Numbered from the stretch's first letter, positions 1 through 64,000 are shown. The stretch: DNA of 64,000 bases from Gemmatimonadota bacterium (GCA_040389905.1 JAZJZK010000027.1:1-64000), one strand, 5' to 3'. The notes: generated by a model not told the origin, from the letters alone. A program made the numbers and translations.

Positions 1-53
1 GCTCGCACGGATCCGTGCGGGGGGTGTCGGGCGACCGGCATTCCTACCGCGAC
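1..53 (+). mobile_element. 3' end of a group II intron (3' half of domain V and domain VI), truncated by window edge
   Basis: GCTCGCACGGATCCGTGCGGGGGG...GGGCGACC...TTCCTACCGCGAC matches typical DV/DVI ends; DVI stem 17-50 with GNRA loop GCGA (31-34), bulged A46 and terminal AC. Confidence 0.85.
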
Positions 54-198
54 CAAAGGAGCAGAGGAACGCAGAGGAAAGCGAAGACCTGCAGGCGCTT
101 CGTTTTGCCCCGGGCGACAAAAACACGCGTGCCAAGCGCAGTCCTTGATAACTCGCTCCTCTGCGTTCCTCTGTTCCTCCGCGTCCTCTGCGGTTCAA
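54..198. repeat. Palindromic AGAGG/CCTCT-rich REP-like element with truncated left arm
   Basis: Left arm CAGAGGAACGCAGAGGA (62-78) is the reverse complement of part of right arm TCCTCTGCGTTCCTCTGTTCCTCCGCGTCCTCTGCGGTTC (157-196). Confidence 0.7.
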
Positions 199-284
199 AT
201 GACTCGGAATCGTGTTTTCCAGTGATGTTCGCGCACTGGGATTAGCGCTGCTCCCGAAGAGTTACAAATGACACATCCTCATCG

Positions 285-1601
285 ATGAACCGTCTTCGCC
301 CCACCGCTAGCGTCCTCGACATTGCCAACCGCCTCGAAGAGGCGGGCTTCGAAGCGTGGTGCGTTGGAGGGGCGATTCGCGACGCGCTGCTCGGCGGGCG
401 GCCGCTGGACTGGGATCTCGCAACGCCGGCGACGCCGGAGCAGGTGCGAGGCCTTTTCGGACGCAAACGGACCATTCCGATTGGGATCGAGTTCGGCACG
501 GTCGCCGTGTTGGATGACGCCGGCGTACCTCACGAGATCACCACGTTTCGGCGCGATGTGCAGACGGACGGGCGCCACGCCGTTGTCGAGTTTGGCGCGA
601 GTCTCGAGGATGACCTGGCGCGTCGGGATTTCACGATCAATGCGATTGCCTATCGCCCACGAACCCAGGAAGTTCGAGACCCGTTTGGCGGCCGGAATGA
701 CATCGTTGCGGGCGTCGTGCGCGCCGTGGGCGACGCCGACGCGCGCATGCGAGAGGATCGGCTTCGTGCGCTACGCGCCCTGCGCTTTGCTGCGCGGTAT
801 GAGTTCGCGATCGATCCGGCCACACGGCAAGCGGTGGAGGCGTCGGCGCCATTTCTGACACGGCTCTCGGCGGAGCGGGTGCAGCAGGAACTCGTCAAGT
901 CCATGCAGCAGGTAAAGCGCGCGAGCGTGGCGATCAGCCTCTGGCAGGAGTCGCGGGCGCTCGAGGTGCTCGTTCCGAGCCTCGGCTGGCTCAGCGAAAT
1001 CGATCTGGCAACACTCGACCATCTGCCGGCAGATGGGGCCGGAGGGAGGACGCTACCGCAGCGGACGACGAATCGTGTGGCAGCGCTCTTTCTCAACATC
1101 CCTGCCGCACAGGCTCGACGCGTGTTGACCGATCTTCGGTTCTCCAAGCATGATACGAATTGGATCACCGCGCTCGTCGAACGGTGGGCGAAGGTTGCGC
1201 CCGCGATCTCCGTGGCACTCGACGATGGTGCCCCAACGGACGCTGAACTCCGGGGCTGGCTCTCCGCGCTCGGCCGGCTGCATGTTGGCGGGTTCATGCG
1301 TGTTGCGGCGGCTCGCTGGAGCGCACTTCGCGCGTATGGCGAACCCGCGCCGCCGGCCGCAGGCGTGCGCGACCTCTATCGCCGGTTCGAACGAAGCCGT
1401 CTGACGGATCCATTGGAGGTCGGTGATCTGGCCATTGGCGGCGACGAGCTCCGGGCGTTCGGCATCCCGCCGGGACCGTTGTATGCTAAGATTCTGGGCC
1501 TGCTGCTGGAGAGCGTGCTCGAGGCTCCGGCACGGAACACGCCAGAGGGGCTGATGGCGGAAGTGCCGGGATTGGTTGAGCGGTTGGGCCGAACGACGTG
1601 A
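285..1601 (+). CDS. cca: CCA tRNA nucleotidyltransferase (class II)
   Basis: VGGAIRD, DWDLAT, TTFRRDVQTDGRH loop, RRDFTINA, EDRLR motifs. Confidence 0.92.
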   Translation: MNRLRPTASVLDIANRLEEAGFEAWCVGGAIRDALLGGRPLDWDLATPATPEQVRGLFGRKRTIPIGIEFGTVAVLDDAGVPHEITTFRRDVQTDGRHAVVEFGASLEDDLARRDFTINAIAYRPRTQEVRDPFGGRNDIVAGVVRAVGDADARMREDRLRALRALRFAARYEFAIDPATRQAVEASAPFLTRLSAERVQQELVKSMQQVKRASVAISLWQESRALEVLVPSLGWLSEIDLATLDHLPADGAGGRTLPQRTTNRVAALFLNIPAAQARRVLTDLRFSKHDTNWITALVERWAKVAPAISVALDDGAPTDAELRGWLSALGRLHVGGFMRVAAARWSALRAYGEPAPPAAGVRDLYRRFERSRLTDPLEVGDLAIGGDELRAFGIPPGPLYAKILGLLLESVLEAPARNTPEGLMAEVPGLVERLGRTT

Positions 1602-1672
1602 GGTGCAGATCCCTCGACTTCGCTCGGGATGACAACATTTGGTCTTTGATCTCGGCTTCGCTCGGGATGACA
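1601..1672. repeat. Two tandem REP copies (..CTCG[A/G]CTTCGCTCGGGATGACA)
   Basis: 1601-1634 is the exact reverse complement of 56553-56586; partial second copy at 1648-1672. Confidence 0.85.
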
Positions 1673-1700
1673 ATGGACGAATCGCAACTCACTGAAACAC

Positions 1701-2228
1701 ATGCTATTCCGTGGCAAGCAACCTGAGGCGTCGATCTGGCGGAAGTTTCGCGCCAGCAGCGACGGCTTCACGTTCACAGAAAAAGATGGCGTCCACACGG
1801 CTCACGTCATCGCAACGGCCGAGCGTGTGGTCGACCTGTTCTGGACGCTGACCGACCTGCTCGGTCCGGCCGTGGACCTGCACATCGAGGATTTGCGTAG
1901 CGGCCGCAATTGGCACGGAGAGTCGCTACCGCTGCCAGACGTGCGCGATACGATCGCACGATTGCGGCTACTGCTCGCTCGCTTCGGGGGCACTCAGGTG
2001 AGCGTGTACACCTCGGAGGATCAGCTGTCGCTGAATGAGCACCTCGAGCTCTACATCGACTCCAAGTCGGACAAGTGGCTCTATCTGCTCGAAGGACGGG
2101 GTCTCGAGGAGATGGAACGTGTGCAACCGAAGAGCTGGCGGATCAAGCGTCAATCCTTCCCGGCAGCGCCGGACCTCGTAAATGCGCTCGCCGCGGCTGC
2201 GGAGCGGCTCGGACTCGCGCGGGCGTGA
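1701..2228 (+). CDS. Hypothetical protein
   Basis: 175-aa ORF with normal composition, co-oriented with neighbours; no motif recognised. Confidence 0.75.
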   Translation: MLFRGKQPEASIWRKFRASSDGFTFTEKDGVHTAHVIATAERVVDLFWTLTDLLGPAVDLHIEDLRSGRNWHGESLPLPDVRDTIARLRLLLARFGGTQVSVYTSEDQLSLNEHLELYIDSKSDKWLYLLEGRGLEEMERVQPKSWRIKRQSFPAAPDLVNALAAAAERLGLARA

Positions 2229-2265
2229 AGGGAACCCGAACGCCGCGTTTCCGGATAGATCGTAC

Positions 2266-2982
2266 GTGACAACGCAATTGTTCGCCTACGCCGCCGCCGC
2301 CGCGGGCGCCAATCTTCTCGGAGCGGCGGTGGTGGTTGGCCGCGCGCGCTGGAGCACGCGTGCGCTCGATGCGATGCTCGCCTTTGCCGCCGGGTTCATG
2401 ATCTCGGTGGCCATGATCGATCTCCTCCCCGAGGCGCTCGTTCGCGGCGGACATGTTGCAGCCTACGTCGCCCTCGGCGGCTATGTGGCGGTGCACATCA
2501 CACAGCACGTGATTGGAACACACTTTCATTTTGGGGAAGAAACGCACCACGTCAGCGGCGCGGTGAGCGTCGCGGCGTTGGTGGGGCTTTTGCTGCACAC
2601 CTTCGTCGATGGGGTGGCGGTCGCCAGTGGCTTCGGCGTGGGTGGTGCTGTCGGATCGCTGGTGTTCGGCGCCGTCGTCCTGCACAAGGTACCGGAGGGA
2701 TTCGCGATCTCGTCGCTCTTTCTTGCGGCAGGGCAGGGACGAAGCCGAGCGCTCCTCGCGGCCGGGGCACTTGGCTTGGCGACGATTGGTGGTGTGGTAC
2801 TCACCGGGTACGTCGGCGCGCTGCACGAGCATGGGCTCGCGCTCGCGGCAGGAGTCACGCTGTACGTCGGCATGTCGAATCTGGTTCCTGAGTTTCGTGC
2901 GCGTGGCGGATGGCAATTGCCGAGCGCCTTCCTCGCGGGGACGGGGGTGTATTTCCTGGCGCGCACACTGGCGGGGGCATAG
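2266..2982 (+). CDS. ZIP (ZupT-like) metal transporter
   Basis: Multi-TM protein, His-rich loop THFHFGEETHH, LHTFVDG and LHKVPEG motifs; GTG start at 2266 inferred. Confidence 0.9.
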   Translation: MTTQLFAYAAAAAGANLLGAAVVVGRARWSTRALDAMLAFAAGFMISVAMIDLLPEALVRGGHVAAYVALGGYVAVHITQHVIGTHFHFGEETHHVSGAVSVAALVGLLLHTFVDGVAVASGFGVGGAVGSLVFGAVVLHKVPEGFAISSLFLAAGQGRSRALLAAGALGLATIGGVVLTGYVGALHEHGLALAAGVTLYVGMSNLVPEFRARGGWQLPSAFLAGTGVYFLARTLAGA

Positions 2983-3069
2983 GTGCAGGCCCTTCGCGTT
3001 GCTCAGGGCGACAAAACGAGCGGCAGGGCGGAGGTGCGGGCCCTTCGCGTTGCTCAGGGCGACCAAACG
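2981..3069. repeat. Two tandem REP copies, 51-bp period
   Basis: AGGTGC[A/G]GGCCCTTCGCGTTGCTCAGGGCGAC at 2981 and 3032. Confidence 0.85.
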
Positions 3070-4463
3070 TGACTGACCGCCGAGGATCGCGGACGCGCGG
3101 AGCGGGGCCATCACTTTTCGCAGCGGCGGCACCACCACAGCCCCTTGCCGCGCGCATGCGACCGCGCACACTCGAGGAATACGCCGGACAGCATCACCTG
3201 CTTGCACCGGGCAAGCCGTTGCGCGAAAGCATCGAGAAGGGCAGCGTCACGTCGATGGTGTTCTGGGGACCGCCAGGTACAGGCAAGACGACCCTCGCAC
3301 GGTTGATCGCAGGGTACACCGACCGCGAGTTCGTGCCCTTCAGCGCCGTGACGGAAGGTGTGCCGCGCGTCCGTGAGATTGTCCGCGAAGCGGAAGACCG
3401 CCTCGAGACCGGACGGGGGACGATTCTCTTTGCCGACGAGATTCACCGCTTCAACAAGGCGCAGCAGGACGCGTTTCTTCCGCACGTCGAGGCGGGGACC
3501 ATCACGCTGATCGGTGCAACGACGGAGAATCCGAGCTTCGAGATCAATGGCGCGTTGTTGTCGCGCGTCCGGGTCTTCGTGCTGAAGGCATTGTCACAGC
3601 GCGATGTGATGGACGTGGTCAGAAGCGCATTGACCGACGCGGAGCGTGGACTGGGTGGTCTTGGGCTGACGACCGATGACGACGCCATTGCCCTGCTCGC
3701 CGGCGAAGCCGACGGCGACGCGCGTCGGGCATTGACCATCCTCGAGGCGGCAGCCGACCACGTGGGCGCAGGCGGCCACATCACTGTCCAGGTCGTGCGG
3801 GATGCGGCGCAGCTTCGATTTGCGCGCTACGACAAAGGCGGTGAGGAGACGTACAACATCCTCAGCGCCTTCCACAAATCGCTGCGGGGGAGTGATCCGC
3901 AGGCGGCACTCTACTGGATGGCGCGGATGCTCGAAGGCGGTCAGGACCCGATGGTCATCTTCCGCCGCGCCATCGCGATGGCGGCGGAGGACATCGGACT
4001 TGCCGATCCGGAAGCACTCAAGTTGGCCGTGGCCGCGCGTGACGCGTATCACATGCTCGGCGCACCGGAAGGCTACTTGCCGATGTCGCAGATGGTGATT
4101 TACCTCGCGACGGCACCCAAGTCGAATTCGAGCATGCGCGCGTTGTCCGCGGCGCTCGAGGCGGCACGGACACACCCGGCAGCGGGCGTTCCCATGCACA
4201 TTCGAAACGCACCGACCAAATTGATGAAGGAACTGGGGTACAACGAGGGGTATCAGTACGCGCATGCCGTCCCGGAGGCATACATCCCGCAGGAGTACCT
4301 CCCAGAAGCGCTGGCAGGCTCGGCGTTCTATACGCCGGGGTCATTCGGATTCGAGAAGGAAATCGCGAAGCGGTTGGCGTGGTGGGAGGAACTGCGGCGG
4401 CGTGGTCAGGAGAAGGACAAGGGGGACGCCGACGACAACGGGAAACAACGAACGGAGGAGTGA
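3069..4463 (+). CDS. rarA: Replication-associated recombination protein A (AAA+ ATPase)
   Basis: PLAARMRP, GPPGTGKTT, DEIHRFNKAQQD, SAFHKSLRGSD; GTG start at 3069 inferred. Confidence 0.95.
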   Translation: MTDRRGSRTRGAGPSLFAAAAPPQPLAARMRPRTLEEYAGQHHLLAPGKPLRESIEKGSVTSMVFWGPPGTGKTTLARLIAGYTDREFVPFSAVTEGVPRVREIVREAEDRLETGRGTILFADEIHRFNKAQQDAFLPHVEAGTITLIGATTENPSFEINGALLSRVRVFVLKALSQRDVMDVVRSALTDAERGLGGLGLTTDDDAIALLAGEADGDARRALTILEAAADHVGAGGHITVQVVRDAAQLRFARYDKGGEETYNILSAFHKSLRGSDPQAALYWMARMLEGGQDPMVIFRRAIAMAAEDIGLADPEALKLAVAARDAYHMLGAPEGYLPMSQMVIYLATAPKSNSSMRALSAALEAARTHPAAGVPMHIRNAPTKLMKELGYNEGYQYAHAVPEAYIPQEYLPEALAGSAFYTPGSFGFEKEIAKRLAWWEELRRRGQEKDKGDADDNGKQRTEE

Positions 4464-4466
4464 GTC

Positions 4467-4946
4467 ATGCGTCGTCTCATGTTGGGTGCGGCAACCGCCG
4501 CGATCGCAATCGTCGCCGGGTGCAGCGTACTCGGAAAGCAGGCGTTTCAGGAACCCATCGTTCACCTTCAGGATGTGAAGCTGAATGGAGTTGGGCTCAC
4601 GGGGGGCAATATCGACGTGAAGCTCAGCGTCTACAATCCAAATGGCTATCGGATGGATGCCACACGAATGACGTACAACGTCGTCGTGGGCGATAGCGTG
4701 CGCCTCGCGACGGGGACAGTAGACAGCCGCTTCACCGTCAATTCGAGCGATTCGACGGTCGTCACCGTGCCCGTGAGCTTTACCTATTCTGGCATCGGGG
4801 CCGCTGGCCGTCAGATGATCAACACCGGTGGTGTGAACTATCGGGTGCAGGGCGACGTGACGGTGGGGACGGCAGTCGGTAACTTCACTGTTCCCTATTC
4901 CGCGACCGGTCGCTTCAACGCGATGACCGGCGCTTCTCGCCAATAA
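4467..4946 (+). CDS. LEA type 2 (WHy domain) lipoprotein
   Basis: Lipobox-like VAGC, VYNPN motif. Confidence 0.8.
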   Translation: MRRLMLGAATAAIAIVAGCSVLGKQAFQEPIVHLQDVKLNGVGLTGGNIDVKLSVYNPNGYRMDATRMTYNVVVGDSVRLATGTVDSRFTVNSSDSTVVTVPVSFTYSGIGAAGRQMINTGGVNYRVQGDVTVGTAVGNFTVPYSATGRFNAMTGASRQ

Positions 4947-4957
4947 GAGGCTCCAGC

Positions 4958-6253
4958 ATCTCACGCGAACCGATCAACGTCAGACCGCCGACCGAGCGGG
5001 CGCTTCTCGTCGGCGCCCCGCTCAAGCGAGCGGGGGCACGCAAGTCACTCGATGAGCATCTCGCCGAACTGGAACGCCTCGCCGATACCGCGGGCGCTGA
5101 TGTCGTAGGCATTCTCACGCAGCAGCTCGACCGGCCGCACCCAGGCACCTACCTGGGGAAGGGAAAGATCGAGGAACTGCGCGCGATGGTGAGCGAGAAG
5201 CAGGCGTCGCTCATCATCTTCGACGACGAGCTCTCGCCGAGTCAAGGCAAGAATATCGAGGATATCGTGGGCACGCGTGTGGTGGACCGCGCGGAGCTGA
5301 TTCTCGACATCTTCGCGACGCGCGCCCGGAGCAGCGAAGCCAAGATGCAGGTCGAACTCGCGCAACTCGAATACACGTTGCCGCGACTCACGCGCATGTG
5401 GACACACCTCGAGAAATTTCGCGGCGGCATCGGCGTGCGAGGCCCAGGCGAGACGCAGTTGGAGACAGACCGGCGGCTCATCAATCATCGCATCAAGTTG
5501 CTGAAGGAACGGCTCGCGCACGTGCAACAGAACCGCGCCGTGCAGCGGCAGAGTCGCGCGTCGTCGTTCAAGGCGTCGATCGTCGGCTACACGAACGCGG
5601 GCAAGTCGTCGATCCTGCGCGGCATGACGGGCGCGCAGGACGTTCACGTCGAGGACCGGCTCTTTGCCACGCTCGACCCGCTCACGCGTGAAGTCGACCT
5701 CGGTGAGAATGCGCACGTATTGCTGACGGACACCGTGGGGTTCATTCGCAAGCTGCCGCATCACCTCGTTGCGTCGTTTCGCGCGACGCTCGAGGAAACG
5801 AGGGACGCCGACCTGTTGCTCCACGTCGTCGACGCGAGCCACGCGCTGTGGGAAGAGCAGCGCATGGTGGTCGAACAGGTCCTGGGCGACCTGGGCATCA
5901 CCGATCAACCGACGCTGCTGGTCTTCAACAAGATGGATCTCCTCAGCGAAGAGGCGGCGCTCGCGCTGCAGGACCGCGTGACGGCGCTCGTGCCGAACTC
6001 CGTGTTCGTGTCGACGGAACTCGAGCACGGACTCGATCCGTTACGACGCGCCTTGCGGCACGCCATCCGCGCACGACGCCCGGTCTCGGAAGTCTGGTTG
6101 AATGCCGGCGAGGGCCGGCTCCTCGCGGAGATCCATCAGCATGGCGAAGTTCTCGAAATGCGCAATGAAGGCGAACAGATGGTGATTCGTGCACGATTGC
6201 CTGAGCGGTTGCGTGGCAAGCTCGAACAGGCGGGAGCGGAACTGCGCTCATGA
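4958..6253 (+). CDS. hflX: GTPase HflX (probable ATC start)
   Basis: LILDIFATRA, GPGETQLETDRR, GYTNAGKSS, LFATLDP, DTVGFI; conserved N-terminus lies in frame upstream of first ATG (5186). Confidence 0.93.
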   Translation: MSREPINVRPPTERALLVGAPLKRAGARKSLDEHLAELERLADTAGADVVGILTQQLDRPHPGTYLGKGKIEELRAMVSEKQASLIIFDDELSPSQGKNIEDIVGTRVVDRAELILDIFATRARSSEAKMQVELAQLEYTLPRLTRMWTHLEKFRGGIGVRGPGETQLETDRRLINHRIKLLKERLAHVQQNRAVQRQSRASSFKASIVGYTNAGKSSILRGMTGAQDVHVEDRLFATLDPLTREVDLGENAHVLLTDTVGFIRKLPHHLVASFRATLEETRDADLLLHVVDASHALWEEQRMVVEQVLGDLGITDQPTLLVFNKMDLLSEEAALALQDRVTALVPNSVFVSTELEHGLDPLRRALRHAIRARRPVSEVWLNAGEGRLLAEIHQHGEVLEMRNEGEQMVIRARLPERLRGKLEQAGAELRS

Positions 6254-7926
6254 GGCGATCAGCCTTCGCTCGGTTCGCCACACTGGCGCTGGTGGCCGTC
6301 GTCTCGGCTCCGTTCCGCGTTCAGCTTGCGGCGCAGTCCGGCGCGATCGTTCCGCCGACCGATTTCGCGTACGTCACCATCGAACGATTGGCGGAACTCG
6401 GCGTGCTCGACTCCGTGATCATCGGGCAACGACCGTATTCGCGAGGTGAGATTGCGCGCATCGCGCGCGTGGGCCTCGCGGTGATGGAAAGCGGCCGGCG
6501 CCGCGCACGTGGGTTAACCGATGCGGACGCCCAACTGGTCGGAGGCCTGCTTCGCCAGTTGCAGGCGCGCTTTGGCGAGACCAGCGAGTCGACCCCTGCC
6601 GATGAGCGTCCGAGCGCGCGACTCGACGGCATTGGTCTCACCCTGACGAGTACGGATGCGGAGCGGCGTGCCTTCCCGGGGACGCAGACCGGACTGACCG
6701 AAACGACGATCGACCCGTTGGCGACGCGGCGTCTCGGAGCACCCGCGCCTACGGGGCAGACGCTTGCATTCGAAGCCGCCGCAGTCGCAGCCCCGGCCAG
6801 CTGGATCACGTTGCAGGCACGCGGTCGCGTCGAAGCCCGCCAGACGCGTGACGCTGCCCTTTCGCGAACGAACGGGGAGATTCTGCTCGCGAGTCTTCGG
6901 GCACGATATCGGAATGCCGCTGTGACGATCGGCCGTAACGCACTTGCCTGGTCGCAGGGAGAAGGAGACGGACTCTTTCTGGCGTCGGACGCACCGGCGC
7001 TCGATCAGCTATCCCTCACCGGCGACCACCCGTTTGCGTTGCCCTGGATTCTACGCGTGCTCGGCCCAACGCAGGCCACGGTCATTGCCGCAAACCTCGG
7101 AGCGAGCAGGGTGCGGTCCGGCTCCTTACTCACGGGATACAAGGTGAGCATCAAGCCGGACGCCGATGTCGAACTCGGAGGGACGTTCCTGAATCATTGG
7201 GGCGGGGCGGGGGCACGGTCGTCTCCGTTCATCGAGCGCGTGATCGACAACCTCCCGATCATCGACGTCTTTCGTTCTCACAACTATGACGACTCGACGA
7301 AGACGCTCGATGTGGAATCCGACAAGTCGCTCGGCATCGATGGGCGTTGGCGAATGTCGTCGTTGGGTGGTGTGCTCCTTACCGGCGAGATGTTGATCGA
7401 CGACTTCGACCACCGGCGCCTCGGAAAACTTCTGACGGGCTACGGGTCCCAGACGCTCGGCATCGTGCTGCCAAAGCTCGGATCGCCCGCACTCTCGATG
7501 AAGGTATCGGTCAAGCACCTCGGTATTGTGACATACACCCATGTCGAATTGAGCAACGGCATGACGTCACGTGGGCGACTGCTCGGTGATGAACTCGGGC
7601 CCGATGCGAAGTCATTCGGCGCGCAGCTTCGATGGACGCCGTCTGCTGCGCTTCGCGTTGCGCTGGACGGCCGCACGATCACGTACAGCAAAGCCGAGTA
7701 CGAGTCCTACTACTCGGACGCCGCTCGCACGCTCTATCATGTTCGCAAGAAGTCGTTCGGCGGGGACGAGCGACGCGACATTGCCGGAGCCTCGATGCTG
7801 TTTCACGGCGATGAAGCCTTCGTCGTCTCCGCGCGAGTGGGCGCGGAACGGATTCGCAACGCGGACTTCGGCGGCTTGACGCGGCACGACTATGTGGCCG
7901 AGCTGGCGTTGCGGATCGGCATGTAG
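6250..7926 (+). CDS. Capsule assembly Wzi-family outer-membrane protein (paralogue 1)
   Basis: Signal peptide, QRPYSR, LFLASDAP, GRLLGDELGPDA, beta-strand C-terminus. Confidence 0.75.
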   Translation: MRRSAFARFATLALVAVVSAPFRVQLAAQSGAIVPPTDFAYVTIERLAELGVLDSVIIGQRPYSRGEIARIARVGLAVMESGRRRARGLTDADAQLVGGLLRQLQARFGETSESTPADERPSARLDGIGLTLTSTDAERRAFPGTQTGLTETTIDPLATRRLGAPAPTGQTLAFEAAAVAAPASWITLQARGRVEARQTRDAALSRTNGEILLASLRARYRNAAVTIGRNALAWSQGEGDGLFLASDAPALDQLSLTGDHPFALPWILRVLGPTQATVIAANLGASRVRSGSLLTGYKVSIKPDADVELGGTFLNHWGGAGARSSPFIERVIDNLPIIDVFRSHNYDDSTKTLDVESDKSLGIDGRWRMSSLGGVLLTGEMLIDDFDHRRLGKLLTGYGSQTLGIVLPKLGSPALSMKVSVKHLGIVTYTHVELSNGMTSRGRLLGDELGPDAKSFGAQLRWTPSAALRVALDGRTITYSKAEYESYYSDAARTLYHVRKKSFGGDERRDIAGASMLFHGDEAFVVSARVGAERIRNADFGGLTRHDYVAELALRIGM

Positions 7927-7931
7927 AACGG

Positions 7932-9089
7932 GTGACAATGCGCGTCGCGCTCGTCTGTGACTGGTTCCTACCGAGGATGGGAGGCATCGAGCTGCACCTG
8001 CGCGACCTCGCGGTCGCGCTATGTGCGTCGGGCGTCGATGCGCGGATCGTCACGACGACGCCTGGCGCGGAGTGCGTTGACGGCGTTCGCGTGCACCGCG
8101 TACCAGGATCGCTGATGCCTGGCGCTGGGATCGCATATACCCCGGGCCCGATCGCCGCCATCGGGACGCTCATCCGGCGGGAGCGCTTCGACGTCGTGCA
8201 CGCCCACGCGAGCCTCTTTTCACCGGTAGCATTCGCTGGCGTGCGGGCAGGAATCGGCGCATCGCTTCCGACCGTCGTCACCTTTCACTCGATGCTGCGG
8301 CTGAGCTCCATCGGACTCGGCGCGTCCGACGCGCTACTGGGATGGACTCGGCATGTGGTGCTGAGTGCGGTCAGCAGTGTGGTGGCGGCGCAAGCTGCGC
8401 GCTGGATTCCGGGCGCCAGCGTCGCGGTGCTGCCGAACGCGATCGACGAATCGTTCTGGCGATCGCCGCCGCCGCCGGAGAGCGCAACGGTGCATTTCGT
8501 GAGCGCGATGCGATTGACCAGGAAGAAGCGCGCCCCGGCACTCGTCCGGGCGTTCGCGTCCGCGGTTCGGTTTTCCGCGGGTGTTCCGCACCTCACCCTG
8601 ACGATCGCCGGCGACGGGCCCGACCGGCAGTCGGTCGCGCGCCTGGCCGCGGACCTGGGTGTCGCAGAGCGCGTGTCGCTGCCGGGTTACCTCGATCGGC
8701 CTGCGTTGCGAGCGCTGTATGCGCGGGCGAACGCGTTCGTCTTGCCCAGCGAACGTGAGTCGTTCGGGATCGCGGCGCTCGAGGCACGTGCGGCGGGACT
8801 TCCTGTGCTCGCCATGCTGGACGGTGGTGCGCGCGACTTCATTGTTCCGGGGCAGAACGGACTACTCGCTCGCGATCATACGGAGTTAGCGCGGTTCATC
8901 GCCAGCCTCGCCATCGATACGCCGCTTCGCCGTTTCATCGCGGCGAGAAATCGCGGCACGCGGTCGGGGTTCGATTGGTCGGACATCGCGCCACTGCATC
9001 GCAGGCTCTATGATGCGACCGCGGAGTCGTTGGCGAGTGCGGGACGGCCCAGCCACGCGATGCCGGGAAGTGCCAGGGCGGTGAAGTAG
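7932..9089 (+). CDS. GT4 glycosyltransferase (PIG-A/PimA-like N-terminus)
   Basis: DWFLPRMGGIELH, ESFGIAALEARAAG. Confidence 0.9.
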   Translation: MTMRVALVCDWFLPRMGGIELHLRDLAVALCASGVDARIVTTTPGAECVDGVRVHRVPGSLMPGAGIAYTPGPIAAIGTLIRRERFDVVHAHASLFSPVAFAGVRAGIGASLPTVVTFHSMLRLSSIGLGASDALLGWTRHVVLSAVSSVVAAQAARWIPGASVAVLPNAIDESFWRSPPPPESATVHFVSAMRLTRKKRAPALVRAFASAVRFSAGVPHLTLTIAGDGPDRQSVARLAADLGVAERVSLPGYLDRPALRALYARANAFVLPSERESFGIAALEARAAGLPVLAMLDGGARDFIVPGQNGLLARDHTELARFIASLAIDTPLRRFIAARNRGTRSGFDWSDIAPLHRRLYDATAESLASAGRPSHAMPGSARAVK

Positions 9090-9964
9090 CACGCGTGCTG
9101 CACGACGGCCATGCCGACCGCTTTTTCCAGCGGAATGCCGACCCAAAGGTACACGAACACAATTGCCCCTTCATACGTGCCAATGTTGCCCGGCACGAGG
9201 GGCAGCAGCGTGGACAGGCTCGTGGCCGCGAGCACCAGAACCGCGGTGGCGGCTGAAGGAGTAACCCCCAGGGCACGCTGCACGCAGAGAATCGCGAGGA
9301 CTTCGACGACCTTCTTTGCAAGCGCGAGCGACAGGGACATCGACGCGCGCTTCAACGAGCGCAACGGCGCAAGCGTCGTCGAAAATGCCCGCAATGCCTG
9401 CACGCCGCGCGCGGGGATGACGGAGGCCAACCGCTCGGTGAGCCATTGCTGGCCGGAGGAAATCGCGATGCAGGCCGCAAGGAGCGAGGCAACACCGACT
9501 GCCAGGCCCAACGAGCCACGGTGTAACGGCGAGGGGATCGCAATCATCGCGGAGGCAGTTCCAATGACGGCAAGCTTTGCGACACCTACCAGCAGCTGGT
9601 CCATTGCGAGGACAGAAAGCGCGGCGGAACGCGAGACACCGATGCGCGTCACGAGGAGCAGCACTGCGCCGGCCTCGCCCAGAAACATGGCCGTCGTGTT
9701 CATCAGCGTGGAGGTCAGGGCGATCACCCCCAGCATGTTCCAGTACCGGTTGCCCGCGACTGGTGGTGCCAGCACACGCCACTGCGCCGCCCAGAGCGGA
9801 AGAATCATGACGTACGCGAGGAGCGCCGCAAACAGCCACGCGGGTTGCACCGCTCGCAGTTCGGCGCCGAGTCGCGCGAGGTCCATGCGGCGAATCGCGA
9901 ATGCAATGAGGGCGACGGCGACGATGAATCCCGTCATCAGTGCGACGTGACGATAGCGCCTCAT
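9008..9964 (-). CDS. Lysylphosphatidylglycerol synthase TM-region (UPF0104) flippase-like protein
   Basis: Multi-TM, QWRVL, PLVPGNIGTYEGA motif. Confidence 0.8.
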   Translation of the reverse strand: MRRYRHVALMTGFIVAVALIAFAIRRMDLARLGAELRAVQPAWLFAALLAYVMILPLWAAQWRVLAPPVAGNRYWNMLGVIALTSTLMNTTAMFLGEAGAVLLLVTRIGVSRSAALSVLAMDQLLVGVAKLAVIGTASAMIAIPSPLHRGSLGLAVGVASLLAACIAISSGQQWLTERLASVIPARGVQALRAFSTTLAPLRSLKRASMSLSLALAKKVVEVLAILCVQRALGVTPSAATAVLVLAATSLSTLLPLVPGNIGTYEGAIVFVYLWVGIPLEKAVGMAVVQHACYFTALALPGIAWLGRPALANDSAVAS

Positions 9965-10683
9965 TCGGCCACGCGTGGCGTGGACGCGATGTCACGCATC
10001 GTCATGAACGAAGCGTCTCGTTCCGCGAAGAGATCGATGACCTGCTCGAGACATTCGAGGGCGATACGCCCGGTGCGAAAGCGACAGTCATAGCGGAGCG
10101 ACGTCTTCGTGAGATCGACGAACTCCCAAGGATGCACAAACAGCACGACGGGATCGGCGAGCGCGAGCAGAATGGGCTTGCGTATCGGCCCGGGAAGGCG
10201 AAGCACGGATGACGTCATGGATGCGGCGACACGCGCGAGGCGACTTTCGGCCCGGGGTGCGCGATAGGACCACTTGTATTTGGCCAGCGACGCATCGAGG
10301 TCGAACGCCGACGCCTCCAGCAGGGAGACGAACGACTCGGGGAACTTGAGATAGGGCGCGCGGAACGACGTCACCGGAGCGAACTCGCGCAGGGTACGCG
10401 CGGACTGTTCGATTTCCCATCGCGCCGCCGCACGGTCGAGCGTGGTGAAGTCGGAGTGCGTGACGCCATGACACGCCAGTTCGTGATTCGCCGCGACGAC
10501 ATCGCGAACGGCGTTCGGATATCGATCCGCGACTTCCCCGGTTGTGAAATACGTGGCCGGGATGCCGCACCGAGAGAAGAGGTCGAGCAACGCGGGAGCC
10601 CCTTCTTCGATGCCGCGGAAGCTGGAGTTGAGGAAGGGCGGGCAGTCCGGCTCGAAGTCAACGGTGATCGCTACGCGCATCAC
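9961..10683 (-). CDS. Polysaccharide deacetylase (NodB/CE4-like)
   Basis: ITVDFE, ATYFTTG, HELACHG, SFRAPY, FVHPWE. Confidence 0.85.
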   Translation of the reverse strand: MMRVAITVDFEPDCPPFLNSSFRGIEEGAPALLDLFSRCGIPATYFTTGEVADRYPNAVRDVVAANHELACHGVTHSDFTTLDRAAARWEIEQSARTLREFAPVTSFRAPYLKFPESFVSLLEASAFDLDASLAKYKWSYRAPRAESRLARVAASMTSSVLRLPGPIRKPILLALADPVVLFVHPWEFVDLTKTSLRYDCRFRTGRIALECLEQVIDLFAERDASFMTMRDIASTPRVAE

Positions 10684-10726
10684 AGAGCACGGGTGGCGGC
10701 GACTGGTTTGCCGCGTGGTTCACGAA

Positions 10727-10800
10727 TGGTCCCGCTGGGACTTGAACCCAGGATCGGCCGATTATGAGTCGGCTGCTTTGACCAACTAAGCTACGGGACC
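10727..10800 (-). tRNA. tRNA with CAT anticodon, most likely tRNA-Ile2; CCA not encoded
   Basis: GGTCCCG/CGGGACC acceptor stem, CTCATAA anticodon loop, GGTTCAAGTCC T-arm; C4/C5 in acceptor stem favour Ile2 over Met. Confidence 0.9.
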
Positions 10801-10965
10801 CGAGTGAAGGAAACTATGTGGTTGCGGACGGGTGTTCCAGAGGGTTCTGGGTCGCTCGACGAACGGTGGCGGAGTGCGGCACCAAGGGTATTTTGCGATT
10901 CCTGGTCAGCGTGCGCGGCACCTCGGCTGCGGCGGCCCGTGTGCAACTCTCCAACGAGGGATCGG

Positions 10966-12039
10966 ATGTCCACGATTCTCGTCACCGGCGGCGCCGGATT
11001 CATCGGGTCCGCTGTCATCAGACGGGTGTTGCGGGATGGAGAGCATCGGGTCATCAACGTCGATGCACTGACCTATGCCGGCAACCTCGAGTCCCTTCCC
11101 GGAGCTGCCAACCATCCGAATTACTCGTTCGAACACGTCAACGTGCGGGATGCGTCCGCGGTTGCCCGCTGCTTTCGCGAGTATCGGCCCGACGCGGTGA
11201 TCCATCTCGCGGCCGAGTCGCACGTGGACCGCTCCATCGACGAACCGGGTGCGTTCGTCATGACGAATGTCGTCGGTACTGTGAATCTCCTCGAGGCGGC
11301 ATTGGACTACTCGCGTTCGCTGCCGGCCGCGCGGGCGCAGGCGTTCCGCGTCCTGCACGTCTCCACGGATGAGGTGTACGGGTCGCTCGGACCGGCCGGC
11401 CGGTTCCATGAACAGTCCGCGTATCAGCCCAACTCACCGTACGCGGCATCGAAGGCTGCGTCGGATCACCTTGCGCGTGCGTGGTTCCAGACCTACCGGC
11501 TACCTGTGGTCCTCACCAACTGCTCGAACAACTATGGTCCCTATCAGTTTCCGGAGAAGCTGGTGCCGCTGATGATCATGAAGGGAATCGCGGAGCAGCC
11601 GATGCCGGTGTACGGCCGCGGAGAACACACGCGGGACTGGCTGTATGTCGACGATCATGTCGAGGCGCTGCTCGCCGTGCTTGCACGAGGACGGCCTGGC
11701 GAGACCTATTGCATTGGTGGGCGCAGCGAGCGCCGCAACATCGACGTGGTGCGAGCGATCTGCGCACTGCTGGACGAGCTGGCACCGCGTCCCAGTGGGC
11801 GACCTGCCGCGTCACTCATCACCTTCGTCGCGGACCGGCCCGGTCACGACCTGCGCTACGCCATCGACTCGACGAAGATCGTGGACGAACTGGGAGCAAC
11901 GCCTCGCGAGTCCTTCGAGTCCGGTCTGCGGAAGACGGTTGAATGGTATCTCGCCAATACGGAATGGACCGATCGCTGCCTGTCGGGCGCGTACACCGGT
12001 CAGCGCCTCGGTCTGGAAATGGGTGGGGCCGCATCATGA
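10966..12039 (+). CDS. rfbB: dTDP-glucose 4,6-dehydratase
   Basis: [46 protein letters not shown]. Confidence 0.97.
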
Positions 12040-12929
12040 TCACGCGCCGAGGAATCATCCTCGCCGGGGGTTCCGGGCGCCGGTTGTATCCCGCCACACG
12101 GGTGGTGAGCAAGCAACTGCTTCCCGTGTATGACAAGCCGATGATCTACTATCCGCTGGCCACGATGATGCTGGCGGGTATCAGGGAGCTACTGGTGATC
12201 GCGACGCCCGCCGACCTGCCGCGATTCAATGGTTTGTTGGGTGACGGATCACAGTGGGGCGTGTCGTTCCAATATGCCGAGCAAGCGGTGCCGAACGGGC
12301 TTGCGCAGGCATTCGTGATCGGACGCGAGTTCATCGGCGCCCAACCTTCCGCCCTGATTCTTGGCGACAACATCTTCTACGGAACCGGGTTGGTTTCGCA
12401 ACTCCGGCGGGCGGGAGAACGACGTGAGGGCGCGACGGTGTTCGGCTACCATGTGCACGACCCGGAGCGATACGGCGTGGCGGAACTCGGATCCGGCGGC
12501 GAGATCCTCAGCATCGAGGAGAAGCCGCGAGTGCCCAAGTCGAACGTCGCGGTAACCGGACTCTATTTCTACGACGAGCAAGCGTGCGACATCGCGCGCG
12601 ATCTCCGGCCGTCGGCGCGCGGAGAATACGAGATCACGGACCTCAACCTCGAATACCTGCACCGCGGGCAGTTGCGCATGGAACGCATGAGCCGTGGTTC
12701 GGCATGGCTCGATACAGGGACGCACGAGTCGTTATTGGAGGCGTCGAGCTTCATCCAGACCATTGAAAAGCGACAAGGGTTGAAGATTGCGGCGCCGGAG
12801 GAAGTCAGCTGGCGCAACGGATGGATCGACGATGAACAACTTGCGCGACTCGCCGTTCCTCTCCGTGAGAGCGGGTACGGCGAGTATCTGCTCGGCCTGA
12901 GGCGTGATGACGCGGAGGACTCGAGGTGA
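12036..12929 (+). CDS. rfbA: Glucose-1-phosphate thymidylyltransferase
   Basis: [40 protein letters not shown]. Confidence 0.97.
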
Positions 12930-13480
12930 AGGTCACGCCGATGCGCCTCCCAGGATTGATTCGCTTCGAGCCACGGGTGTTCAGCGACGAGCGTGGCTCG
13001 TTTTTCGAGGGCTGGAACGCAGCACGCTACCGCGACGCGGGTATTCACGACGACTTCGTTCAAGACAATATTGCCAGTTCCGTTTACGGCGTCCTGCGCG
13101 GCCTGCACCTCCAGCGTCCGCATGGCCAAGGCAAGCTCGTGAGCGTGTTGTCTGGATCCGTCTTTGATGTCGCCGCCGACGTTCGCCATGGCTCGCCGAC
13201 ATTTGGGCAGTGGATCGGAGTGGAACTCAGTGATCGGAATCGCGTGCAGCTCTACTTGCCGCCCGGATTCGCGCATGGTTATCAGGTCACGTCTCCGTCT
13301 GCCGTCTTCTGCTACAAGGTTACGGACTACTATGACCCCGGCGCGGAGTTGGTCATCACGCCACACGACCCCGCGATAGGAATACGATGGCCGATAGCGC
13401 CGCCTATCCTCTCGCCGAGGGACATGAACGGCCTGTTGCTCACGGACATTCGTTCTGATCGCCTCCCCGTGTTCGGATGA
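12926..13480 (+). CDS. rfbC: dTDP-4-dehydrorhamnose 3,5-epimerase
   Basis: [26 protein letters not shown]. Confidence 0.96.
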
Positions 13481-14385
13481 GCCAGGGTGCGAGTCAGGAA
13501 GGGTTGACCATACTCGTGACAGGGGGAACGGGACAGGTTGGCCACGAATTGATTCGCGAGCTCGGCGCTGTCGGCACCGTCCTTGCTCCCTCGAGAAGGG
13601 AACTCGACCTCGCCAGCACCGATTCGATTCGTGATTGTGTTCGGCACCTTCGACCCACCCTCATCGTCAATGCTGGTGCGTTCACGGCAGTCGACGCCGC
13701 GGAAGACGACGAGTCAACGGCGAGGCGAGTCAATACCGACGCGCCGGCGATCCTCGCCGAGGAGGGCCTGCGGCTCGGTGCGGCCATGATTCACTATTCG
13801 ACCGATTACGTCTTCGACGGAAGTAAAGGTGCGCCGTATACGGAAGATGATCCGACGAATCCGCGTTCGGTGTACGGCGTCACCAAGCGCGATGGCGAAC
13901 TCGCGGTTGCCGCATCCGGCGCTCCTTACCTCGTGCTGAGGACGAGCTGGGTCTATGGATTGCGTGGCAGAAACTTCCTGACGTCGATATTCCAACAGGC
14001 CCGGGAGCGCGAGGAGCTTCGTGTTGTGCGCGATCAGGTCGGAACGCCGACCTGGAGCCGAATGATCGCGATGACCACGGCTCGCATCGTGACGCGTGGC
14101 GTCGCGAACGGCCTGATCCAATACATCGCAGCAAACAAAGGCATCTATCATCTGGCGTCGGCCGATGGAACGAGCAGGCATGGGTTCGCCGAGGCGGCGC
14201 TGGCCCTCGATCCACAGAGGCAGGCGGGTCGGCGGGTCTCGGTGCTGCCTATACTGACGTCGGAGTATCCAACGCGCGCGCCGCGCCCCGCGAATTCGAG
14301 TCTCGATGTGTCACGTCTGTCACGGACCTTCGGTTTGCGGCTCCCGGGTTGGCGCGAGCAACTTCGTCTGGCGTTGACATCGTGA
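13477..14385 (+). CDS. rfbD: dTDP-4-dehydrorhamnose reductase
   Basis: GGTGQVG, HYSTDYVFDG, YGVTK, DQVGTPT. Confidence 0.96.
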   Translation: MSQGASQEGLTILVTGGTGQVGHELIRELGAVGTVLAPSRRELDLASTDSIRDCVRHLRPTLIVNAGAFTAVDAAEDDESTARRVNTDAPAILAEEGLRLGAAMIHYSTDYVFDGSKGAPYTEDDPTNPRSVYGVTKRDGELAVAASGAPYLVLRTSWVYGLRGRNFLTSIFQQAREREELRVVRDQVGTPTWSRMIAMTTARIVTRGVANGLIQYIAANKGIYHLASADGTSRHGFAEAALALDPQRQAGRRVSVLPILTSEYPTRAPRPANSSLDVSRLSRTFGLRLPGWREQLRLALTS

Positions 14386-16040
14386 TTGGTCGGCGCGTCG
14401 TGCTACTCCTCATACTCGGTGGTTGCTGTGCTTCTCCACGCCTGTCGAGCGCACAAGGGCGCGCGGTAGTCGCCGCGAGCGACCTCGTGTATGGTGACAT
14501 CGATCGGTTATCCGAGCTCGGCATTCTGAACACGGCGATCATTGGCCAGCGACCATACTCGCGCCGCGAAATCGACCGGATCATTCGTGTTGCCCGAGAG
14601 CGAATGCGTGGCGGCAGTCATCGAGTTACGCAACGGCTCAGCGAGGAAACGCTCGCGTACGCGGAAGCCATCCTCCGGCGCATGGAGCAACGATACGGCG
14701 TTGACTCACTCGCGCTCGATCCGGTCGTCTCAATGCTCGACGGAGCGTCTCTGACCTACACCAGCACCGATGCGGATCGGCGCGGCTTTCCGGCGCCGAT
14801 CACGTCGCCGATCGAGGCAACGATTGACCCGCTTGCTGAACGTCGCCTGGGCAACCCAGCCGTGCGCGGACAGTTTGGCGTTCTCGAGTTCTCACATCGT
14901 GCGGAACCAGTGCCGTGGCTGGCGGTTCAACTTCGTGAACGGGTGAGCCGCGGGACGCCCCATGACACCACGCAATCCGCGCAGAGCGCCGAGCTCCTCC
15001 TTGCGTCGACTCGCGGTGTCTTTCACAACGTTGCGCTAACGCTGGGACGGCAGCAGATCACGTGGGCGCAAACTGCGGGCGACGGACTCTTCCTCGCATC
15101 CGATGCGCCGACGCTCGATGCGTTGTCACTCACTGGCGACGCGCCCTTTCGGCTTCCGGGGTTCTTGAGCGCGCTTGGTCCTGCACAGGCAACGCTCCTG
15201 CTCGCCGACCTCGGAGCGACCAGGGTACGATCGCACTCGAGGTTGTTGGCGTACAAGGTGAGTGTCGAGCCGGCGAGCGCTGTCGAGCTGGGTGGCACCT
15301 TCACCAATCACTTTGGTGGCGCTGGGGCGCGCACCTCGAGTCTCAAGGACCGCATCGTCGACTTCCTTCCGTTTATCGACGTGTTGCAGACACACAACTA
15401 TGCAGACTCGAGCCGCACCCTGGATGTCGAGTCCGACAAGGCGCTCGGCGTCGACGGTCGGCTTCGTATTGACCAGCTAGCGGGCGTTCTCGTGACCGGT
15501 GAGCTCCTCATTGACGATTTCGACATTCATCGCCTTCCCAAATTGCTCACCGGATACGGATCACAAACGCTTTCGATCACTTTTCCGCAGCTGGGGTCGC
15601 CAGCGTTCTCGGCCCGATTGAACGCGATCCACATGGGTACCATCACGTACTCGCACAGCCAGCTCATCAACGGGATGAGTACGCGAGGCAGGTTGCTCGG
15701 AAATGAACTAGGACCCGACGCTAAGAGCTATTCCGCGCAGTTGCGCGTTCACCCATCGTCATCTACTCGGCTGGAGCTGGAAGCGCGAAGCGCGATCTAT
15801 AGCAATGCTACGTATGAAACGTACTACAGTGATGCCGCCCAGACTCGTTATCACGTCCGGAAGCTTTCGCGGACGGCCGACGAGCTCCGTGAGATTGCGC
15901 TCGGGACGCTGGTGATCCAAAGTGACGACGGAATCGCCTTGACCTTTCGGGGCGGTGTGCAGCGCGTGCGGGGCGCCTTTAGCGGACCGCAGCGACGCGT
16001 AGACTACGTCGCCGATATGTCGCTGAGGATCGGGCACTAG
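14382..16040 (+). CDS. Capsule assembly Wzi-family protein (paralogue 2)
   Basis: Shares many blocks with 6250-7926 (IIGQRPYSR, GDGLFLASDAP, TLDVESDK, KLLTGYGSQTL, ELGPDAKS); GTG start overlaps rfbD stop. Confidence 0.75.
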   Translation: MIGRRVVLLLILGGCCASPRLSSAQGRAVVAASDLVYGDIDRLSELGILNTAIIGQRPYSRREIDRIIRVARERMRGGSHRVTQRLSEETLAYAEAILRRMEQRYGVDSLALDPVVSMLDGASLTYTSTDADRRGFPAPITSPIEATIDPLAERRLGNPAVRGQFGVLEFSHRAEPVPWLAVQLRERVSRGTPHDTTQSAQSAELLLASTRGVFHNVALTLGRQQITWAQTAGDGLFLASDAPTLDALSLTGDAPFRLPGFLSALGPAQATLLLADLGATRVRSHSRLLAYKVSVEPASAVELGGTFTNHFGGAGARTSSLKDRIVDFLPFIDVLQTHNYADSSRTLDVESDKALGVDGRLRIDQLAGVLVTGELLIDDFDIHRLPKLLTGYGSQTLSITFPQLGSPAFSARLNAIHMGTITYSHSQLINGMSTRGRLLGNELGPDAKSYSAQLRVHPSSSTRLELEARSAIYSNATYETYYSDAAQTRYHVRKLSRTADELREIALGTLVIQSDDGIALTFRGGVQRVRGAFSGPQRRVDYVADMSLRIGH

Positions 16041-16399
16041 TGGAGTGTCACCGAAGTTCCGGCAGCAGGTGAGTTGGAACCGCCGGGTCGGAACTGGTCG
16101 GCGCGCGGGCACATTGAACGCGGATCGAGCAAAAAAAAACGACGAAGCGTGACAACACGAGAAGCAGGTGCGTGAAGACTTCACGGTGAACTGCTGCTGT
16201 CGTGCCTCGCCGAACCACTCACCTGCTCGCTGGTCAATCCGCTCAATCCGCGTTCAATGTGCCGGCGCTCCCTCCTCCTGCCAAGACTTCGGCGACGGTC
16301 TACTCGCTGCTGCCGATCGCTCGTGCCCTGCATTACAGCAGGCGCTAAAGATGGCAGACTGTTTGCGTAAGGCGTGAATAACCAGGTGACCGCCGATGC

Positions 16400-18013
16400 A
16401 TGCATCGGGTTCAGGTGTACGGTCAATTCACTCACGCGAGTATTCACTCACGCATGCTCGACAACCGGAGCCACAAGACACACACGGGCCGGCGAGGCGG
16501 TGGTCGCCGCCGTGGCGTTCTTCATGACTCAGAAATCGTTACGGTTCCGTTCGTCGAGCCTGCTGGTGAGCTTAGGCATTCGCAAGATCGCAGGACGCGT
16601 CGCCCGAACGAGCTGCGGCTCCCGAAGTTCTACCGCGACCTGTGGGGGCGCCGGATCTGGCGCGAGTGGCGCTATCGCGCTGTAAGCGTCGCAGGCGTGC
16701 TGAGCGGTGACGCGATCTGTGCGATGGGAGCGGCCTCAGGTGCCAGTGCGGTAATCACGGGAGTCTCTGCCAGCGTGTCATTAATGGTCATGGGCGTACT
16801 CCTCGGTCAGGCATTGATGGGCACGTACCGCACGGGCGCGATCGGTCACGCAAAGGAGCGCATCCTGGTTGGCGTTGGCGTCGGCGTCTTTGCCAGCGCA
16901 CTCGGCCCGGTAACCATTGCCTCTGCGACACAGTTGAAGACAGCACTCGTGTTCGGTGCACTCCTCCTTCCGCTGATCACGCTCTGGCGGTACGCGGCCG
17001 GTAAGCTTGTCCGCCTTGCCCAGCGTATGGGTGTAGGTCGCAAGCGCACCTTGATCGTGGGAACCGACGAGGCCGCCTGGCGGATGATCAATCATTTCCG
17101 TCGGCGTGATGAGAGCGGGCTGAACATCATCGGCCACCTGTGCGATGCGGGCGATTCGTCACCGGCAGCAATTGGGGCGACGGACGAGCTCCCTGCGATG
17201 ATCGAACGGCACGATATCGAGCACGTTCTCGTCGCAGACGGCGTCGAGCCTGACGTGTACAAGCGGATTGCGAGCGAAAGCCTGTTGCGGGGCGCCACGG
17301 TCGGTGTCATCAGCGGACTCTTCGATGAAGAAGTCGCCCGCACGAGCTTCCGTGGCGTCGCTGGCTGGCCGGCGCTTCAGCTTCGCATGAGCGGCGCCGA
17401 GATGCTTCAGGTCGCCGCCAAGCGGTCCTTCGACATCGTGGCGAGCAGCGTGATCCTGATCCTGGCGTCTCCCGTGATGGCCGCAGTCGCGCTCGCCATC
17501 CGGTTGGACTCGCGCGGTCCGATCCTGTTTTCACAAAGACGACCGGGATTGGGCGGACGCGATTTCCGGATGTACAAGTTCCGCTCGATGCGCTGCGACG
17601 CCGAGGCGATCCTCGCGGCCGATCCTGAGTTGACTCGTGCGTTCCTCGAGAACGGCTGCAAATTTCCGAACGGCAAGGATCCGCGGATCTCCCGAGTCGG
17701 CGGTTTCCTGCGGTCGTCCAGTCTCGACGAGCTCCCGCAGCTGTTCAACGTGCTTCTCGGCGACATGTCCCTGGTTGGTCCGCGTCCCGTCCTCGGTCCC
17801 GAGTTCGAGCAGTTCGGCGATCTCGTGTCGGTCATCCTCAGCGTAAAGCCGGGCATGACGGGACTGTGGCAGGTCAGCGGGCGGAGCACCGTGGCAGGAA
17901 AGGATCGCGCGGCGCTCGATGCACAGTACGTCGCGGGCTGGTCGCTCGCCCTCGACGCGCGGATTCTCGCCCGCACCATTCCCGTTGTCTGGAAGGGCGT
18001 GGGAGCCCGTTGA
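16400..18013 (+). CDS. Priming undecaprenyl-phosphate sugar phosphotransferase (WcaJ/WbaP family); start may be 16454
   Basis: KRSFDI, YKFRSM, DPRISRVG, SLDELPQLFNVLLGDMSLVGPRP, KPGMTGLWQVSGR. Confidence 0.93.
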   Translation: MHRVQVYGQFTHASIHSRMLDNRSHKTHTGRRGGGRRRGVLHDSEIVTVPFVEPAGELRHSQDRRTRRPNELRLPKFYRDLWGRRIWREWRYRAVSVAGVLSGDAICAMGAASGASAVITGVSASVSLMVMGVLLGQALMGTYRTGAIGHAKERILVGVGVGVFASALGPVTIASATQLKTALVFGALLLPLITLWRYAAGKLVRLAQRMGVGRKRTLIVGTDEAAWRMINHFRRRDESGLNIIGHLCDAGDSSPAAIGATDELPAMIERHDIEHVLVADGVEPDVYKRIASESLLRGATVGVISGLFDEEVARTSFRGVAGWPALQLRMSGAEMLQVAAKRSFDIVASSVILILASPVMAAVALAIRLDSRGPILFSQRRPGLGGRDFRMYKFRSMRCDAEAILAADPELTRAFLENGCKFPNGKDPRISRVGGFLRSSSLDELPQLFNVLLGDMSLVGPRPVLGPEFEQFGDLVSVILSVKPGMTGLWQVSGRSTVAGKDRAALDAQYVAGWSLALDARILARTIPVVWKGVGAR

Positions 18014-18058
18014 TCACGCGGCGCGCCGGCGACTCGCGATCTCTCCATTCGCGACGCG

Positions 18059-18967
18059 CTAGTGCCGCAGCCCCCTGGCAAACATCTCGTCCACGACGAC
18101 GCGCTGCTTCTCGGGTTTCAGGTGGTACGGATCGGTGAAATTGGCGCGTCCGCGGGTGAAGTCATTCTCGACGTCGAAGTCGAACACGGGGACGCCGAAC
18201 GAAAGGAGTTCCTTCTTGTAGGTCGCATACTGCTCGTCCAGCCCGAAGTCGTGCACGCGACGCATCAGGTCCACGTGGGCCGGCGGGATGTAGAAATAGA
18301 GGTTGATAGCGTGGGTCCTGCAGTAGTCGACCACGTCAGCAAGTCGTCGTCGCAGTGACGTCGGTTCCGTCCAAACCTCATAGAACGCGGCGGACTCGAG
18401 GAGCTGATGGTCCCAGAAGGCGGCTTCACTCATGGGAGGCGCTTCCGTTGGTGCTCCTGTTCCCCGCACCTTGCTCGCCACGATGCTTCCCGAGAGGGCA
18501 AGAATCGACAGGCTGAGGTAGTGGCCCTCGGGATTGCGTAGCTGCGCGATTGCTGCGGGGACGAGGTTCATGTCGTTTCGCTCCGAATACAGATTGAACG
18601 GTACGCCAAGAACGACGTTCTTCAGTGCTGAATGGCCGGATGCGAACCAGAAGGCGTCAATTGCCTCGAACGCGGTCCCACCGCCAAAGGCGAGGTTGGC
18701 GTAGTGCGCTCCATGTTTCTCGAACAGCTCCTCTCGGAGATTGTCACTGCGACTGTCGCCAAGGATGATGTTGGCGGACGGCACACGCGCAAACCGCGCG
18801 AGCTTGAAGAGCCGATAGTCCCGCCGAATTGCGAAGTCGTCCTGTCCGAGTGCCGGCCGCCAGCCGCCTCGGAGACCAAAAGGATCAATGATGAGGTTCG
18901 TGGCACCGATCCCGAGCACGAGCACGAGAAACGTCACGCCGAAGGAGCGAACGTAGGCGCGAAGCAT
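18059..18967 (-). CDS. Membrane-anchored SGNH-like protein (AlgJ/DltD-like acyl-transfer partner)
   Basis: N-terminal TM, IILGDSRS and DPYHL motifs; directly downstream of MBOAT gene. Confidence 0.7.
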   Translation of the reverse strand: MLRAYVRSFGVTFLVLVLGIGATNLIIDPFGLRGGWRPALGQDDFAIRRDYRLFKLARFARVPSANIILGDSRSDNLREELFEKHGAHYANLAFGGGTAFEAIDAFWFASGHSALKNVVLGVPFNLYSERNDMNLVPAAIAQLRNPEGHYLSLSILALSGSIVASKVRGTGAPTEAPPMSEAAFWDHQLLESAAFYEVWTEPTSLRRRLADVVDYCRTHAINLYFYIPPAHVDLMRRVHDFGLDEQYATYKKELLSFGVPVFDFDVENDFTRGRANFTDPYHLKPEKQRVVVDEMFARGLRH

Positions 18968-18968
18968 T

Positions 18969-20510
18969 TCAGAATTGATAGTAGAGGAATGTGCTGATAC
19001 GCGTCATGCTTGCAACAGCGACGACAGCTGCGCAGGCAAGCACGACGGCCCACCACGCGGTTGGCGTCCAAACGATGGCCCCGGCGTGTGTGTTGGAGTC
19101 GGGTGCGTCGAGCGCCGGACGATAGTTACGCATGAACTCCTGCGTGTTCGGCAGGAGCCAGACGACCGCAAGAAGCGTCATGATCCACACTACCTGCGGA
19201 ATCCCCCCGAAGCGATCGAGCCCCGAGCCTGTCACGCCCCATTCGCGAAGCGGAATGCCAGCCGACGTCAGAACGGCCAGCCAGCGCGGTGGTAGATCAA
19301 GTCCGTTTGCACCGCACATTCCGCGAAGGATCTCGAGCGCGACGCTCACGGAGGGGGCACGAAAGAAGACCCAGGCGATGACCACGGCGAGAAAGGTCAG
19401 CGCACCGCCGGCGATCCGGGAGATCGCACCTCGATCGTTCCCTCCCGTTGATTTCACGAGACCTCTCCACCCGTGATTTACCATCAGGTATCCACCGTGC
19501 AAGGCACCCCACAGCACGAAGGTCCACCCGGCGCCATGCCACAGCCCGCCGAGCACCATGGTAATGAAGAGGTTCGTGTATCGGCGCACCGGGCCCCGTC
19601 GCCCGCCACCGAGCGGGATGTAGAGGTAGTCGCGCAGGAAGCGGGAAAGCGTCATGTGCCAACGGCGCCAGAATTCGATGATGTTCGGCGACTTGTATGG
19701 TGACGCGAAGTTCAGCGGGAGGACGATTCCGAACATCCGCGAGATGCCGATCGCCATGTCCGAGTAGCCGGAGAAGTCGAAGTACAGCTGCAGCGTGTAG
19801 GCAAGGGCACCGCCCCATGCCTCGAGAAAGCCATATGGGTCGGACCGCGCTGCGTCGAAGACCGGAGTGACGAAAGCGCCGACGCCATCAGCGAGGATCA
19901 CCTTCTTGAACAATCCGATGGCGAGGATCGTCAAACCGACGGCGAAGTGCGAGTCGCGCGGCTTGAAGTTCTCGCCATCCCGGAACTGCGGCATCATCTC
20001 CGCATGATGCAGAACCGGCCCGGCAATCAGGTGTGGAAAGTACGTGACGAAGAGGAGGAAGTTCACGAAGCCGTCGTCGCTGGTCTTGCCGCGATAGGTG
20101 TCGACGAGATACGCGATCTGCGTGAATGTGAAGAACGAAATCCCGAGCGGAAGGATGATGTGTGGGATCGTCCAGTTCATCCCGAGGGCATCGGCGGTGC
20201 TGATGAAGAACGCGGCGTACTTGTAGTAGGCAAGGAGCGCGAGGTCCGCGATCACAGCCAGTGTCAGCCAGCGAAACGCGCGTCGTGTACCTGCGCCCGC
20301 ACGCGCGATCGTCGCGCCCAGGGAGTAGTTGAATGCCGCGGAAGCCACGAGCAGGGCGACGTAACGCGGGTTCCAGTAGGCGTAGAATCCCAGCGAGACC
20401 AGCGCAAGCCAGGCAATGCCGGCCGCGTTGCGTCTTCTCCCCAAGGCGAAGAAGCCCAAAAGAGCGAGCGGAAGAAAGACGAACAGGAAGCCGTGAGAGT
20501 TGAACAGCAT
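18969..20510 (-). CDS. MBOAT O-acyltransferase (AlgI/DltB family)
   Basis: MLFNS, LPLGISFFTF, YFDFSGYSDMAIG, FWRRWHMTLS, GLWHGA, C-terminal FLYYQF. Confidence 0.95.
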   Translation of the reverse strand: MLFNSHGFLFVFLPLALLGFFALGRRRNAAGIAWLALVSLGFYAYWNPRYVALLVASAAFNYSLGATIARAGAGTRRAFRWLTLAVIADLALLAYYKYAAFFISTADALGMNWTIPHIILPLGISFFTFTQIAYLVDTYRGKTSDDGFVNFLLFVTYFPHLIAGPVLHHAEMMPQFRDGENFKPRDSHFAVGLTILAIGLFKKVILADGVGAFVTPVFDAARSDPYGFLEAWGGALAYTLQLYFDFSGYSDMAIGISRMFGIVLPLNFASPYKSPNIIEFWRRWHMTLSRFLRDYLYIPLGGGRRGPVRRYTNLFITMVLGGLWHGAGWTFVLWGALHGGYLMVNHGWRGLVKSTGGNDRGAISRIAGGALTFLAVVIAWVFFRAPSVSVALEILRGMCGANGLDLPPRWLAVLTSAGIPLREWGVTGSGLDRFGGIPQVVWIMTLLAVVWLLPNTQEFMRNYRPALDAPDSNTHAGAIVWTPTAWWAVVLACAAVVAVASMTRISTFLYYQF

Positions 20511-20519
20511 GTCGCTGGC

Positions 20520-21710
20520 TCAGGCCATTGCCGTAATTTCCGCGACGAACCGCTCGATTGCCGGCTCGCGGCGCAGGTGCAGTTCGGCGTACTCGCGGCC
20601 TCGTGCGCCCATCTCTGCACGACGGGTGCAACTCTGCAGCTCGGTGATCGCGCTGGAGAGCGCATGAGGATCGTCGGGCGGGATGACCAGGCCCGCGCCA
20701 CTCGACCCGATCAGCCTCGCGCCCGCCCCTTCGCCCCCGAAGATCACCGGGCGCCCCGCAGCCATGTACTCGGCGAGCTTCGTGGGGAGCGCAGTGCGGA
20801 GCGACCGCGCGGCGCGCAGTTGCGCGTACAGCACGTCGGCACCGGCATATAACCGGTCGAGTGTGGCCTGGTCCGCATACCCGTGGAAGACGACATTCGA
20901 CAGTCCGAGCTCGTCGACGCGTGCGCGAATCGCTGCCTCATCGAGCCCGGCACCCGCGATTTCTACCTGCACGGATTTTGGGTCGAGGAGGAGTGCGGCG
21001 TCGATGAGGTTGCCGATTCCCTGTGGGAATCCGATCAGTCCCGCGTAAAGGATTCGGAGCGGCCCCGCGTGTGGCTCGGAGCCCGGCACGGCGAGGAGCC
21101 GCGCCATGGTAGCGGGATCGAGTGCGTTGATCACCGTCTTCGTCTCGATACCGTGTGAGCGAAAGTATTCGCCCTGCTCGGGTGTCGTGGTGGTCACGAG
21201 ATCAGCGGCGCGCGCGGTCGAGAGGACCAGCTGCTCGGTGAGCCACAGGATGGCGCGCGAGCGGACCTTTCCGAGATCGCCGGCATACATCCACGTGAGG
21301 TCCCGGATGTCCCACGCGAACCTCGCTCGCTTGAGGCGTGCGATCATCCAGGCGATCGGGCCGAGGGGAATGATCGGTGACGTCGCGATCACGACGTCGG
21401 CGTCTAGCTTCATCGCACACGCGAACTGGCGCCACGCATTGCGGAGCTCCGCAATGATGCGAACCGGAACGCTCGCCTTGCGCGGAAGGACCGGCGGCAC
21501 GCGCCACACGCGAACGCCATCGGACACGGTGTCGACGGGCGCAACTGACTCGAACCCGTCGAACACCTGGCGCACGGGATAACTCGGCGCCGGTACCACG
21601 ACGGTGACGTCGTGACCGTGGTCGCGGAGGGCACTCGCCAACGCTGACATCCGACGCCCGCCGGGCACCGTCTCCGGCGGGTAAAACGTAGAGAGAATGA
21701 CGACGCGCAG
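20520..21710 (-). CDS. GT4 glycosyltransferase (WbuB-like), probable CTG start
   Basis: LRVVILSTFYPPE N-terminus, PTKLAEYMAAGRPV. Confidence 0.88.
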   Translation of the reverse strand: MRVVILSTFYPPETVPGGRRMSALASALRDHGHDVTVVVPAPSYPVRQVFDGFESVAPVDTVSDGVRVWRVPPVLPRKASVPVRIIAELRNAWRQFACAMKLDADVVIATSPIIPLGPIAWMIARLKRARFAWDIRDLTWMYAGDLGKVRSRAILWLTEQLVLSTARAADLVTTTTPEQGEYFRSHGIETKTVINALDPATMARLLAVPGSEPHAGPLRILYAGLIGFPQGIGNLIDAALLLDPKSVQVEIAGAGLDEAAIRARVDELGLSNVVFHGYADQATLDRLYAGADVLYAQLRAARSLRTALPTKLAEYMAAGRPVIFGGEGAGARLIGSSGAGLVIPPDDPHALSSAITELQSCTRRAEMGARGREYAELHLRREPAIERFVAEITAMA

Positions 21711-21713
21711 GGC

Positions 21714-22781
21714 CTACTCCGCGTGCTGTGGTGGCCGGCGGCTGCGCCCCGTCGCGGCGCGCCATTCATCACGCAGCGCGTCGAAGCCGGCCCCGTCGAT
21801 GGTCGGGAGGGACCGCCAGACATCGATCAGCGCCGCGAGAATGAGGCCGACGGCTCCGCCAATGAGAAGTGCAAGGGGCGCGCGAACGAACAAGCTCCTC
21901 GTCTTGGGAAGGGCGGGCATTTCGGGACGTTCGATGATCGACAACTGCGGCGTATCGCGCACCTCCTCGAGTCTCGCCTGTTCATAGCTTCCGGCGAGAG
22001 CCGAATAGAGTCCCTGACGGTGCGTCACCTCCCGCTGCAGTCGCGCGACCTCGAGCTTCAGCCGCTCGGACCCTGCGAAGCTCGCGTTCCGCTGCAGGAA
22101 CCCTTCGAGCGCATACTCAGCCGCCCCCAACTGGGCTTTCGCATCGGCAAGTTGAGTCGCGGCGTACTTTCGTTCTGCCCCCGCCTGCGATTGCCGCGTA
22201 TTCGTGTTGAATTCCGAGAGAAGCGCCAGAAGGCGGTCGTTCATCTTCTGGGCGAGCACGGGATGGGGTGCCGTTACCTCGAGCCGCACGACACCCGTGC
22301 GGACCGACATGCCGGAATTCACGTCGCGCGTGAGGATCTTCAACATCTTCTCGCGGCGTAGCAGCGAATCCCCTTCAATCTCATAGATCGAGTAGAGATC
22401 CCCGCTCACCGGGCCATCCGCCGATTGATACTCGAACTTCGTCGCGGCCAGCCCCTCGAGCAGCGACCGGGATTTGAGCATATCCGCAAAGAACATCGGG
22501 CCCTGAGTGGCATCCGAGATGTTGGGGAGGGACACCCCGAACTGCGCTGCGATCCCGGACAAGTTGCCGGGGCCCTTTGCGCTCGCCTGAGGAACGAATG
22601 CGGACGAAGACATCCACATGCGCGGGCGAAACAACGTCGAGGCCACCACGGCGAAAGCGAGAAAGGCGCAGCCAAGCACGAGCACGCGGTGGCGCAGCGC
22701 CGTGTACAGGAGCCGGGTCACGAGCACTCCACCGGCGTCGGACGGCTGGGCTGTCATCGTAACAGCAGGAGGGGTATTCAT
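21714..22781 (-). CDS. Polysaccharide co-polymerase / chain-length determinant (Wzz-like)
   Basis: Two terminal TMs, central coiled coil, Pro-rich motif PEMPALP before TM2. Confidence 0.8.
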   Translation of the reverse strand: MNTPPAVTMTAQPSDAGGVLVTRLLYTALRHRVLVLGCAFLAFAVVASTLFRPRMWMSSSAFVPQASAKGPGNLSGIAAQFGVSLPNISDATQGPMFFADMLKSRSLLEGLAATKFEYQSADGPVSGDLYSIYEIEGDSLLRREKMLKILTRDVNSGMSVRTGVVRLEVTAPHPVLAQKMNDRLLALLSEFNTNTRQSQAGAERKYAATQLADAKAQLGAAEYALEGFLQRNASFAGSERLKLEVARLQREVTHRQGLYSALAGSYEQARLEEVRDTPQLSIIERPEMPALPKTRSLFVRAPLALLIGGAVGLILAALIDVWRSLPTIDGAGFDALRDEWRAATGRSRRPPQHAE

Positions 22782-24151
22782 CGGGCGCGTACACCGTCAA
22801 GGCGCAGCCGAAGGAGCGTGAAGCTGATCGCGGAAATCCCGATGAGCGCGAGATTCGAGAAGAGCGGACTCGAAAGCTCTCCAGCAAGGAGAGAGGGAAG
22901 GCACAGCGTTAGCCATGCCGCGAAGCCCGCGAGCGCTGCCGAGCGTGTGAGGTCGTCCTTGGCCGAGAGTATCTGGGTGAAGAATTCCCGGGCGATCGTC
23001 ACCATGAGCAGGATGAGAAGGCCGGTGGCGGGAATGCCGAACTTGAGGGCGGCGAGGAGGTAGTCATTGTGCGGGTTGAGATAGGCGAAGCGCGTCTCTT
23101 CGTTTGTGACCTCGTCGAGCGGATAGCCCACGAGGGGGCTGTCCGCGATGTGCCTCGCGGCCATGCTCCACATTACCTCGCGACCGTCCAGCACGTTGTG
23201 CCCGCGGGTAATGTCCTTGTTGGCGATCGAGCGTATGAGGGGTACGGTCGCTTCCGGCCTGAAGGCCGCCGTCACCGCGAACGCACCGGCCGCAACGACG
23301 ATGGCGATCAGGAGCGGATAGAAGGCCGGTCTTCGCCCCGATGATCCCTTCGCTATTCGCACGGTGGCAAGCCCGAGCACACATATTCCGATTGCAATGG
23401 CGGGATAGGTGACGGATCCGTTGAGTACCAGGAGTGATAGTGCGCCCACCGCCGCGACCAATGCAGCGATCCTGTTTCGTCGCACGGGTAGGGTAAGCGC
23501 GAAGGGGATGGCCGCGACCTGAAACGTGAGCAGAATCAGGGCATCGTGCGAAAGTGCAAACCATGCCTGCGCGCCATGAAAGACGCCGCCGGTCATCCGT
23601 CCACCGATATACTGCCAGTAGTTTGTCTCCGGGAGCGTTCCGCTGGCAAAGGCGAGAATCAGGATGAGGACGCCCGCAAACGGGATGTTCGCGCAGAGAA
23701 GCGCGAGCAGCTTCTGTGGGCTTCCGGACATGACGATCGCGCACGCACCCAGCGCCCACGCAACGACTCCGCCAACAATAGTGGGGAGCAGGGGAAGGCC
23801 CTGCGGTTCACTGAACCGGAAAAGGTAGATTCGCCCGAGTGCGGAAATGAAGACCAGCGCGAGCGAGAGCGAGAGCAGTTGAAGCCCGGGGCGCGGGCGC
23901 GGCAGCGAACGCAAGGGCAGTAGCGCGACGCCCAACGCCGCAATCGGCGCGAGGAGCGCAATGCGCGGAAGCCGCATTTCCACGTTCGCGAACGACGCCA
24001 GCATGACGCAGGCGAGCACGGCGGCAGGCGCCGCGCGAAGCGGACCTGTCCATGGAGTCGGCGGCATCGAAGAGCTGGCTGGCGTCATTGCCTGCTGCAT
24101 ATCAAGGGTTGTTCCACGGATCGGTCTGGCAGGAGGTTTGCAAATAGGCAA
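22778..24151 (-). CDS. O-antigen ligase / Wzy polymerase family protein (start uncertain, possibly ~24100)
   Basis: Multi-TM, GREVMW...PLVGY, PHNDYL..ALKFGI. Confidence 0.82.
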   Translation of the reverse strand: MPICKPPARPIRGTTLDMQQAMTPASSSMPPTPWTGPLRAAPAAVLACVMLASFANVEMRLPRIALLAPIAALGVALLPLRSLPRPRPGLQLLSLSLALVFISALGRIYLFRFSEPQGLPLLPTIVGGVVAWALGACAIVMSGSPQKLLALLCANIPFAGVLILILAFASGTLPETNYWQYIGGRMTGGVFHGAQAWFALSHDALILLTFQVAAIPFALTLPVRRNRIAALVAAVGALSLLVLNGSVTYPAIAIGICVLGLATVRIAKGSSGRRPAFYPLLIAIVVAAGAFAVTAAFRPEATVPLIRSIANKDITRGHNVLDGREVMWSMAARHIADSPLVGYPLDEVTNEETRFAYLNPHNDYLLAALKFGIPATGLLILLMVTIAREFFTQILSAKDDLTRSAALAGFAAWLTLCLPSLLAGELSSPLFSNLALIGISAISFTLLRLRLDGVRAR

Positions 24152-24206
24152 GAAGCGTCACGGTGGGCTTCTTTCGGACGCATCTGCTCGCTTCTACGCA
24201 AATACC

Positions 24207-25316
24207 ATGAAACTGATGCACGTGGTGGGAACTCGGCCGAACTTTCCCAAGCTCGCGCCGGTGTTTCGCGCAGCCCGTTCCCGTGGACTCCGCCAGCTGG
24301 TTGTCCATACCGGCCAGCACTACGACGACGCCATGTCCGGCAACTTCTTTCGCGAGCTGGACATCCCGGAGCCCGAGGTAAATCTCGCGGTCGGGTCCGG
24401 CTCGCATGGGGCTCAGACGGCGCGCATTCTGGAGCGGATCGAGCCGGTGCTCGAGAAGGAAATGCCCGATTGGCTCGTCGTTTACGGCGACGTGAATTCC
24501 ACGATGGCGGCGACACTCGCAGCCTCCAAGCTGCGGATCCGCATCGCTCACGTGGAGGCCGGGCTCAGGAGCTTCGATCGGGACATGCCCGAGGAGATCA
24601 ATCGGCTCGTAACTGATCGTCTCGCTGACCTCCTCCTTACGCCGTCACGTGACGCCGGCGAGCAGCTTCTTCGCGAAGGCGAAGACGCGTCGCGGATCGC
24701 GTTCGTCGGCAACGTGATGATCGACTCCCTGTTCCACGCGCTCCCCAACGCGCGCGCGACAGGGTTTCGCAAGTCGCTCGCGCTGCGGGACGGATATGTC
24801 GTGGTCACGCTCCATCGTCCGTCGAACGTCGATGTCGATGCCCGCCTGACCATGATCGCCGAAGCCCTGGTGCGCATCGCGGAGTCGCGAGATGTGGTGT
24901 TTGCCGCGCACCCGCGCACGCAGGACAGGCTCCGCAAGGCCGGCGTGGGCCTGGGCGGGGTTCGCCTTATTGACCCGCTTCCATACTTTCACATGCTCGA
25001 CCTGGTCGAGGGAGCACATGTCGTCGTCACCGACTCGGGCGGCCTCCAGGAGGAGACCACCGCACTCGGCGTTCCGTGCCTGACCGTTCGTGACAATACC
25101 GAGCGTCCGATCACGATCACGGAAGGAACGAATCAACTGGTCCTGGATCCGCGGGAGCTCTCGGCCTTCGTGGAGGCGGCTTTCTCCGTAACCGCCAGGT
25201 GTCCGGAAGGCTGGGACGGCTCGGCTGGCGAACGCGTGGTCGATGCGCTCACGAACCCGGCGTACGCGAATCCGGTGCGCGGTGGCGCGGAGCGACTCTC
25301 CGAGGTTATGCGATGA
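24207..25316 (+). CDS. wecB: UDP-N-acetylglucosamine 2-epimerase (non-hydrolysing)
   Basis: VVGTRPNF, HTGQHYD, HVEAGLRS, TDSGGLQEE. Confidence 0.95.
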   Translation: MKLMHVVGTRPNFPKLAPVFRAARSRGLRQLVVHTGQHYDDAMSGNFFRELDIPEPEVNLAVGSGSHGAQTARILERIEPVLEKEMPDWLVVYGDVNSTMAATLAASKLRIRIAHVEAGLRSFDRDMPEEINRLVTDRLADLLLTPSRDAGEQLLREGEDASRIAFVGNVMIDSLFHALPNARATGFRKSLALRDGYVVVTLHRPSNVDVDARLTMIAEALVRIAESRDVVFAAHPRTQDRLRKAGVGLGGVRLIDPLPYFHMLDLVEGAHVVVTDSGGLQEETTALGVPCLTVRDNTERPITITEGTNQLVLDPRELSAFVEAAFSVTARCPEGWDGSAGERVVDALTNPAYANPVRGGAERLSEVMR

Positions 25317-25339
25317 TCAGTTTCCGGGGACGCTGAACG

Positions 25340-27343
25340 ATGTGCGGAATCGTTGGCTGGCTCTCGTTCGACGACAATCGTCGCGTCTCGCCGGCGACTG
25401 TCGAGCGCATGCGCGATGAAGTCGCGCACCGTGGGCCCGATGGCGCAGGGCTGTGGATGTCCGAGCGGCGCGACGTGGGACTTGGATTTCGGCGGCTTGC
25501 CATCGTCGACCTGAATCCACTGGCCGACCAGCCGATGACCAACGAGGACGGCCGGCTGTGGATCGTCTTCAACGGCGAGATCTACAATCACGCCTCGATT
25601 CGTCCGGCGCTCGAGCGGCTCGGGCACAAGTTCCGCACCGATCACTCGGATACGGAAACGCTCCTGCACGCCTTCGAGGAATGGGGGCCGGCGTGCCTCG
25701 ACCGGCTCGAGGGGATGTTCGCCTTTGCCGTGTGGAACCAGGAAACGCGCGAGCTGTTCATGGCGCGTGACCGGATCGGAAAGAAGCCGCTCTACTTCAC
25801 GCGCACGGCGCACGGCTTTCTCTTCGCGTCCGAGATCAAGAGCCTGATGGTGCACCCGGAGGTCTCGTTCGACGTCGAGCCCGTCGCGCTGTACCACTAC
25901 CTGTCGTTCATGACGACGCCGGCGCCGCTGACGATGTTCCGCGGGATCTACAAGATGCCGGCCGGGCACGCCGCAACGATGGGCGCCGACGGACGCTTCA
26001 ATGCATGGCGGTATTGGGACGCGATCGCGAATCCAGCGGAGCAGGCGGAGATCCTCGGCCGAACGGGCGCCGAGCGGGAGAATTACTGCGTGAGCAGGAC
26101 GCGGACGCTCCTCGAGGAGGCAGTCGCGAAGCGAACGGCCGCGGACGTTCCCGTGGGTGCGTTTCTTTCTGGCGGAATCGACTCGTCCGCGATCGTGGCG
26201 CTCATGAGCCGGCAGTCGGCGGGGCCCGTTCGCACCTTCACCGTCGGCTTCTCCGATCACCAGGAGCTGAACGAACTCGATTACGCGCGCAAAGTCGCAA
26301 AGCTCTACAACTGCGACTACCACGAGGTGCTGATCGACGAGGACGCAATGAAGCGCTACCTCCCGGACCTCGTGCATGCGCAGGACGAACCGATCGCCGA
26401 CTGGGTCTGCATCCCGCTGTACTTCGTGTCGAAGCTCGCGAGCGATTCGGGAACGATCGTGCTGGAAGTGGGCGAAGGCGCGGACGAGCAGTACTGCGGG
26501 TACAACGGATACATGCAACACCTCGACATGTACGAGAAGTACTGGAAGCGGTATGCACAGCTGGCGAAGCCGGCGCGGCGCGCCGTGTCACAGGCGGCTG
26601 AATTTGCATCGATGATGTACACGGGCCGCGACCGGCACCTCGACATCGTCGTGCGCGCGGGGCGGGATCGTGAGCCGTTCTGGAGTGGCGCCAACGTGTT
26701 TCCGGAGTTCCGGAAGCGCAGCTTCATGCACAACCGTGAGGAAATGCGCAGCTGGCTTCCCGAATCGCTCCTCCCCGCGTCATTCGGCCGCTACGACTCG
26801 TTCGAGATCGTGAAGTCGTACTTCGACCGGATCGACCAGGTGATGCCGGGCTCCGACGTCCTCACGCGCATGATCTATTCGGAATTCAAGCTTCGCCTTC
26901 CGGAGCTCCTCCTGATGCGCGTCGACAAGATCGGCATGTCGGTTTCGATCGAGCCTCGCACGCCCTTCCTCGACCACAAGCTCGTCGAGTTTTCGATGGG
27001 CATCCCGATGGAGGAAAAGGTCAGGAACGGCACCACGAAGTCCGTGCTCAAGAAGGCCGTTCGCGGATTGATTCCAGACGAGATCATCGATCGTCGCAAG
27101 ATGGGCTTCGGCGCGCCCATGGTGGAATGGCTCCGTGGAGACTTCGGCCGCGATGTCGAGAATGCATTTCACCGCACAGCGTTCTTCGATCGCGTAGGGA
27201 TCGATCGCTCCGAGGTCATGGCGATGCTGCAGCGGCACCGAGACGGGCGGCGCGATCACGCCACGTATGTCTGGCTGCTGTACAACGCCGTCGCCTGGTA
27301 CGATCACTGGAGCCGGGACCAGCGTATCGCAGCGGTCGCATGA
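25340..27343 (+). CDS. asnB: Asparagine synthase (glutamine-hydrolysing) family amidotransferase
   Basis: MCGI N-terminal nucleophile, HRGPD, FNGEIYN, FLSGGIDSS, GEGADE. Confidence 0.93.
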   Translation: MCGIVGWLSFDDNRRVSPATVERMRDEVAHRGPDGAGLWMSERRDVGLGFRRLAIVDLNPLADQPMTNEDGRLWIVFNGEIYNHASIRPALERLGHKFRTDHSDTETLLHAFEEWGPACLDRLEGMFAFAVWNQETRELFMARDRIGKKPLYFTRTAHGFLFASEIKSLMVHPEVSFDVEPVALYHYLSFMTTPAPLTMFRGIYKMPAGHAATMGADGRFNAWRYWDAIANPAEQAEILGRTGAERENYCVSRTRTLLEEAVAKRTAADVPVGAFLSGGIDSSAIVALMSRQSAGPVRTFTVGFSDHQELNELDYARKVAKLYNCDYHEVLIDEDAMKRYLPDLVHAQDEPIADWVCIPLYFVSKLASDSGTIVLEVGEGADEQYCGYNGYMQHLDMYEKYWKRYAQLAKPARRAVSQAAEFASMMYTGRDRHLDIVVRAGRDREPFWSGANVFPEFRKRSFMHNREEMRSWLPESLLPASFGRYDSFEIVKSYFDRIDQVMPGSDVLTRMIYSEFKLRLPELLLMRVDKIGMSVSIEPRTPFLDHKLVEFSMGIPMEEKVRNGTTKSVLKKAVRGLIPDEIIDRRKMGFGAPMVEWLRGDFGRDVENAFHRTAFFDRVGIDRSEVMAMLQRHRDGRRDHATYVWLLYNAVAWYDHWSRDQRIAAVA

Positions 27344-29364
27344 ATCCACTCGCAACCTGGCAAAGGATTCGAGGCAAGTCCGTCCGGTACATCGCGTCGC
27401 GCGGCTTCACGGAATTGCGGCGGTACGTTCGCGCTCCGCTACAGCGGCGCACACTCGGTCGTCTCTCGACGGACGACGTGCTGCGCACGATCTCCGCACC
27501 GAGCGCGGAGGAAATCGTGCACGACTGGGGAGTGAACGGCCCATTCCCGGTCAATCGTGAGCGCGCGCGGCTTGTCGCATGGTATCGCGATCACCCGACC
27601 GAACGTGCCGCTCTCGACGAGCGTGCGACACGCGCCCTCGCCCGCGAGGTTGATCTCCTCGGCCGCGGATCCTTCTTGCTCGGCGACGAGATCCGCTGGT
27701 GCTCCGACTACCAGAACGCCTACGACTGGCCGCTGTCGCCGAGTGATCGGCTTGATTACGCGCTCCTGCATCTGCCGTGCGACGTGAAGCTTCCGTGGGA
27801 GCTTTCACGCTTCCAGCACCTCTTCGTGCTCGGACAGGCGTGGATCGTGAACCGGGATGCACGTGCGGCTGAGGAGTTCCGCGCGCAGGTGGAAAGCTGG
27901 GACGACGCCAATCCGGTGGGCCTCGGCCCGAACTGGGCGTGCACGATGGATGTCGCGCTGCGCTCGTGGAGCCTGCTGTGGCTCGCTGCGGCGTTCGCCG
28001 ATGCACCGGGTCTCGATGAGAGTTTCTGGGGGCGCTTCGTGCGCATGCTGTGGCAACATGGGCAGTGGATGCCCGAGCATCTGGAAAAAGGCGAGATCAA
28101 CGGGAACCACTACATCTCCGACGCGCTCGGACTCGTGGCGTGCGGCGCCTTCTTTCACTCCACGCCGCATGGACGGCAGTGGCTGAAGGAGGGCGCGGCG
28201 ATTCTCGAGAGTGAAATCGTTCTCCAGCTCGAGCCTGACGGTGTGGATATCGAGGCCTCGGTGCCGTACCAGCGGCTCGTGATGGAGATCTTTCTCGCCG
28301 GGCGACAGATGATGCTCCACGCGGGGCACGCGCCGGTGCGCGCGTATGATGAGCGGCTCCGCGCCGCGGCGCGCTATGTCTCTGCGTACGTCACGCCCGA
28401 GGGATTGATCCCCGTGCAGGGTGATGCCGACGACGGGCGGGTCATGAAGTTCGGTGCGCAGGATGTGCGCGATCATCGGTATCTCGTGAACCTCTGCGCC
28501 GCGCAGGTGGGGGCACTGCGACTCCAACCGACGCTGCCGCCGGGTGAGGAGGAAGTCTGGTTCCTCTCGGCAGCCGAGCTCGATGCGATGGCGTCAGCCG
28601 GCACGTTCGAGCCGGAGCACTGTGCGTTTTTTCCGGCGGGTGGTGCCGCCGTGTTGACGTCGGATACGCAGTACGCCTTCGTCGACGTTGGAAACGTGGG
28701 GCTGAAGGGACTCGGTGGTCACGGGCACAACGATGTGCTGTCGGTGGAGTGGCACGCATTCGGGAGACCCGTGCTGACGGACTCCGGGAGTTTCGTCTAC
28801 ACGGCGTCCGCCGAATGGCGGCAGCGCTTTCGGTCCACGGAGTTCCACACGACCATCATGGTCGACGGCGAGGAGATCAACAGGCCCTATGGCCCGCTCT
28901 CCCTTTGGAACCTGCACAACGACGCGAGAGTGTTCGCCTCCACGGCGGGGAGCTCGGGGGGAACGGCAACCGTGCAGGCGTCGCACCATGGCTATCACCG
29001 GCTGGCGGACCCCGTGACGACGACGCGGCGTGTCGAGATGCATCTGGACGAATGCCGAATGTCTCTCTCGGACCTGATCGAGGCAAAGGGCGAGCACGAG
29101 GTCACCTGGTTCTTTCAGGTCGCCGAAGGACTGGCTGGACGCGTCGATGGCGATTCGCTGCGGCTTTCATCGGCTGATGGCGCGCTGCAGGCGGAGATTG
29201 CCGGTGCGGGAGTGCGTGGGAGCTGGACGAAGTACGCCGGATGGTTCTCTCCCTCGTACGGTGTGCGCCGGCCGCGGGAGCGTTGGGCCTACAGCGCGCG
29301 GACGAAGGGCGACGCGCGACAGCAATGGACTCTCGCTGCGCGAGCAGCGGCTCACATAGGATGA
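27340..29364 (+). CDS. Heparinase II/III / alginate lyase family protein
   Basis: DVKLPWELSRFQH, NGNHY, GHGHND, DSGSFVYT, FRSTEFH. Confidence 0.88.
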   Translation: MNPLATWQRIRGKSVRYIASRGFTELRRYVRAPLQRRTLGRLSTDDVLRTISAPSAEEIVHDWGVNGPFPVNRERARLVAWYRDHPTERAALDERATRALAREVDLLGRGSFLLGDEIRWCSDYQNAYDWPLSPSDRLDYALLHLPCDVKLPWELSRFQHLFVLGQAWIVNRDARAAEEFRAQVESWDDANPVGLGPNWACTMDVALRSWSLLWLAAAFADAPGLDESFWGRFVRMLWQHGQWMPEHLEKGEINGNHYISDALGLVACGAFFHSTPHGRQWLKEGAAILESEIVLQLEPDGVDIEASVPYQRLVMEIFLAGRQMMLHAGHAPVRAYDERLRAAARYVSAYVTPEGLIPVQGDADDGRVMKFGAQDVRDHRYLVNLCAAQVGALRLQPTLPPGEEEVWFLSAAELDAMASAGTFEPEHCAFFPAGGAAVLTSDTQYAFVDVGNVGLKGLGGHGHNDVLSVEWHAFGRPVLTDSGSFVYTASAEWRQRFRSTEFHTTIMVDGEEINRPYGPLSLWNLHNDARVFASTAGSSGGTATVQASHHGYHRLADPVTTTRRVEMHLDECRMSLSDLIEAKGEHEVTWFFQVAEGLAGRVDGDSLRLSSADGALQAEIAGAGVRGSWTKYAGWFSPSYGVRRPRERWAYSARTKGDARQQWTLAARAAAHIG

Positions 29365-29365
29365 C

Positions 29366-31495
29366 ATGCTTCAAGTAGCAATATCGGGCGGTGAAGTACG
29401 CGTCGTCGACGTGCCGGCACCAGTCGTGAAACCAGGAGCCGTGCTCGTTCGCACCAGTCACTCGCTCATCAGCTCGGGGACGGAGGGCGCCGGCGTGACG
29501 GGGAAGGCGGAAAGCCTCGCCATGAAGGCGCTGCGTAATCCCGACCTGGTGAAGAAGGTCATCGACCGCGCGAAGAACTATGGCGTGAAGGACACGTTCG
29601 ACCTCGTCAAGTCGCGCGTCGCGACGGAGACGCCCATCGGCTACAGCACGGCCGGCGTCGTCGTCGAGGCGGGTGAGGGTGTGAGCGGCTTCAAGGTCGG
29701 CGATCGTGTGGCGTGTGCGGGAGCCGGTTTCGCGAATCATGCGCAGTACAACGTGGTGCCGCAGAACCTCGTCACGAAGATTCCGGACAACGTGTCGTTC
29801 GAGGAAGCGGCATTCGTCACGCTCGGCGCTATCGCGTTGCAGGGCGTTCGCCGCGCCAACCCCACACTCGGCGAGCGCGTCGTCGTACTCGGCCTCGGAC
29901 TCCTCGGTCAGCTCACGGTCCAGCTTCTTCGTGCATCTGGCGCCTACACCATCGGTGTCGATGTTCTCCGTGAGCGCGTGGATCGCGCGACCGCATTGGG
30001 AATGGACGCGGGATTCGCGATCAACGAGCGCCCCCTGAAGGATGGCGTGTACGAGCGGACGGGAGGCGTTGGTGCGGATGCGGTGATCGTGTGCGCCGCG
30101 GGAGGCGACCCGGCGCTCCTCAATCAGGCGTTCGATCTCTGCCGCCGGAAGGGACGCGTCGTCCTTGTGGGCGACGTGCCGATGCGCATCCAGCGCGACA
30201 AGATCTACAAGAAGGAGCTCGACTTCCTGATTTCGACATCGTACGGCCCGGGGCGGTACGATGCAAACTACGAGGAACGGGGGCAGGATTATCCCCTCGC
30301 GTATGTTCGCTGGACGGAAGGGCGCAACATGGAGGAGATCCTTCGCCTGGTCTCAACGGGACAGTTGAAGGTGTCGCCGCTGATCGACAAGACGCTCCCG
30401 CTCGAACAGGCACTCGACGGGTACCTCCTCCTGAAGAGCGAGGCACGTCCCATCGGCGTGCTCCTCGATCATGGTTCGGGGAATGGCGTTCCCCAGCGGC
30501 GCATGGTGAATCCTGCCGCCCCTGCCGTCGCGCGGACGCGGAGCGCATCCGAGCCGTTCCGCATTGGTGTTGTTGGCTTCGGCGGTTATTTCAGCGGGAT
30601 GCTCCTGCCCATCATCACGGCGCACAAGGGCTTCACGCTACAGAGCGTGTGCAGTCGAAACGGGCTCACGGTGCGCGGCGCGATCCAGCGTCATGGGTTC
30701 ACCACGGGTTTCACGGATTGGCGCGAACTCGTTGCGAGCGACGACGTGGATGTCGTCTATGTCGCGACGCGTCACGACCAGCATTTCGAGGTTGCGGCCG
30801 AAGCGACGCGCCGACGGAAGCATGTGTTCGTCGAGAAACCAATGACGATGCGGAGCGCCGATGCGCGTGAGCTCGAGGCACTTGTTTCGGAACATGGCAC
30901 GAAGCTGACGGTGGGATTCAACCGCCGCTTTTCGCCGCACGCTGCGCTAATGAAGAAGCAGCTCGACCAGATTGCGGCACCGAAGACGATGGTCTATCGC
31001 GTGAACGCGGGAGCACTCCCTCCCGAGCACTGGAGCATGGATCCCGTCGAAGGGGGCGGCCGTCTCCTCGGCGAAGGCGTTCACTTCTTCGACTTCCTCC
31101 ACTTCATCGCGGGAAGCAAGCCCGTCTCTGTCTGTGCCGCGTCACCGCGCATTGCGAACGCGCACGGAAATTCTGCCACCGTGCTGTTGAGCTTCGAGGA
31201 CGGCTCGGTGGGCACCGTTGTGTACACCGCGGAGGGTGGACCAGGACTTCCGAAGGAGCGCGTCGAGGTGCACGCCGGCGGCGTGAGTTTCGTGCTCGAT
31301 GACTACAAGGAGCTCACTGCGTTTGGATCTGCGTCGGGCCTCAAGACGAAGACCGTGGACAAGGGACAGCGCGCGCACCTCGAGAACTTCCACGCAGCGC
31401 TTCGTGGGCAGGCGCCACTCGGCGTCACCGCGAATGATGGGTACTGGGCGACGTGGTGCGCCGAAGAGGCGAACGCGAAGGTGACCGCGAACTGA
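29366..31495 (+). CDS. Bi-domain oxidoreductase (Zn-ADH/MDR + Gfo/Idh/MocA)
   Basis: SLISSGTE, GLGLLGQL, SYGPGRYD; second half HVFVEKP, VGFNRRFSP. Confidence 0.92.
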   Translation: MLQVAISGGEVRVVDVPAPVVKPGAVLVRTSHSLISSGTEGAGVTGKAESLAMKALRNPDLVKKVIDRAKNYGVKDTFDLVKSRVATETPIGYSTAGVVVEAGEGVSGFKVGDRVACAGAGFANHAQYNVVPQNLVTKIPDNVSFEEAAFVTLGAIALQGVRRANPTLGERVVVLGLGLLGQLTVQLLRASGAYTIGVDVLRERVDRATALGMDAGFAINERPLKDGVYERTGGVGADAVIVCAAGGDPALLNQAFDLCRRKGRVVLVGDVPMRIQRDKIYKKELDFLISTSYGPGRYDANYEERGQDYPLAYVRWTEGRNMEEILRLVSTGQLKVSPLIDKTLPLEQALDGYLLLKSEARPIGVLLDHGSGNGVPQRRMVNPAAPAVARTRSASEPFRIGVVGFGGYFSGMLLPIITAHKGFTLQSVCSRNGLTVRGAIQRHGFTTGFTDWRELVASDDVDVVYVATRHDQHFEVAAEATRRRKHVFVEKPMTMRSADARELEALVSEHGTKLTVGFNRRFSPHAALMKKQLDQIAAPKTMVYRVNAGALPPEHWSMDPVEGGGRLLGEGVHFFDFLHFIAGSKPVSVCAASPRIANAHGNSATVLLSFEDGSVGTVVYTAEGGPGLPKERVEVHAGGVSFVLDDYKELTAFGSASGLKTKTVDKGQRAHLENFHAALRGQAPLGVTANDGYWATWCAEEANAKVTAN

Positions 31496-32784
31496 TGTCG
31501 TCCTTTGCCGTGTACGCGACGACGTATGGTGTGAGGCTCGCAGCGCTTGCCGTCGGGCTTCTCACCAACATCGTCATCGCACGGTCACTTGGCCCTGCCG
31601 GCCGCGGCGACGTTTCGGCATTCATCGCCGCGGTGAGCGTGCTCGTTCAACTGACCGGGTTCGGACTCTCGTCGTCGAGCGTCGTGGAGCTCGGCGGTGA
31701 TCCGAAACGCGCCCGTCAAGTGGGAACCCTGCTGTTTCTGGCATCTCTGCTCGTGGTGCCGGTCGCCTTGGCCGGCGCCTTCCTGTTCGATCACTTTTCC
31801 GCGGTACGCATCGAGGGACCCACAGTCATCCTCGCGATCTTGTGGCCACTCACTCAGCTCCTGGGCCTCAATCTTCAGGCAGCCTTTCTCGGGGTGGGCA
31901 ACTACCGGTGGTTCAACGGCCTCGAACTCACGACGCGCCTACTCTGCCTTGCCGCGGTTTCCGCAGTGGTTGCATGGAGAACGCCCTCAACCCCACTGAT
32001 CCTGCTTGCCCTTTTCGGCGCAGAGACAGTGGTGGTACTTGCGGGAGTCGTCCACTTTGCAGGGCGCTGGGGTGCGGGACTTCCTGAGCAACCCCTGGTG
32101 CGTCGGATGGCGATGATGGGTTTCCGAGCGAGCCTGTCGCTCATTCCCGCGTATCTCATCGTTCGTGGGGACGTCGTACTCGTACGAATGTGGCGCGGTG
32201 CGGCGGAGACCGGATTGTATGCCATCGCAGGCCAGGTCGTGACGCTGATCTGGATGATTCCGGCCGCCGCCGCGCAGGTGCTGTTCAGCAGCATCGCGCG
32301 ATCGACGTCGCGCGCAGCCGACGTGGCGCGCGTGAGCGCCGCGATGGTGTGGATCCTCGGATTGGTGTGTGCGGGTGCCTTGGTCATGGGTGCCCCCGCC
32401 ATCCGGCTCGTGTTCGGACAGTCGTATTCCGGCGCGTTTCCGATGCTCGCCGTCCTCCTGCCAGGTGCCCTCGCGCTCGGAGTGGAGACAACACTCGTTC
32501 AATACTTCAATGCCGGCGGCTACCCACTTCGGATCGTGAGGTACTGGGCGCTGGCGCTTGGGCTCAACGTGTCGCTGAATGTCCTGCTGATTCCCCGCTG
32601 GGGCGCACTGGGTGCGGCTGCTTCTTCGACAGCTGGATATGTCCTGATTGCCGCACTTGTTGCGCTTCGCTTCCGCCATGAGACGGGGATCGGATTCCGG
32701 GAACTGCTGCGCTTTCCTCGCCTTGCCGCCGCTTCCACTGTGACTGCGGTGCAGGCGAAGTCCGTGACCGGAGCAGTACAGTGA
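31495..32784 (+). CDS. Wzx-type oligosaccharide flippase
   Basis: IARSLGPAGRG, GLYAIA, LIPRWGALGAA; many TMs. Confidence 0.85.
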   Translation: MSSFAVYATTYGVRLAALAVGLLTNIVIARSLGPAGRGDVSAFIAAVSVLVQLTGFGLSSSSVVELGGDPKRARQVGTLLFLASLLVVPVALAGAFLFDHFSAVRIEGPTVILAILWPLTQLLGLNLQAAFLGVGNYRWFNGLELTTRLLCLAAVSAVVAWRTPSTPLILLALFGAETVVVLAGVVHFAGRWGAGLPEQPLVRRMAMMGFRASLSLIPAYLIVRGDVVLVRMWRGAAETGLYAIAGQVVTLIWMIPAAAAQVLFSSIARSTSRAADVARVSAAMVWILGLVCAGALVMGAPAIRLVFGQSYSGAFPMLAVLLPGALALGVETTLVQYFNAGGYPLRIVRYWALALGLNVSLNVLLIPRWGALGAAASSTAGYVLIAALVALRFRHETGIGFRELLRFPRLAAASTVTAVQAKSVTGAVQ

Positions 32785-34499
32785 ACCTCGTCCTGTCGGT
32801 GCGAGACCTCGAGCACAAGCGAGTTGTGGCATTCGCGCGAGGGAACGGCGCGCGCGGTCTGTCCGCGGAACATTTCCGCAACATAGGCCCGCTGCGGGCA
32901 CTCCAAACCCTGCGCGACCGCGCCTACGACGAGGTGGTGATCTGCGGCACCTCTGAGGAGCTCGAGAACTATCTTGCCGCTCTCTCGGCGGCGTCGCTGG
33001 CAGTGAGTACTCGCGCGAGACGGTGGGAAGACATCACCACCGGGAAAACAGGCCCCCTCACGCGTCGTCGTATCCTGGGCGACATCGCCGGTATGATGCG
33101 CGGCACGGGAGACGGGCTGCTTGCCATTCGACGCAAGAAGCGCGAGGTAGAGGCGCTCACCGCAGGACCGCGCGTTGCGCCGGTGTGGAACGGACCTGCC
33201 GAGCGCATTCTCTACCTGAAGGGTGGTCCGTTCAGCAATGTGAAGGTCGGCGGCTCCGTTGGGCACGTGGCCGGCGTCGCCAACGCCATGACTCGGGCGA
33301 ATCTGGATGTTCGCATGCTCGCTGTCGCCCCGCAGATATCCGTCAGCGATGAAGTAGACATCGATATCGTGCCGCCGCCTGCAACCTGGGGGCTCCCGGT
33401 CGCGGTGAACGCCGTGCGCTATTCCGAAACCTTTCGTCTCGCGGCAGAAGCCGTCGCGCGCGCCTGGGCGCCTTGCCTTTCCTATCAACGATTCAGTCCG
33501 CAGGACCTTACCGGCGCTCACCTCAGGAAGATGGGCATACCGTGGGTCGTCGAGTACAACGGCTCGGAAGTGTGGGCGCAGCGAAACTGGGGGCGAGCCA
33601 GCGCATTCGAGTCACTCGCTCGTCGTGTGGAAGTGTCGGCGCTGAGGCTGGCCGACCTGGTCGTCGTCGTCTCCGAGCCGCTGAAACGCGAGGTGCTCGA
33701 GCTTGGCGTGCCGGAAGAGCGCGTGCTGTGCTACCCGAACTGCATCGATCCCGGGACATTCGATCCGGCGCGCTTCAGCGGTGAAGACATTGCGCGCCTT
33801 CGCGCGGAGTTTGGTATCGCACCCGATGACCTCGTGCTGACCTTCATCGGGACCTTCGGTGAGTGGCACGGGACCGACGTGCTGGCCGATGCGATACGCG
33901 ACCTGATAGATCGTGACGCGGAATGGATGCGGTCGAAGCGCATTCGCTTTCTGCTCGTGGGGTCGGGTCTGCGGCTGCAGTATGCGGTGGACCGGCTCTC
34001 GCAGCCCGGGGATGAGAAGTTCGTGCACTTCGCCGGTGTTCAGCCGCAGGCGCGAGCTCCGCTGATTCTCGCGGCATCGAACATTCTCCTATCTCCGCAC
34101 AAGCCCAATGACGACGGAAGCGCGTTTTTCGGGAGCCCGACCAAGTTCTTCGAGTATCTCGCGATGGCCCGGCTGGTCATCGCGTCGGACCTCGAGCAGA
34201 TCGGCGATGTGGCGCGCGGCTGGATTCCGCTCGCTCCGCGCCCGCAGGCAGGAGTGAAGTCCGACCTGATGATACTCGTGGAACCGGGATCTGTTGACGG
34301 CTTGAATCGAGGGATTCGCGAAGCGTGTGATATGCCGGCTGCCGAGCAAGAGAGAATGGCGCTGAGATGCCGTGACGTGGCGAACGCCCACTTTACATGG
34401 GACGCCAATGTGGCGTGTGTGCTGGAGAGACTTCAGGCCGTCACCGGTGCCCCGGACCATGCGACTCATGCAGGTGAGTTGTCGGGTGTGCACTCATGA
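32781..34499 (+). CDS. GT4 glycosyltransferase with N-terminal extension
   Basis: GGSVGHVAG, FIGTFGEWHG, SPTKFFEYLAMAR. Confidence 0.88.
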   Translation: MNLVLSVRDLEHKRVVAFARGNGARGLSAEHFRNIGPLRALQTLRDRAYDEVVICGTSEELENYLAALSAASLAVSTRARRWEDITTGKTGPLTRRRILGDIAGMMRGTGDGLLAIRRKKREVEALTAGPRVAPVWNGPAERILYLKGGPFSNVKVGGSVGHVAGVANAMTRANLDVRMLAVAPQISVSDEVDIDIVPPPATWGLPVAVNAVRYSETFRLAAEAVARAWAPCLSYQRFSPQDLTGAHLRKMGIPWVVEYNGSEVWAQRNWGRASAFESLARRVEVSALRLADLVVVVSEPLKREVLELGVPEERVLCYPNCIDPGTFDPARFSGEDIARLRAEFGIAPDDLVLTFIGTFGEWHGTDVLADAIRDLIDRDAEWMRSKRIRFLLVGSGLRLQYAVDRLSQPGDEKFVHFAGVQPQARAPLILAASNILLSPHKPNDDGSAFFGSPTKFFEYLAMARLVIASDLEQIGDVARGWIPLAPRPQAGVKSDLMILVEPGSVDGLNRGIREACDMPAAEQERMALRCRDVANAHFTWDANVACVLERLQAVTGAPDHATHAGELSGVHS

Positions 34500-35326
34500 G
34501 CGGACCGGTAACAGGAGACGCCGATCGGAAGTCGGCCGTACGCGATTTCTGGAACATGGAATCCTGCGGGGAGCGCTATGCCGTTGGCGCGGATGAAGCA
34601 GCGGCACTCAACGAGCAATCGGAGATTCGTTACGAATTGGAACCGTACCTCCGCTCCTTTGCTCGTTTCCACGACGGGCGCGGCCAGGACGTACTTGAAG
34701 TCGGGGTGGGGATGGGCGCGGATCATCTCGAATGGGCAAAGGAGAAGCCGCGTTCGCTGACCGGGGTCGATCTCACACCGCGCGCCATCGAATTCACGAG
34801 AGCTCGATTTGCGGCTGCCGGTCTTACCGCCAATGTTGAGCTGGCGGACGCCGAGCGGCTGCCATTTCCAGATGAGAGTTTCGACCTTGTGTACTCATGG
34901 GGCGTCCTGCATCACTCCCCGGATACGCAGCGGGCCGTCGACGAGGTGCGCCGTGTCTTGCGACCCGGTGGCAAGGCCCGGATCATGATCTATCACTCGC
35001 GATCGATTGTTGGAGCGGTGCTGTGGGTCCGATACGGACTCTTTGCCGGCGCTCCCTTCCGTTCCCTCTCGTCCATCTACGCCAGTCACCTGGAGAGCCC
35101 CGGGACGAAAGCGTACTCCCTGTCAGATGCGCAACGGCTCTTTGGCCGTTTCTCATCAGCGAAGATGGAGGTGTGCCAGGCGCCCTCTGACCTCCTGCTT
35201 CCCGGGATGGGGCGTCGGCACGAAGGTCCACTACTGACGCTCGCGCAGTTTGTCTGGCCGCGGCGCCTCATCCGGACCTTCGGCCGCGGCGTGGGCCTCT
35301 ACCTCATGATCGACGCGGTGAAGTAA
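34496..35326 (+). CDS. Class I SAM-dependent methyltransferase
   Basis: VLEVGVGMGAD, DAERLPFPDESFDLVYSWGVLHH. Confidence 0.9.
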   Translation: MSGPVTGDADRKSAVRDFWNMESCGERYAVGADEAAALNEQSEIRYELEPYLRSFARFHDGRGQDVLEVGVGMGADHLEWAKEKPRSLTGVDLTPRAIEFTRARFAAAGLTANVELADAERLPFPDESFDLVYSWGVLHHSPDTQRAVDEVRRVLRPGGKARIMIYHSRSIVGAVLWVRYGLFAGAPFRSLSSIYASHLESPGTKAYSLSDAQRLFGRFSSAKMEVCQAPSDLLLPGMGRRHEGPLLTLAQFVWPRRLIRTFGRGVGLYLMIDAVK

Positions 35327-35328
35327 GC

Positions 35329-36153
35329 CTACTTTTCGCAGAATGCGATCAGGTACCATCCAAAGTGGCGCGCGAGAAATGGGCGCATGAACGCCGGGAT
35401 GACCTTGAAGGCGCGTTGATCGGGCGTCAAGCCGAGATGGTCAACGGCCAGGCGGACGCTGGAGAAAGCAAAAAGCATTTTCCGAAAAGCCGCTCGCCCG
35501 TATCGCTTCACCAGCGGACGTGCGCCACGATCCGCGCTCTGTTCCTCGATCCGCCAGTACGCCGACTCGAGCGAATCGGAGCGCCACGATTTCTCCCGCA
35601 GCCAACGTGCAGCGAAGACCGCCGAGAAAACGGAGTGCCTGTGGTAGACCGCGAGGATTGCCTTGCCACCCGGCTTCAGCACACGGTAAATCTCGTTGAT
35701 CACATCCTGCGTACCGGGGGTGTGGTGGATCACCCCAAAACTGTACACCACATCGAACGTCGCATCCGGGAAGGGAAGCGTCTCCGCGTCGGCCAGGCGG
35801 AGGTCCGCCGGAATGCCCGCCAGCTCGAACCGCTTTCGCGCGAGGCGCTGGTGCGTCGGCGACAGGTCGACACCGGTGACCTTCGCGCCCCCTTTTGCGA
35901 ACTGCATCAGGTCCGTTCCTTGGCCATAGCCGATTTCCAGCACCGACTTCCCGCGATACCCGTCGTAACCCATCACCGTTTTCATCCACGGCGCATAGAT
36001 CTCGTACCGGTCCCGGTCGACGGCGGCGAAGTACTCGGCGGAGCCTTGCTCGAAGCCTGCGCCGCCCGCATAGCCACAGGCGTCGTCCGTCCATTGCTTT
36101 TGTGCTTCGGCCTTGAGCCCAGTGACCTTCGGGGCAGTCTCCGTGACGGGCAA
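35329..36153 (-). CDS. Class I SAM-dependent methyltransferase
   Basis: VLEIGYGQGTD, DAETLPFPDATFDVVYSFGVIHH; TTG start with GGAG upstream. Confidence 0.9.
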   Translation of the reverse strand: MPVTETAPKVTGLKAEAQKQWTDDACGYAGGAGFEQGSAEYFAAVDRDRYEIYAPWMKTVMGYDGYRGKSVLEIGYGQGTDLMQFAKGGAKVTGVDLSPTHQRLARKRFELAGIPADLRLADAETLPFPDATFDVVYSFGVIHHTPGTQDVINEIYRVLKPGGKAILAVYHRHSVFSAVFAARWLREKSWRSDSLESAYWRIEEQSADRGARPLVKRYGRAAFRKMLFAFSSVRLAVDHLGLTPDQRAFKVIPAFMRPFLARHFGWYLIAFCEK

Positions 36154-36420
36154 TCGATATCTCCAGATCAGACGCGTGAATGGCGTTTCAGCTATTCGGC
36201 ATGGCGCGTCACGGCGGTAGCTGGACGCGCTCCGGCGTTCGTACTACAAGCATCGTGCCCGCCTCAACAGCCATTCGAGTCGTGAACTTTCCCACGTTTC
36301 GGGATGGAGCAGCACCGCCTCGAGTGCTGCGCGCCGGCCTCTGGTCCGCCTGAGCTTGTCCAACGGCACATCTCTAGCAACGATGCCCAATGGAGCACTC
36401 CACGAAAAGCAACAACCTCA

Positions 36421-37257
36421 ATGCCCTCTTTGATGATCAATTCCGTGCGCTTGGCGAAATGGTATCTCTCCCTTCTTCCGGAAAGCCCCCCGGATTACTG
36501 GATGCACCGAGAGCCGATGGTCCGCGCGCGCATGGAATACGATGACGAGCGCTCGGCCGTCGGCTTCCATACGCTATTCACGATGGACCTTGCAAATAAG
36601 GACGTGCTCGACCTGGGATGCGGTTATGGCGGGCGCAGTGTCTACTTCAAGGAGCTCGGTGCGCGTCGCGTGGTAGCGATGGAAATCCGCGGGGAGATGA
36701 TCGATGAGGCGCTTGCGTTCGCCGCGGAGCGCGGCGTCACACTGGAGGGACTCGTTTCCGTTGGTGAGCAAATCGGACTTCCGCATGAAACAATTGACAT
36801 CATCACGTGCTACGACGTGTTCGAGCACGTTGAATCTGTCGCGGCGACGTTACAGGAGTGCTATCGTGTGCTCCGACCAGGCGGGATCGCGTACATCGTG
36901 TTTCCTCCATACCTCCATCCACTTGGCGGATCCCATCTTCACTCGTATCTATCGCGCTCACCTGCGCCCAACGCACTGTTCGGACGAGATACACTCTGGA
37001 CTGCGGTCCGCGAGCTGCTCATCGAGCGCGGAACCTTTGTCCCGGACAAGCGTCCCACTGATCCCCTTCCAGGGGTAAACGGAACAACCATCGCGCAATT
37101 CAGGAAGGCCTTGGCAGCGGTCCCATTCCGCGATGCGCAAGTCACGCTGCGACCTGTCAATGTTCCGCGACTAGGCGCCGTCGCAAGCGCGCTCTCGCGG
37201 ATCCCCGTCGTCCAGGAGGTCGCAGTCAGTCGGCTCCTTTGCGAACTGGCCAAATGA
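36421..37257 (+). CDS. Class I SAM-dependent methyltransferase (start uncertain)
   Basis: VLDLGCGYGG, DVFEHV, RVLRPGG. Confidence 0.87.
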   Translation: MPSLMINSVRLAKWYLSLLPESPPDYWMHREPMVRARMEYDDERSAVGFHTLFTMDLANKDVLDLGCGYGGRSVYFKELGARRVVAMEIRGEMIDEALAFAAERGVTLEGLVSVGEQIGLPHETIDIITCYDVFEHVESVAATLQECYRVLRPGGIAYIVFPPYLHPLGGSHLHSYLSRSPAPNALFGRDTLWTAVRELLIERGTFVPDKRPTDPLPGVNGTTIAQFRKALAAVPFRDAQVTLRPVNVPRLGAVASALSRIPVVQEVAVSRLLCELAK

Positions 37258-37284
37258 TTGTCTGGCCGTGCAATGAGCACCGCC

Positions 37285-38595
37285 TCAGATGTTCCGCGCC
37301 AGCCTGCTGGTCAGCGGATCCCAGCTGTGACTCCCGTCCTTCGTGATCAGTTCCACGACCGGGAGCGGAAAGATCATTCCTGTACCGGCATCGATCATCG
37401 GCTGCTCACGCTTCAGGAACTCGGTGCGGAAATGCCAGGGCAACACGAGATAGTAGTCCGGCTTCATCGCCCGTGACCGCTCCTCGGAGATGATGGGGAT
37501 ATTCGTGCCCAACGTGCGCGCCCCATCTTTGTCCGGATTGCGGTCGGCCGCGTAGGCGATGTGCGACTTATCCAACCCGCAGGCCTGAAGAATCGTGTTT
37601 CCCTTGGTCGACGCCCCATAGATGTGGATCGTCTTCCCCTGGTCGCGGAGGTGCGTGACCAGCGACGTCAGACTCCGCACGGCGTTCGAGACGCGTGCCT
37701 TGAACAACTCGTACGGCAGGTCTGTCTCAAGTTCGCGCTCGAATTCGCGGTGACGCAGGTCGGTCAGCTCTCGCCGAAACGTATCGTCGCCGACCGGATG
37801 GTCTTCCTCGTGCGTCACGAACACGCGGATGCTGCCGCCGTTGATGCTGTTCAACGCAGCGCGGCGAACCTTCATCCCTCCGGCGGCGACGATCCGCTCG
37901 ATCACGGCGAGACTGTAGTACTCGAGGTGCTCGTGGCAGATGGTGTCGTACGAATTGAGCTCCAGCGTGAGTGGCAAATATGCCACCTCGAAGATCCACA
38001 CACCGCCCGGCGCCAGCAATGCCTTGATGTTGCGCACAAAGTCAACCGGATCCTCGAGGTCGTAGAACATGGCGATCGACGTGACGATATCGAACGGCTG
38101 CTCTCCCGCCGCGCGCTGCAGGGTGCGTGACGGAAAGGTCTCCTGCACGACGTGCACGGTGGGCTCGCAGCCCAGCACCGCGTCGGACGGATCGCACCCG
38201 AACTGCACGACCTCTGCCGGGTAGTTGCGCAGCAGCGTCCCGTCGTTGCAGCCAATATCGAGCACGCGCAGCGGCGTGCGCCCCAACGTGGACATGGCAT
38301 CCGATACCACGCTGGCGAGGTGCCGGCGCATCGTTTCATTCGTGCCGGACCGGTACCAGTAGACCGAATAGAGGATTTCCGGTGGAACGCTGCACACCAT
38401 CTGCACCAGTCCGCACGCCTTTTCATCTCGGCTCGGATCGCAGCGCACCAGTGCTGTGGGAATGCGCCGCATTGGAGGCAACGGCTTTCCCTCCATCACA
38501 AAGGAGCCCTGGAGGTACTGCGGACCGAGGTCCAGCACCGGTGTCAACGCGGAGGATCCACAGGCGCGACACGTCGACCGAAAGGTCAGATGCAT
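37285..38595 (-). CDS. NDP-hexose C-methyltransferase family protein
   Basis: Zn motif CRAC...C...CGLVQ, LDIGCNDG, YDTICHEHLEYYS, YGASTKGNT. Confidence 0.87.
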   Translation of the reverse strand: MHLTFRSTCRACGSSALTPVLDLGPQYLQGSFVMEGKPLPPMRRIPTALVRCDPSRDEKACGLVQMVCSVPPEILYSVYWYRSGTNETMRRHLASVVSDAMSTLGRTPLRVLDIGCNDGTLLRNYPAEVVQFGCDPSDAVLGCEPTVHVVQETFPSRTLQRAAGEQPFDIVTSIAMFYDLEDPVDFVRNIKALLAPGGVWIFEVAYLPLTLELNSYDTICHEHLEYYSLAVIERIVAAGGMKVRRAALNSINGGSIRVFVTHEEDHPVGDDTFRRELTDLRHREFERELETDLPYELFKARVSNAVRSLTSLVTHLRDQGKTIHIYGASTKGNTILQACGLDKSHIAYAADRNPDKDGARTLGTNIPIISEERSRAMKPDYYLVLPWHFRTEFLKREQPMIDAGTGMIFPLPVVELITKDGSHSWDPLTSRLARNI

Positions 38596-38599
38596 GGTA

Positions 38600-39625
<1,026 letters not shown>

Positions 39626-39662
39626 AGTGCGAGAAACCGGGACTGGCGAGAGGGGCGAGATT

Positions 39663-40661
39663 CTAGTGATGGTGGAGGGCGTGCGTGTCGACGTACTCGA
39701 GCAGCTCATCCGACGAGACGGTGGCAGCGCCCAACTTTCCGACTTCGATGCCGGCGGCAACGTTCGAGATGTATGCTGCCTCAGCGGCGGACGCGCCGCT
39801 GGCCAGCATACACGCAAGGTAAGCCGTCACGGTGTCTCCAGCTCCCACGACATCGAACACTTCGCGCGCCACCGTCGGTGCACGGGTGATGGCACCGGCC
39901 TCGTCTACAAGAACCATCCCGTGCTCCCCCAGCGTCAAGAGCAGGTATTTCGCGCCGAGCCGCCGCACCGTGTGCGCGAGGGCGTCATGATGCTCCATGT
40001 CGACTTCCGCGCCCATCGCCGCCGCCAGTTCCCGGCGGTTCGGCTTGAAGATTGTCGCGCCCTGAAAGTGGAAAAAATGCCTGAACTTCGGATCGACGAC
40101 GATCGGGATGCCGCGCGCCATAGCGGCCTTGAGGCCCGCGTCGATGAGCGCTTCCGTCAGCACGCCCTTGTTGTAGTCCTCGAGCACGAGGGCGTCTGCA
40201 CCGTCAATTGCGGCGCGCGTATTGTCGATCAGCTGCCCAATTTCCGCACCGGTGAGCGGCGAGTCCTCTTCTTCGTCGATGCGGAGCAACTGCTGGGACC
40301 GCGCCACGATGCGCGTCTTCTGCGTCGTCACTCGGCCGACCGTGGCGACCTGATGGGTGAGGATTCCAGCCGCGCCCAGCATGCTCCGCAGGCGGCCCCC
40401 GCCCGAATCGGCGCCGAGCGCGGCCACGAGTGTACATTCGGCGCCGAGCGCGCGAACGTTTTGTGCCACGTTGGCGGCACCACCGAGCGCATAGTCTCGC
40501 TTCTTGACCCGGACGACAGGTACGGGCGCCTCTGGAGAGATACGCTCGACGTCGCCGGACACGTAGACGTCGAGCATCGCATCGCCAATCACAGCAATTC
40601 GTTGCCCGGCGGCTCTCTTGAGAAGTTCGACCAATCGGCCGCGGCTCGGGGCAGGTATCAT
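39663..40661 (-). CDS. rfaE1: D-glycero-D-manno-heptose-7-phosphate kinase (PfkB family, stand-alone)
   Basis: [34 protein letters not shown]; start uncertain. Confidence 0.9.
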
Positions 40662-40781
40662 CGTTGCGCTGAACCTAGAGATCTTGTCGAGGGCGGTCAA
40701 CGTGGATGAGGGCGTTGCCACCGCCATTCTTAGCGCTTTTCGGGCTAGGCGCGCCCGAGGCGCACGTTCACATTACACGCA

Positions 40782-41822
40782 ATGATCGCTGTCGTGACCG
40801 GTTCGTCAGGGTTCATCGGGTCGCACCTCGTCGAGGCGCTGCTCGCGCGCGGCGCGTCGGTGCGTGCGCTGCTGAGGCCGGATTCGGTCACGGGCCATCG
40901 TGATCCTCGTGTGAAATGCTGGCACGCGGACCTCCTCGACGACCGTTCAGTCCGCGAATCGGAGGTATGGCGTGGGGCAACGCACGTCTTCCACGTGGGT
41001 GGCGTGACGAAGGCCAGAACGCTCGCGCAGTTTCGGGACGGCAACACCATTCCCACGGCGAATATTCTCGCCGCGCTGTCGGCGCGTCCGTCGGGGAGCG
41101 TGCGTTTCATTCTCGTGTCATCGCAGGCGGCGGCAGGGCCCGCCGAGTCACCAGACCGGCCGGTGACCGAGGACGATGAGCGGAAGCCGATCGAAGCCTA
41201 CGGGCGGAGCAAGGGCGAAGCGGAAGACGTCACGACGCGATATTCACAATCCATCCCGGTCACGATCCTGCGGCCTGGTGCGGTCTATGGTCCGCGAGAT
41301 GTCGATTTCCTGAATGTGTTCAAGCAGGCAGTGAATCGCGTCGCATTTCATGCAGCGTCGCGCGAGCAGGCGATGTCCGTCGTGTACGTGCGCGACCTGG
41401 TGGAGGCGATACTCATCGCGGCAAATGCACGCGCGGCCGTCGGTCGAACCTATTTCGTGGCGGGCGAGGCGCCTGTGACGTGGGGTCAGATCTACGCACT
41501 GGTCGCGGGTTTTGCGGGCGTTCAGCCGATCGAACTGCAACTTCCTGCCGCAGCGTTGTGGCTCGCCGGTCAGGCCGGAAGCTTGCTTAGTCTCCTCACG
41601 GGCAAGGGTCTGCTCGTGAACGCGAACAAGATGGCACTGGCGCGCCCGAAGTGGTGGCTCTGCGATTCCTCGCGCATTCGCCGAGAACTCGGTTGGTCGG
41701 ACGCGGTCAGCCTACAGCAGGGCATTCTCGAGACGTATCTTTGGTACGTGAATGCTGGATGGCTTCGTCCGGCCGCGGGCGGCACGTCCAGGAACGCAGC
41801 GAACTCGGAGGAATCTGTCTGA
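40782..41822 (+). CDS. Extended SDR / NAD-dependent epimerase-dehydratase; candidate 3-keto reductase of the lipid locus
   Basis: TGSSGFIGS, YGRSK; 8 nt upstream of the fusion gene. Confidence 0.85.
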   Translation: MIAVVTGSSGFIGSHLVEALLARGASVRALLRPDSVTGHRDPRVKCWHADLLDDRSVRESEVWRGATHVFHVGGVTKARTLAQFRDGNTIPTANILAALSARPSGSVRFILVSSQAAAGPAESPDRPVTEDDERKPIEAYGRSKGEAEDVTTRYSQSIPVTILRPGAVYGPRDVDFLNVFKQAVNRVAFHAASREQAMSVVYVRDLVEAILIAANARAAVGRTYFVAGEAPVTWGQIYALVAGFAGVQPIELQLPAAALWLAGQAGSLLSLLTGKGLLVNANKMALARPKWWLCDSSRIRRELGWSDAVSLQQGILETYLWYVNAGWLRPAAGGTSRNAANSEESV

Positions 41823-41830
41823 GCACGACG

Positions 41831-44800
41831 ATGAAGAACGATGCGAAACGCGACCGCTGCCGGACACTCTTCGAGCTCGTCGAGTATCGAGCCGAAGCGA
41901 GCGCCGACAGGACGGCCTACCGCTTTGTGTCGTCGTCGGGTGAAGAAGACGGTACGCTGACCTACGGCGAGCTGCGCGAACGAGCAGCAATGATGGCGAG
42001 CCATCTGGCTGCTGTCACCGAGGCCGGCGATCGTGTCATCCTGCTATTGCCGCCGGGGCTGGATTACGTCGCGGCGTTGTTCGCCTGCCAATTTGCGGCC
42101 ACGGTCGCGGTGCCGGCCTATCCGCCCAATCCCCGGCGCCCGGATGGTCGCGTCGCCGGCATTATCGAAGACAGTGGCGCACGCGTCGCCATCGTCTCGT
42201 CCGCATTGCATGGCCGCCTTGGGCGCTCGATCGAGAACTCGCCGGTCCTTGGCCGCGTCGTCTGGCTCGACATCGAATCGATGAACGGGGACTCGGCGGA
42301 CGGCGGCATACGTCCTCCAGCGCGCGATGCGCTCGCGTTTCTGCAGTACACGTCTGGGTCGACGGGTGCACCGCGCGGCGTAATGCTGCCGCATGCGTCG
42401 GTCATGCACAACTTCGGCGTCATCCATCATGCGCTGCGCCACAGCGAAGACGATGAAGGCGTGTTCTGGGTGCCGCCGTACCACGACATGGGCCTCGTTG
42501 GCGGAATTCTCGAGCCGCTGTACGCCGGCTTTCCGACGAATCTGATGTCACCGTCGACGTTCTCGCAGCGGCCCGCGCGGTGGCTCGAGGCATTGTCGAA
42601 GTACCGCGCGACGACGAGCGGCGCGCCGAACTTTGCCTTCGACCTCGCAGCGGAACGCATTACGGAGGAAGAGAAGACCGCGCTCGATCTGTCGCATTGG
42701 CGCGTGGCCGCGAATGGAGCGGAACCGGTGCGCGCGGATACTATCGAGCGCTTCACGCGGGCGTTCGCGCCGTACGGCTTTCGGGCAGAGACCTTCATGC
42801 CGTGTTACGGTCTCGCGGAAATCACGTTGTTCGCGGCAGGAGAAACGCGGGTCACGCCGCCAGTCATCCTCTCCGCCGATCGCGCCCTCCTCGAGGCGCG
42901 ACGCCTCGCCGAAAGTGTTGCTCCCGACGCGTCGCGGCTCGTGACAGTCGGCCCCCCCGCGCGCGGCGTGACGATCTGCATCGTCGATCCCGATACGAAG
43001 CGCGAGTGCGCACGCGACGAAGTGGGGGAGATCTGGCTGGCGAGCGAAAGCATCGGGTCGGGCTATTGGGGACGGCCGGCCGAGACGAAGGATGCCTTCA
43101 ACGCCCGACTGGATGGCCGCGATGAACGATTCCTTCGTACGGGAGACCTCGGCGCGTTCTACGAGGGTGATCTCATCGTCACTGGACGCCTCAAGGATCT
43201 GGCAATCGTCGGTGGCCGCAATTTCTACCCGCAAGACATCGAGCGCGCCGCAGAAGAGAGTCACCCCAACGTACGTTCGGGTGGCGTCGCAGCATTCAGC
43301 GTCGGCGACCTCGGCAGTGAGAAGGTCGTCGTGGTGGCGGAAGTGGTGCGCCACCATCGTGAGCACCAACAGGGTGAGGTCGTCGGCGCGGTCCGGACGT
43401 CGGTCGCCGATGCACTTGGCGTCGTGGTCGACGACGTCGTCCTGATTCGACACGGGACGCTCCCGAAAACGTCGAGCGGAAAGTTGCAGCGCCGGCTCAC
43501 CAGGGCGCGCTTCCAGTCGGGTGAGCTGCGCGGCACGGAACCACCCGCACCGCCGCGGAATGGGACGCACGCGCCGGACGAGCATGCGTCCAGCGCAGAG
43601 CGGGCAGCAGGGATGCGCTCGTGGCTGCGCGATTATGCGCGAACGACGCTCGATTCGCGGCGTATGGATGAACGTCGTGAGATGGATCCGAGTCTTACCC
43701 GCGAGTTCGCCGCGCGCGGATTCTTCGGCTTGCAAACGCCGCAGAGCCTTGGTGGTACGGCGCTCGCGCACACCGATATGCTACGCGTCGTCGAGCAGTT
43801 GTCGGCAATCGATCTGACGCTCGCGACGTACATCGGCGGACACAATTCGCTCGGGATCCAGCCGATTCTCCGTCACGGGTCCACCGCGCTCCGCGATGCC
43901 GTCATCCCCCAGCTTGCGCGCGGTGCGCGGATCGCGGCGTTGGCGGTCACTGAACCGGCCGCCGGCTCGAATCCGTGGGCGATCGAGTCCGTCGCCATTC
44001 CAGTCGACGGGGGTTATCGGCTGCATGGCGTGAAGAGTTGGATTGGTTCGGCAGGTGTGGCCGATGTCTTCAACGTGCTGGCGCGCGTGCCGGGTGATAC
44101 TGGCGGTCTCACGGCCTTCGCGCTCAATGGAGGAGCGGCGGGACTGCGTATTGGTGATCCCGCGCTCACGATGGGCATGCGGGCCATGCTCCAGAATGCC
44201 GTCCATCTCGACGGTGTCTTTGCAGCCAGCGACGTGATTCTCGGCCATGTCGGCGGCGGCTTCGATGTGGCTCACGACACCTTCCTCCAGGCGCGCCTCG
44301 GCGTGGCCGCCATGTGCCTCGGTGCCATCAAGCGTTCGATCCAGCTCGCGCACCGATACGCGGCGCGACGGAAGGTGGCGTCCGGCAAGTTGCTGGCGCA
44401 CCCGGTGACGCGAGCGCGTCTGGGCCGAATGACTGCCTCCGCCGCCGCGCTCGATACCTACCTCGAGGTGATGGCGTTGCGCCTCGATGCCGGTGTGGCG
44501 CTACCGGAAGATGCATTCGTCATCTGCAAGACGGCCGCACCTGAGCTGTTATGGGATGCCGTCGATAGCGCGATGCAACTGCTCGGGGGGCGAGGATACG
44601 TCGAGACGAATCCGTTGGCGCCGATGCTGCGTGATGCTCGGCTCCTCCGCATCTTCGAAGGTCCCACCGAGCCGCTGTTGGTGCATCTCGGTGCCCGAAC
44701 GCTCAGGGAGGGGGCAGGGCAGCGCACGCTCCTCGGCGACGTTCTCGGCGCGCCGGACATTGCGGATCGCGTCGCCGAAGTGGCGCTGTTGACGACGGGC

Positions 44801-46705
44801 CGGCTCCTGCGCTCCGGGCGCGGCACCGCGCGCGCGACGGCGCAACAGTGGGCGAGTTACCGCCTTGGCCTCGTCGTTACCGAAGCGGCCATGTTGGCAT
44901 CGGCACGAATGGCCGCACAGCGCGCCATTCCCGGCGCTGAACACGCCATCACTGTCTTCGAGGAACGGCTCGAGGCAGCCGTCGCGCGCTGCGTCACGCC
45001 GCATGCGGACGAGCGGCCTGCACTCGACGCGCCTGGTCTCGACGATGCCATCGCGTGGGCGGGCGACGACATCGGTGACATTGAACAGCGCTCCAACACG
45101 GCGCTCGACCCCATGCTCGCCGTCGACTGGGACGACTCGCAGCGCCCAGCCGAAGCAGCGGAGGCGCCTGCCTCCGTCGCAGCGACTCGTACGCCGTCGC
45201 TGTCGTTCATCCTCGAGTGGCTCGTCGAGGAATTCCAGCTGCCACCCGGTACGGCGGAACCCGAAACGAGCCTCCGCGATCACGGCCTCGACTCACTGGC
45301 CGCAACGCGACTTGTCGTGGCGCTCGAAACCCACCTTGGTCGTCGGATCGACGCGTCGCTCCTGTGGCGCGCGGCAACGATCGGTGAATTTGCCGCTGCC
45401 GTCGACGGCGCGCGCGTGGAGGCGTTCACCTTTACGCCGCCCCCGGCGGCGCGCGATCATCGTGCGGATGGAATTCCGGTGGAACAGTGGCCCGAGTTCC
45501 GTGCCCTGCGCTCCCGAATGGCCGACGTCACGACACGAGGCACCGCCAACCCGTACTTCGCCGTCCATGAAGGCATCTCGGGAGCGACAGCCGTGGTGGC
45601 CGGGCGCGAGCTGCTGAATTTCGCCAACTACAATTACCTGGGCCTCTCCGGACATCCTGCCGTCACGCGCGCCGCGCGCGATGCAACTGACCAATACGGT
45701 ACGTCAGTGTCGGCGAGCCGTATTGCCTCGGGCGAACGACCGCTTCATGGCCAGCTCGAATCCGCCATCGCGAAATTCGTCGGCGCGGATGACGCGATCG
45801 TTTTCGTGGGTGGACACGCGACGAACGTGTCCGTGCTGTCGCACCTGTTCGGTCCAGGCGATCTCGTCCTCTGTGACGTGCTGATGCACAACAGCGCCCT
45901 GCAGGGAGCCGCGTTCTCGGGCGCGCGCTGGCTCACCTTTCCACACAACGACTGGCAGGCGTGCGATGCCATGCTCGCCGAGCTGCGTGCTCAGCATCGG
46001 CGAGCGGTCGTGGTCATCGAAGGTGTCTACAGCGCCGACGGCGATGTGCCGGATCTCGGCAAATTCGTAGACGTGAAGGTGCGTCACAACGCCATGCTCA
46101 TGGTCGATGAGGCGCATTCGCTCGGCGTGCTCGGAACCGGGGGCCGCGGAATCGCCGAGGGCGCGGGGGTCGAGCCGGCGGCAATCGACATCCTGATGGG
46201 AACGTTGAGCAAGACGTTGGCGAGCTGCGGCGGCTACGTCGCCGGCAGCAGCGCCCTGGTCGAGTATCTCAAGTACACCGCGCCCGGCTTTGTCTACAGC
46301 GTCGGCATCTCACCCCCGAATGCGGCGGCAGCGCTCGAAGCGCTGCGCGTTCTCGAGGCTGAACCCGAGCGCGTTACGCGCCTGCAGCAGCGAGCGGCGT
46401 ACTTTGCCACGGTGGCGAGAGAAGCGGGGCTGAATACGGGGCGCAGTGCAGGGAGTGCCGTCATTCCAATCGTCGTCGGCGACTCGCACCGCGCCGTGCG
46501 CGTCTCGCAACGCCTGTTCGATCGGGGTATCAACGTGCAGCCGATGATCAGCCCCGCGGTGCCGAACGATGAAGCGCGCCTCCGATTCTTCATCTCCAGC
46601 GAGCACACCACTGAGCAAATCGACGAGGCCATTCGCTTGACGGCAGAAGCGCTGGTGTCGAGCACAGAGAGCGATTCGTCGTTGCAACTGACGGAACAAG
46701 CGTAG
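41831..46705 (+). CDS. Four-domain fusion: fatty acyl-AMP ligase - acyl-CoA dehydrogenase - ACP - PLP alpha-oxoamine synthase (Spt/BioF family)
   Basis: LQYTSGSTG, PPYHDMGLVGG, PCYGLAE, LPKTSSGK; TEPAAGS, RIFEG; GLDSL; NYLGLS, DEAHS, GTLSKT; one uninterrupted 1624-aa ORF. Confidence 0.92.
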   Translation: MKNDAKRDRCRTLFELVEYRAEASADRTAYRFVSSSGEEDGTLTYGELRERAAMMASHLAAVTEAGDRVILLLPPGLDYVAALFACQFAATVAVPAYPPNPRRPDGRVAGIIEDSGARVAIVSSALHGRLGRSIENSPVLGRVVWLDIESMNGDSADGGIRPPARDALAFLQYTSGSTGAPRGVMLPHASVMHNFGVIHHALRHSEDDEGVFWVPPYHDMGLVGGILEPLYAGFPTNLMSPSTFSQRPARWLEALSKYRATTSGAPNFAFDLAAERITEEEKTALDLSHWRVAANGAEPVRADTIERFTRAFAPYGFRAETFMPCYGLAEITLFAAGETRVTPPVILSADRALLEARRLAESVAPDASRLVTVGPPARGVTICIVDPDTKRECARDEVGEIWLASESIGSGYWGRPAETKDAFNARLDGRDERFLRTGDLGAFYEGDLIVTGRLKDLAIVGGRNFYPQDIERAAEESHPNVRSGGVAAFSVGDLGSEKVVVVAEVVRHHREHQQGEVVGAVRTSVADALGVVVDDVVLIRHGTLPKTSSGKLQRRLTRARFQSGELRGTEPPAPPRNGTHAPDEHASSAERAAGMRSWLRDYARTTLDSRRMDERREMDPSLTREFAARGFFGLQTPQSLGGTALAHTDMLRVVEQLSAIDLTLATYIGGHNSLGIQPILRHGSTALRDAVIPQLARGARIAALAVTEPAAGSNPWAIESVAIPVDGGYRLHGVKSWIGSAGVADVFNVLARVPGDTGGLTAFALNGGAAGLRIGDPALTMGMRAMLQNAVHLDGVFAASDVILGHVGGGFDVAHDTFLQARLGVAAMCLGAIKRSIQLAHRYAARRKVASGKLLAHPVTRARLGRMTASAAALDTYLEVMALRLDAGVALPEDAFVICKTAAPELLWDAVDSAMQLLGGRGYVETNPLAPMLRDARLLRIFEGPTEPLLVHLGARTLREGAGQRTLLGDVLGAPDIADRVAEVALLTTGRLLRSGRGTARATAQQWASYRLGLVVTEAAMLASARMAAQRAIPGAEHAITVFEERLEAAVARCVTPHADERPALDAPGLDDAIAWAGDDIGDIEQRSNTALDPMLAVDWDDSQRPAEAAEAPASVAATRTPSLSFILEWLVEEFQLPPGTAEPETSLRDHGLDSLAATRLVVALETHLGRRIDASLLWRAATIGEFAAAVDGARVEAFTFTPPPAARDHRADGIPVEQWPEFRALRSRMADVTTRGTANPYFAVHEGISGATAVVAGRELLNFANYNYLGLSGHPAVTRAARDATDQYGTSVSASRIASGERPLHGQLESAIAKFVGADDAIVFVGGHATNVSVLSHLFGPGDLVLCDVLMHNSALQGAAFSGARWLTFPHNDWQACDAMLAELRAQHRRAVVVIEGVYSADGDVPDLGKFVDVKVRHNAMLMVDEAHSLGVLGTGGRGIAEGAGVEPAAIDILMGTLSKTLASCGGYVAGSSALVEYLKYTAPGFVYSVGISPPNAAAALEALRVLEAEPERVTRLQQRAAYFATVAREAGLNTGRSAGSAVIPIVVGDSHRAVRVSQRLFDRGINVQPMISPAVPNDEARLRFFISSEHTTEQIDEAIRLTAEALVSSTESDSSLQLTEQA

Positions 46706-46707
46706 TT

Positions 46708-46814
46708 GTCCGCTCGTTTTGTCGCCCTGAGTGAAACGAAGGGCCCCCACATCATGCCGTTGCAAGAGCAGGTGCAGGCGCGTCGCTTCGCTCAGGGCGA
46801 CAAAACGAGCGGAC
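46708..46814. repeat. Inverted REP pair between convergent genes, possible bidirectional terminator
   Basis: Perfect 24-bp inverted repeat 46708-46731 / 46791-46814, same family as 2981-3069. Confidence 0.85.
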
Positions 46815-46824
46815 TGCATGGGGC

Positions 46825-47736
46825 CTACAGCAATCTCCGCTCGACGACGCGCGCCACTCCAGTCGCCGCGATGCCCACGAACAACCCTGCCACGACATCC
46901 ACGGCGTAGTGGTATCCGCCGTATACGGCTCCAAACCCAAGCCCGATTGTCACGAAAACCATGACGATGCCGAGCGCTCGCTGAAATCGGAGCGCGCTCA
47001 TGGTCGCGACGACCGACGCCGCCACGTGCGATGAGGGAAAGGCCGTCCCGCGCGATGAGCCCGACTCCAACAGCGCGATGACGATCGAGCGAACGGGGCC
47101 ATCGGGCGCGTCGGACGGACCGAGCAGGAAGCGTGGGCCATCCACGGGCAGCAAGGCATACGTGGCAAAGCACAGGCAGTACACGACGACCAGTGCGAAG
47201 GTTGACCGCACAAACGCGTTCCGACTGCCAGTCAACGTCAACAATGCCGGCGGAGCATAGATGAGGGCATAGTAGGCGAGGTAGCAGAGGTGCAGCACCT
47301 CGCTCAATGCACTCGAGTGCAGCTGGGCGGCCAGCGTACGCGAAGGGTCGGAGGCGAAAGCGCTCGCCTCCCAGCCGCGAACCAACGCGTCCAGGTGCGG
47401 CCGGCCGACGCCTTCGATGATCCACCGCAGCTCGATGTAGAGAAAAGGCCCGACCGCGAGGGGCGTCCAGTCGCGCACGGTGCGCACGATTCGGCTGGGA
47501 AAAGTGCCGCACACCAACGCACATACCACGGCGGAGAGCATCGCGGTGTGCATAGCCAGCGGCGCCCACGTTGCCGTCCTTGCGGCCAGCCCTACGAGGG
47601 GCACGACCATCACAACGAGGTAGACCGACAGGACCCCGAGCGAGAGCGCCGTGTAGCGGTCGCTCACATCGCGGTCCGGCATCCTCAACCGATCGAGTAG
47701 TCGACGCATGGCCCGCAGTATTACCTTTGCGCTCAT
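46825..47736 (-). CDS. PAP2-superfamily membrane enzyme (Aur1/IPC-synthase-like); start uncertain
   Basis: LPVDGPRF, AFPSSHV, GYHYAVD; multiple TMs. Confidence 0.85.
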   Translation of the reverse strand: MSAKVILRAMRRLLDRLRMPDRDVSDRYTALSLGVLSVYLVVMVVPLVGLAARTATWAPLAMHTAMLSAVVCALVCGTFPSRIVRTVRDWTPLAVGPFLYIELRWIIEGVGRPHLDALVRGWEASAFASDPSRTLAAQLHSSALSEVLHLCYLAYYALIYAPPALLTLTGSRNAFVRSTFALVVVYCLCFATYALLPVDGPRFLLGPSDAPDGPVRSIVIALLESGSSRGTAFPSSHVAASVVATMSALRFQRALGIVMVFVTIGLGFGAVYGGYHYAVDVVAGLFVGIAATGVARVVERRLL

Positions 47737-47765
47737 CCGCCGATAGCCACCCGTTCAGGACGCCC

Positions 47766-48905
47766 GTGAGTCTCGAGATCATTTCCGCCGAGTCGAAGCG
47801 CGACATCAACCGCTTCGTCGATCTGCCATGGCAGATCTATACCAAGAAGGACCATGCACAGTGGATCCCACCGCTTCGGTTGACGGTGCTGGACGCACTC
47901 GATCGGAAGAAACCGTTCTACCGAGACGCGGAACGCGCGCTTTTCATCGCGGTGCGCGACGGAAAGGACGTCGGTCGAATCGCCGCGATCGAGAATCGGA
48001 CGCACAACCGCGTGCATGGAGACAAGGTGGGTTTCTGGGGCTTCTTCGAGAGCGTCGACGATCAGGAGGTGGTGAATGCCCTGTTCGACGCTGCCGCGCG
48101 CTGGCTTGCCGGCCGCGGCCTCGATACGATGCGCGGGCCCGTCATGCCGAGCACGAACTACGATTGCGGTCTGCTGGTCGATGGGTTCGAGCATGAGCCG
48201 ACGTTCATGACGCCGTGGAACCCTCGCTCGTATCCCGCCATGATCGAGCGGGCCGGCCAGGCCAAGGTCAAGGACCTCGTGGCCTACGTCATACCGATGG
48301 CTGATGGGTTCGAACTGCCGCCGACGTTCAAGGCACTGGCGGAACGGGCGCAGTCGAAAGCCGAAATCACCTTTCGCGACCTGGATCTCTCGAATTGGGG
48401 TGAGGAACTCGAGCGATGCTGGGATGTTTACAACTCCGCATGGGAGGAGAATTGGGGCTTCGTGCCCATGACGAAGGATGAATTCGTCGTCATGGCGAAG
48501 GACCTCAAGCCGCTCATGATCACGCAGTTCGTCTTCATGGCCGAGGTCAAGGGCGTTCCGGTCGGCTTCATGTTCATCGTGCCGGATTTCAACAAGATCC
48601 TGAAGAACATTCCCAACGGCAAACTCTTTCCAACGGGCGCGTTCAAGTTGCTCCTCGGGAAGTCGAAGCTGCGCGACGGGCGCATCATGGCGTTCGGCAT
48701 CAAGAAGGAATTCCGGTCCCGCTCCATCTTTCCCGTCTTTGCCTACGAAGCATTCCGACGCGGGCGCGCCTACGGAGCAACCAGCGCTGAGGCGAGCTGG
48801 ATTCTCGAGGACAACGAATTGCTCCTCGCGCCGCTGCGGGGGATCGGGCTCAAGGAACACCGCCGGTGGCGTTTGTACGACGGAACGACATCGCGCTCCG
48901 GCTGA
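47766..48905 (+). CDS. GNAT-fold acyltransferase resembling bacterial ceramide synthase (bCerS/YghO-like)
   Basis: RFVDLPWQIY, VGRIAAIEN, GFWGFFES, MRGP, AWEENWGFVP, EASWILEDN; GTG start inferred. Confidence 0.8.
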   Translation: MSLEIISAESKRDINRFVDLPWQIYTKKDHAQWIPPLRLTVLDALDRKKPFYRDAERALFIAVRDGKDVGRIAAIENRTHNRVHGDKVGFWGFFESVDDQEVVNALFDAAARWLAGRGLDTMRGPVMPSTNYDCGLLVDGFEHEPTFMTPWNPRSYPAMIERAGQAKVKDLVAYVIPMADGFELPPTFKALAERAQSKAEITFRDLDLSNWGEELERCWDVYNSAWEENWGFVPMTKDEFVVMAKDLKPLMITQFVFMAEVKGVPVGFMFIVPDFNKILKNIPNGKLFPTGAFKLLLGKSKLRDGRIMAFGIKKEFRSRSIFPVFAYEAFRRGRAYGATSAEASWILEDNELLLAPLRGIGLKEHRRWRLYDGTTSRSG

Positions 48906-49012
48906 GCACGTAGAAAGGAGGTCTCGCGGGTACGCTGAACGGCCGTGTTCGGCACACGCTTTGCCTAGTAGGCAGTACCGAACTGCCCGCCGAGACTCCT
49001 CAGACCGATCGT

Positions 49013-49825
49013 TTGCCGACCCTTTCTACACGCCTCGCGTCCGCCACCAAGGCAAAACTCCGCACCGTTCAGGACTACTTCTCCCTGGCCGGCCGCGCGT
49101 TGGGCTTCATTTTCGCCCGGCCCTTTTACGCGCAGGATCTCATCCAGCAGATGGATGAGATCGGTGTAAAGTCGCTGGGGATCGTGCTGCTCACCGGTTT
49201 CTTCACCGGAATGGTGCTCGCACTGCAATCGAGCGTGCAGCTCCAGACCTTCGGCGCGACGATGTACATCGGACGACTCGTTTCCGCATCGATGATCCGC
49301 GAGCTCGGCCCCGTGCTCGCCGGTCTCATGGTCGCTGGACGCGTAGGGTCCGGAATCGCCGCGCAACTCGGATCCATGCGCGTGACCGAGCAGATCGACG
49401 CCTTGAACACACTCGGCACCGATCCCATCAAGAAGCTGGTGACGCCGCGCGTACTGGCTGCGCTACTCATGCTGCCGGTGCTCACCGTCATCAATGACTT
49501 CGTCGGCATCCTCGGCGGCAATCTCATTTCGACGGTGCTGGTCGGCATTCCGAGCGGGCTGTACTGGCGCACGGTGTGGGAGCAGATCGCGTCCGATGGA
49601 TTCACGATGCGCTTCATTCCGAACGACTTCGTCCAGGGCATCACGAAACCGTTCGTCTTCGGCGGCATCATTTCGATTTCGGCGTGCTACTTCGGGCTCA
49701 ACACGACCGGCGGTACGGAAGGCGTGGGTCAGGCAACGACGCGGACCGTGGTGCTCTCGAGCATCCTGATCCTCATCGTGGACTACTTCCTCACGCAGAT
49801 CCTTCTTTCGCTGTTTGCACCATGA
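49013..49825 (+). CDS. mlaE: MCE/Mla ABC transporter permease
   Basis: RELGPVLAGLMVAGRVGS, MRVTEQIDAL, GVGQATT. Confidence 0.93.
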   Translation: MPTLSTRLASATKAKLRTVQDYFSLAGRALGFIFARPFYAQDLIQQMDEIGVKSLGIVLLTGFFTGMVLALQSSVQLQTFGATMYIGRLVSASMIRELGPVLAGLMVAGRVGSGIAAQLGSMRVTEQIDALNTLGTDPIKKLVTPRVLAALLMLPVLTVINDFVGILGGNLISTVLVGIPSGLYWRTVWEQIASDGFTMRFIPNDFVQGITKPFVFGGIISISACYFGLNTTGGTEGVGQATTRTVVLSSILILIVDYFLTQILLSLFAP

Positions 49826-50742
49826 TCGACGATCCGCGTGACAAGGGCGACGACGGAACGTTGCCGCGCGAGTCCAAGCGTCGCGGTGAAGGCCGGCGTC
49901 TTGCCGAGCGGAAGCCGGAGAACGTGCGCGCGGCCATTCGGGACGAGCTCGCGGTCGATGAGCCTGCCGATGCGGCGATCGCCGCAAAAAAGGCCGAGCG
50001 GGGCGAAGCCGAGGCGATCATCGAGCTCAGCCACGTCTTCCTTGCGTTCGATTCGCCTATTCTCGAAGACGTCTCGTTCGTTGCGCGCAAAGGGGAGACG
50101 ATCTGTGTGGTCGGAGAGTCGGGTACCGGTAAGAGCACAGCGCTCAAGCTCATCCTTCGCCTACTGGTTCCAGACAAGGGATCGGTCTGTATCGATGGCC
50201 AGGACATCACCGGACTCACCTTCAAGGAAGCACTCGAGGTTCGGCAGCGCATGGGCATGGTCTTCCAGGGGGCCGCGCTGTTCGACTCGATGTCCGTGTT
50301 CGAGAACATCGCATACCCGTTGCGAGAGCACACGGATCTGTCCGAGGAGGAGATCGAACAGCGCGTGCGGGAGAAGCTGGATTTCGTCGATCTCGAGCCG
50401 GACCGTGTCATGAGCCAATTGCCGTCGGAGCTGTCTGGGGGCATGCGGAAGCGCGTCGGCATCGCGCGCGGCATGGCCAACAATCCCGAGATCATGCTGT
50501 ACGACGAGCCGACCTCGGGGCTCGATCCGCTCACCACGGGCACGATTACGCGGCTGATCATGAAGCTGCAGCGAGAGCTGAACGTTACCAGCGTGGTCGT
50601 TTCGCACGACATTCGCTCCGTGTTCCGCATGGCGACACGCGTTGCCGTTCTGCACGACCGAAAGATCGCCTTCTTCGGCACGCCGGAAGAGATGTCCGCC
50701 TCCGACGACACTTACCTCCGCGATTTCCTCGGCGGCAACTGA
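49822..50742 (+). CDS. mlaF: MCE/Mla ABC transporter ATPase
   Basis: GESGTGKS, FQGAALFDSM, LSGGMRKRV, YDEPTSGLDP. Confidence 0.93.
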   Translation: MIDDPRDKGDDGTLPRESKRRGEGRRLAERKPENVRAAIRDELAVDEPADAAIAAKKAERGEAEAIIELSHVFLAFDSPILEDVSFVARKGETICVVGESGTGKSTALKLILRLLVPDKGSVCIDGQDITGLTFKEALEVRQRMGMVFQGAALFDSMSVFENIAYPLREHTDLSEEEIEQRVREKLDFVDLEPDRVMSQLPSELSGGMRKRVGIARGMANNPEIMLYDEPTSGLDPLTTGTITRLIMKLQRELNVTSVVVSHDIRSVFRMATRVAVLHDRKIAFFGTPEEMSASDDTYLRDFLGGN

Positions 50743-50743
50743 C

Positions 50744-51721
50744 ATGAAACGCTCTTCGACACTCACGTGGGACCAGCTGCGCGTCGGCCTCGTCATTCTC
50801 CTCGCCGTAGGAGTCATCGGCGTCGCCGTCTACAAGCTGGGAGAATCCGCCAATCTCTTCGCCAAGCGCTACGAACTCATTGCCTATCTGCCGGATGCAA
50901 ACGGGTTGAAGGTAGGGGGCTCGGTGATGATCGCTGGCCAACTCGCCGGCATCGTGGAGAAGATCGATTTCCTTCCCGTGGATGCGGATACGACGCGCAA
51001 CCTGAAGCTCACGCTCAAGGTCGACGTCAACCTCCGCGAGCAGATCCGCCGCGACTCGCGCGGGAAGTTGCGAACACTCGGACTGTTAGGGGACAAGGTG
51101 TTCGACATTTCGCCGGGAACGCCGCGGACGCAGCCGCTCGCGGAGGGCGACACCGTCTCCATCACCGCCGTCCTCGACTATGACGCGGTCATCGCACAGG
51201 CGAGCGGTGCCGTCACGGACATGGTTTCGCTCACGCGTGACCTCCGCGCCATCACCGGCGGCATCGTCCGAGGTGAGGGCTCGCTCGGGAAACTCGTCAC
51301 GGATCGCACCCTCTACGATCAGCTCAACAACACGTTGGCGCGCGCCAATACGATGCTGGCGAGTCTTCAGAATCCCAACGGGACGATGGGACGCATGCTC
51401 AACGATCCCTCGCTCTACAACAAGCTCATTGGCGTCATCAGCTCCACCGACTCGCTGATCATGTCGATCAATTCGAGTAAGGGCACGGCGGGCATGCTGC
51501 TGCGTGATTCGACGCTCTACAAGAACATGGTGGGGATCACCGTCGGGGCGGACTCCTTGCTCAAATCCTTATCGAACGGAAAGGGAACCGTTGGCCGATT
51601 CCTCACGGATCAGACGCTCTACGACCAGGTCAACAAACTCGTGACGGACCTGAGCGCCATTCTTGCTGACATCCGAAAGGATCCCAGCAAATACACGAAG
51701 GGCATCATCAAGGTTTTCTAG
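50744..51721 (+). CDS. mlaD: MCE-domain (MlaD family) protein with helical repeats
   Basis: N-terminal TM, ANGLKVGGSV, TLGLLGDKV, repeated GxGxxGxLxxDxxLY. Confidence 0.88.
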   Translation: MKRSSTLTWDQLRVGLVILLAVGVIGVAVYKLGESANLFAKRYELIAYLPDANGLKVGGSVMIAGQLAGIVEKIDFLPVDADTTRNLKLTLKVDVNLREQIRRDSRGKLRTLGLLGDKVFDISPGTPRTQPLAEGDTVSITAVLDYDAVIAQASGAVTDMVSLTRDLRAITGGIVRGEGSLGKLVTDRTLYDQLNNTLARANTMLASLQNPNGTMGRMLNDPSLYNKLIGVISSTDSLIMSINSSKGTAGMLLRDSTLYKNMVGITVGADSLLKSLSNGKGTVGRFLTDQTLYDQVNKLVTDLSAILADIRKDPSKYTKGIIKVF

Positions 51722-51748
51722 CACCGTCAGACATACCATGCACAGCAC

Positions 51749-51777
51749 TTGCCCCGCCACTCGCGTCGGACTAAAAT
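51749..51777 (+). promoter_or_regulatory. Putative sigma70-type promoter for tRNA-Val
   Basis: TTGCCC (51749-54) - 17 nt - TAAAAT (51772-77), followed by hairpin 51783-51807. Confidence 0.5.
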
Positions 51778-51812
51778 CCGGATTCCGGTACCTGACAGGT
51801 ATCGGAACATCC

Positions 51813-51886
51813 GGTCGCGTAGCTCAGCTGGTTAGAGCGCTGCTTTCACACAGCAGAGGTCCACGGTTCGAGTCCGTGCGTGACCA
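51813..51886 (+). tRNA. tRNA-Val(CAC); CCA not encoded
   Basis: GGTCGCG/CGTGACC acceptor, CTGCT-TTCACAC-AGCAG anticodon arm, GGTTCGAGTCC. Confidence 0.95.
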
Positions 51887-51902
51887 CTCGGTTGCCCGCA
51901 AT

Positions 51903-54425
51903 GTGAGGCGGTCACTCTTTGTGGCCGCCTCTTTGCTGCCCGGCAGCGTCGCCGTCGCGCAACTTCCGACGACGAAACCCACGGCGGCCCAGGCGCAAAC
52001 GCTCCTGCAGACCCGCCCCGATCTCGTCGCGCAACTCAGGCAGCGCTTCGCGACGGCCGGCATGACCAAGGAGCAGGTGCACGCACGCCTGCGGGCCGAG
52101 GGATATCCCGAGGACATGCTCGACGCCTACCTGCCGGGCATTACGGGGAACGCGGCCGAGCCGACCGATGATGTCTTTCGCGCCGTGCGGGCGCTCGGCA
52201 TCGCGGACGCCGAAGAGATTGCCGTGTTGCAAGGCGCGAACGCCGGTCAGGGTGTCCGAAGCAGTGGCGACGCACGCGCTGGCGTGGCAGCGGTCAGCGA
52301 CACGCTGCGTTCCGCGCGGAGCGCGACGGACAGCGCGGCGATCGTGCGCTCCGCCAACGATAGCGGGTTTACCGTGTTCGGCCTCGACATTTTCCGTGGA
52401 TCGACGACGCAATTCGATCCGAACGTCAACGGACCGATCGACGACAACTACCGGCTCGGGCCTGGTGACAAGCTCGTGTTGATCCTGACCGGCGATGTCG
52501 AGGCGAGCTACTCGCTCGATGTCACACGCGAAGGGTTCGTCGTCATTCCGTCGGTCGGCGAGGTGCACGTTGCGAGTTTGACGCTCGGCCAGTTGCGCGC
52601 ACTGTTGGCATCCCGGCTTTCGCGCGTGTACTCGGGCATTCGCGCCAACAATCAGGGAACGACGCGCTTTTCGATCAACGTGGCCCGGTTGCGATCGAAT
52701 CAGGTGTACGTGCTCGGCGATGTGTTGCGCCCAGCCAGCTATGTGGTGTCGAGCGCCGGAACGGCGCTCACGGCGCTCTATGCCGCCGGCGGGCCGACGA
52801 TCAATGGCTCGCTGCGGCGCGTTGAAATCCGGAGGGCAGGCAGTAGCGCCGGAACGGTCGACCTGTACGACTACATCCTTCGTGGCGACGCCTCCCATGA
52901 TCTGCGGCTGGAAACCGGGGACGTCGTATTCGTGCCGGTTCACGGTGCGCGCGTTCGCATCGTTGGCGAGATCGCGCGGCCGGCCACCTACGAACTGCTG
53001 CCAGGGGAAACGCTCACCGACGTGGTGCGAAACGCGGGCGGGTTCCGCGTGACGGCCGCGCGGCAACGAGTACTCGTCGACCGTATCATGCCGCCCGGTG
53101 AGCGGCGCGCCCCGGGCTTCGATCGGGTCACGATCGATGTGGCATCCGAGGCGGGGCTCGCCGCCGCGGGATTCGCGCTGCAGGACGGCGACGTCGTGCA
53201 CGTCCTTGCGATTGCGGACCGTGTGCGCAATCGCATCTCGATTACGGGCAACGTCTACCAGCCGGGCGCGCAGGGCTACACGCCTGGCATGCGATTGTCC
53301 GACGCGCTGCGCAAGGCGGGCGGCCTTCAGCCGGACACGTATCTCGGACAGGTCCTCATCTCGCGTCTCCGCAGCGACTCGACGCGCGCGCAACTGCGCG
53401 CGACGCTGGCTGACACCACAGGTCGGGTGATCGATGACCCCGCGCTTCAGGAGGACGATCAGGTCACGGTGTTCTCGCTGACGTCGTTCCGGCCGGAACG
53501 CTACGTCTCGATCGGCGGTGCGATTCGGAACGGCAACCGCTTTCCGTACCGCGAGGGGATGACGCTGCGCGACCTCATTCTTCTTGCGGGCGGCGTCCAG
53601 GAGAGCGCCTACCTGAAGGAAGCCGAGATCGCACGCCTTCCCGCGAGTCGTGACAGCGGTCGCACCGCGACGACGATTCGCGTGGCGCTTGACTCGACGT
53701 ACCTCCCGGAGCGGAAGCCCAATGGCGACTACCGTGGCGCGCCCGGCCTACCAACGAGCGCGAGCGGCGCACCGGAAGTCATCCTGCAGCCGTATGACAA
53801 CGTCCTCATCCTCCGGCAACCGAGTTGGGAACTGCAGCGCACGGTCCTGCTTCAAGGCGAAGTGCGATTCCCAGGAGCCTATTCGTTGGAGACGAAAAGC
53901 GAACGGTTGTCCGACCTGATCGCGCGTGCGGGTGGGCTGACGGACGAAGCGTATGCGGACGGCATCGTCTTTCTCCGCGCACAGGGCGGTGTCGGTCGCG
54001 TTGGCGTGGATCTCTCCGCGGCGCTCAGAAGCCGAGAGAGCAGCGACAATCTCATCCTCCGCGACGGTGACAACATCACCGTGCCGGCGTTCAATTCCGT
54101 CGTTACCATTCGCGGGGCAGTGAACCAACCGTCGACGGTGGCGTATGTTCGCGGGATGGGCATCGACTACTACATTGGGGCCGCAGGAGGCGCCGCCAAG
54201 AACGGCGACGACGGCCGCGCCTATGTCGCCCAGCCGAGTGGAAAGCTCGAGTCGGTGCGCCGGCACTTTCTGCGTCCGACCTCGATGCCCCGTCCGAAAC
54301 CTGGCAGCGTCGTTACCGTTCCCGAGCTCGATCCGAGTGACAAGAAAGATTTCGTTGCGCTGGCAGGCAGTGTGGCGCAGATCATCGCGGGAACGGTCGC
54401 AATCATCGTGGCGCTTCGGCGCTGA
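51903..54425 (+). CDS. SLBB-domain polysaccharide export protein (Wza/KpsD-like)
   Basis: NYRLGPGDKL, multiple SLBB repeats (ALYAAGG, LRKAGGL, LIARAGGL); GTG start just after tRNA inferred. Confidence 0.88.
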   Translation: MRRSLFVAASLLPGSVAVAQLPTTKPTAAQAQTLLQTRPDLVAQLRQRFATAGMTKEQVHARLRAEGYPEDMLDAYLPGITGNAAEPTDDVFRAVRALGIADAEEIAVLQGANAGQGVRSSGDARAGVAAVSDTLRSARSATDSAAIVRSANDSGFTVFGLDIFRGSTTQFDPNVNGPIDDNYRLGPGDKLVLILTGDVEASYSLDVTREGFVVIPSVGEVHVASLTLGQLRALLASRLSRVYSGIRANNQGTTRFSINVARLRSNQVYVLGDVLRPASYVVSSAGTALTALYAAGGPTINGSLRRVEIRRAGSSAGTVDLYDYILRGDASHDLRLETGDVVFVPVHGARVRIVGEIARPATYELLPGETLTDVVRNAGGFRVTAARQRVLVDRIMPPGERRAPGFDRVTIDVASEAGLAAAGFALQDGDVVHVLAIADRVRNRISITGNVYQPGAQGYTPGMRLSDALRKAGGLQPDTYLGQVLISRLRSDSTRAQLRATLADTTGRVIDDPALQEDDQVTVFSLTSFRPERYVSIGGAIRNGNRFPYREGMTLRDLILLAGGVQESAYLKEAEIARLPASRDSGRTATTIRVALDSTYLPERKPNGDYRGAPGLPTSASGAPEVILQPYDNVLILRQPSWELQRTVLLQGEVRFPGAYSLETKSERLSDLIARAGGLTDEAYADGIVFLRAQGGVGRVGVDLSAALRSRESSDNLILRDGDNITVPAFNSVVTIRGAVNQPSTVAYVRGMGIDYYIGAAGGAAKNGDDGRAYVAQPSGKLESVRRHFLRPTSMPRPKPGSVVTVPELDPSDKKDFVALAGSVAQIIAGTVAIIVALRR

Positions 54426-54428
54426 CGC

Positions 54429-55340
54429 ATGACCGTGGAGCGCGCGCGCGTCTTTCGCGATTCGCGTGCGCCCTACGTGCTCGCAGCGGCGCTACTGGGC
54501 ATCTCGATGTCCGGGCCGCTGGTTCGCCTATCGCATGCACATCCACTGGCGATCGCCACTTGGAGACTGGGCTTCTCGCTCGTCGTCATCGCGGCCATGC
54601 TGGTGCTCACCGGCGAATGGCGTGCGCTCCTGCGGTTGACGCGCGTCGAAGTCGGGATCGCGGCGGGAGCGGGCGTCATGCTCGCCTTTCACTTCTGGAG
54701 CTGGAACGCGTCCGTTCAGCTCACGAGTGTGGCCGCATCCGTCATGCTCGTGAATATGCAACCGGTCGTTGTGGCCGTGCTTTCGGCGGTCTGGTTGCAC
54801 GAGCGACCAACCTCGAGGCAATGGGCGGGGATCGTCGTCGGGATCCTGGGTGCGATCATCGTGGCGTCGCCCGACCTGCTGCATGCCCAGGGCGTGACTG
54901 CGGCGCACCCCAGGGCGATCCTTGGTGATATCCTGGCGCTCGTGGGCGCTGTGACGGCTGCCATTTACTACGTCGCAGGACGGCGGCTCCGGACGACACT
55001 TGGGCTGTGGCCCTACGTTGCACTGGTCTACGGCGTCTGTCTACTTAGCCTGATCGCGCTTGTGTGGTTGAATGACGCCCCCCTCGCTCCCCAGCCTCCA
55101 CGCGAGTTGGGGATTTTCGTCGCCTTGGCACTCGGCCCTATGTTGCTGGGTCATACGGGACTCAACTGGGCGCTCAAGTACTCGCCGGCGTATGTCGTCA
55201 ACGTCACCTTGCTCGGCGAGCCCATCGGCGCGACGCTGATCGCCGCGCTGCTGCCGGGAATACGAGAGGTTCCCGGGCCGGCGACGTTTGTCGGAGGCGC
55301 GGTGGTGTTGGCGGGGATACTCATGACGGCCCGGAAATAG
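54429..55340 (+). CDS. DMT/EamA family transporter
   Basis: ~10 TMs, two EamA repeats, GHTGLNWAL, LGEPIGA. Confidence 0.9.
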   Translation: MTVERARVFRDSRAPYVLAAALLGISMSGPLVRLSHAHPLAIATWRLGFSLVVIAAMLVLTGEWRALLRLTRVEVGIAAGAGVMLAFHFWSWNASVQLTSVAASVMLVNMQPVVVAVLSAVWLHERPTSRQWAGIVVGILGAIIVASPDLLHAQGVTAAHPRAILGDILALVGAVTAAIYYVAGRRLRTTLGLWPYVALVYGVCLLSLIALVWLNDAPLAPQPPRELGIFVALALGPMLLGHTGLNWALKYSPAYVVNVTLLGEPIGATLIAALLPGIREVPGPATFVGGAVVLAGILMTARK

Positions 55341-55519
55341 CCTCCGTTCTCTCGGACATGATGCGCCCGACGTCAGCTGTGTCAGGTATTCAGCGATCAG
55401 CCACCGCAGGCTGCAGCTGGCTACGGGGGCACCTGCCTCATCTGAGTCCGGCGTGGCGCGAGTTTGGACGGTGAGAGCCCACGCGTGATTAGCTTTCGCC
55501 GGACCCCCACCGCGCGCGC

Positions 55520-56515
55520 ATGAAGTCCCTCTCTCTCGATGTGATCGTCACCCGCGGCGCCGTCGTCGAGTCCCGGCACCGCGTGCATGCGGCCGTCGTG
55601 AATTCTGCCGGCGACCTCACGGCCACGGCACGCGACCCGTCACTCGTCTCGCATTGGCGATCCTGCGCCAAGCCGTTTCAGATCATGCCGCTGATCGAGA
55701 GTGGCGGCTTCGATTCCGTCGGGTGGGGTGACGATCAGCTCGCGCTCGCATGCGGCTCGCATGGCGGCGAACCAGAGCACGTGGCGATTGCCCAAGCCAT
55801 GCTCTCGTCGATCGGCCTGGAGGAAGGTGACCTCGCATGCGGTCCGCACGAACCCTTGGCGAGCCGAGGGCAAAAGGTGCTCCGCGAAACGACCGGCCGA
55901 CCGACGCGCTTGCACAACAACTGCTCCGGCAAACACTCGGCGATGCTCGCGCGTGCATTGGCCGCTCGCTGGCCTACCGTCGGCTATGAACGCGAAGATC
56001 ACCCTGTGCAGCAATCCTGTCTCGCAGAAGTTGCGAAATGGACTGGCGTGCCGGCCGGTGACATTCCCCTCGCGGTCGATGGCTGCGGCTGCGTCGTGTT
56101 CGCGCTTCCCCTCGACGCGATGGCGCGCTCATACGCGCGTTTGGCCGATGGGGCGCGCCGCTCGCACGAGATTCCGTCTCGCGTCATCCACGCGATGCAA
56201 ACGCGCCCGTTCCTGGTGGGTGGAAGCGATCGGTTCGACTCGGCGCTCATTGAAGTGACCAACGGCCGAGTCGTTGCCAAGGTCGGCGCGGAGGGCGTGC
56301 ATTCGATCGCGTTGATCGACGACGGAATCGGAATCGCGATCAAAGTCGAGGACGGCGCCCAACGCGCCCAGTTCCCGGCCGTGATCAGCGTTCTCCAGCA
56401 TTTTGGCCAATTGCCCCGCGACCTGCCTCCCCGGCTTCTCGATTTCACCTATCGCCAGCTTCGCAACACCCGCGGGGAAATCGTTGGTGAGGTACGCCCA
56501 CTGGACGCGTCATGA
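55520..56515 (+). CDS. L-asparaginase II family (Rhizobium type)
   Basis: VESRH, RSCAKPFQ, CGSHGGE, HNNCSGKH, DGCG, AKVGAEGV. Confidence 0.9.
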   Translation: MKSLSLDVIVTRGAVVESRHRVHAAVVNSAGDLTATARDPSLVSHWRSCAKPFQIMPLIESGGFDSVGWGDDQLALACGSHGGEPEHVAIAQAMLSSIGLEEGDLACGPHEPLASRGQKVLRETTGRPTRLHNNCSGKHSAMLARALAARWPTVGYEREDHPVQQSCLAEVAKWTGVPAGDIPLAVDGCGCVVFALPLDAMARSYARLADGARRSHEIPSRVIHAMQTRPFLVGGSDRFDSALIEVTNGRVVAKVGAEGVHSIALIDDGIGIAIKVEDGAQRAQFPAVISVLQHFGQLPRDLPPRLLDFTYRQLRNTRGEIVGEVRPLDAS

Positions 56516-56552
56516 CCGGGAGTGCGATGCCCGCTGCGCGAACTGGGCTGGA

Positions 56553-56641
56553 TGTCATCCCGAGCGAAGTCGAGGGATCTGCACCTTCAGTCTGGGTTTA
56601 AGGTGCAGACCCTCGACTCGCGTCGCTCGCTCGGGGTGACA
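56553..56641. repeat. Inverted REP pair
   Basis: TGTCATCCCGAGCGAAGTCGAGGGATCTGCACCTT ... AAGGTGCAGACCCTCGACT...CGCTCGGGGTGACA. Confidence 0.85.
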
Positions 56642-56682
56642 GCGCTTGGAATTGGCCGTTTCGTGAGAGGAATTAGCCTCGC

Positions 56683-57312
56683 ATGACGACCGCACCATTG
56701 TCGACGCTCGACGAGCCGACCAGCATCCTGGTGCAGCTGGCGGCACACATCGCCGGCTCGGCCGAGCCGGAGGTTCGCGGAGCGTTCTCCGCGGCGGTCG
56801 GCCGCGTGCCGACGGAATGGGTCGAGGAACTCATCGTCCAGAGCTATCTCTTCTGCGGCTTTCCCCGCGCGCTGAATGCGGCGCGCGAGTGGCGTCGAGC
56901 GTCTTCGGAATTGGCTCCGATTACCGATGAGGGCGACGACCTGCGCCGCATCGCCGAGTGGCAGACGCGTGGACAAGTCACCTGTGCGGCCGTCTATGGC
57001 TCCATGTACGACAAGTTGCGGGTCAACGTCCGTGCCCTGCATCCTGCACTCGACGCCGCGATGCTCGTCGAAGGCTACGGCAAGATCCTGAGCCGGCCGG
57101 GGCTGGATCTTCCGCGGCGCGAACTCTGTATCGTCGCCGCGTGCGCGGTGACAGGGCAGGAGCGCCAGCTTCATTCGCACCTGCACGGCGCGCTCAACGT
57201 CGGCGTTTCCAGCGCGGCGCTCGCCGCCGCCCTCGACGCGCTCGAGTCGATTCTCGGAACCGAACGCACGAGATCGGCGCGACTCCTGCTCGCCCGGGTC
57301 GCCGCCGGGTAG
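56683..57312 (+). CDS. Carboxymuconolactone decarboxylase (AhpD-like) family protein
   Basis: LFCGFPRALNA, SRPGLDLPRRELC, QLHSHLHGALNVG. Confidence 0.85.
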   Translation: MTTAPLSTLDEPTSILVQLAAHIAGSAEPEVRGAFSAAVGRVPTEWVEELIVQSYLFCGFPRALNAAREWRRASSELAPITDEGDDLRRIAEWQTRGQVTCAAVYGSMYDKLRVNVRALHPALDAAMLVEGYGKILSRPGLDLPRRELCIVAACAVTGQERQLHSHLHGALNVGVSSAALAAALDALESILGTERTRSARLLLARVAAG

Positions 57313-57401
57313 CTTTCGGATTGCACGAAAACGATGTCCCCTGCGGCAGAACGATCACGCACTCTCTGCCGGTGGGTTCTACCTTCTCTCGAGTCAACAA
57401 G

Positions 57402-58421
57402 ATGTTCATCGACCGCGTCATCGTCCGCGTCGCCGCCGGTTCCGGCGGCTCGGGCATCGCCAGCTTCCGCCGCGAAAAGTTTGCACCCATGGGCGGGCCC
57501 GATGGCGGAGACGGAGGCAAAGGAGGAGACGTCATCGTGCGTGCCGATAGTAACCTCGCGACCCTGCTCGACTACACGTACCGCAACCAGTGGGAAGCGG
57601 AACGCGGCGAGCATGGCAGCGGCTCGAACAAGACCGGCCGTTCCGGCGCCGATATCGTGCTGCCCGTTCCCCCCGGCACCATCATTCGCAACAAGGACAC
57701 GGGCGAAATCCTCGGCGAAACGCTCGAGGATGGCGACACCTTCACCGTCGCCAAGGGTGGTCGCGGCGGGAAGGGAAACTCATGGTTTGCAACCTCCGTT
57801 CACCGCAGTCCGCGAGAATGGCAGCCCGGGGAAGACGGCATCGAGTTGACCCTCGAGTTCGAGCTCAAGCTCATCGCCGATGTCGGCCTCGTGGGCCAGC
57901 CGAACGCCGGCAAATCGACGTTGCTGTCGGTGATTAGCGCGGCGACTCCCAAGATTGGCGACTATCCATTCACGACGCTTGAGCCCAACCTTGGCGTCGT
58001 GCAGATGAGCGACCAACGGACGTTCGTCGTCGCGGACATCCCCGGCATCATCGAAGGCGCGCACGAGGGGAAGGGGCTGGGCCTCCAGTTTCTGCGACAC
58101 ATCGAGCGGACGCGGTTGTTGGCGTTTCTCGTCCCCATCGATTCGATGGATTGGCAGGCTGAGTACGACCAGCTCCGTGCAGAGATCGCACAGTATTCGA
58201 GTGAGTTGGCGGAAAAGCCGCATTGTGTGGTCTTCACGAAGATGGACCTGCTGGGCGAGGATGAGCCTGCCCCAATCGATGCGCCAGATGCGTTCGGCGT
58301 CTATGCGATTTCGGCCGCAGGGCGTGGAGGACTGGAGGAGCTCAAGCTCGCGTGGTGGCGCCGGTTGCTGGAGATGCGCAAAGCGTCGCTGGAGCCGGTC
58401 AAGGATGTGGTGCTGCCCTGA
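57402..58421 (+). CDS. obgE: GTPase ObgE/CgtA
   Basis: MFIDRV, GGPDGGDGG, GQPNAGKST, YPFTTLEPNLG, DIPGIIEGA. Confidence 0.97.
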   Translation: MFIDRVIVRVAAGSGGSGIASFRREKFAPMGGPDGGDGGKGGDVIVRADSNLATLLDYTYRNQWEAERGEHGSGSNKTGRSGADIVLPVPPGTIIRNKDTGEILGETLEDGDTFTVAKGGRGGKGNSWFATSVHRSPREWQPGEDGIELTLEFELKLIADVGLVGQPNAGKSTLLSVISAATPKIGDYPFTTLEPNLGVVQMSDQRTFVVADIPGIIEGAHEGKGLGLQFLRHIERTRLLAFLVPIDSMDWQAEYDQLRAEIAQYSSELAEKPHCVVFTKMDLLGEDEPAPIDAPDAFGVYAISAAGRGGLEELKLAWWRRLLEMRKASLEPVKDVVLP

Positions 58422-59263
58422 GGGTCGCTCTCCGGCGCGGCGGTGACGGCTACCCGCAGGAGCTTCTGGACTTGCCGCATCCCCCGGCCACACTCTGGGC
58501 GCGCGGCAACCTCTCCGTTCTCGCGCAGCCGTGCGTCGCCATTGTGGGAACGCGGCGGGCCACGCCGTACGCCACGCGCGTCGCGCGAGAGTTGGGCCGC
58601 TCGCTCGCGAGAGCCGGAGCATGCGTCGTCAGCGGGCTCGCCCGTGGCGTGGATGCCGAGGCGCACCGCGGAGCGCTCGATGTCGGTGGCGCGACGTGCG
58701 CGGTGCTCGGCACTGGGCTCGATGTCGTGTTTCCAAAGGGTCATGCACAACTGCAGGCCGACATCGCGGCGCGCGGCCTGCTGCTTTCGGAGCTCGAGCC
58801 GCAACACGCTGCGCACCGCGGCTCCTTCCCGAACCGAAACCGGATCATCGCCGCGTTGTCGAAGGCGACCATCGTCGTCGAAGCACCGTTGCTGAGCGGC
58901 GCGCTGATCACGTCGAGAGTCGCATTCGAACTCGGCCGGAGTGTCGGTGCTATTCCAGGTCCAATCGATGTTCCGCAATCCCAAGGCAGCAACGAGGTGC
59001 TCAGGGACTATGGCTGCGCGATCACCAGCATCACCGACGCCATTACCCTGATGGGGCTCAATGCTCCCATTCGGCTTGCGGAATTACCCGAAGGCTCCCC
59101 TGAGCGACGCATGTGGGAGGCTCTTGCCGACGGCGCGGCCGATCTCGATACGCTCTGCACGCGCTCGAGGCTTCCGGCACATGAAGGGATGGCGGCGGTG
59201 AGCGCGCTCGAGCTTCGCGGCTTGGTCGAGTGTGCGCTCACGGGAGAAATCCGGAGATCGTGA
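58418..59263 (+). CDS. dprA: DNA-processing protein DprA, short form (start uncertain: CTG 58418 or GTG 58352)
   Basis: AIVGTRRATPY, VSGLARGVD, FPNRNRIIA, SGALIT; C-terminal winged helix. Confidence 0.9.
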   Translation: MRVALRRGGDGYPQELLDLPHPPATLWARGNLSVLAQPCVAIVGTRRATPYATRVARELGRSLARAGACVVSGLARGVDAEAHRGALDVGGATCAVLGTGLDVVFPKGHAQLQADIAARGLLLSELEPQHAAHRGSFPNRNRIIAALSKATIVVEAPLLSGALITSRVAFELGRSVGAIPGPIDVPQSQGSNEVLRDYGCAITSITDAITLMGLNAPIRLAELPEGSPERRMWEALADGAADLDTLCTRSRLPAHEGMAAVSALELRGLVECALTGEIRRS

Positions 59264-59451
59264 TTCGCTCTGCAACGGGCCGGTCCAACTGATTGAGGAA
59301 CGGATTGGGCGGACTTGCACGGAGACCGCCGGATCATTCAATCGTTGGATCAGGAGTTTCTGTCGCATCCGGGTGAAGAAGCGATCTGGTTGTTTCCGTC
59401 GCATCCGTGAAATCCGCTCCTGAAGCAGGAATGATTCAGCGATATTCACTC

Positions 59452-60567
59452 GTGCCCCGCCACATCTACGTCCACGTTCCGTTCTGCGCTCGCCGCTGCT
59501 CGTACTGCGACTTTTCGATCGCCGTGCGACGCGCGGTGCCCGTTGACGAATACCTCGGCGCGCTCGGCGCGGAGCTTCGCACGCGTTTCGGCGAGCCACA
59601 GGGGCTGGAAGTCGACACGCTCTACTTCGGTGGCGGCACCCCATCGCGCCTCGGCGGCGAGGGCTTGGCGCGCGCTGTTACACTCGTGAGCGAATTCTTC
59701 CGGCCGGCGTCGGGTGCTGAAGTCACCGCGGAAGCCAATCCAGAAGACATCACGCCCGACGCTGTGCGCCGGTGGCGAATGGCGGGCCTCAATCGACTGT
59801 CACTGGGTGCCCAGTCCTTCGATGACCGCGTGTTGGCATGGATGCATCGGACGCATGACGCCACAGCCATCTCGCATGCGGTGCAGACAGCTCGGGATGG
59901 CGGGATCACAAATCTGTCGCTCGATCTCATCTTCGCCCTCCCGGAATCCCTTCAGCGTAACTTTGAAAGTGATGTTCGGCGGTTATTGGAGCTCTCGCCA
60001 GACCATGTTTCACTCTACGGGCTTACCGTCGAGCCGCAGACCGCCTTGGGGAAATGGGTCGCCGACGGAATAACTGTCGAACAGCCGGAAGAAGGGTACG
60101 AATCGGACTTCCTCCTCGCCAACGAGGCGTTGACCGCCGCCGGCCTGATCCACTACGAAGTATCCAACTACGCGATGCCAAACCGCCGGGCGCGACACAA
60201 TTCCGCATATTGGTCTGGGGCGGCGTACGTGGGGCTCGGCCCCGCCGCACACGGCTTCGATGGCCGCGTAAGGCGTTGGAACGCAAAACATTACGCGGAA
60301 TGGCGCGACCGGGCGGTGTCCGGCCTCGACCCTTTGGCGGGAGAGGAATCGCTCACGGAGGACAACAAGAGCGCCGAAGCGGTGTACCTCGGATTGCGAT
60401 CAGACGCCGGGCTCCCGATCATGCCGGGTGACGAAATCCTGACTGGCCGCTGGCGCGAGGAGGGATGGATTCACCTACCGTCGGATGACCGCATTCGCTG
60501 CACTGCAAGAGGGTGGCTCCGCCTCGATGCGCTCGCCGCCGCCTTGACGCATCACCGAAGTCGTTAG
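59452..60567 (+). CDS. hemW: Radical SAM heme chaperone HemW (start 59407-59452)
   Basis: YVHVPFCARRCSYCDF, YFGGGTPS, HYEVSNY, HNSAYW. Confidence 0.92.
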   Translation: MPRHIYVHVPFCARRCSYCDFSIAVRRAVPVDEYLGALGAELRTRFGEPQGLEVDTLYFGGGTPSRLGGEGLARAVTLVSEFFRPASGAEVTAEANPEDITPDAVRRWRMAGLNRLSLGAQSFDDRVLAWMHRTHDATAISHAVQTARDGGITNLSLDLIFALPESLQRNFESDVRRLLELSPDHVSLYGLTVEPQTALGKWVADGITVEQPEEGYESDFLLANEALTAAGLIHYEVSNYAMPNRRARHNSAYWSGAAYVGLGPAAHGFDGRVRRWNAKHYAEWRDRAVSGLDPLAGEESLTEDNKSAEAVYLGLRSDAGLPIMPGDEILTGRWREEGWIHLPSDDRIRCTARGWLRLDALAAALTHHRSR

Positions 60568-60580
60568 CATATTTACACTT

Positions 60581-61636
60581 ATGGCCACCGCAGACGAGCT
60601 CACGCCACGCGAGCGCCGCGTCCTCAATGCGGTCATTCAGACATACGTGCAAACCGCTGAACCCGCCGGCTCGCGCATCCTGTCTCGACGGTTCAGCCTG
60701 GGTGTCTCTCCGGCCACCATTCGGAACACCATGAGCGACCTCGAGGAAAAGGGGTTTCTCATGCATCCGCATACGTCAGCCGGCCGCGTCCCCACGGACA
60801 AGGCCTACCGGACCTATGTGGACTCGTTGCTCACCGCGCCGCCGGAAACGATCGTTGCGGCTGAGCGCGAACGGCTTCAGGCCGAGATCTCGTCCAGCAA
60901 TTCCACGATCGACACCATTCTTCGACGCGCGGCGCAATCGCTGGGCGTTTTGACGCAGGAACTCGGCGTGGCGCTCGGACCGCGGCTCGACGCGAGCGTT
61001 CTCCGCTCGCTCGAATTGGTTCGCGTCGGCGGCGAGCGCTTGTTGCTCGTCCTCACGCTCGACGGCGGTGTCGTGCGCACGGTGTTCGTCGAAGTCCGAG
61101 GAACGCTCGCGGACTCCGCCGTAACTGAAGTCACGCGCGTGCTCAACGAGCGACTCGCTGGGCACACGCTGCGGGCACTCCGCGCCTCGGTTGGGGAGCG
61201 GCTTCGCGATTCCGCCACCATGCCGGAGGCCGAGGAGCTCCTGAATGTGTTCGTGCAGGAAGGCGAGCAGTTGCTCGATTCCGCGTTGCCCATCAGTGAA
61301 GGCGTCATCGTGGGACAGGCGAGCGTGCTGGCTGCGCAGCCGGAATTCGGTGGGGCGGAGAACTTACGGCGGCTTTTGACGCTTACTGAAGAGCCGGCGC
61401 GCCTCGCCGATGCCTTGCGTCGCACCCACGAAGGGCGGGAGCGCCCCGGGGTGAGCATCACCATCGGCGGCGAGCACGGCGATCCGCGCCTCGAACAATT
61501 CACGGTCGTGACGGCGGAGTATCATGCCGGTGCGCTCGCCGGAATTATCGGGGTGATCGGGCCGACGCGCATGCCGTACGAGAAGGTCATATCGCTTGTG
61601 CAGCACACGTCTCGTCTCTTGTCCGACCTGTTGTAG
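60581..61636 (+). CDS. hrcA: Heat-inducible transcription repressor
   Basis: SPATIRNTMSDLE, PHTSAGRVPT, GVIGPTRMPY. Confidence 0.96.
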   Translation: MATADELTPRERRVLNAVIQTYVQTAEPAGSRILSRRFSLGVSPATIRNTMSDLEEKGFLMHPHTSAGRVPTDKAYRTYVDSLLTAPPETIVAAERERLQAEISSSNSTIDTILRRAAQSLGVLTQELGVALGPRLDASVLRSLELVRVGGERLLLVLTLDGGVVRTVFVEVRGTLADSAVTEVTRVLNERLAGHTLRALRASVGERLRDSATMPEAEELLNVFVQEGEQLLDSALPISEGVIVGQASVLAAQPEFGGAENLRRLLTLTEEPARLADALRRTHEGRERPGVSITIGGEHGDPRLEQFTVVTAEYHAGALAGIIGVIGPTRMPYEKVISLVQHTSRLLSDLL

Positions 61637-61647
61637 CTTCTACCTGT

Positions 61648-61690
61648 TGTCACCCCGGGCGAGCGAAGCTTTGTCCAGGGGTCTGCACTT
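61648..61690. repeat. Degenerate single REP copy between hrcA and dnaJ
   Basis: TGTCACCCCGGGCGAGCGAAG...GGGGTCTGCACTT resembles 56553-56587. Confidence 0.6.
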
Positions 61691-61734
61691 TCCGAAGTAC
61701 ACGCTTTACCTGCATCGCGAGTTTTTGAGAGACC

Positions 61735-62862
61735 ATGGCCGATTTCTACGCAGTCCTCGGTGTCGAACGGAGTGCCGCCGACGACGAGATCAAGAAAGCA
61801 TACCGAAAGCTTGCGATGGCCTACCATCCCGACAGGAATGGCGGCTCGAAGGAGGCTGAGGAGAAGTTCAAGGAGATTACCGAGGCATACGACGTGCTCC
61901 GCGATCCGCAAAAGCGCGCCACGTTCGATCGGTATGGCGAGGCGGGTCTACGCCGCGGTGGCGCGGACTTCCATCACGTCGACCTCTCGGAAGCACTCGG
62001 CATTTTCATGCGGGATTTCGGCGGGATGGGCGGACTCGAGGACCTGTTCGGCGGGCGCGGGGGCAGCAACCAGCGCAGTGGAATGGACGTCAAGATCACC
62101 CTGCCGCTCACGCTCGTGGAAGTCGCCACCGGTGTCGACAAGGAGATCAAGCTCAAGGTTCTCGACTCCTGCGAGGCCTGCAAAGGCAGCGGCGCGGAAC
62201 CCGGAACGAAATCCGCGCCCTGCGCGACGTGCGCGGGTCACGGTGAGGTTCGGCGGGCGCAGCGCTCGTTCTTCGGCCAGTTCGTCACGGTCGCGCCATG
62301 CCCTGCGTGCAAGGGCGAGGGGCAGGTGATCGAGACACCGTGCAGAAAGTGCCGAGGCGAAGGTCGCGTGCGTGGCGACAAGTCGATCAAGGTTTCCGTT
62401 CCCGCAGGAGTCGCGACCGGTCAGTACATGACGCTGCGCGGTGTTGGCAATGCCGGCACACGGAATGGAGAGCGTGGCGATGTGCATGTCGTCTTCGACG
62501 TCGCCGAGGATCCGCGATTCGAGCGCGAAGGCGAAGACCTGTACACCGAAGTTCTCCTCACCTATCCACAGCTCGTTTTCGGTGCGACGGTCGAGGTGCC
62601 GACGGCCACGAGCGCGGTCGCGCTCAGTGTTCCGCCGGCGACCCAGAGTGGTCAGGTGTTCCACCTGCGTGGTCGCGGTCTCTCGCGTGTGAACGCGGCC
62701 GGGACGGGCGATCTCCACGTGCGCGTCCAGCTTTGGACGCCGGACAAGATGAGCGACGAAGAGAAGCGCTTGCTCGGTCGGCTCGGCGAGATTCAGGGGG
62801 CCGTTCCCACCGACCGCGGCAAAGGTCTGTGGGCGAAGATGCGCGAAGCGCTCGGCGCATGA
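61735..62862 (+). CDS. dnaJ: Chaperone DnaJ
   Basis: J-domain HPD, four CxxCxGxG repeats. Confidence 0.97.
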
Positions 62863-63680
62863 CCTGGCTCTCAGTTCGCGTTCGTCCCGGAGCGTTTCGC
62901 GACCGGGCGCTCGCGGCGTTGTTCGGCGCCGGCTCGGAAGGGGTCCACGAGGCAGGTGACGAGCTCGTCACGCACTTTCCCGGCGAGACCGACGCGGAGT
63001 ATGTGACGTCGCTCGTCCTCGAGGCCGATCCGGACGCGCAGGTCGACGCGTCACTGGTGCCCGCGGTCGACTGGACGCAGGAGTGGAAGAAGGGCGTCGG
63101 CGCGCATGACCTCGGAGCGCTTGCGATTGTGCCTCCGTGGCTCGCGGCAGGGCGCGATCCCGCTCGCACGATCGTGATCGAACCGCAGATGGCGTTCGGC
63201 ACAGGTGAGCACGAGACAACCCGCGGCGTCGTCCGCCTCCTGCCCGATATCATTCGCGTCGGGGATCGTGTGGCCGATCTCGGCAGCGGGAGCGCAGTCC
63301 TTTCCATCGGCGCGGCCAAGCTCGGCGCACGACACGTGAGCGCCATCGAAATCGATCACGACTCGATCGCCAACGCCCACGAGAACGTTGCACGCAATGG
63401 CGTGGCAGACCGCGTGTCGATTCTCGAGGGAGACGCCACGATTCTGTTGCCGCTGATTGCGCCTTTCCGTGTGATTCTCGCGAACATCATTTCGTCGGTG
63501 CTCACCGAACTGACGCCGGCGATCGTCGCGTCGCTCACCGTGGACGGCGTAGTCGTACTCAGTGGAATCCTTGGCGAGGAGCGCGAGATGATGATCGGCG
63601 TGGCCAACGCGAACGGGCTGTCGCTGGTGTCCGAAGACGCCGAGGGGCTGTGGTGGAGCGCGAGCTTCAGGCGCACATAG
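62859..63680 (+). CDS. prmA: Ribosomal protein L11 methyltransferase
   Basis: [33 protein letters not shown]. Confidence 0.93.
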
Positions 63681-64000
63681 CGACGTACTACGCGCCGGGC
63701 GCGTGGGGCGATCGCGTCGAACTCGCCGAGAGCGCCGCGCATCATGCGACTGTGAAGCGCGCGAGTGTCGGCGATGCCGTGGGTCTCTCGAGCGGAGACG
63801 GTCGACTCGCGGTCGGCGTAATTGCGGAGTTGAGCAAGAAGCGTCTCGTGATTGCCGTCGATCCGAACACGGTCGAACGCATTGCTGCGCCGCCGCGCGT
63901 CGAGCTCTGGGCGCCAGTTGGTGACCGCGACCGCATGCTGTTGCTCGCGGAGAAGACGGTGGAGCTGGGCGTGAGTGTCTGGCAGCCCGTCGTGTACGCA
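63650..64000 (+). CDS. rsmE: 16S rRNA m3U1498 methyltransferase, partial (runs off window)
   Basis: In-frame AAHHATVKR..VGD, GDG, LAEKTVELGV; follows prmA. Confidence 0.8.
   Translation, partial: MVERELQAHIATYYAPGAWGDRVELAESAAHHATVKRASVGDAVGLSSGDGRLAVGVIAELSKKRLVIAVDPNTVERIAAPPRVELWAPVGDRDRMLLLAEKTVELGVSVWQPVVYA

Follow-up and report, generated by a model that had tools for sequence, protein, structure and literature searches.

In Proteobacteria, the proven route into ceramide synthesis uses AasR, AcpR and Spt as separate proteins (PMC9386255, available in part). In the Caulobacter, E. coli BL21 and Sphingomonas systems, a FAAL-type ligase (fatty acyl-AMP ligase) and a dedicated ACP are combined with an alpha-oxoamine synthase (AOS), and a YghO-type N-acyltransferase, CerS, and an epimerase-type reductase, CerR, follow; YghO and the epimerase of BL21 are the N-acyltransferase and the reductase proposed for ceramide synthesis (PMC9386255; PMC11324152, likewise available in part). 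A second system is PfSgaAB of P. fluorescens MYb115, together with RkpAG/WcbRT-type clusters, in which an iterative PKS supplies the chain, which is handed over on an ACP to SgaB, a separate AOS, and the reductase is of the SDR type. Purified PfSgaB is an SPT that prefers serine almost exclusively to alanine and glycine (PMC12134224, in its available part). Finally, NvlI of nostovalerolactone (PMC9324945, available in part), enduracidin Orf45 and the split LipA/LipB/ACP set (PMC9113097, available in part) have a FAAL, an acyl-CoA dehydrogenase (ACAD) and an ACP in that order and feed a PKS or an NRPS, and ACADs encoded between FAAL and ACP desaturate the acyl chains of lipopeptides.

We describe here a Gemmatimonadota protein, all of whose parts are known, that appears to combine a FAAL-ACAD-ACP starter with an SPT of the SgaB type and is encoded in a ceramide cluster resembling those of AasR/AcpR/Spt. 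Unlike in the AasR/AcpR/Spt systems, three steps are held in one chain, an ACAD is inserted and the AOS is of another clade. With PfSgaAB, the fusion shares the AOS clade, the PLP-site motifs and the hand-over from an ACP, but the PfSgaAB-type loci examined contain no CerS. The NvlI, Orf45 and LipB starters, to which the fusion is likened by their description, have its first three domains in the same order, whereas the fusion ends in an AOS. RedL, of undecylprodigiosin synthesis, also has FAAL, ACP and AOS in one chain (FAAL-ACP-KS-AT-ACP-AOS) and, as is usual for RedL-type AOS domains, uses glycine, on a beta-ketoacyl chain; compared with RedL as it is generally described, the fusion has no KS or AT by Pfam. 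In eukaryotes, SPT is complemented by DEGS1, a delta-4 desaturase that acts after N-acylation and uses O2. The predicted end product here would be the same 4E-unsaturated base if our main reading holds, but a flavin enzyme would act, and before condensation. The sequence-only reading of this DNA knew of no characterised enzyme of this architecture, and likewise no description of a FAAL-ACAD-ACP-AOS protein or of Gemmatimonadota sphingolipid genes was found in the full-text literature, a coverage outside which most subscription papers lie. No mention of sphingolipids or oxoamine synthases was found in a 2025 FAAL review (PMC11837247), nor any of such a fusion in the available parts of PMC9386255 and PMC11334938.

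Architecture and gene neighbourhood of the fusion

The features of the window (the whole stretch of 64,000 nucleotides that was analysed) are collected in Table 1.

Table 1. Features of the fusion and of its candidate ceramide cluster, in window coordinates
Feature	Position	Strand	Basis and remarks
GT4 glycosyltransferase (+), LPG-synthase-TM protein (-), polysaccharide deacetylase (-); candidate head-group glycosylation	7932..10683	+/-/-	Pfam
NAD-dependent epimerase/reductase, CerR-like; candidate 3-keto reductase	40782..41822	+	Pfam Epimerase
FAAL-ACAD-ACP-AOS fusion (P0001)	41831..46705	+	ATG to stop, 1624 aa
FAAL domain	41831..43540	+	FAAL-type NCBIfam matches; 34% to E. coli BL21 AasR
ACAD core with VLCAD-like C-terminal helical extension	43613..45130	+	core 43613-44695; Pfam, sequence, fold
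ACP	45212..45403	+	Pfam PP-binding; phosphopantetheine Ser1155 at 45293
PLP alpha-oxoamine synthase, SgaB/RkpG-type clade	45476..46660	+	trees, motif table; Lys1461 at 46211
PAP2_3 membrane protein; candidate head-group transferase (IPC-synthase-like)	46825..47736	-	Pfam PAP2_3
bCerS/YghO-family N-acyltransferase; candidate ceramide synthase	47766..48905	+	similarity to BL21 YghO

The fusion is encoded by a single uninterrupted ORF, for which a possible alternative start, as read from the sequence, is a CTG at 41819, 7 nt after a GGAGG and overlapping the stop of the upstream gene. Pfam matches follow one another along the protein (AMP-binding, residues 18-413; FAAL-type C-terminal domain, 459-567; ACAD N/M/C, 595-955; PP-binding, 1128-1191; Aminotran_1_2, 1260-1602), and no KS or AT domain was matched by Pfam in it. 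Glu943 (IFEG, at 44657), Ser1155 (GLDS) and Lys1461 (GTLSKT) are all in place, so that the initial description of one ORF with four domains, intact key residues and no KS or AT was correct. In NCBIfam, FAAL models matched the FAAL domain best, at 429 bits, and the FadD-type CoA ligase model PRK06187 gave 167, all these scores being under the respective lineage-specific cut-offs; its FAAL-type profile and C-terminal domain, with an ACP following, place it among the FAALs. The ACP is 74-85% identical across the 17 closest four-domain orthologues. Scans for promoters and terminators yielded nothing beyond chance. We looked at whether the fusion could be an assembly error, an origin that the sequence-only reading had set as a point on which it would fall. 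All four domains recur in the 16 best full-length homologues, which are 65-69% identical, and 16 of the 55 genomes of the genus encode the same four-domain fusion; mis-assembly is therefore ruled out. The names given to homologues, together with one named locus at 64-72% identity, indicate Gemmatimonadota. A Logan contig of run X1 also covers the whole ORF with 0 differences, and is not independent since X1 may be the source of the DNA.

The stop of the CerR-like gene is 9 nt ahead of the ATG of the fusion. Its product and the epimerase encoded in the E. coli BL21 spt cluster share 26% identity (E 1e-21), and an epimerase gene was present upstream of the fusion in every locus of family f1 reaching that far. 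The CerS-like gene is the second one downstream, the PAP2_3 gene lying between. Its product, which has 0 Pfam or NCBIfam matches, is 33.5% identical to BL21 YghO over 376 aa (E 1e-64) and 33-35% to proteins adjoining spt in 8 Sphingomonas-type loci. The PAP2 gene beside the fusion is conserved across relatives, and the protein is a weak match to phosphoinositol dihydroceramide synthase (29 bits against a cut-off of 480); an inositol head group would fit the inositol-1-phosphate synthase gene found in the host genome. The trio of GT4, LPG-synthase-TM and deacetylase genes is directly upstream of the epimerase in relatives and 30 kb off here. Mla ABC genes (49013-51721) follow in this window and are not beside the cluster in relatives.

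The order epimerase-fusion-(PPTase)-PAP2-CerS was observed in all seven four-domain loci that were long enough and in 11 of 13 loci of a three-domain FAAL-ACP-AOS form, the remaining two being cut by contig ends. An Sfp PPTase gene came directly after the fusion in 13/13 three-domain loci versus 1/7 four-domain loci; in the host, a candidate Sfp-type PPTase is encoded on a separate contig (C2). In sister families (four genomes, two families), the same CerS and epimerase genes are accompanied in 4/4 loci by a stand-alone Spt, whose best model is SerpalmtaseCFB (Bacteroidota-type Spt; 526-536 bits, cut-off 640), and the PAP2 gene is present in three of these loci. The fusion therefore holds the slot of Spt, and it has the linkage to CerS and CerR genes that is a trait of canonical bacterial Spt. 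The fusion AOS and the CerS orthologue occurred together in 38 of the 55 genus genomes, were both missing from 12 and were discordant in 5, counts to be taken as support and not as a test since the genomes are kin and the MAGs incomplete. Altogether, the CerS, CerR and PAP2 neighbours and the occupation of the canonical Spt slot strongly support a sphingolipid role for the fusion, and the proposed function of sphingoid-base synthase gains from them.

Capsule clusters hold the nearest stand-alone relatives of the AOS, and polysaccharide, Wzi and export genes surround the fusion here and in relatives. The product might thus be a lipid anchor or carrier of capsule or exopolysaccharide, as for RkpAG/WcbRT, instead of a bulk membrane ceramide. 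However, the constant neighbours are relatives of CerS and CerR, which are absent from those capsule loci, and an anchor role would be compatible with the same chemistry; we consider it distinctly unlikely.

The oxoamine synthase domain and its amino acid

The AOS domain passed none of the curated Spt cut-offs (315 bits against 640, 300 against 500 and 226 against 670). Its top profile was BioF (343 bits, cut-off 426), and Kbl scored 293 bits (cut-off 460). We then placed it in two quick maximum-likelihood trees, which have SH-aLRT values only, no bootstrap and long branches, and in which a plasmid-borne Pseudomonas homologue stood in for PfSgaB; in the first, 21 redundant Nitrospira/Aminicenantes rows were dropped and 3 short matches left out. 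The domain fell in a clade of PKS- or ACP-linked AOS, with Pseudomonas SgaB-like and Sinorhizobium RkpG-like enzymes (SH-aLRT 99-100). In both trees, this clade adjoins the canonical Spt group as its sister and is apart from E. coli BioF and Kbl. Two identities were thus rejected: canonical Spt, since every curated Spt profile fails and the domain lies in the sister clade, and BioF or Kbl, since it is under both cut-offs and apart from both enzymes in both trees. The grouping with BioF or Kbl that would have spoken against the first proposal was not seen. That proposal, whose Spt role is supported by context, missed that the AOS is of the SgaB type and not a canonical Spt.

The domain is 56% identical to the Pseudomonas PKS-adjacent, plasmid-borne SgaB-like AOS, with which it has all PLP-site motifs in common; those common to the SgaB/RkpG type are YNYLG, SVSASR, GHATN, HNS and GTLSK. 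PfSgaB itself was compared by eye over the N-terminal PLP-site stretch that begins at the NFA motif and ends at the stacking His (supplement of PMC12134224), and 61 of 91 residues match. Tree position and motifs therefore place the domain in the SgaB/RkpG type, while the iterative type I PKS partner that is a trait of that type is missing, no KS or AT being found in the fusion or its neighbours. When aligned to S. multivorum Spt, with residue roles after PMC10196870, the AOS has the PLP Lys, the stacking His, the Asp and His PLP contacts and the conserved Ser of the GSR/ASR loop, and Asn52 and Met271 of that enzyme are Tyr and Val. It is 34% identical to BL21 Spt, and in a search of solved structures Spt came first (236 bits), ahead of cysteate acyltransferase (151) and CqsA (104). 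The only other AOS found in the host genome groups with Kbl; this genome is 85% complete and another Spt could be missing from it.

The choice of amino acid cannot be read from the AOS motifs. Serine is the likely substrate, because the domain clades with, and shares its motifs with, relatives of the serine-specific PfSgaB. We also considered a 1-deoxy base (from Ala or Gly), a capnine-type sulfonolipid or a small amino-ketone signal as the product in place of a serine-derived sphingoid base. The position of the AOS outside the canonical Spt clade and under all Spt cut-offs would agree with this, as would a metagenome locus (L149) in which FAAL-ACAD-ACP has a distant, stand-alone AOS and a probable sensor protein as neighbours, and some bacterial communities are rich in 1-deoxyceramides (PMC11334938, in the part available). 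Yet PfSgaB, to which the AOS is close, rejects Ala and Gly (PMC12134224), cysteate acyltransferase and CqsA score well under Spt, and the conserved PAP2 neighbour would imply a C1 hydroxyl, which together make these products very improbable.

The dehydrogenase domain and the double bond

By sequence and by fold, the closest solved relatives of the ACAD are VLCAD and ACAD9. Its confident AF2 model (pLDDT 89) has a TM score of 0.69 to VLCAD/ACAD9-type structures and shares with them the helical extension that long-chain enzymes have at the C terminus. FAD-binding motifs and a Glu at the MCAD position place it in the MCAD/VLCAD type, and this catalytic Glu, which had been called intact from the sequence, is kept in 30 of 30 aligned ACAD sequences. 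For six orthologues (that of the unpublished genome G012, one of the 16 with the four-domain form, being left out), mean dN was 0.225 for the ACAD core, 0.313 for the FAAL and 0.199 for the AOS, with synonymous sites near saturation. The ACAD is thus maintained under strong purifying selection and is not decaying. It is 45-50% identical to the ACADs of FAAL-ACAD-ACP modules, including fused ones on Gloeocapsa, Gloeothece and Burkholderia plasmids, versus about 30% to the host's own catabolic ACADs, and the trees agree. Among 8000 candidates, 368 long proteins match the FAAL-ACAD-ACP family at E 1e-60 or better; of 211 proteins checked, 89 are FAAL-ACP-AOS, 79 FAAL-ACAD-ACP without AOS and 28 have all four domains. 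Domain order and ACAD subfamily thus assign the first three domains to the widespread starter modules of the NvlI type, NvlI's own sequence not being among those compared.

On the basis of its architecture and residues, its conservation, its place in the trees and its gene context, we propose that the fusion probably catalyses the first, committed step of bacterial ceramide synthesis, with desaturation built in before condensation. A separate Sfp-type PPTase would prime the ACP, and the FAAL, judging by its family, would adenylate a long-chain fatty acid and load it. The FAD-dependent ACAD would dehydrogenate the tethered chain beside the thioester, most likely to a 2E-enoyl-ACP, with ETF or another acceptor taking up the electrons. 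The SgaB-type AOS would then condense the acyl chain with L-serine, with loss of CO2, into a 3-keto-sphingenine, in which a 2,3 acyl bond would end up as delta-4 and a 3,4 bond as delta-5. Judging by homology and by the order of the genes, the neighbouring bCerS would N-acylate, the CerR-like enzyme would reduce the ketone, and the PAP2 protein and/or the GT4-deacetylase trio would add the head group. An unsaturated sphingoid base is in our view the rather probable product, and a delta-4 position of its bond a tentative assignment.

The arithmetic by which an acyl C2=C3 bond becomes C4=C5 of the base after condensation, as first put forward, is correct. Its premise, that ACADs give trans-2-enoyl thioesters, agrees with most lipopeptide cases in the available part of PMC9113097 (delta-2 in laspartomycin, delta-2,4 in taromycin and malacidin) and fails for friulimicin LipB, which gives a cis-delta-3 bond. 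As LipB is 60% identical to the delta-2 laspartomycin enzyme, the sequence does not fix the bond position. An alternative branch inside our best explanation is therefore that the ACAD gives a 3,4 bond (beta,gamma and probably cis), or a 2,3 bond that then shifts, and that the delta-5 base is a fluidity tweak and not sphingosine. Along with LipB, the nearness of the ACAD to the FAAL-ACAD-ACP modules, and not to catabolic ACADs, and the model of the NvlI FAAL-ACAD fusion, which mentions formation of a beta,gamma bond (PMC9324945), would favour it. However, that NvlI sentence is ambiguous and may concern PKS steps, the Glu is at the MCAD/VLCAD position, which takes the alpha proton, and the lipopeptide cases are mostly delta-2 or delta-2,4; we consider the delta-5 position unlikely.

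The fusion could also be an Spt step giving saturated sphinganine, with the ACAD acting elsewhere (on the N-acyl chain, or in editing) or the bond being later removed or made into a hydroxyl or epoxide. Because 25 of the 55 genomes have the same cluster without ACAD, the ACAD would be dispensable for making the lipid, and the four-domain loci have no additional partner gene. This reading is nevertheless improbable, since the ACAD follows FAAL and precedes ACP, an arrangement known from loading modules in which the bound chain is desaturated (PMC9113097), and is as conserved as the AOS.

We compared the desaturases of four-domain and three-domain genomes. PF00487 proteins were found in 4/5 genomes of each form; they are mutually unrelated or DesA-like and unlinked to the cluster, and no compensating DEGS-like desaturase was seen in the three-domain genomes of this sample of 5 + 5. 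The delta-4 reading therefore gains no support from a swap of desaturases. PF08557 was matched in 0/55 genomes and also in 0/14 controls, so that its absence carries no information here. The gene after the three-domain fusions, considered as a desaturase, is the Sfp PPTase, and none of 30 long proteins examined among the best 150 library matches has a desaturase between FAAL and ACP.

Returning to the delta-4 branch, one polypeptide may possibly make 3-keto-(4E)-sphingenine through a flavin dehydrogenase acting before serine condensation, giving a sphingosine-type ceramide without an O2-using delta-4 desaturase. ACAD chemistry does not use O2 as a substrate. The host genome encodes ETF alpha/beta, and nothing suggests lack of oxygen as the driver of the fusion design, since the same genome has two full matches to COX1 (haem-copper oxidase subunit I) and membrane desaturases. 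According to an old proposal, yeast SPT reportedly condenses trans-2-hexadecenoyl-CoA, which we do not count as support. A conjugated enoyl thioester would be less electrophilic, and its double bond could be lost again by reduction of the enone product.

Distribution of the fusion and its meaning

Among the 55 genomes of the genus, 16, host included, encode the four-domain form, the fusion being split over contig ends in two (G011, G750) and truncated by a contig end in two others (G736, G756); 25 encode the three-domain form and 14 neither. The form without ACAD is thus the commoner one in the genus, a point that the sequence-only reading missed; it is found in Gemmatimonadota and Planctomycetota, in the same cluster and with an AOS of a sister clade. 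Of 401 genomes drawn from the family, 5, all in the host genus, had an ACAD of the fusion type, three candidates being scored per genome, and 31 had an AOS of the fusion type. Outside the phylum, the same architecture was found at 40-44% identity in the cultured cyanobacteria Scytonema sp. HK-05, Nostoc sp. NIES-4103 and Amazonocrinis CENA67. A profile-free scan of a 50% library gave five further four-domain proteins, one from a Bacteroidota MAG, among 30 long matches taken from the best 150, and a Polyangiaceae MAG has an ACAD-ACP-AOS form. No intact four-domain locus from the cyanobacterial group was found in 301 genomes of the class of G432 or among the best 80 of 591 in a metagenome scan. 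Since five of the fusions from the library scan, Polyangiaceae and outside the phylum use a second AOS lineage in the tree, the four-domain design appears to have been assembled more than once, or its domains swapped.

The three-domain sister genomes offer a natural control that lacks the ACAD, and the four-domain architecture is also available in cultured cyanobacteria. Ceramide production would also benefit from a way to make sphingosine precursors with a single gene. Of the ceramide structures in the euxinic Black Sea, about half have one double-bond equivalent in the base (PMC11334938, in the part available), which the fusion could help explain, and a 3-keto group can mimic such an equivalent (PMC11765627). 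If our main reading is true, some of the ceramides with an unsaturated base in anoxic waters could come from such fusions. Sphingolipid producers would then include a lineage that escapes surveys based on Spt, because its AOS fails the Spt cut-offs and is automatically named BioF. The double bond of the long-chain base would then be placed before condensation, whereas the textbook route places it afterwards, by an O2-dependent desaturase.

Surroundings of the fusion in the source genome

The features discussed here are collected in the table. The GT4-deacetylase trio was found to adjoin the fusion cluster in relatives, whereas in the window the polysaccharide cluster lies between them. The MlaE/F/D-type transporter that adjoins the cluster in the window was not found next to it in the relatives' loci that were compared. 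Another lipid cluster was also observed in the same genome, on another contig (C37).

Between the fusion and the PAP2 membrane protein gene, folding of positions 46701-46825 predicted that the REP-like inverted repeat forms a long hairpin (-77 kcal/mol), which may act as a terminator of both convergent transcripts. When this repeat was searched by BLAST, 328 pieces were matched genome-wide, and this recurrence explains a spike in read depth.

Features of the window, the source genome and related loci
Feature	Location	Content or context
Polysaccharide cluster	window 29366-40727	oxidoreductase, flippase, GT4, three methyltransferases, GDP-mannose dehydratase, PfkB kinase
REP-like inverted repeat	window 46709-46813	between fusion and convergent PAP2 gene
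MlaE/F/D-type ABC transporter	window 49013-51721	immediately after CerS-like gene
Wza-like export gene	window, within 51663-54425	downstream of fusion
Another lipid cluster	G000:C37 13353-24662	second FAAL; nearby thioester-reductase-like gene, acyltransferase, methyltransferase, membrane desaturase
Locus with stand-alone AOS	L149:7069-14963 (metagenome contig)	AOS gene directly 5' of FAAL-ACAD-ACP gene
Streptomycete KS-AT-ACP-AOS genes	L115:11353-16191; L011:6495-13531	adjoining MMPL transporters

Related AOS and ACAD genes outside four-domain fusions

The AOS of the streptomycete genes is about 53% identical to that of the window fusion. The stand-alone AOS of the metagenome contig, at about 32%, reached no curated family cut-off and is preceded by a long membrane protein, sensor-like in appearance; this locus is possibly one for a signal molecule carrying an unsaturated acyl chain. 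In three genomes of the fusion's own genus (G738, G739 and G749), ACADs were present in long frames. Since these are just 38-39% identical to that of the window fusion, and no fusion-type AOS was found in the three genomes, they probably belong to separate FAAL-ACAD-ACP starter modules.

Other fusion architectures

Five further proteins (P0180, P0212, P0256, P0264 and P0318) form a second group with all four domains, FAAL-ACAD-ACP-AOS, and their AOS is a separate lineage, 38-42% identical to that of the window fusion. P0031 and P0064 (2,620 aa) extend beyond FAAL-ACP-AOS with another FAAL-ACP unit and a class-III aminotransferase. P0199 and P0383 (1042 aa) are ACAD-ACP-AOS proteins devoid of FAAL, and one member of their sequence cluster is named from a Polyangiaceae MAG. 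Because myxobacteria are known sphingolipid producers, this architecture may provide a lead toward the origin of unsaturated bases in these organisms.
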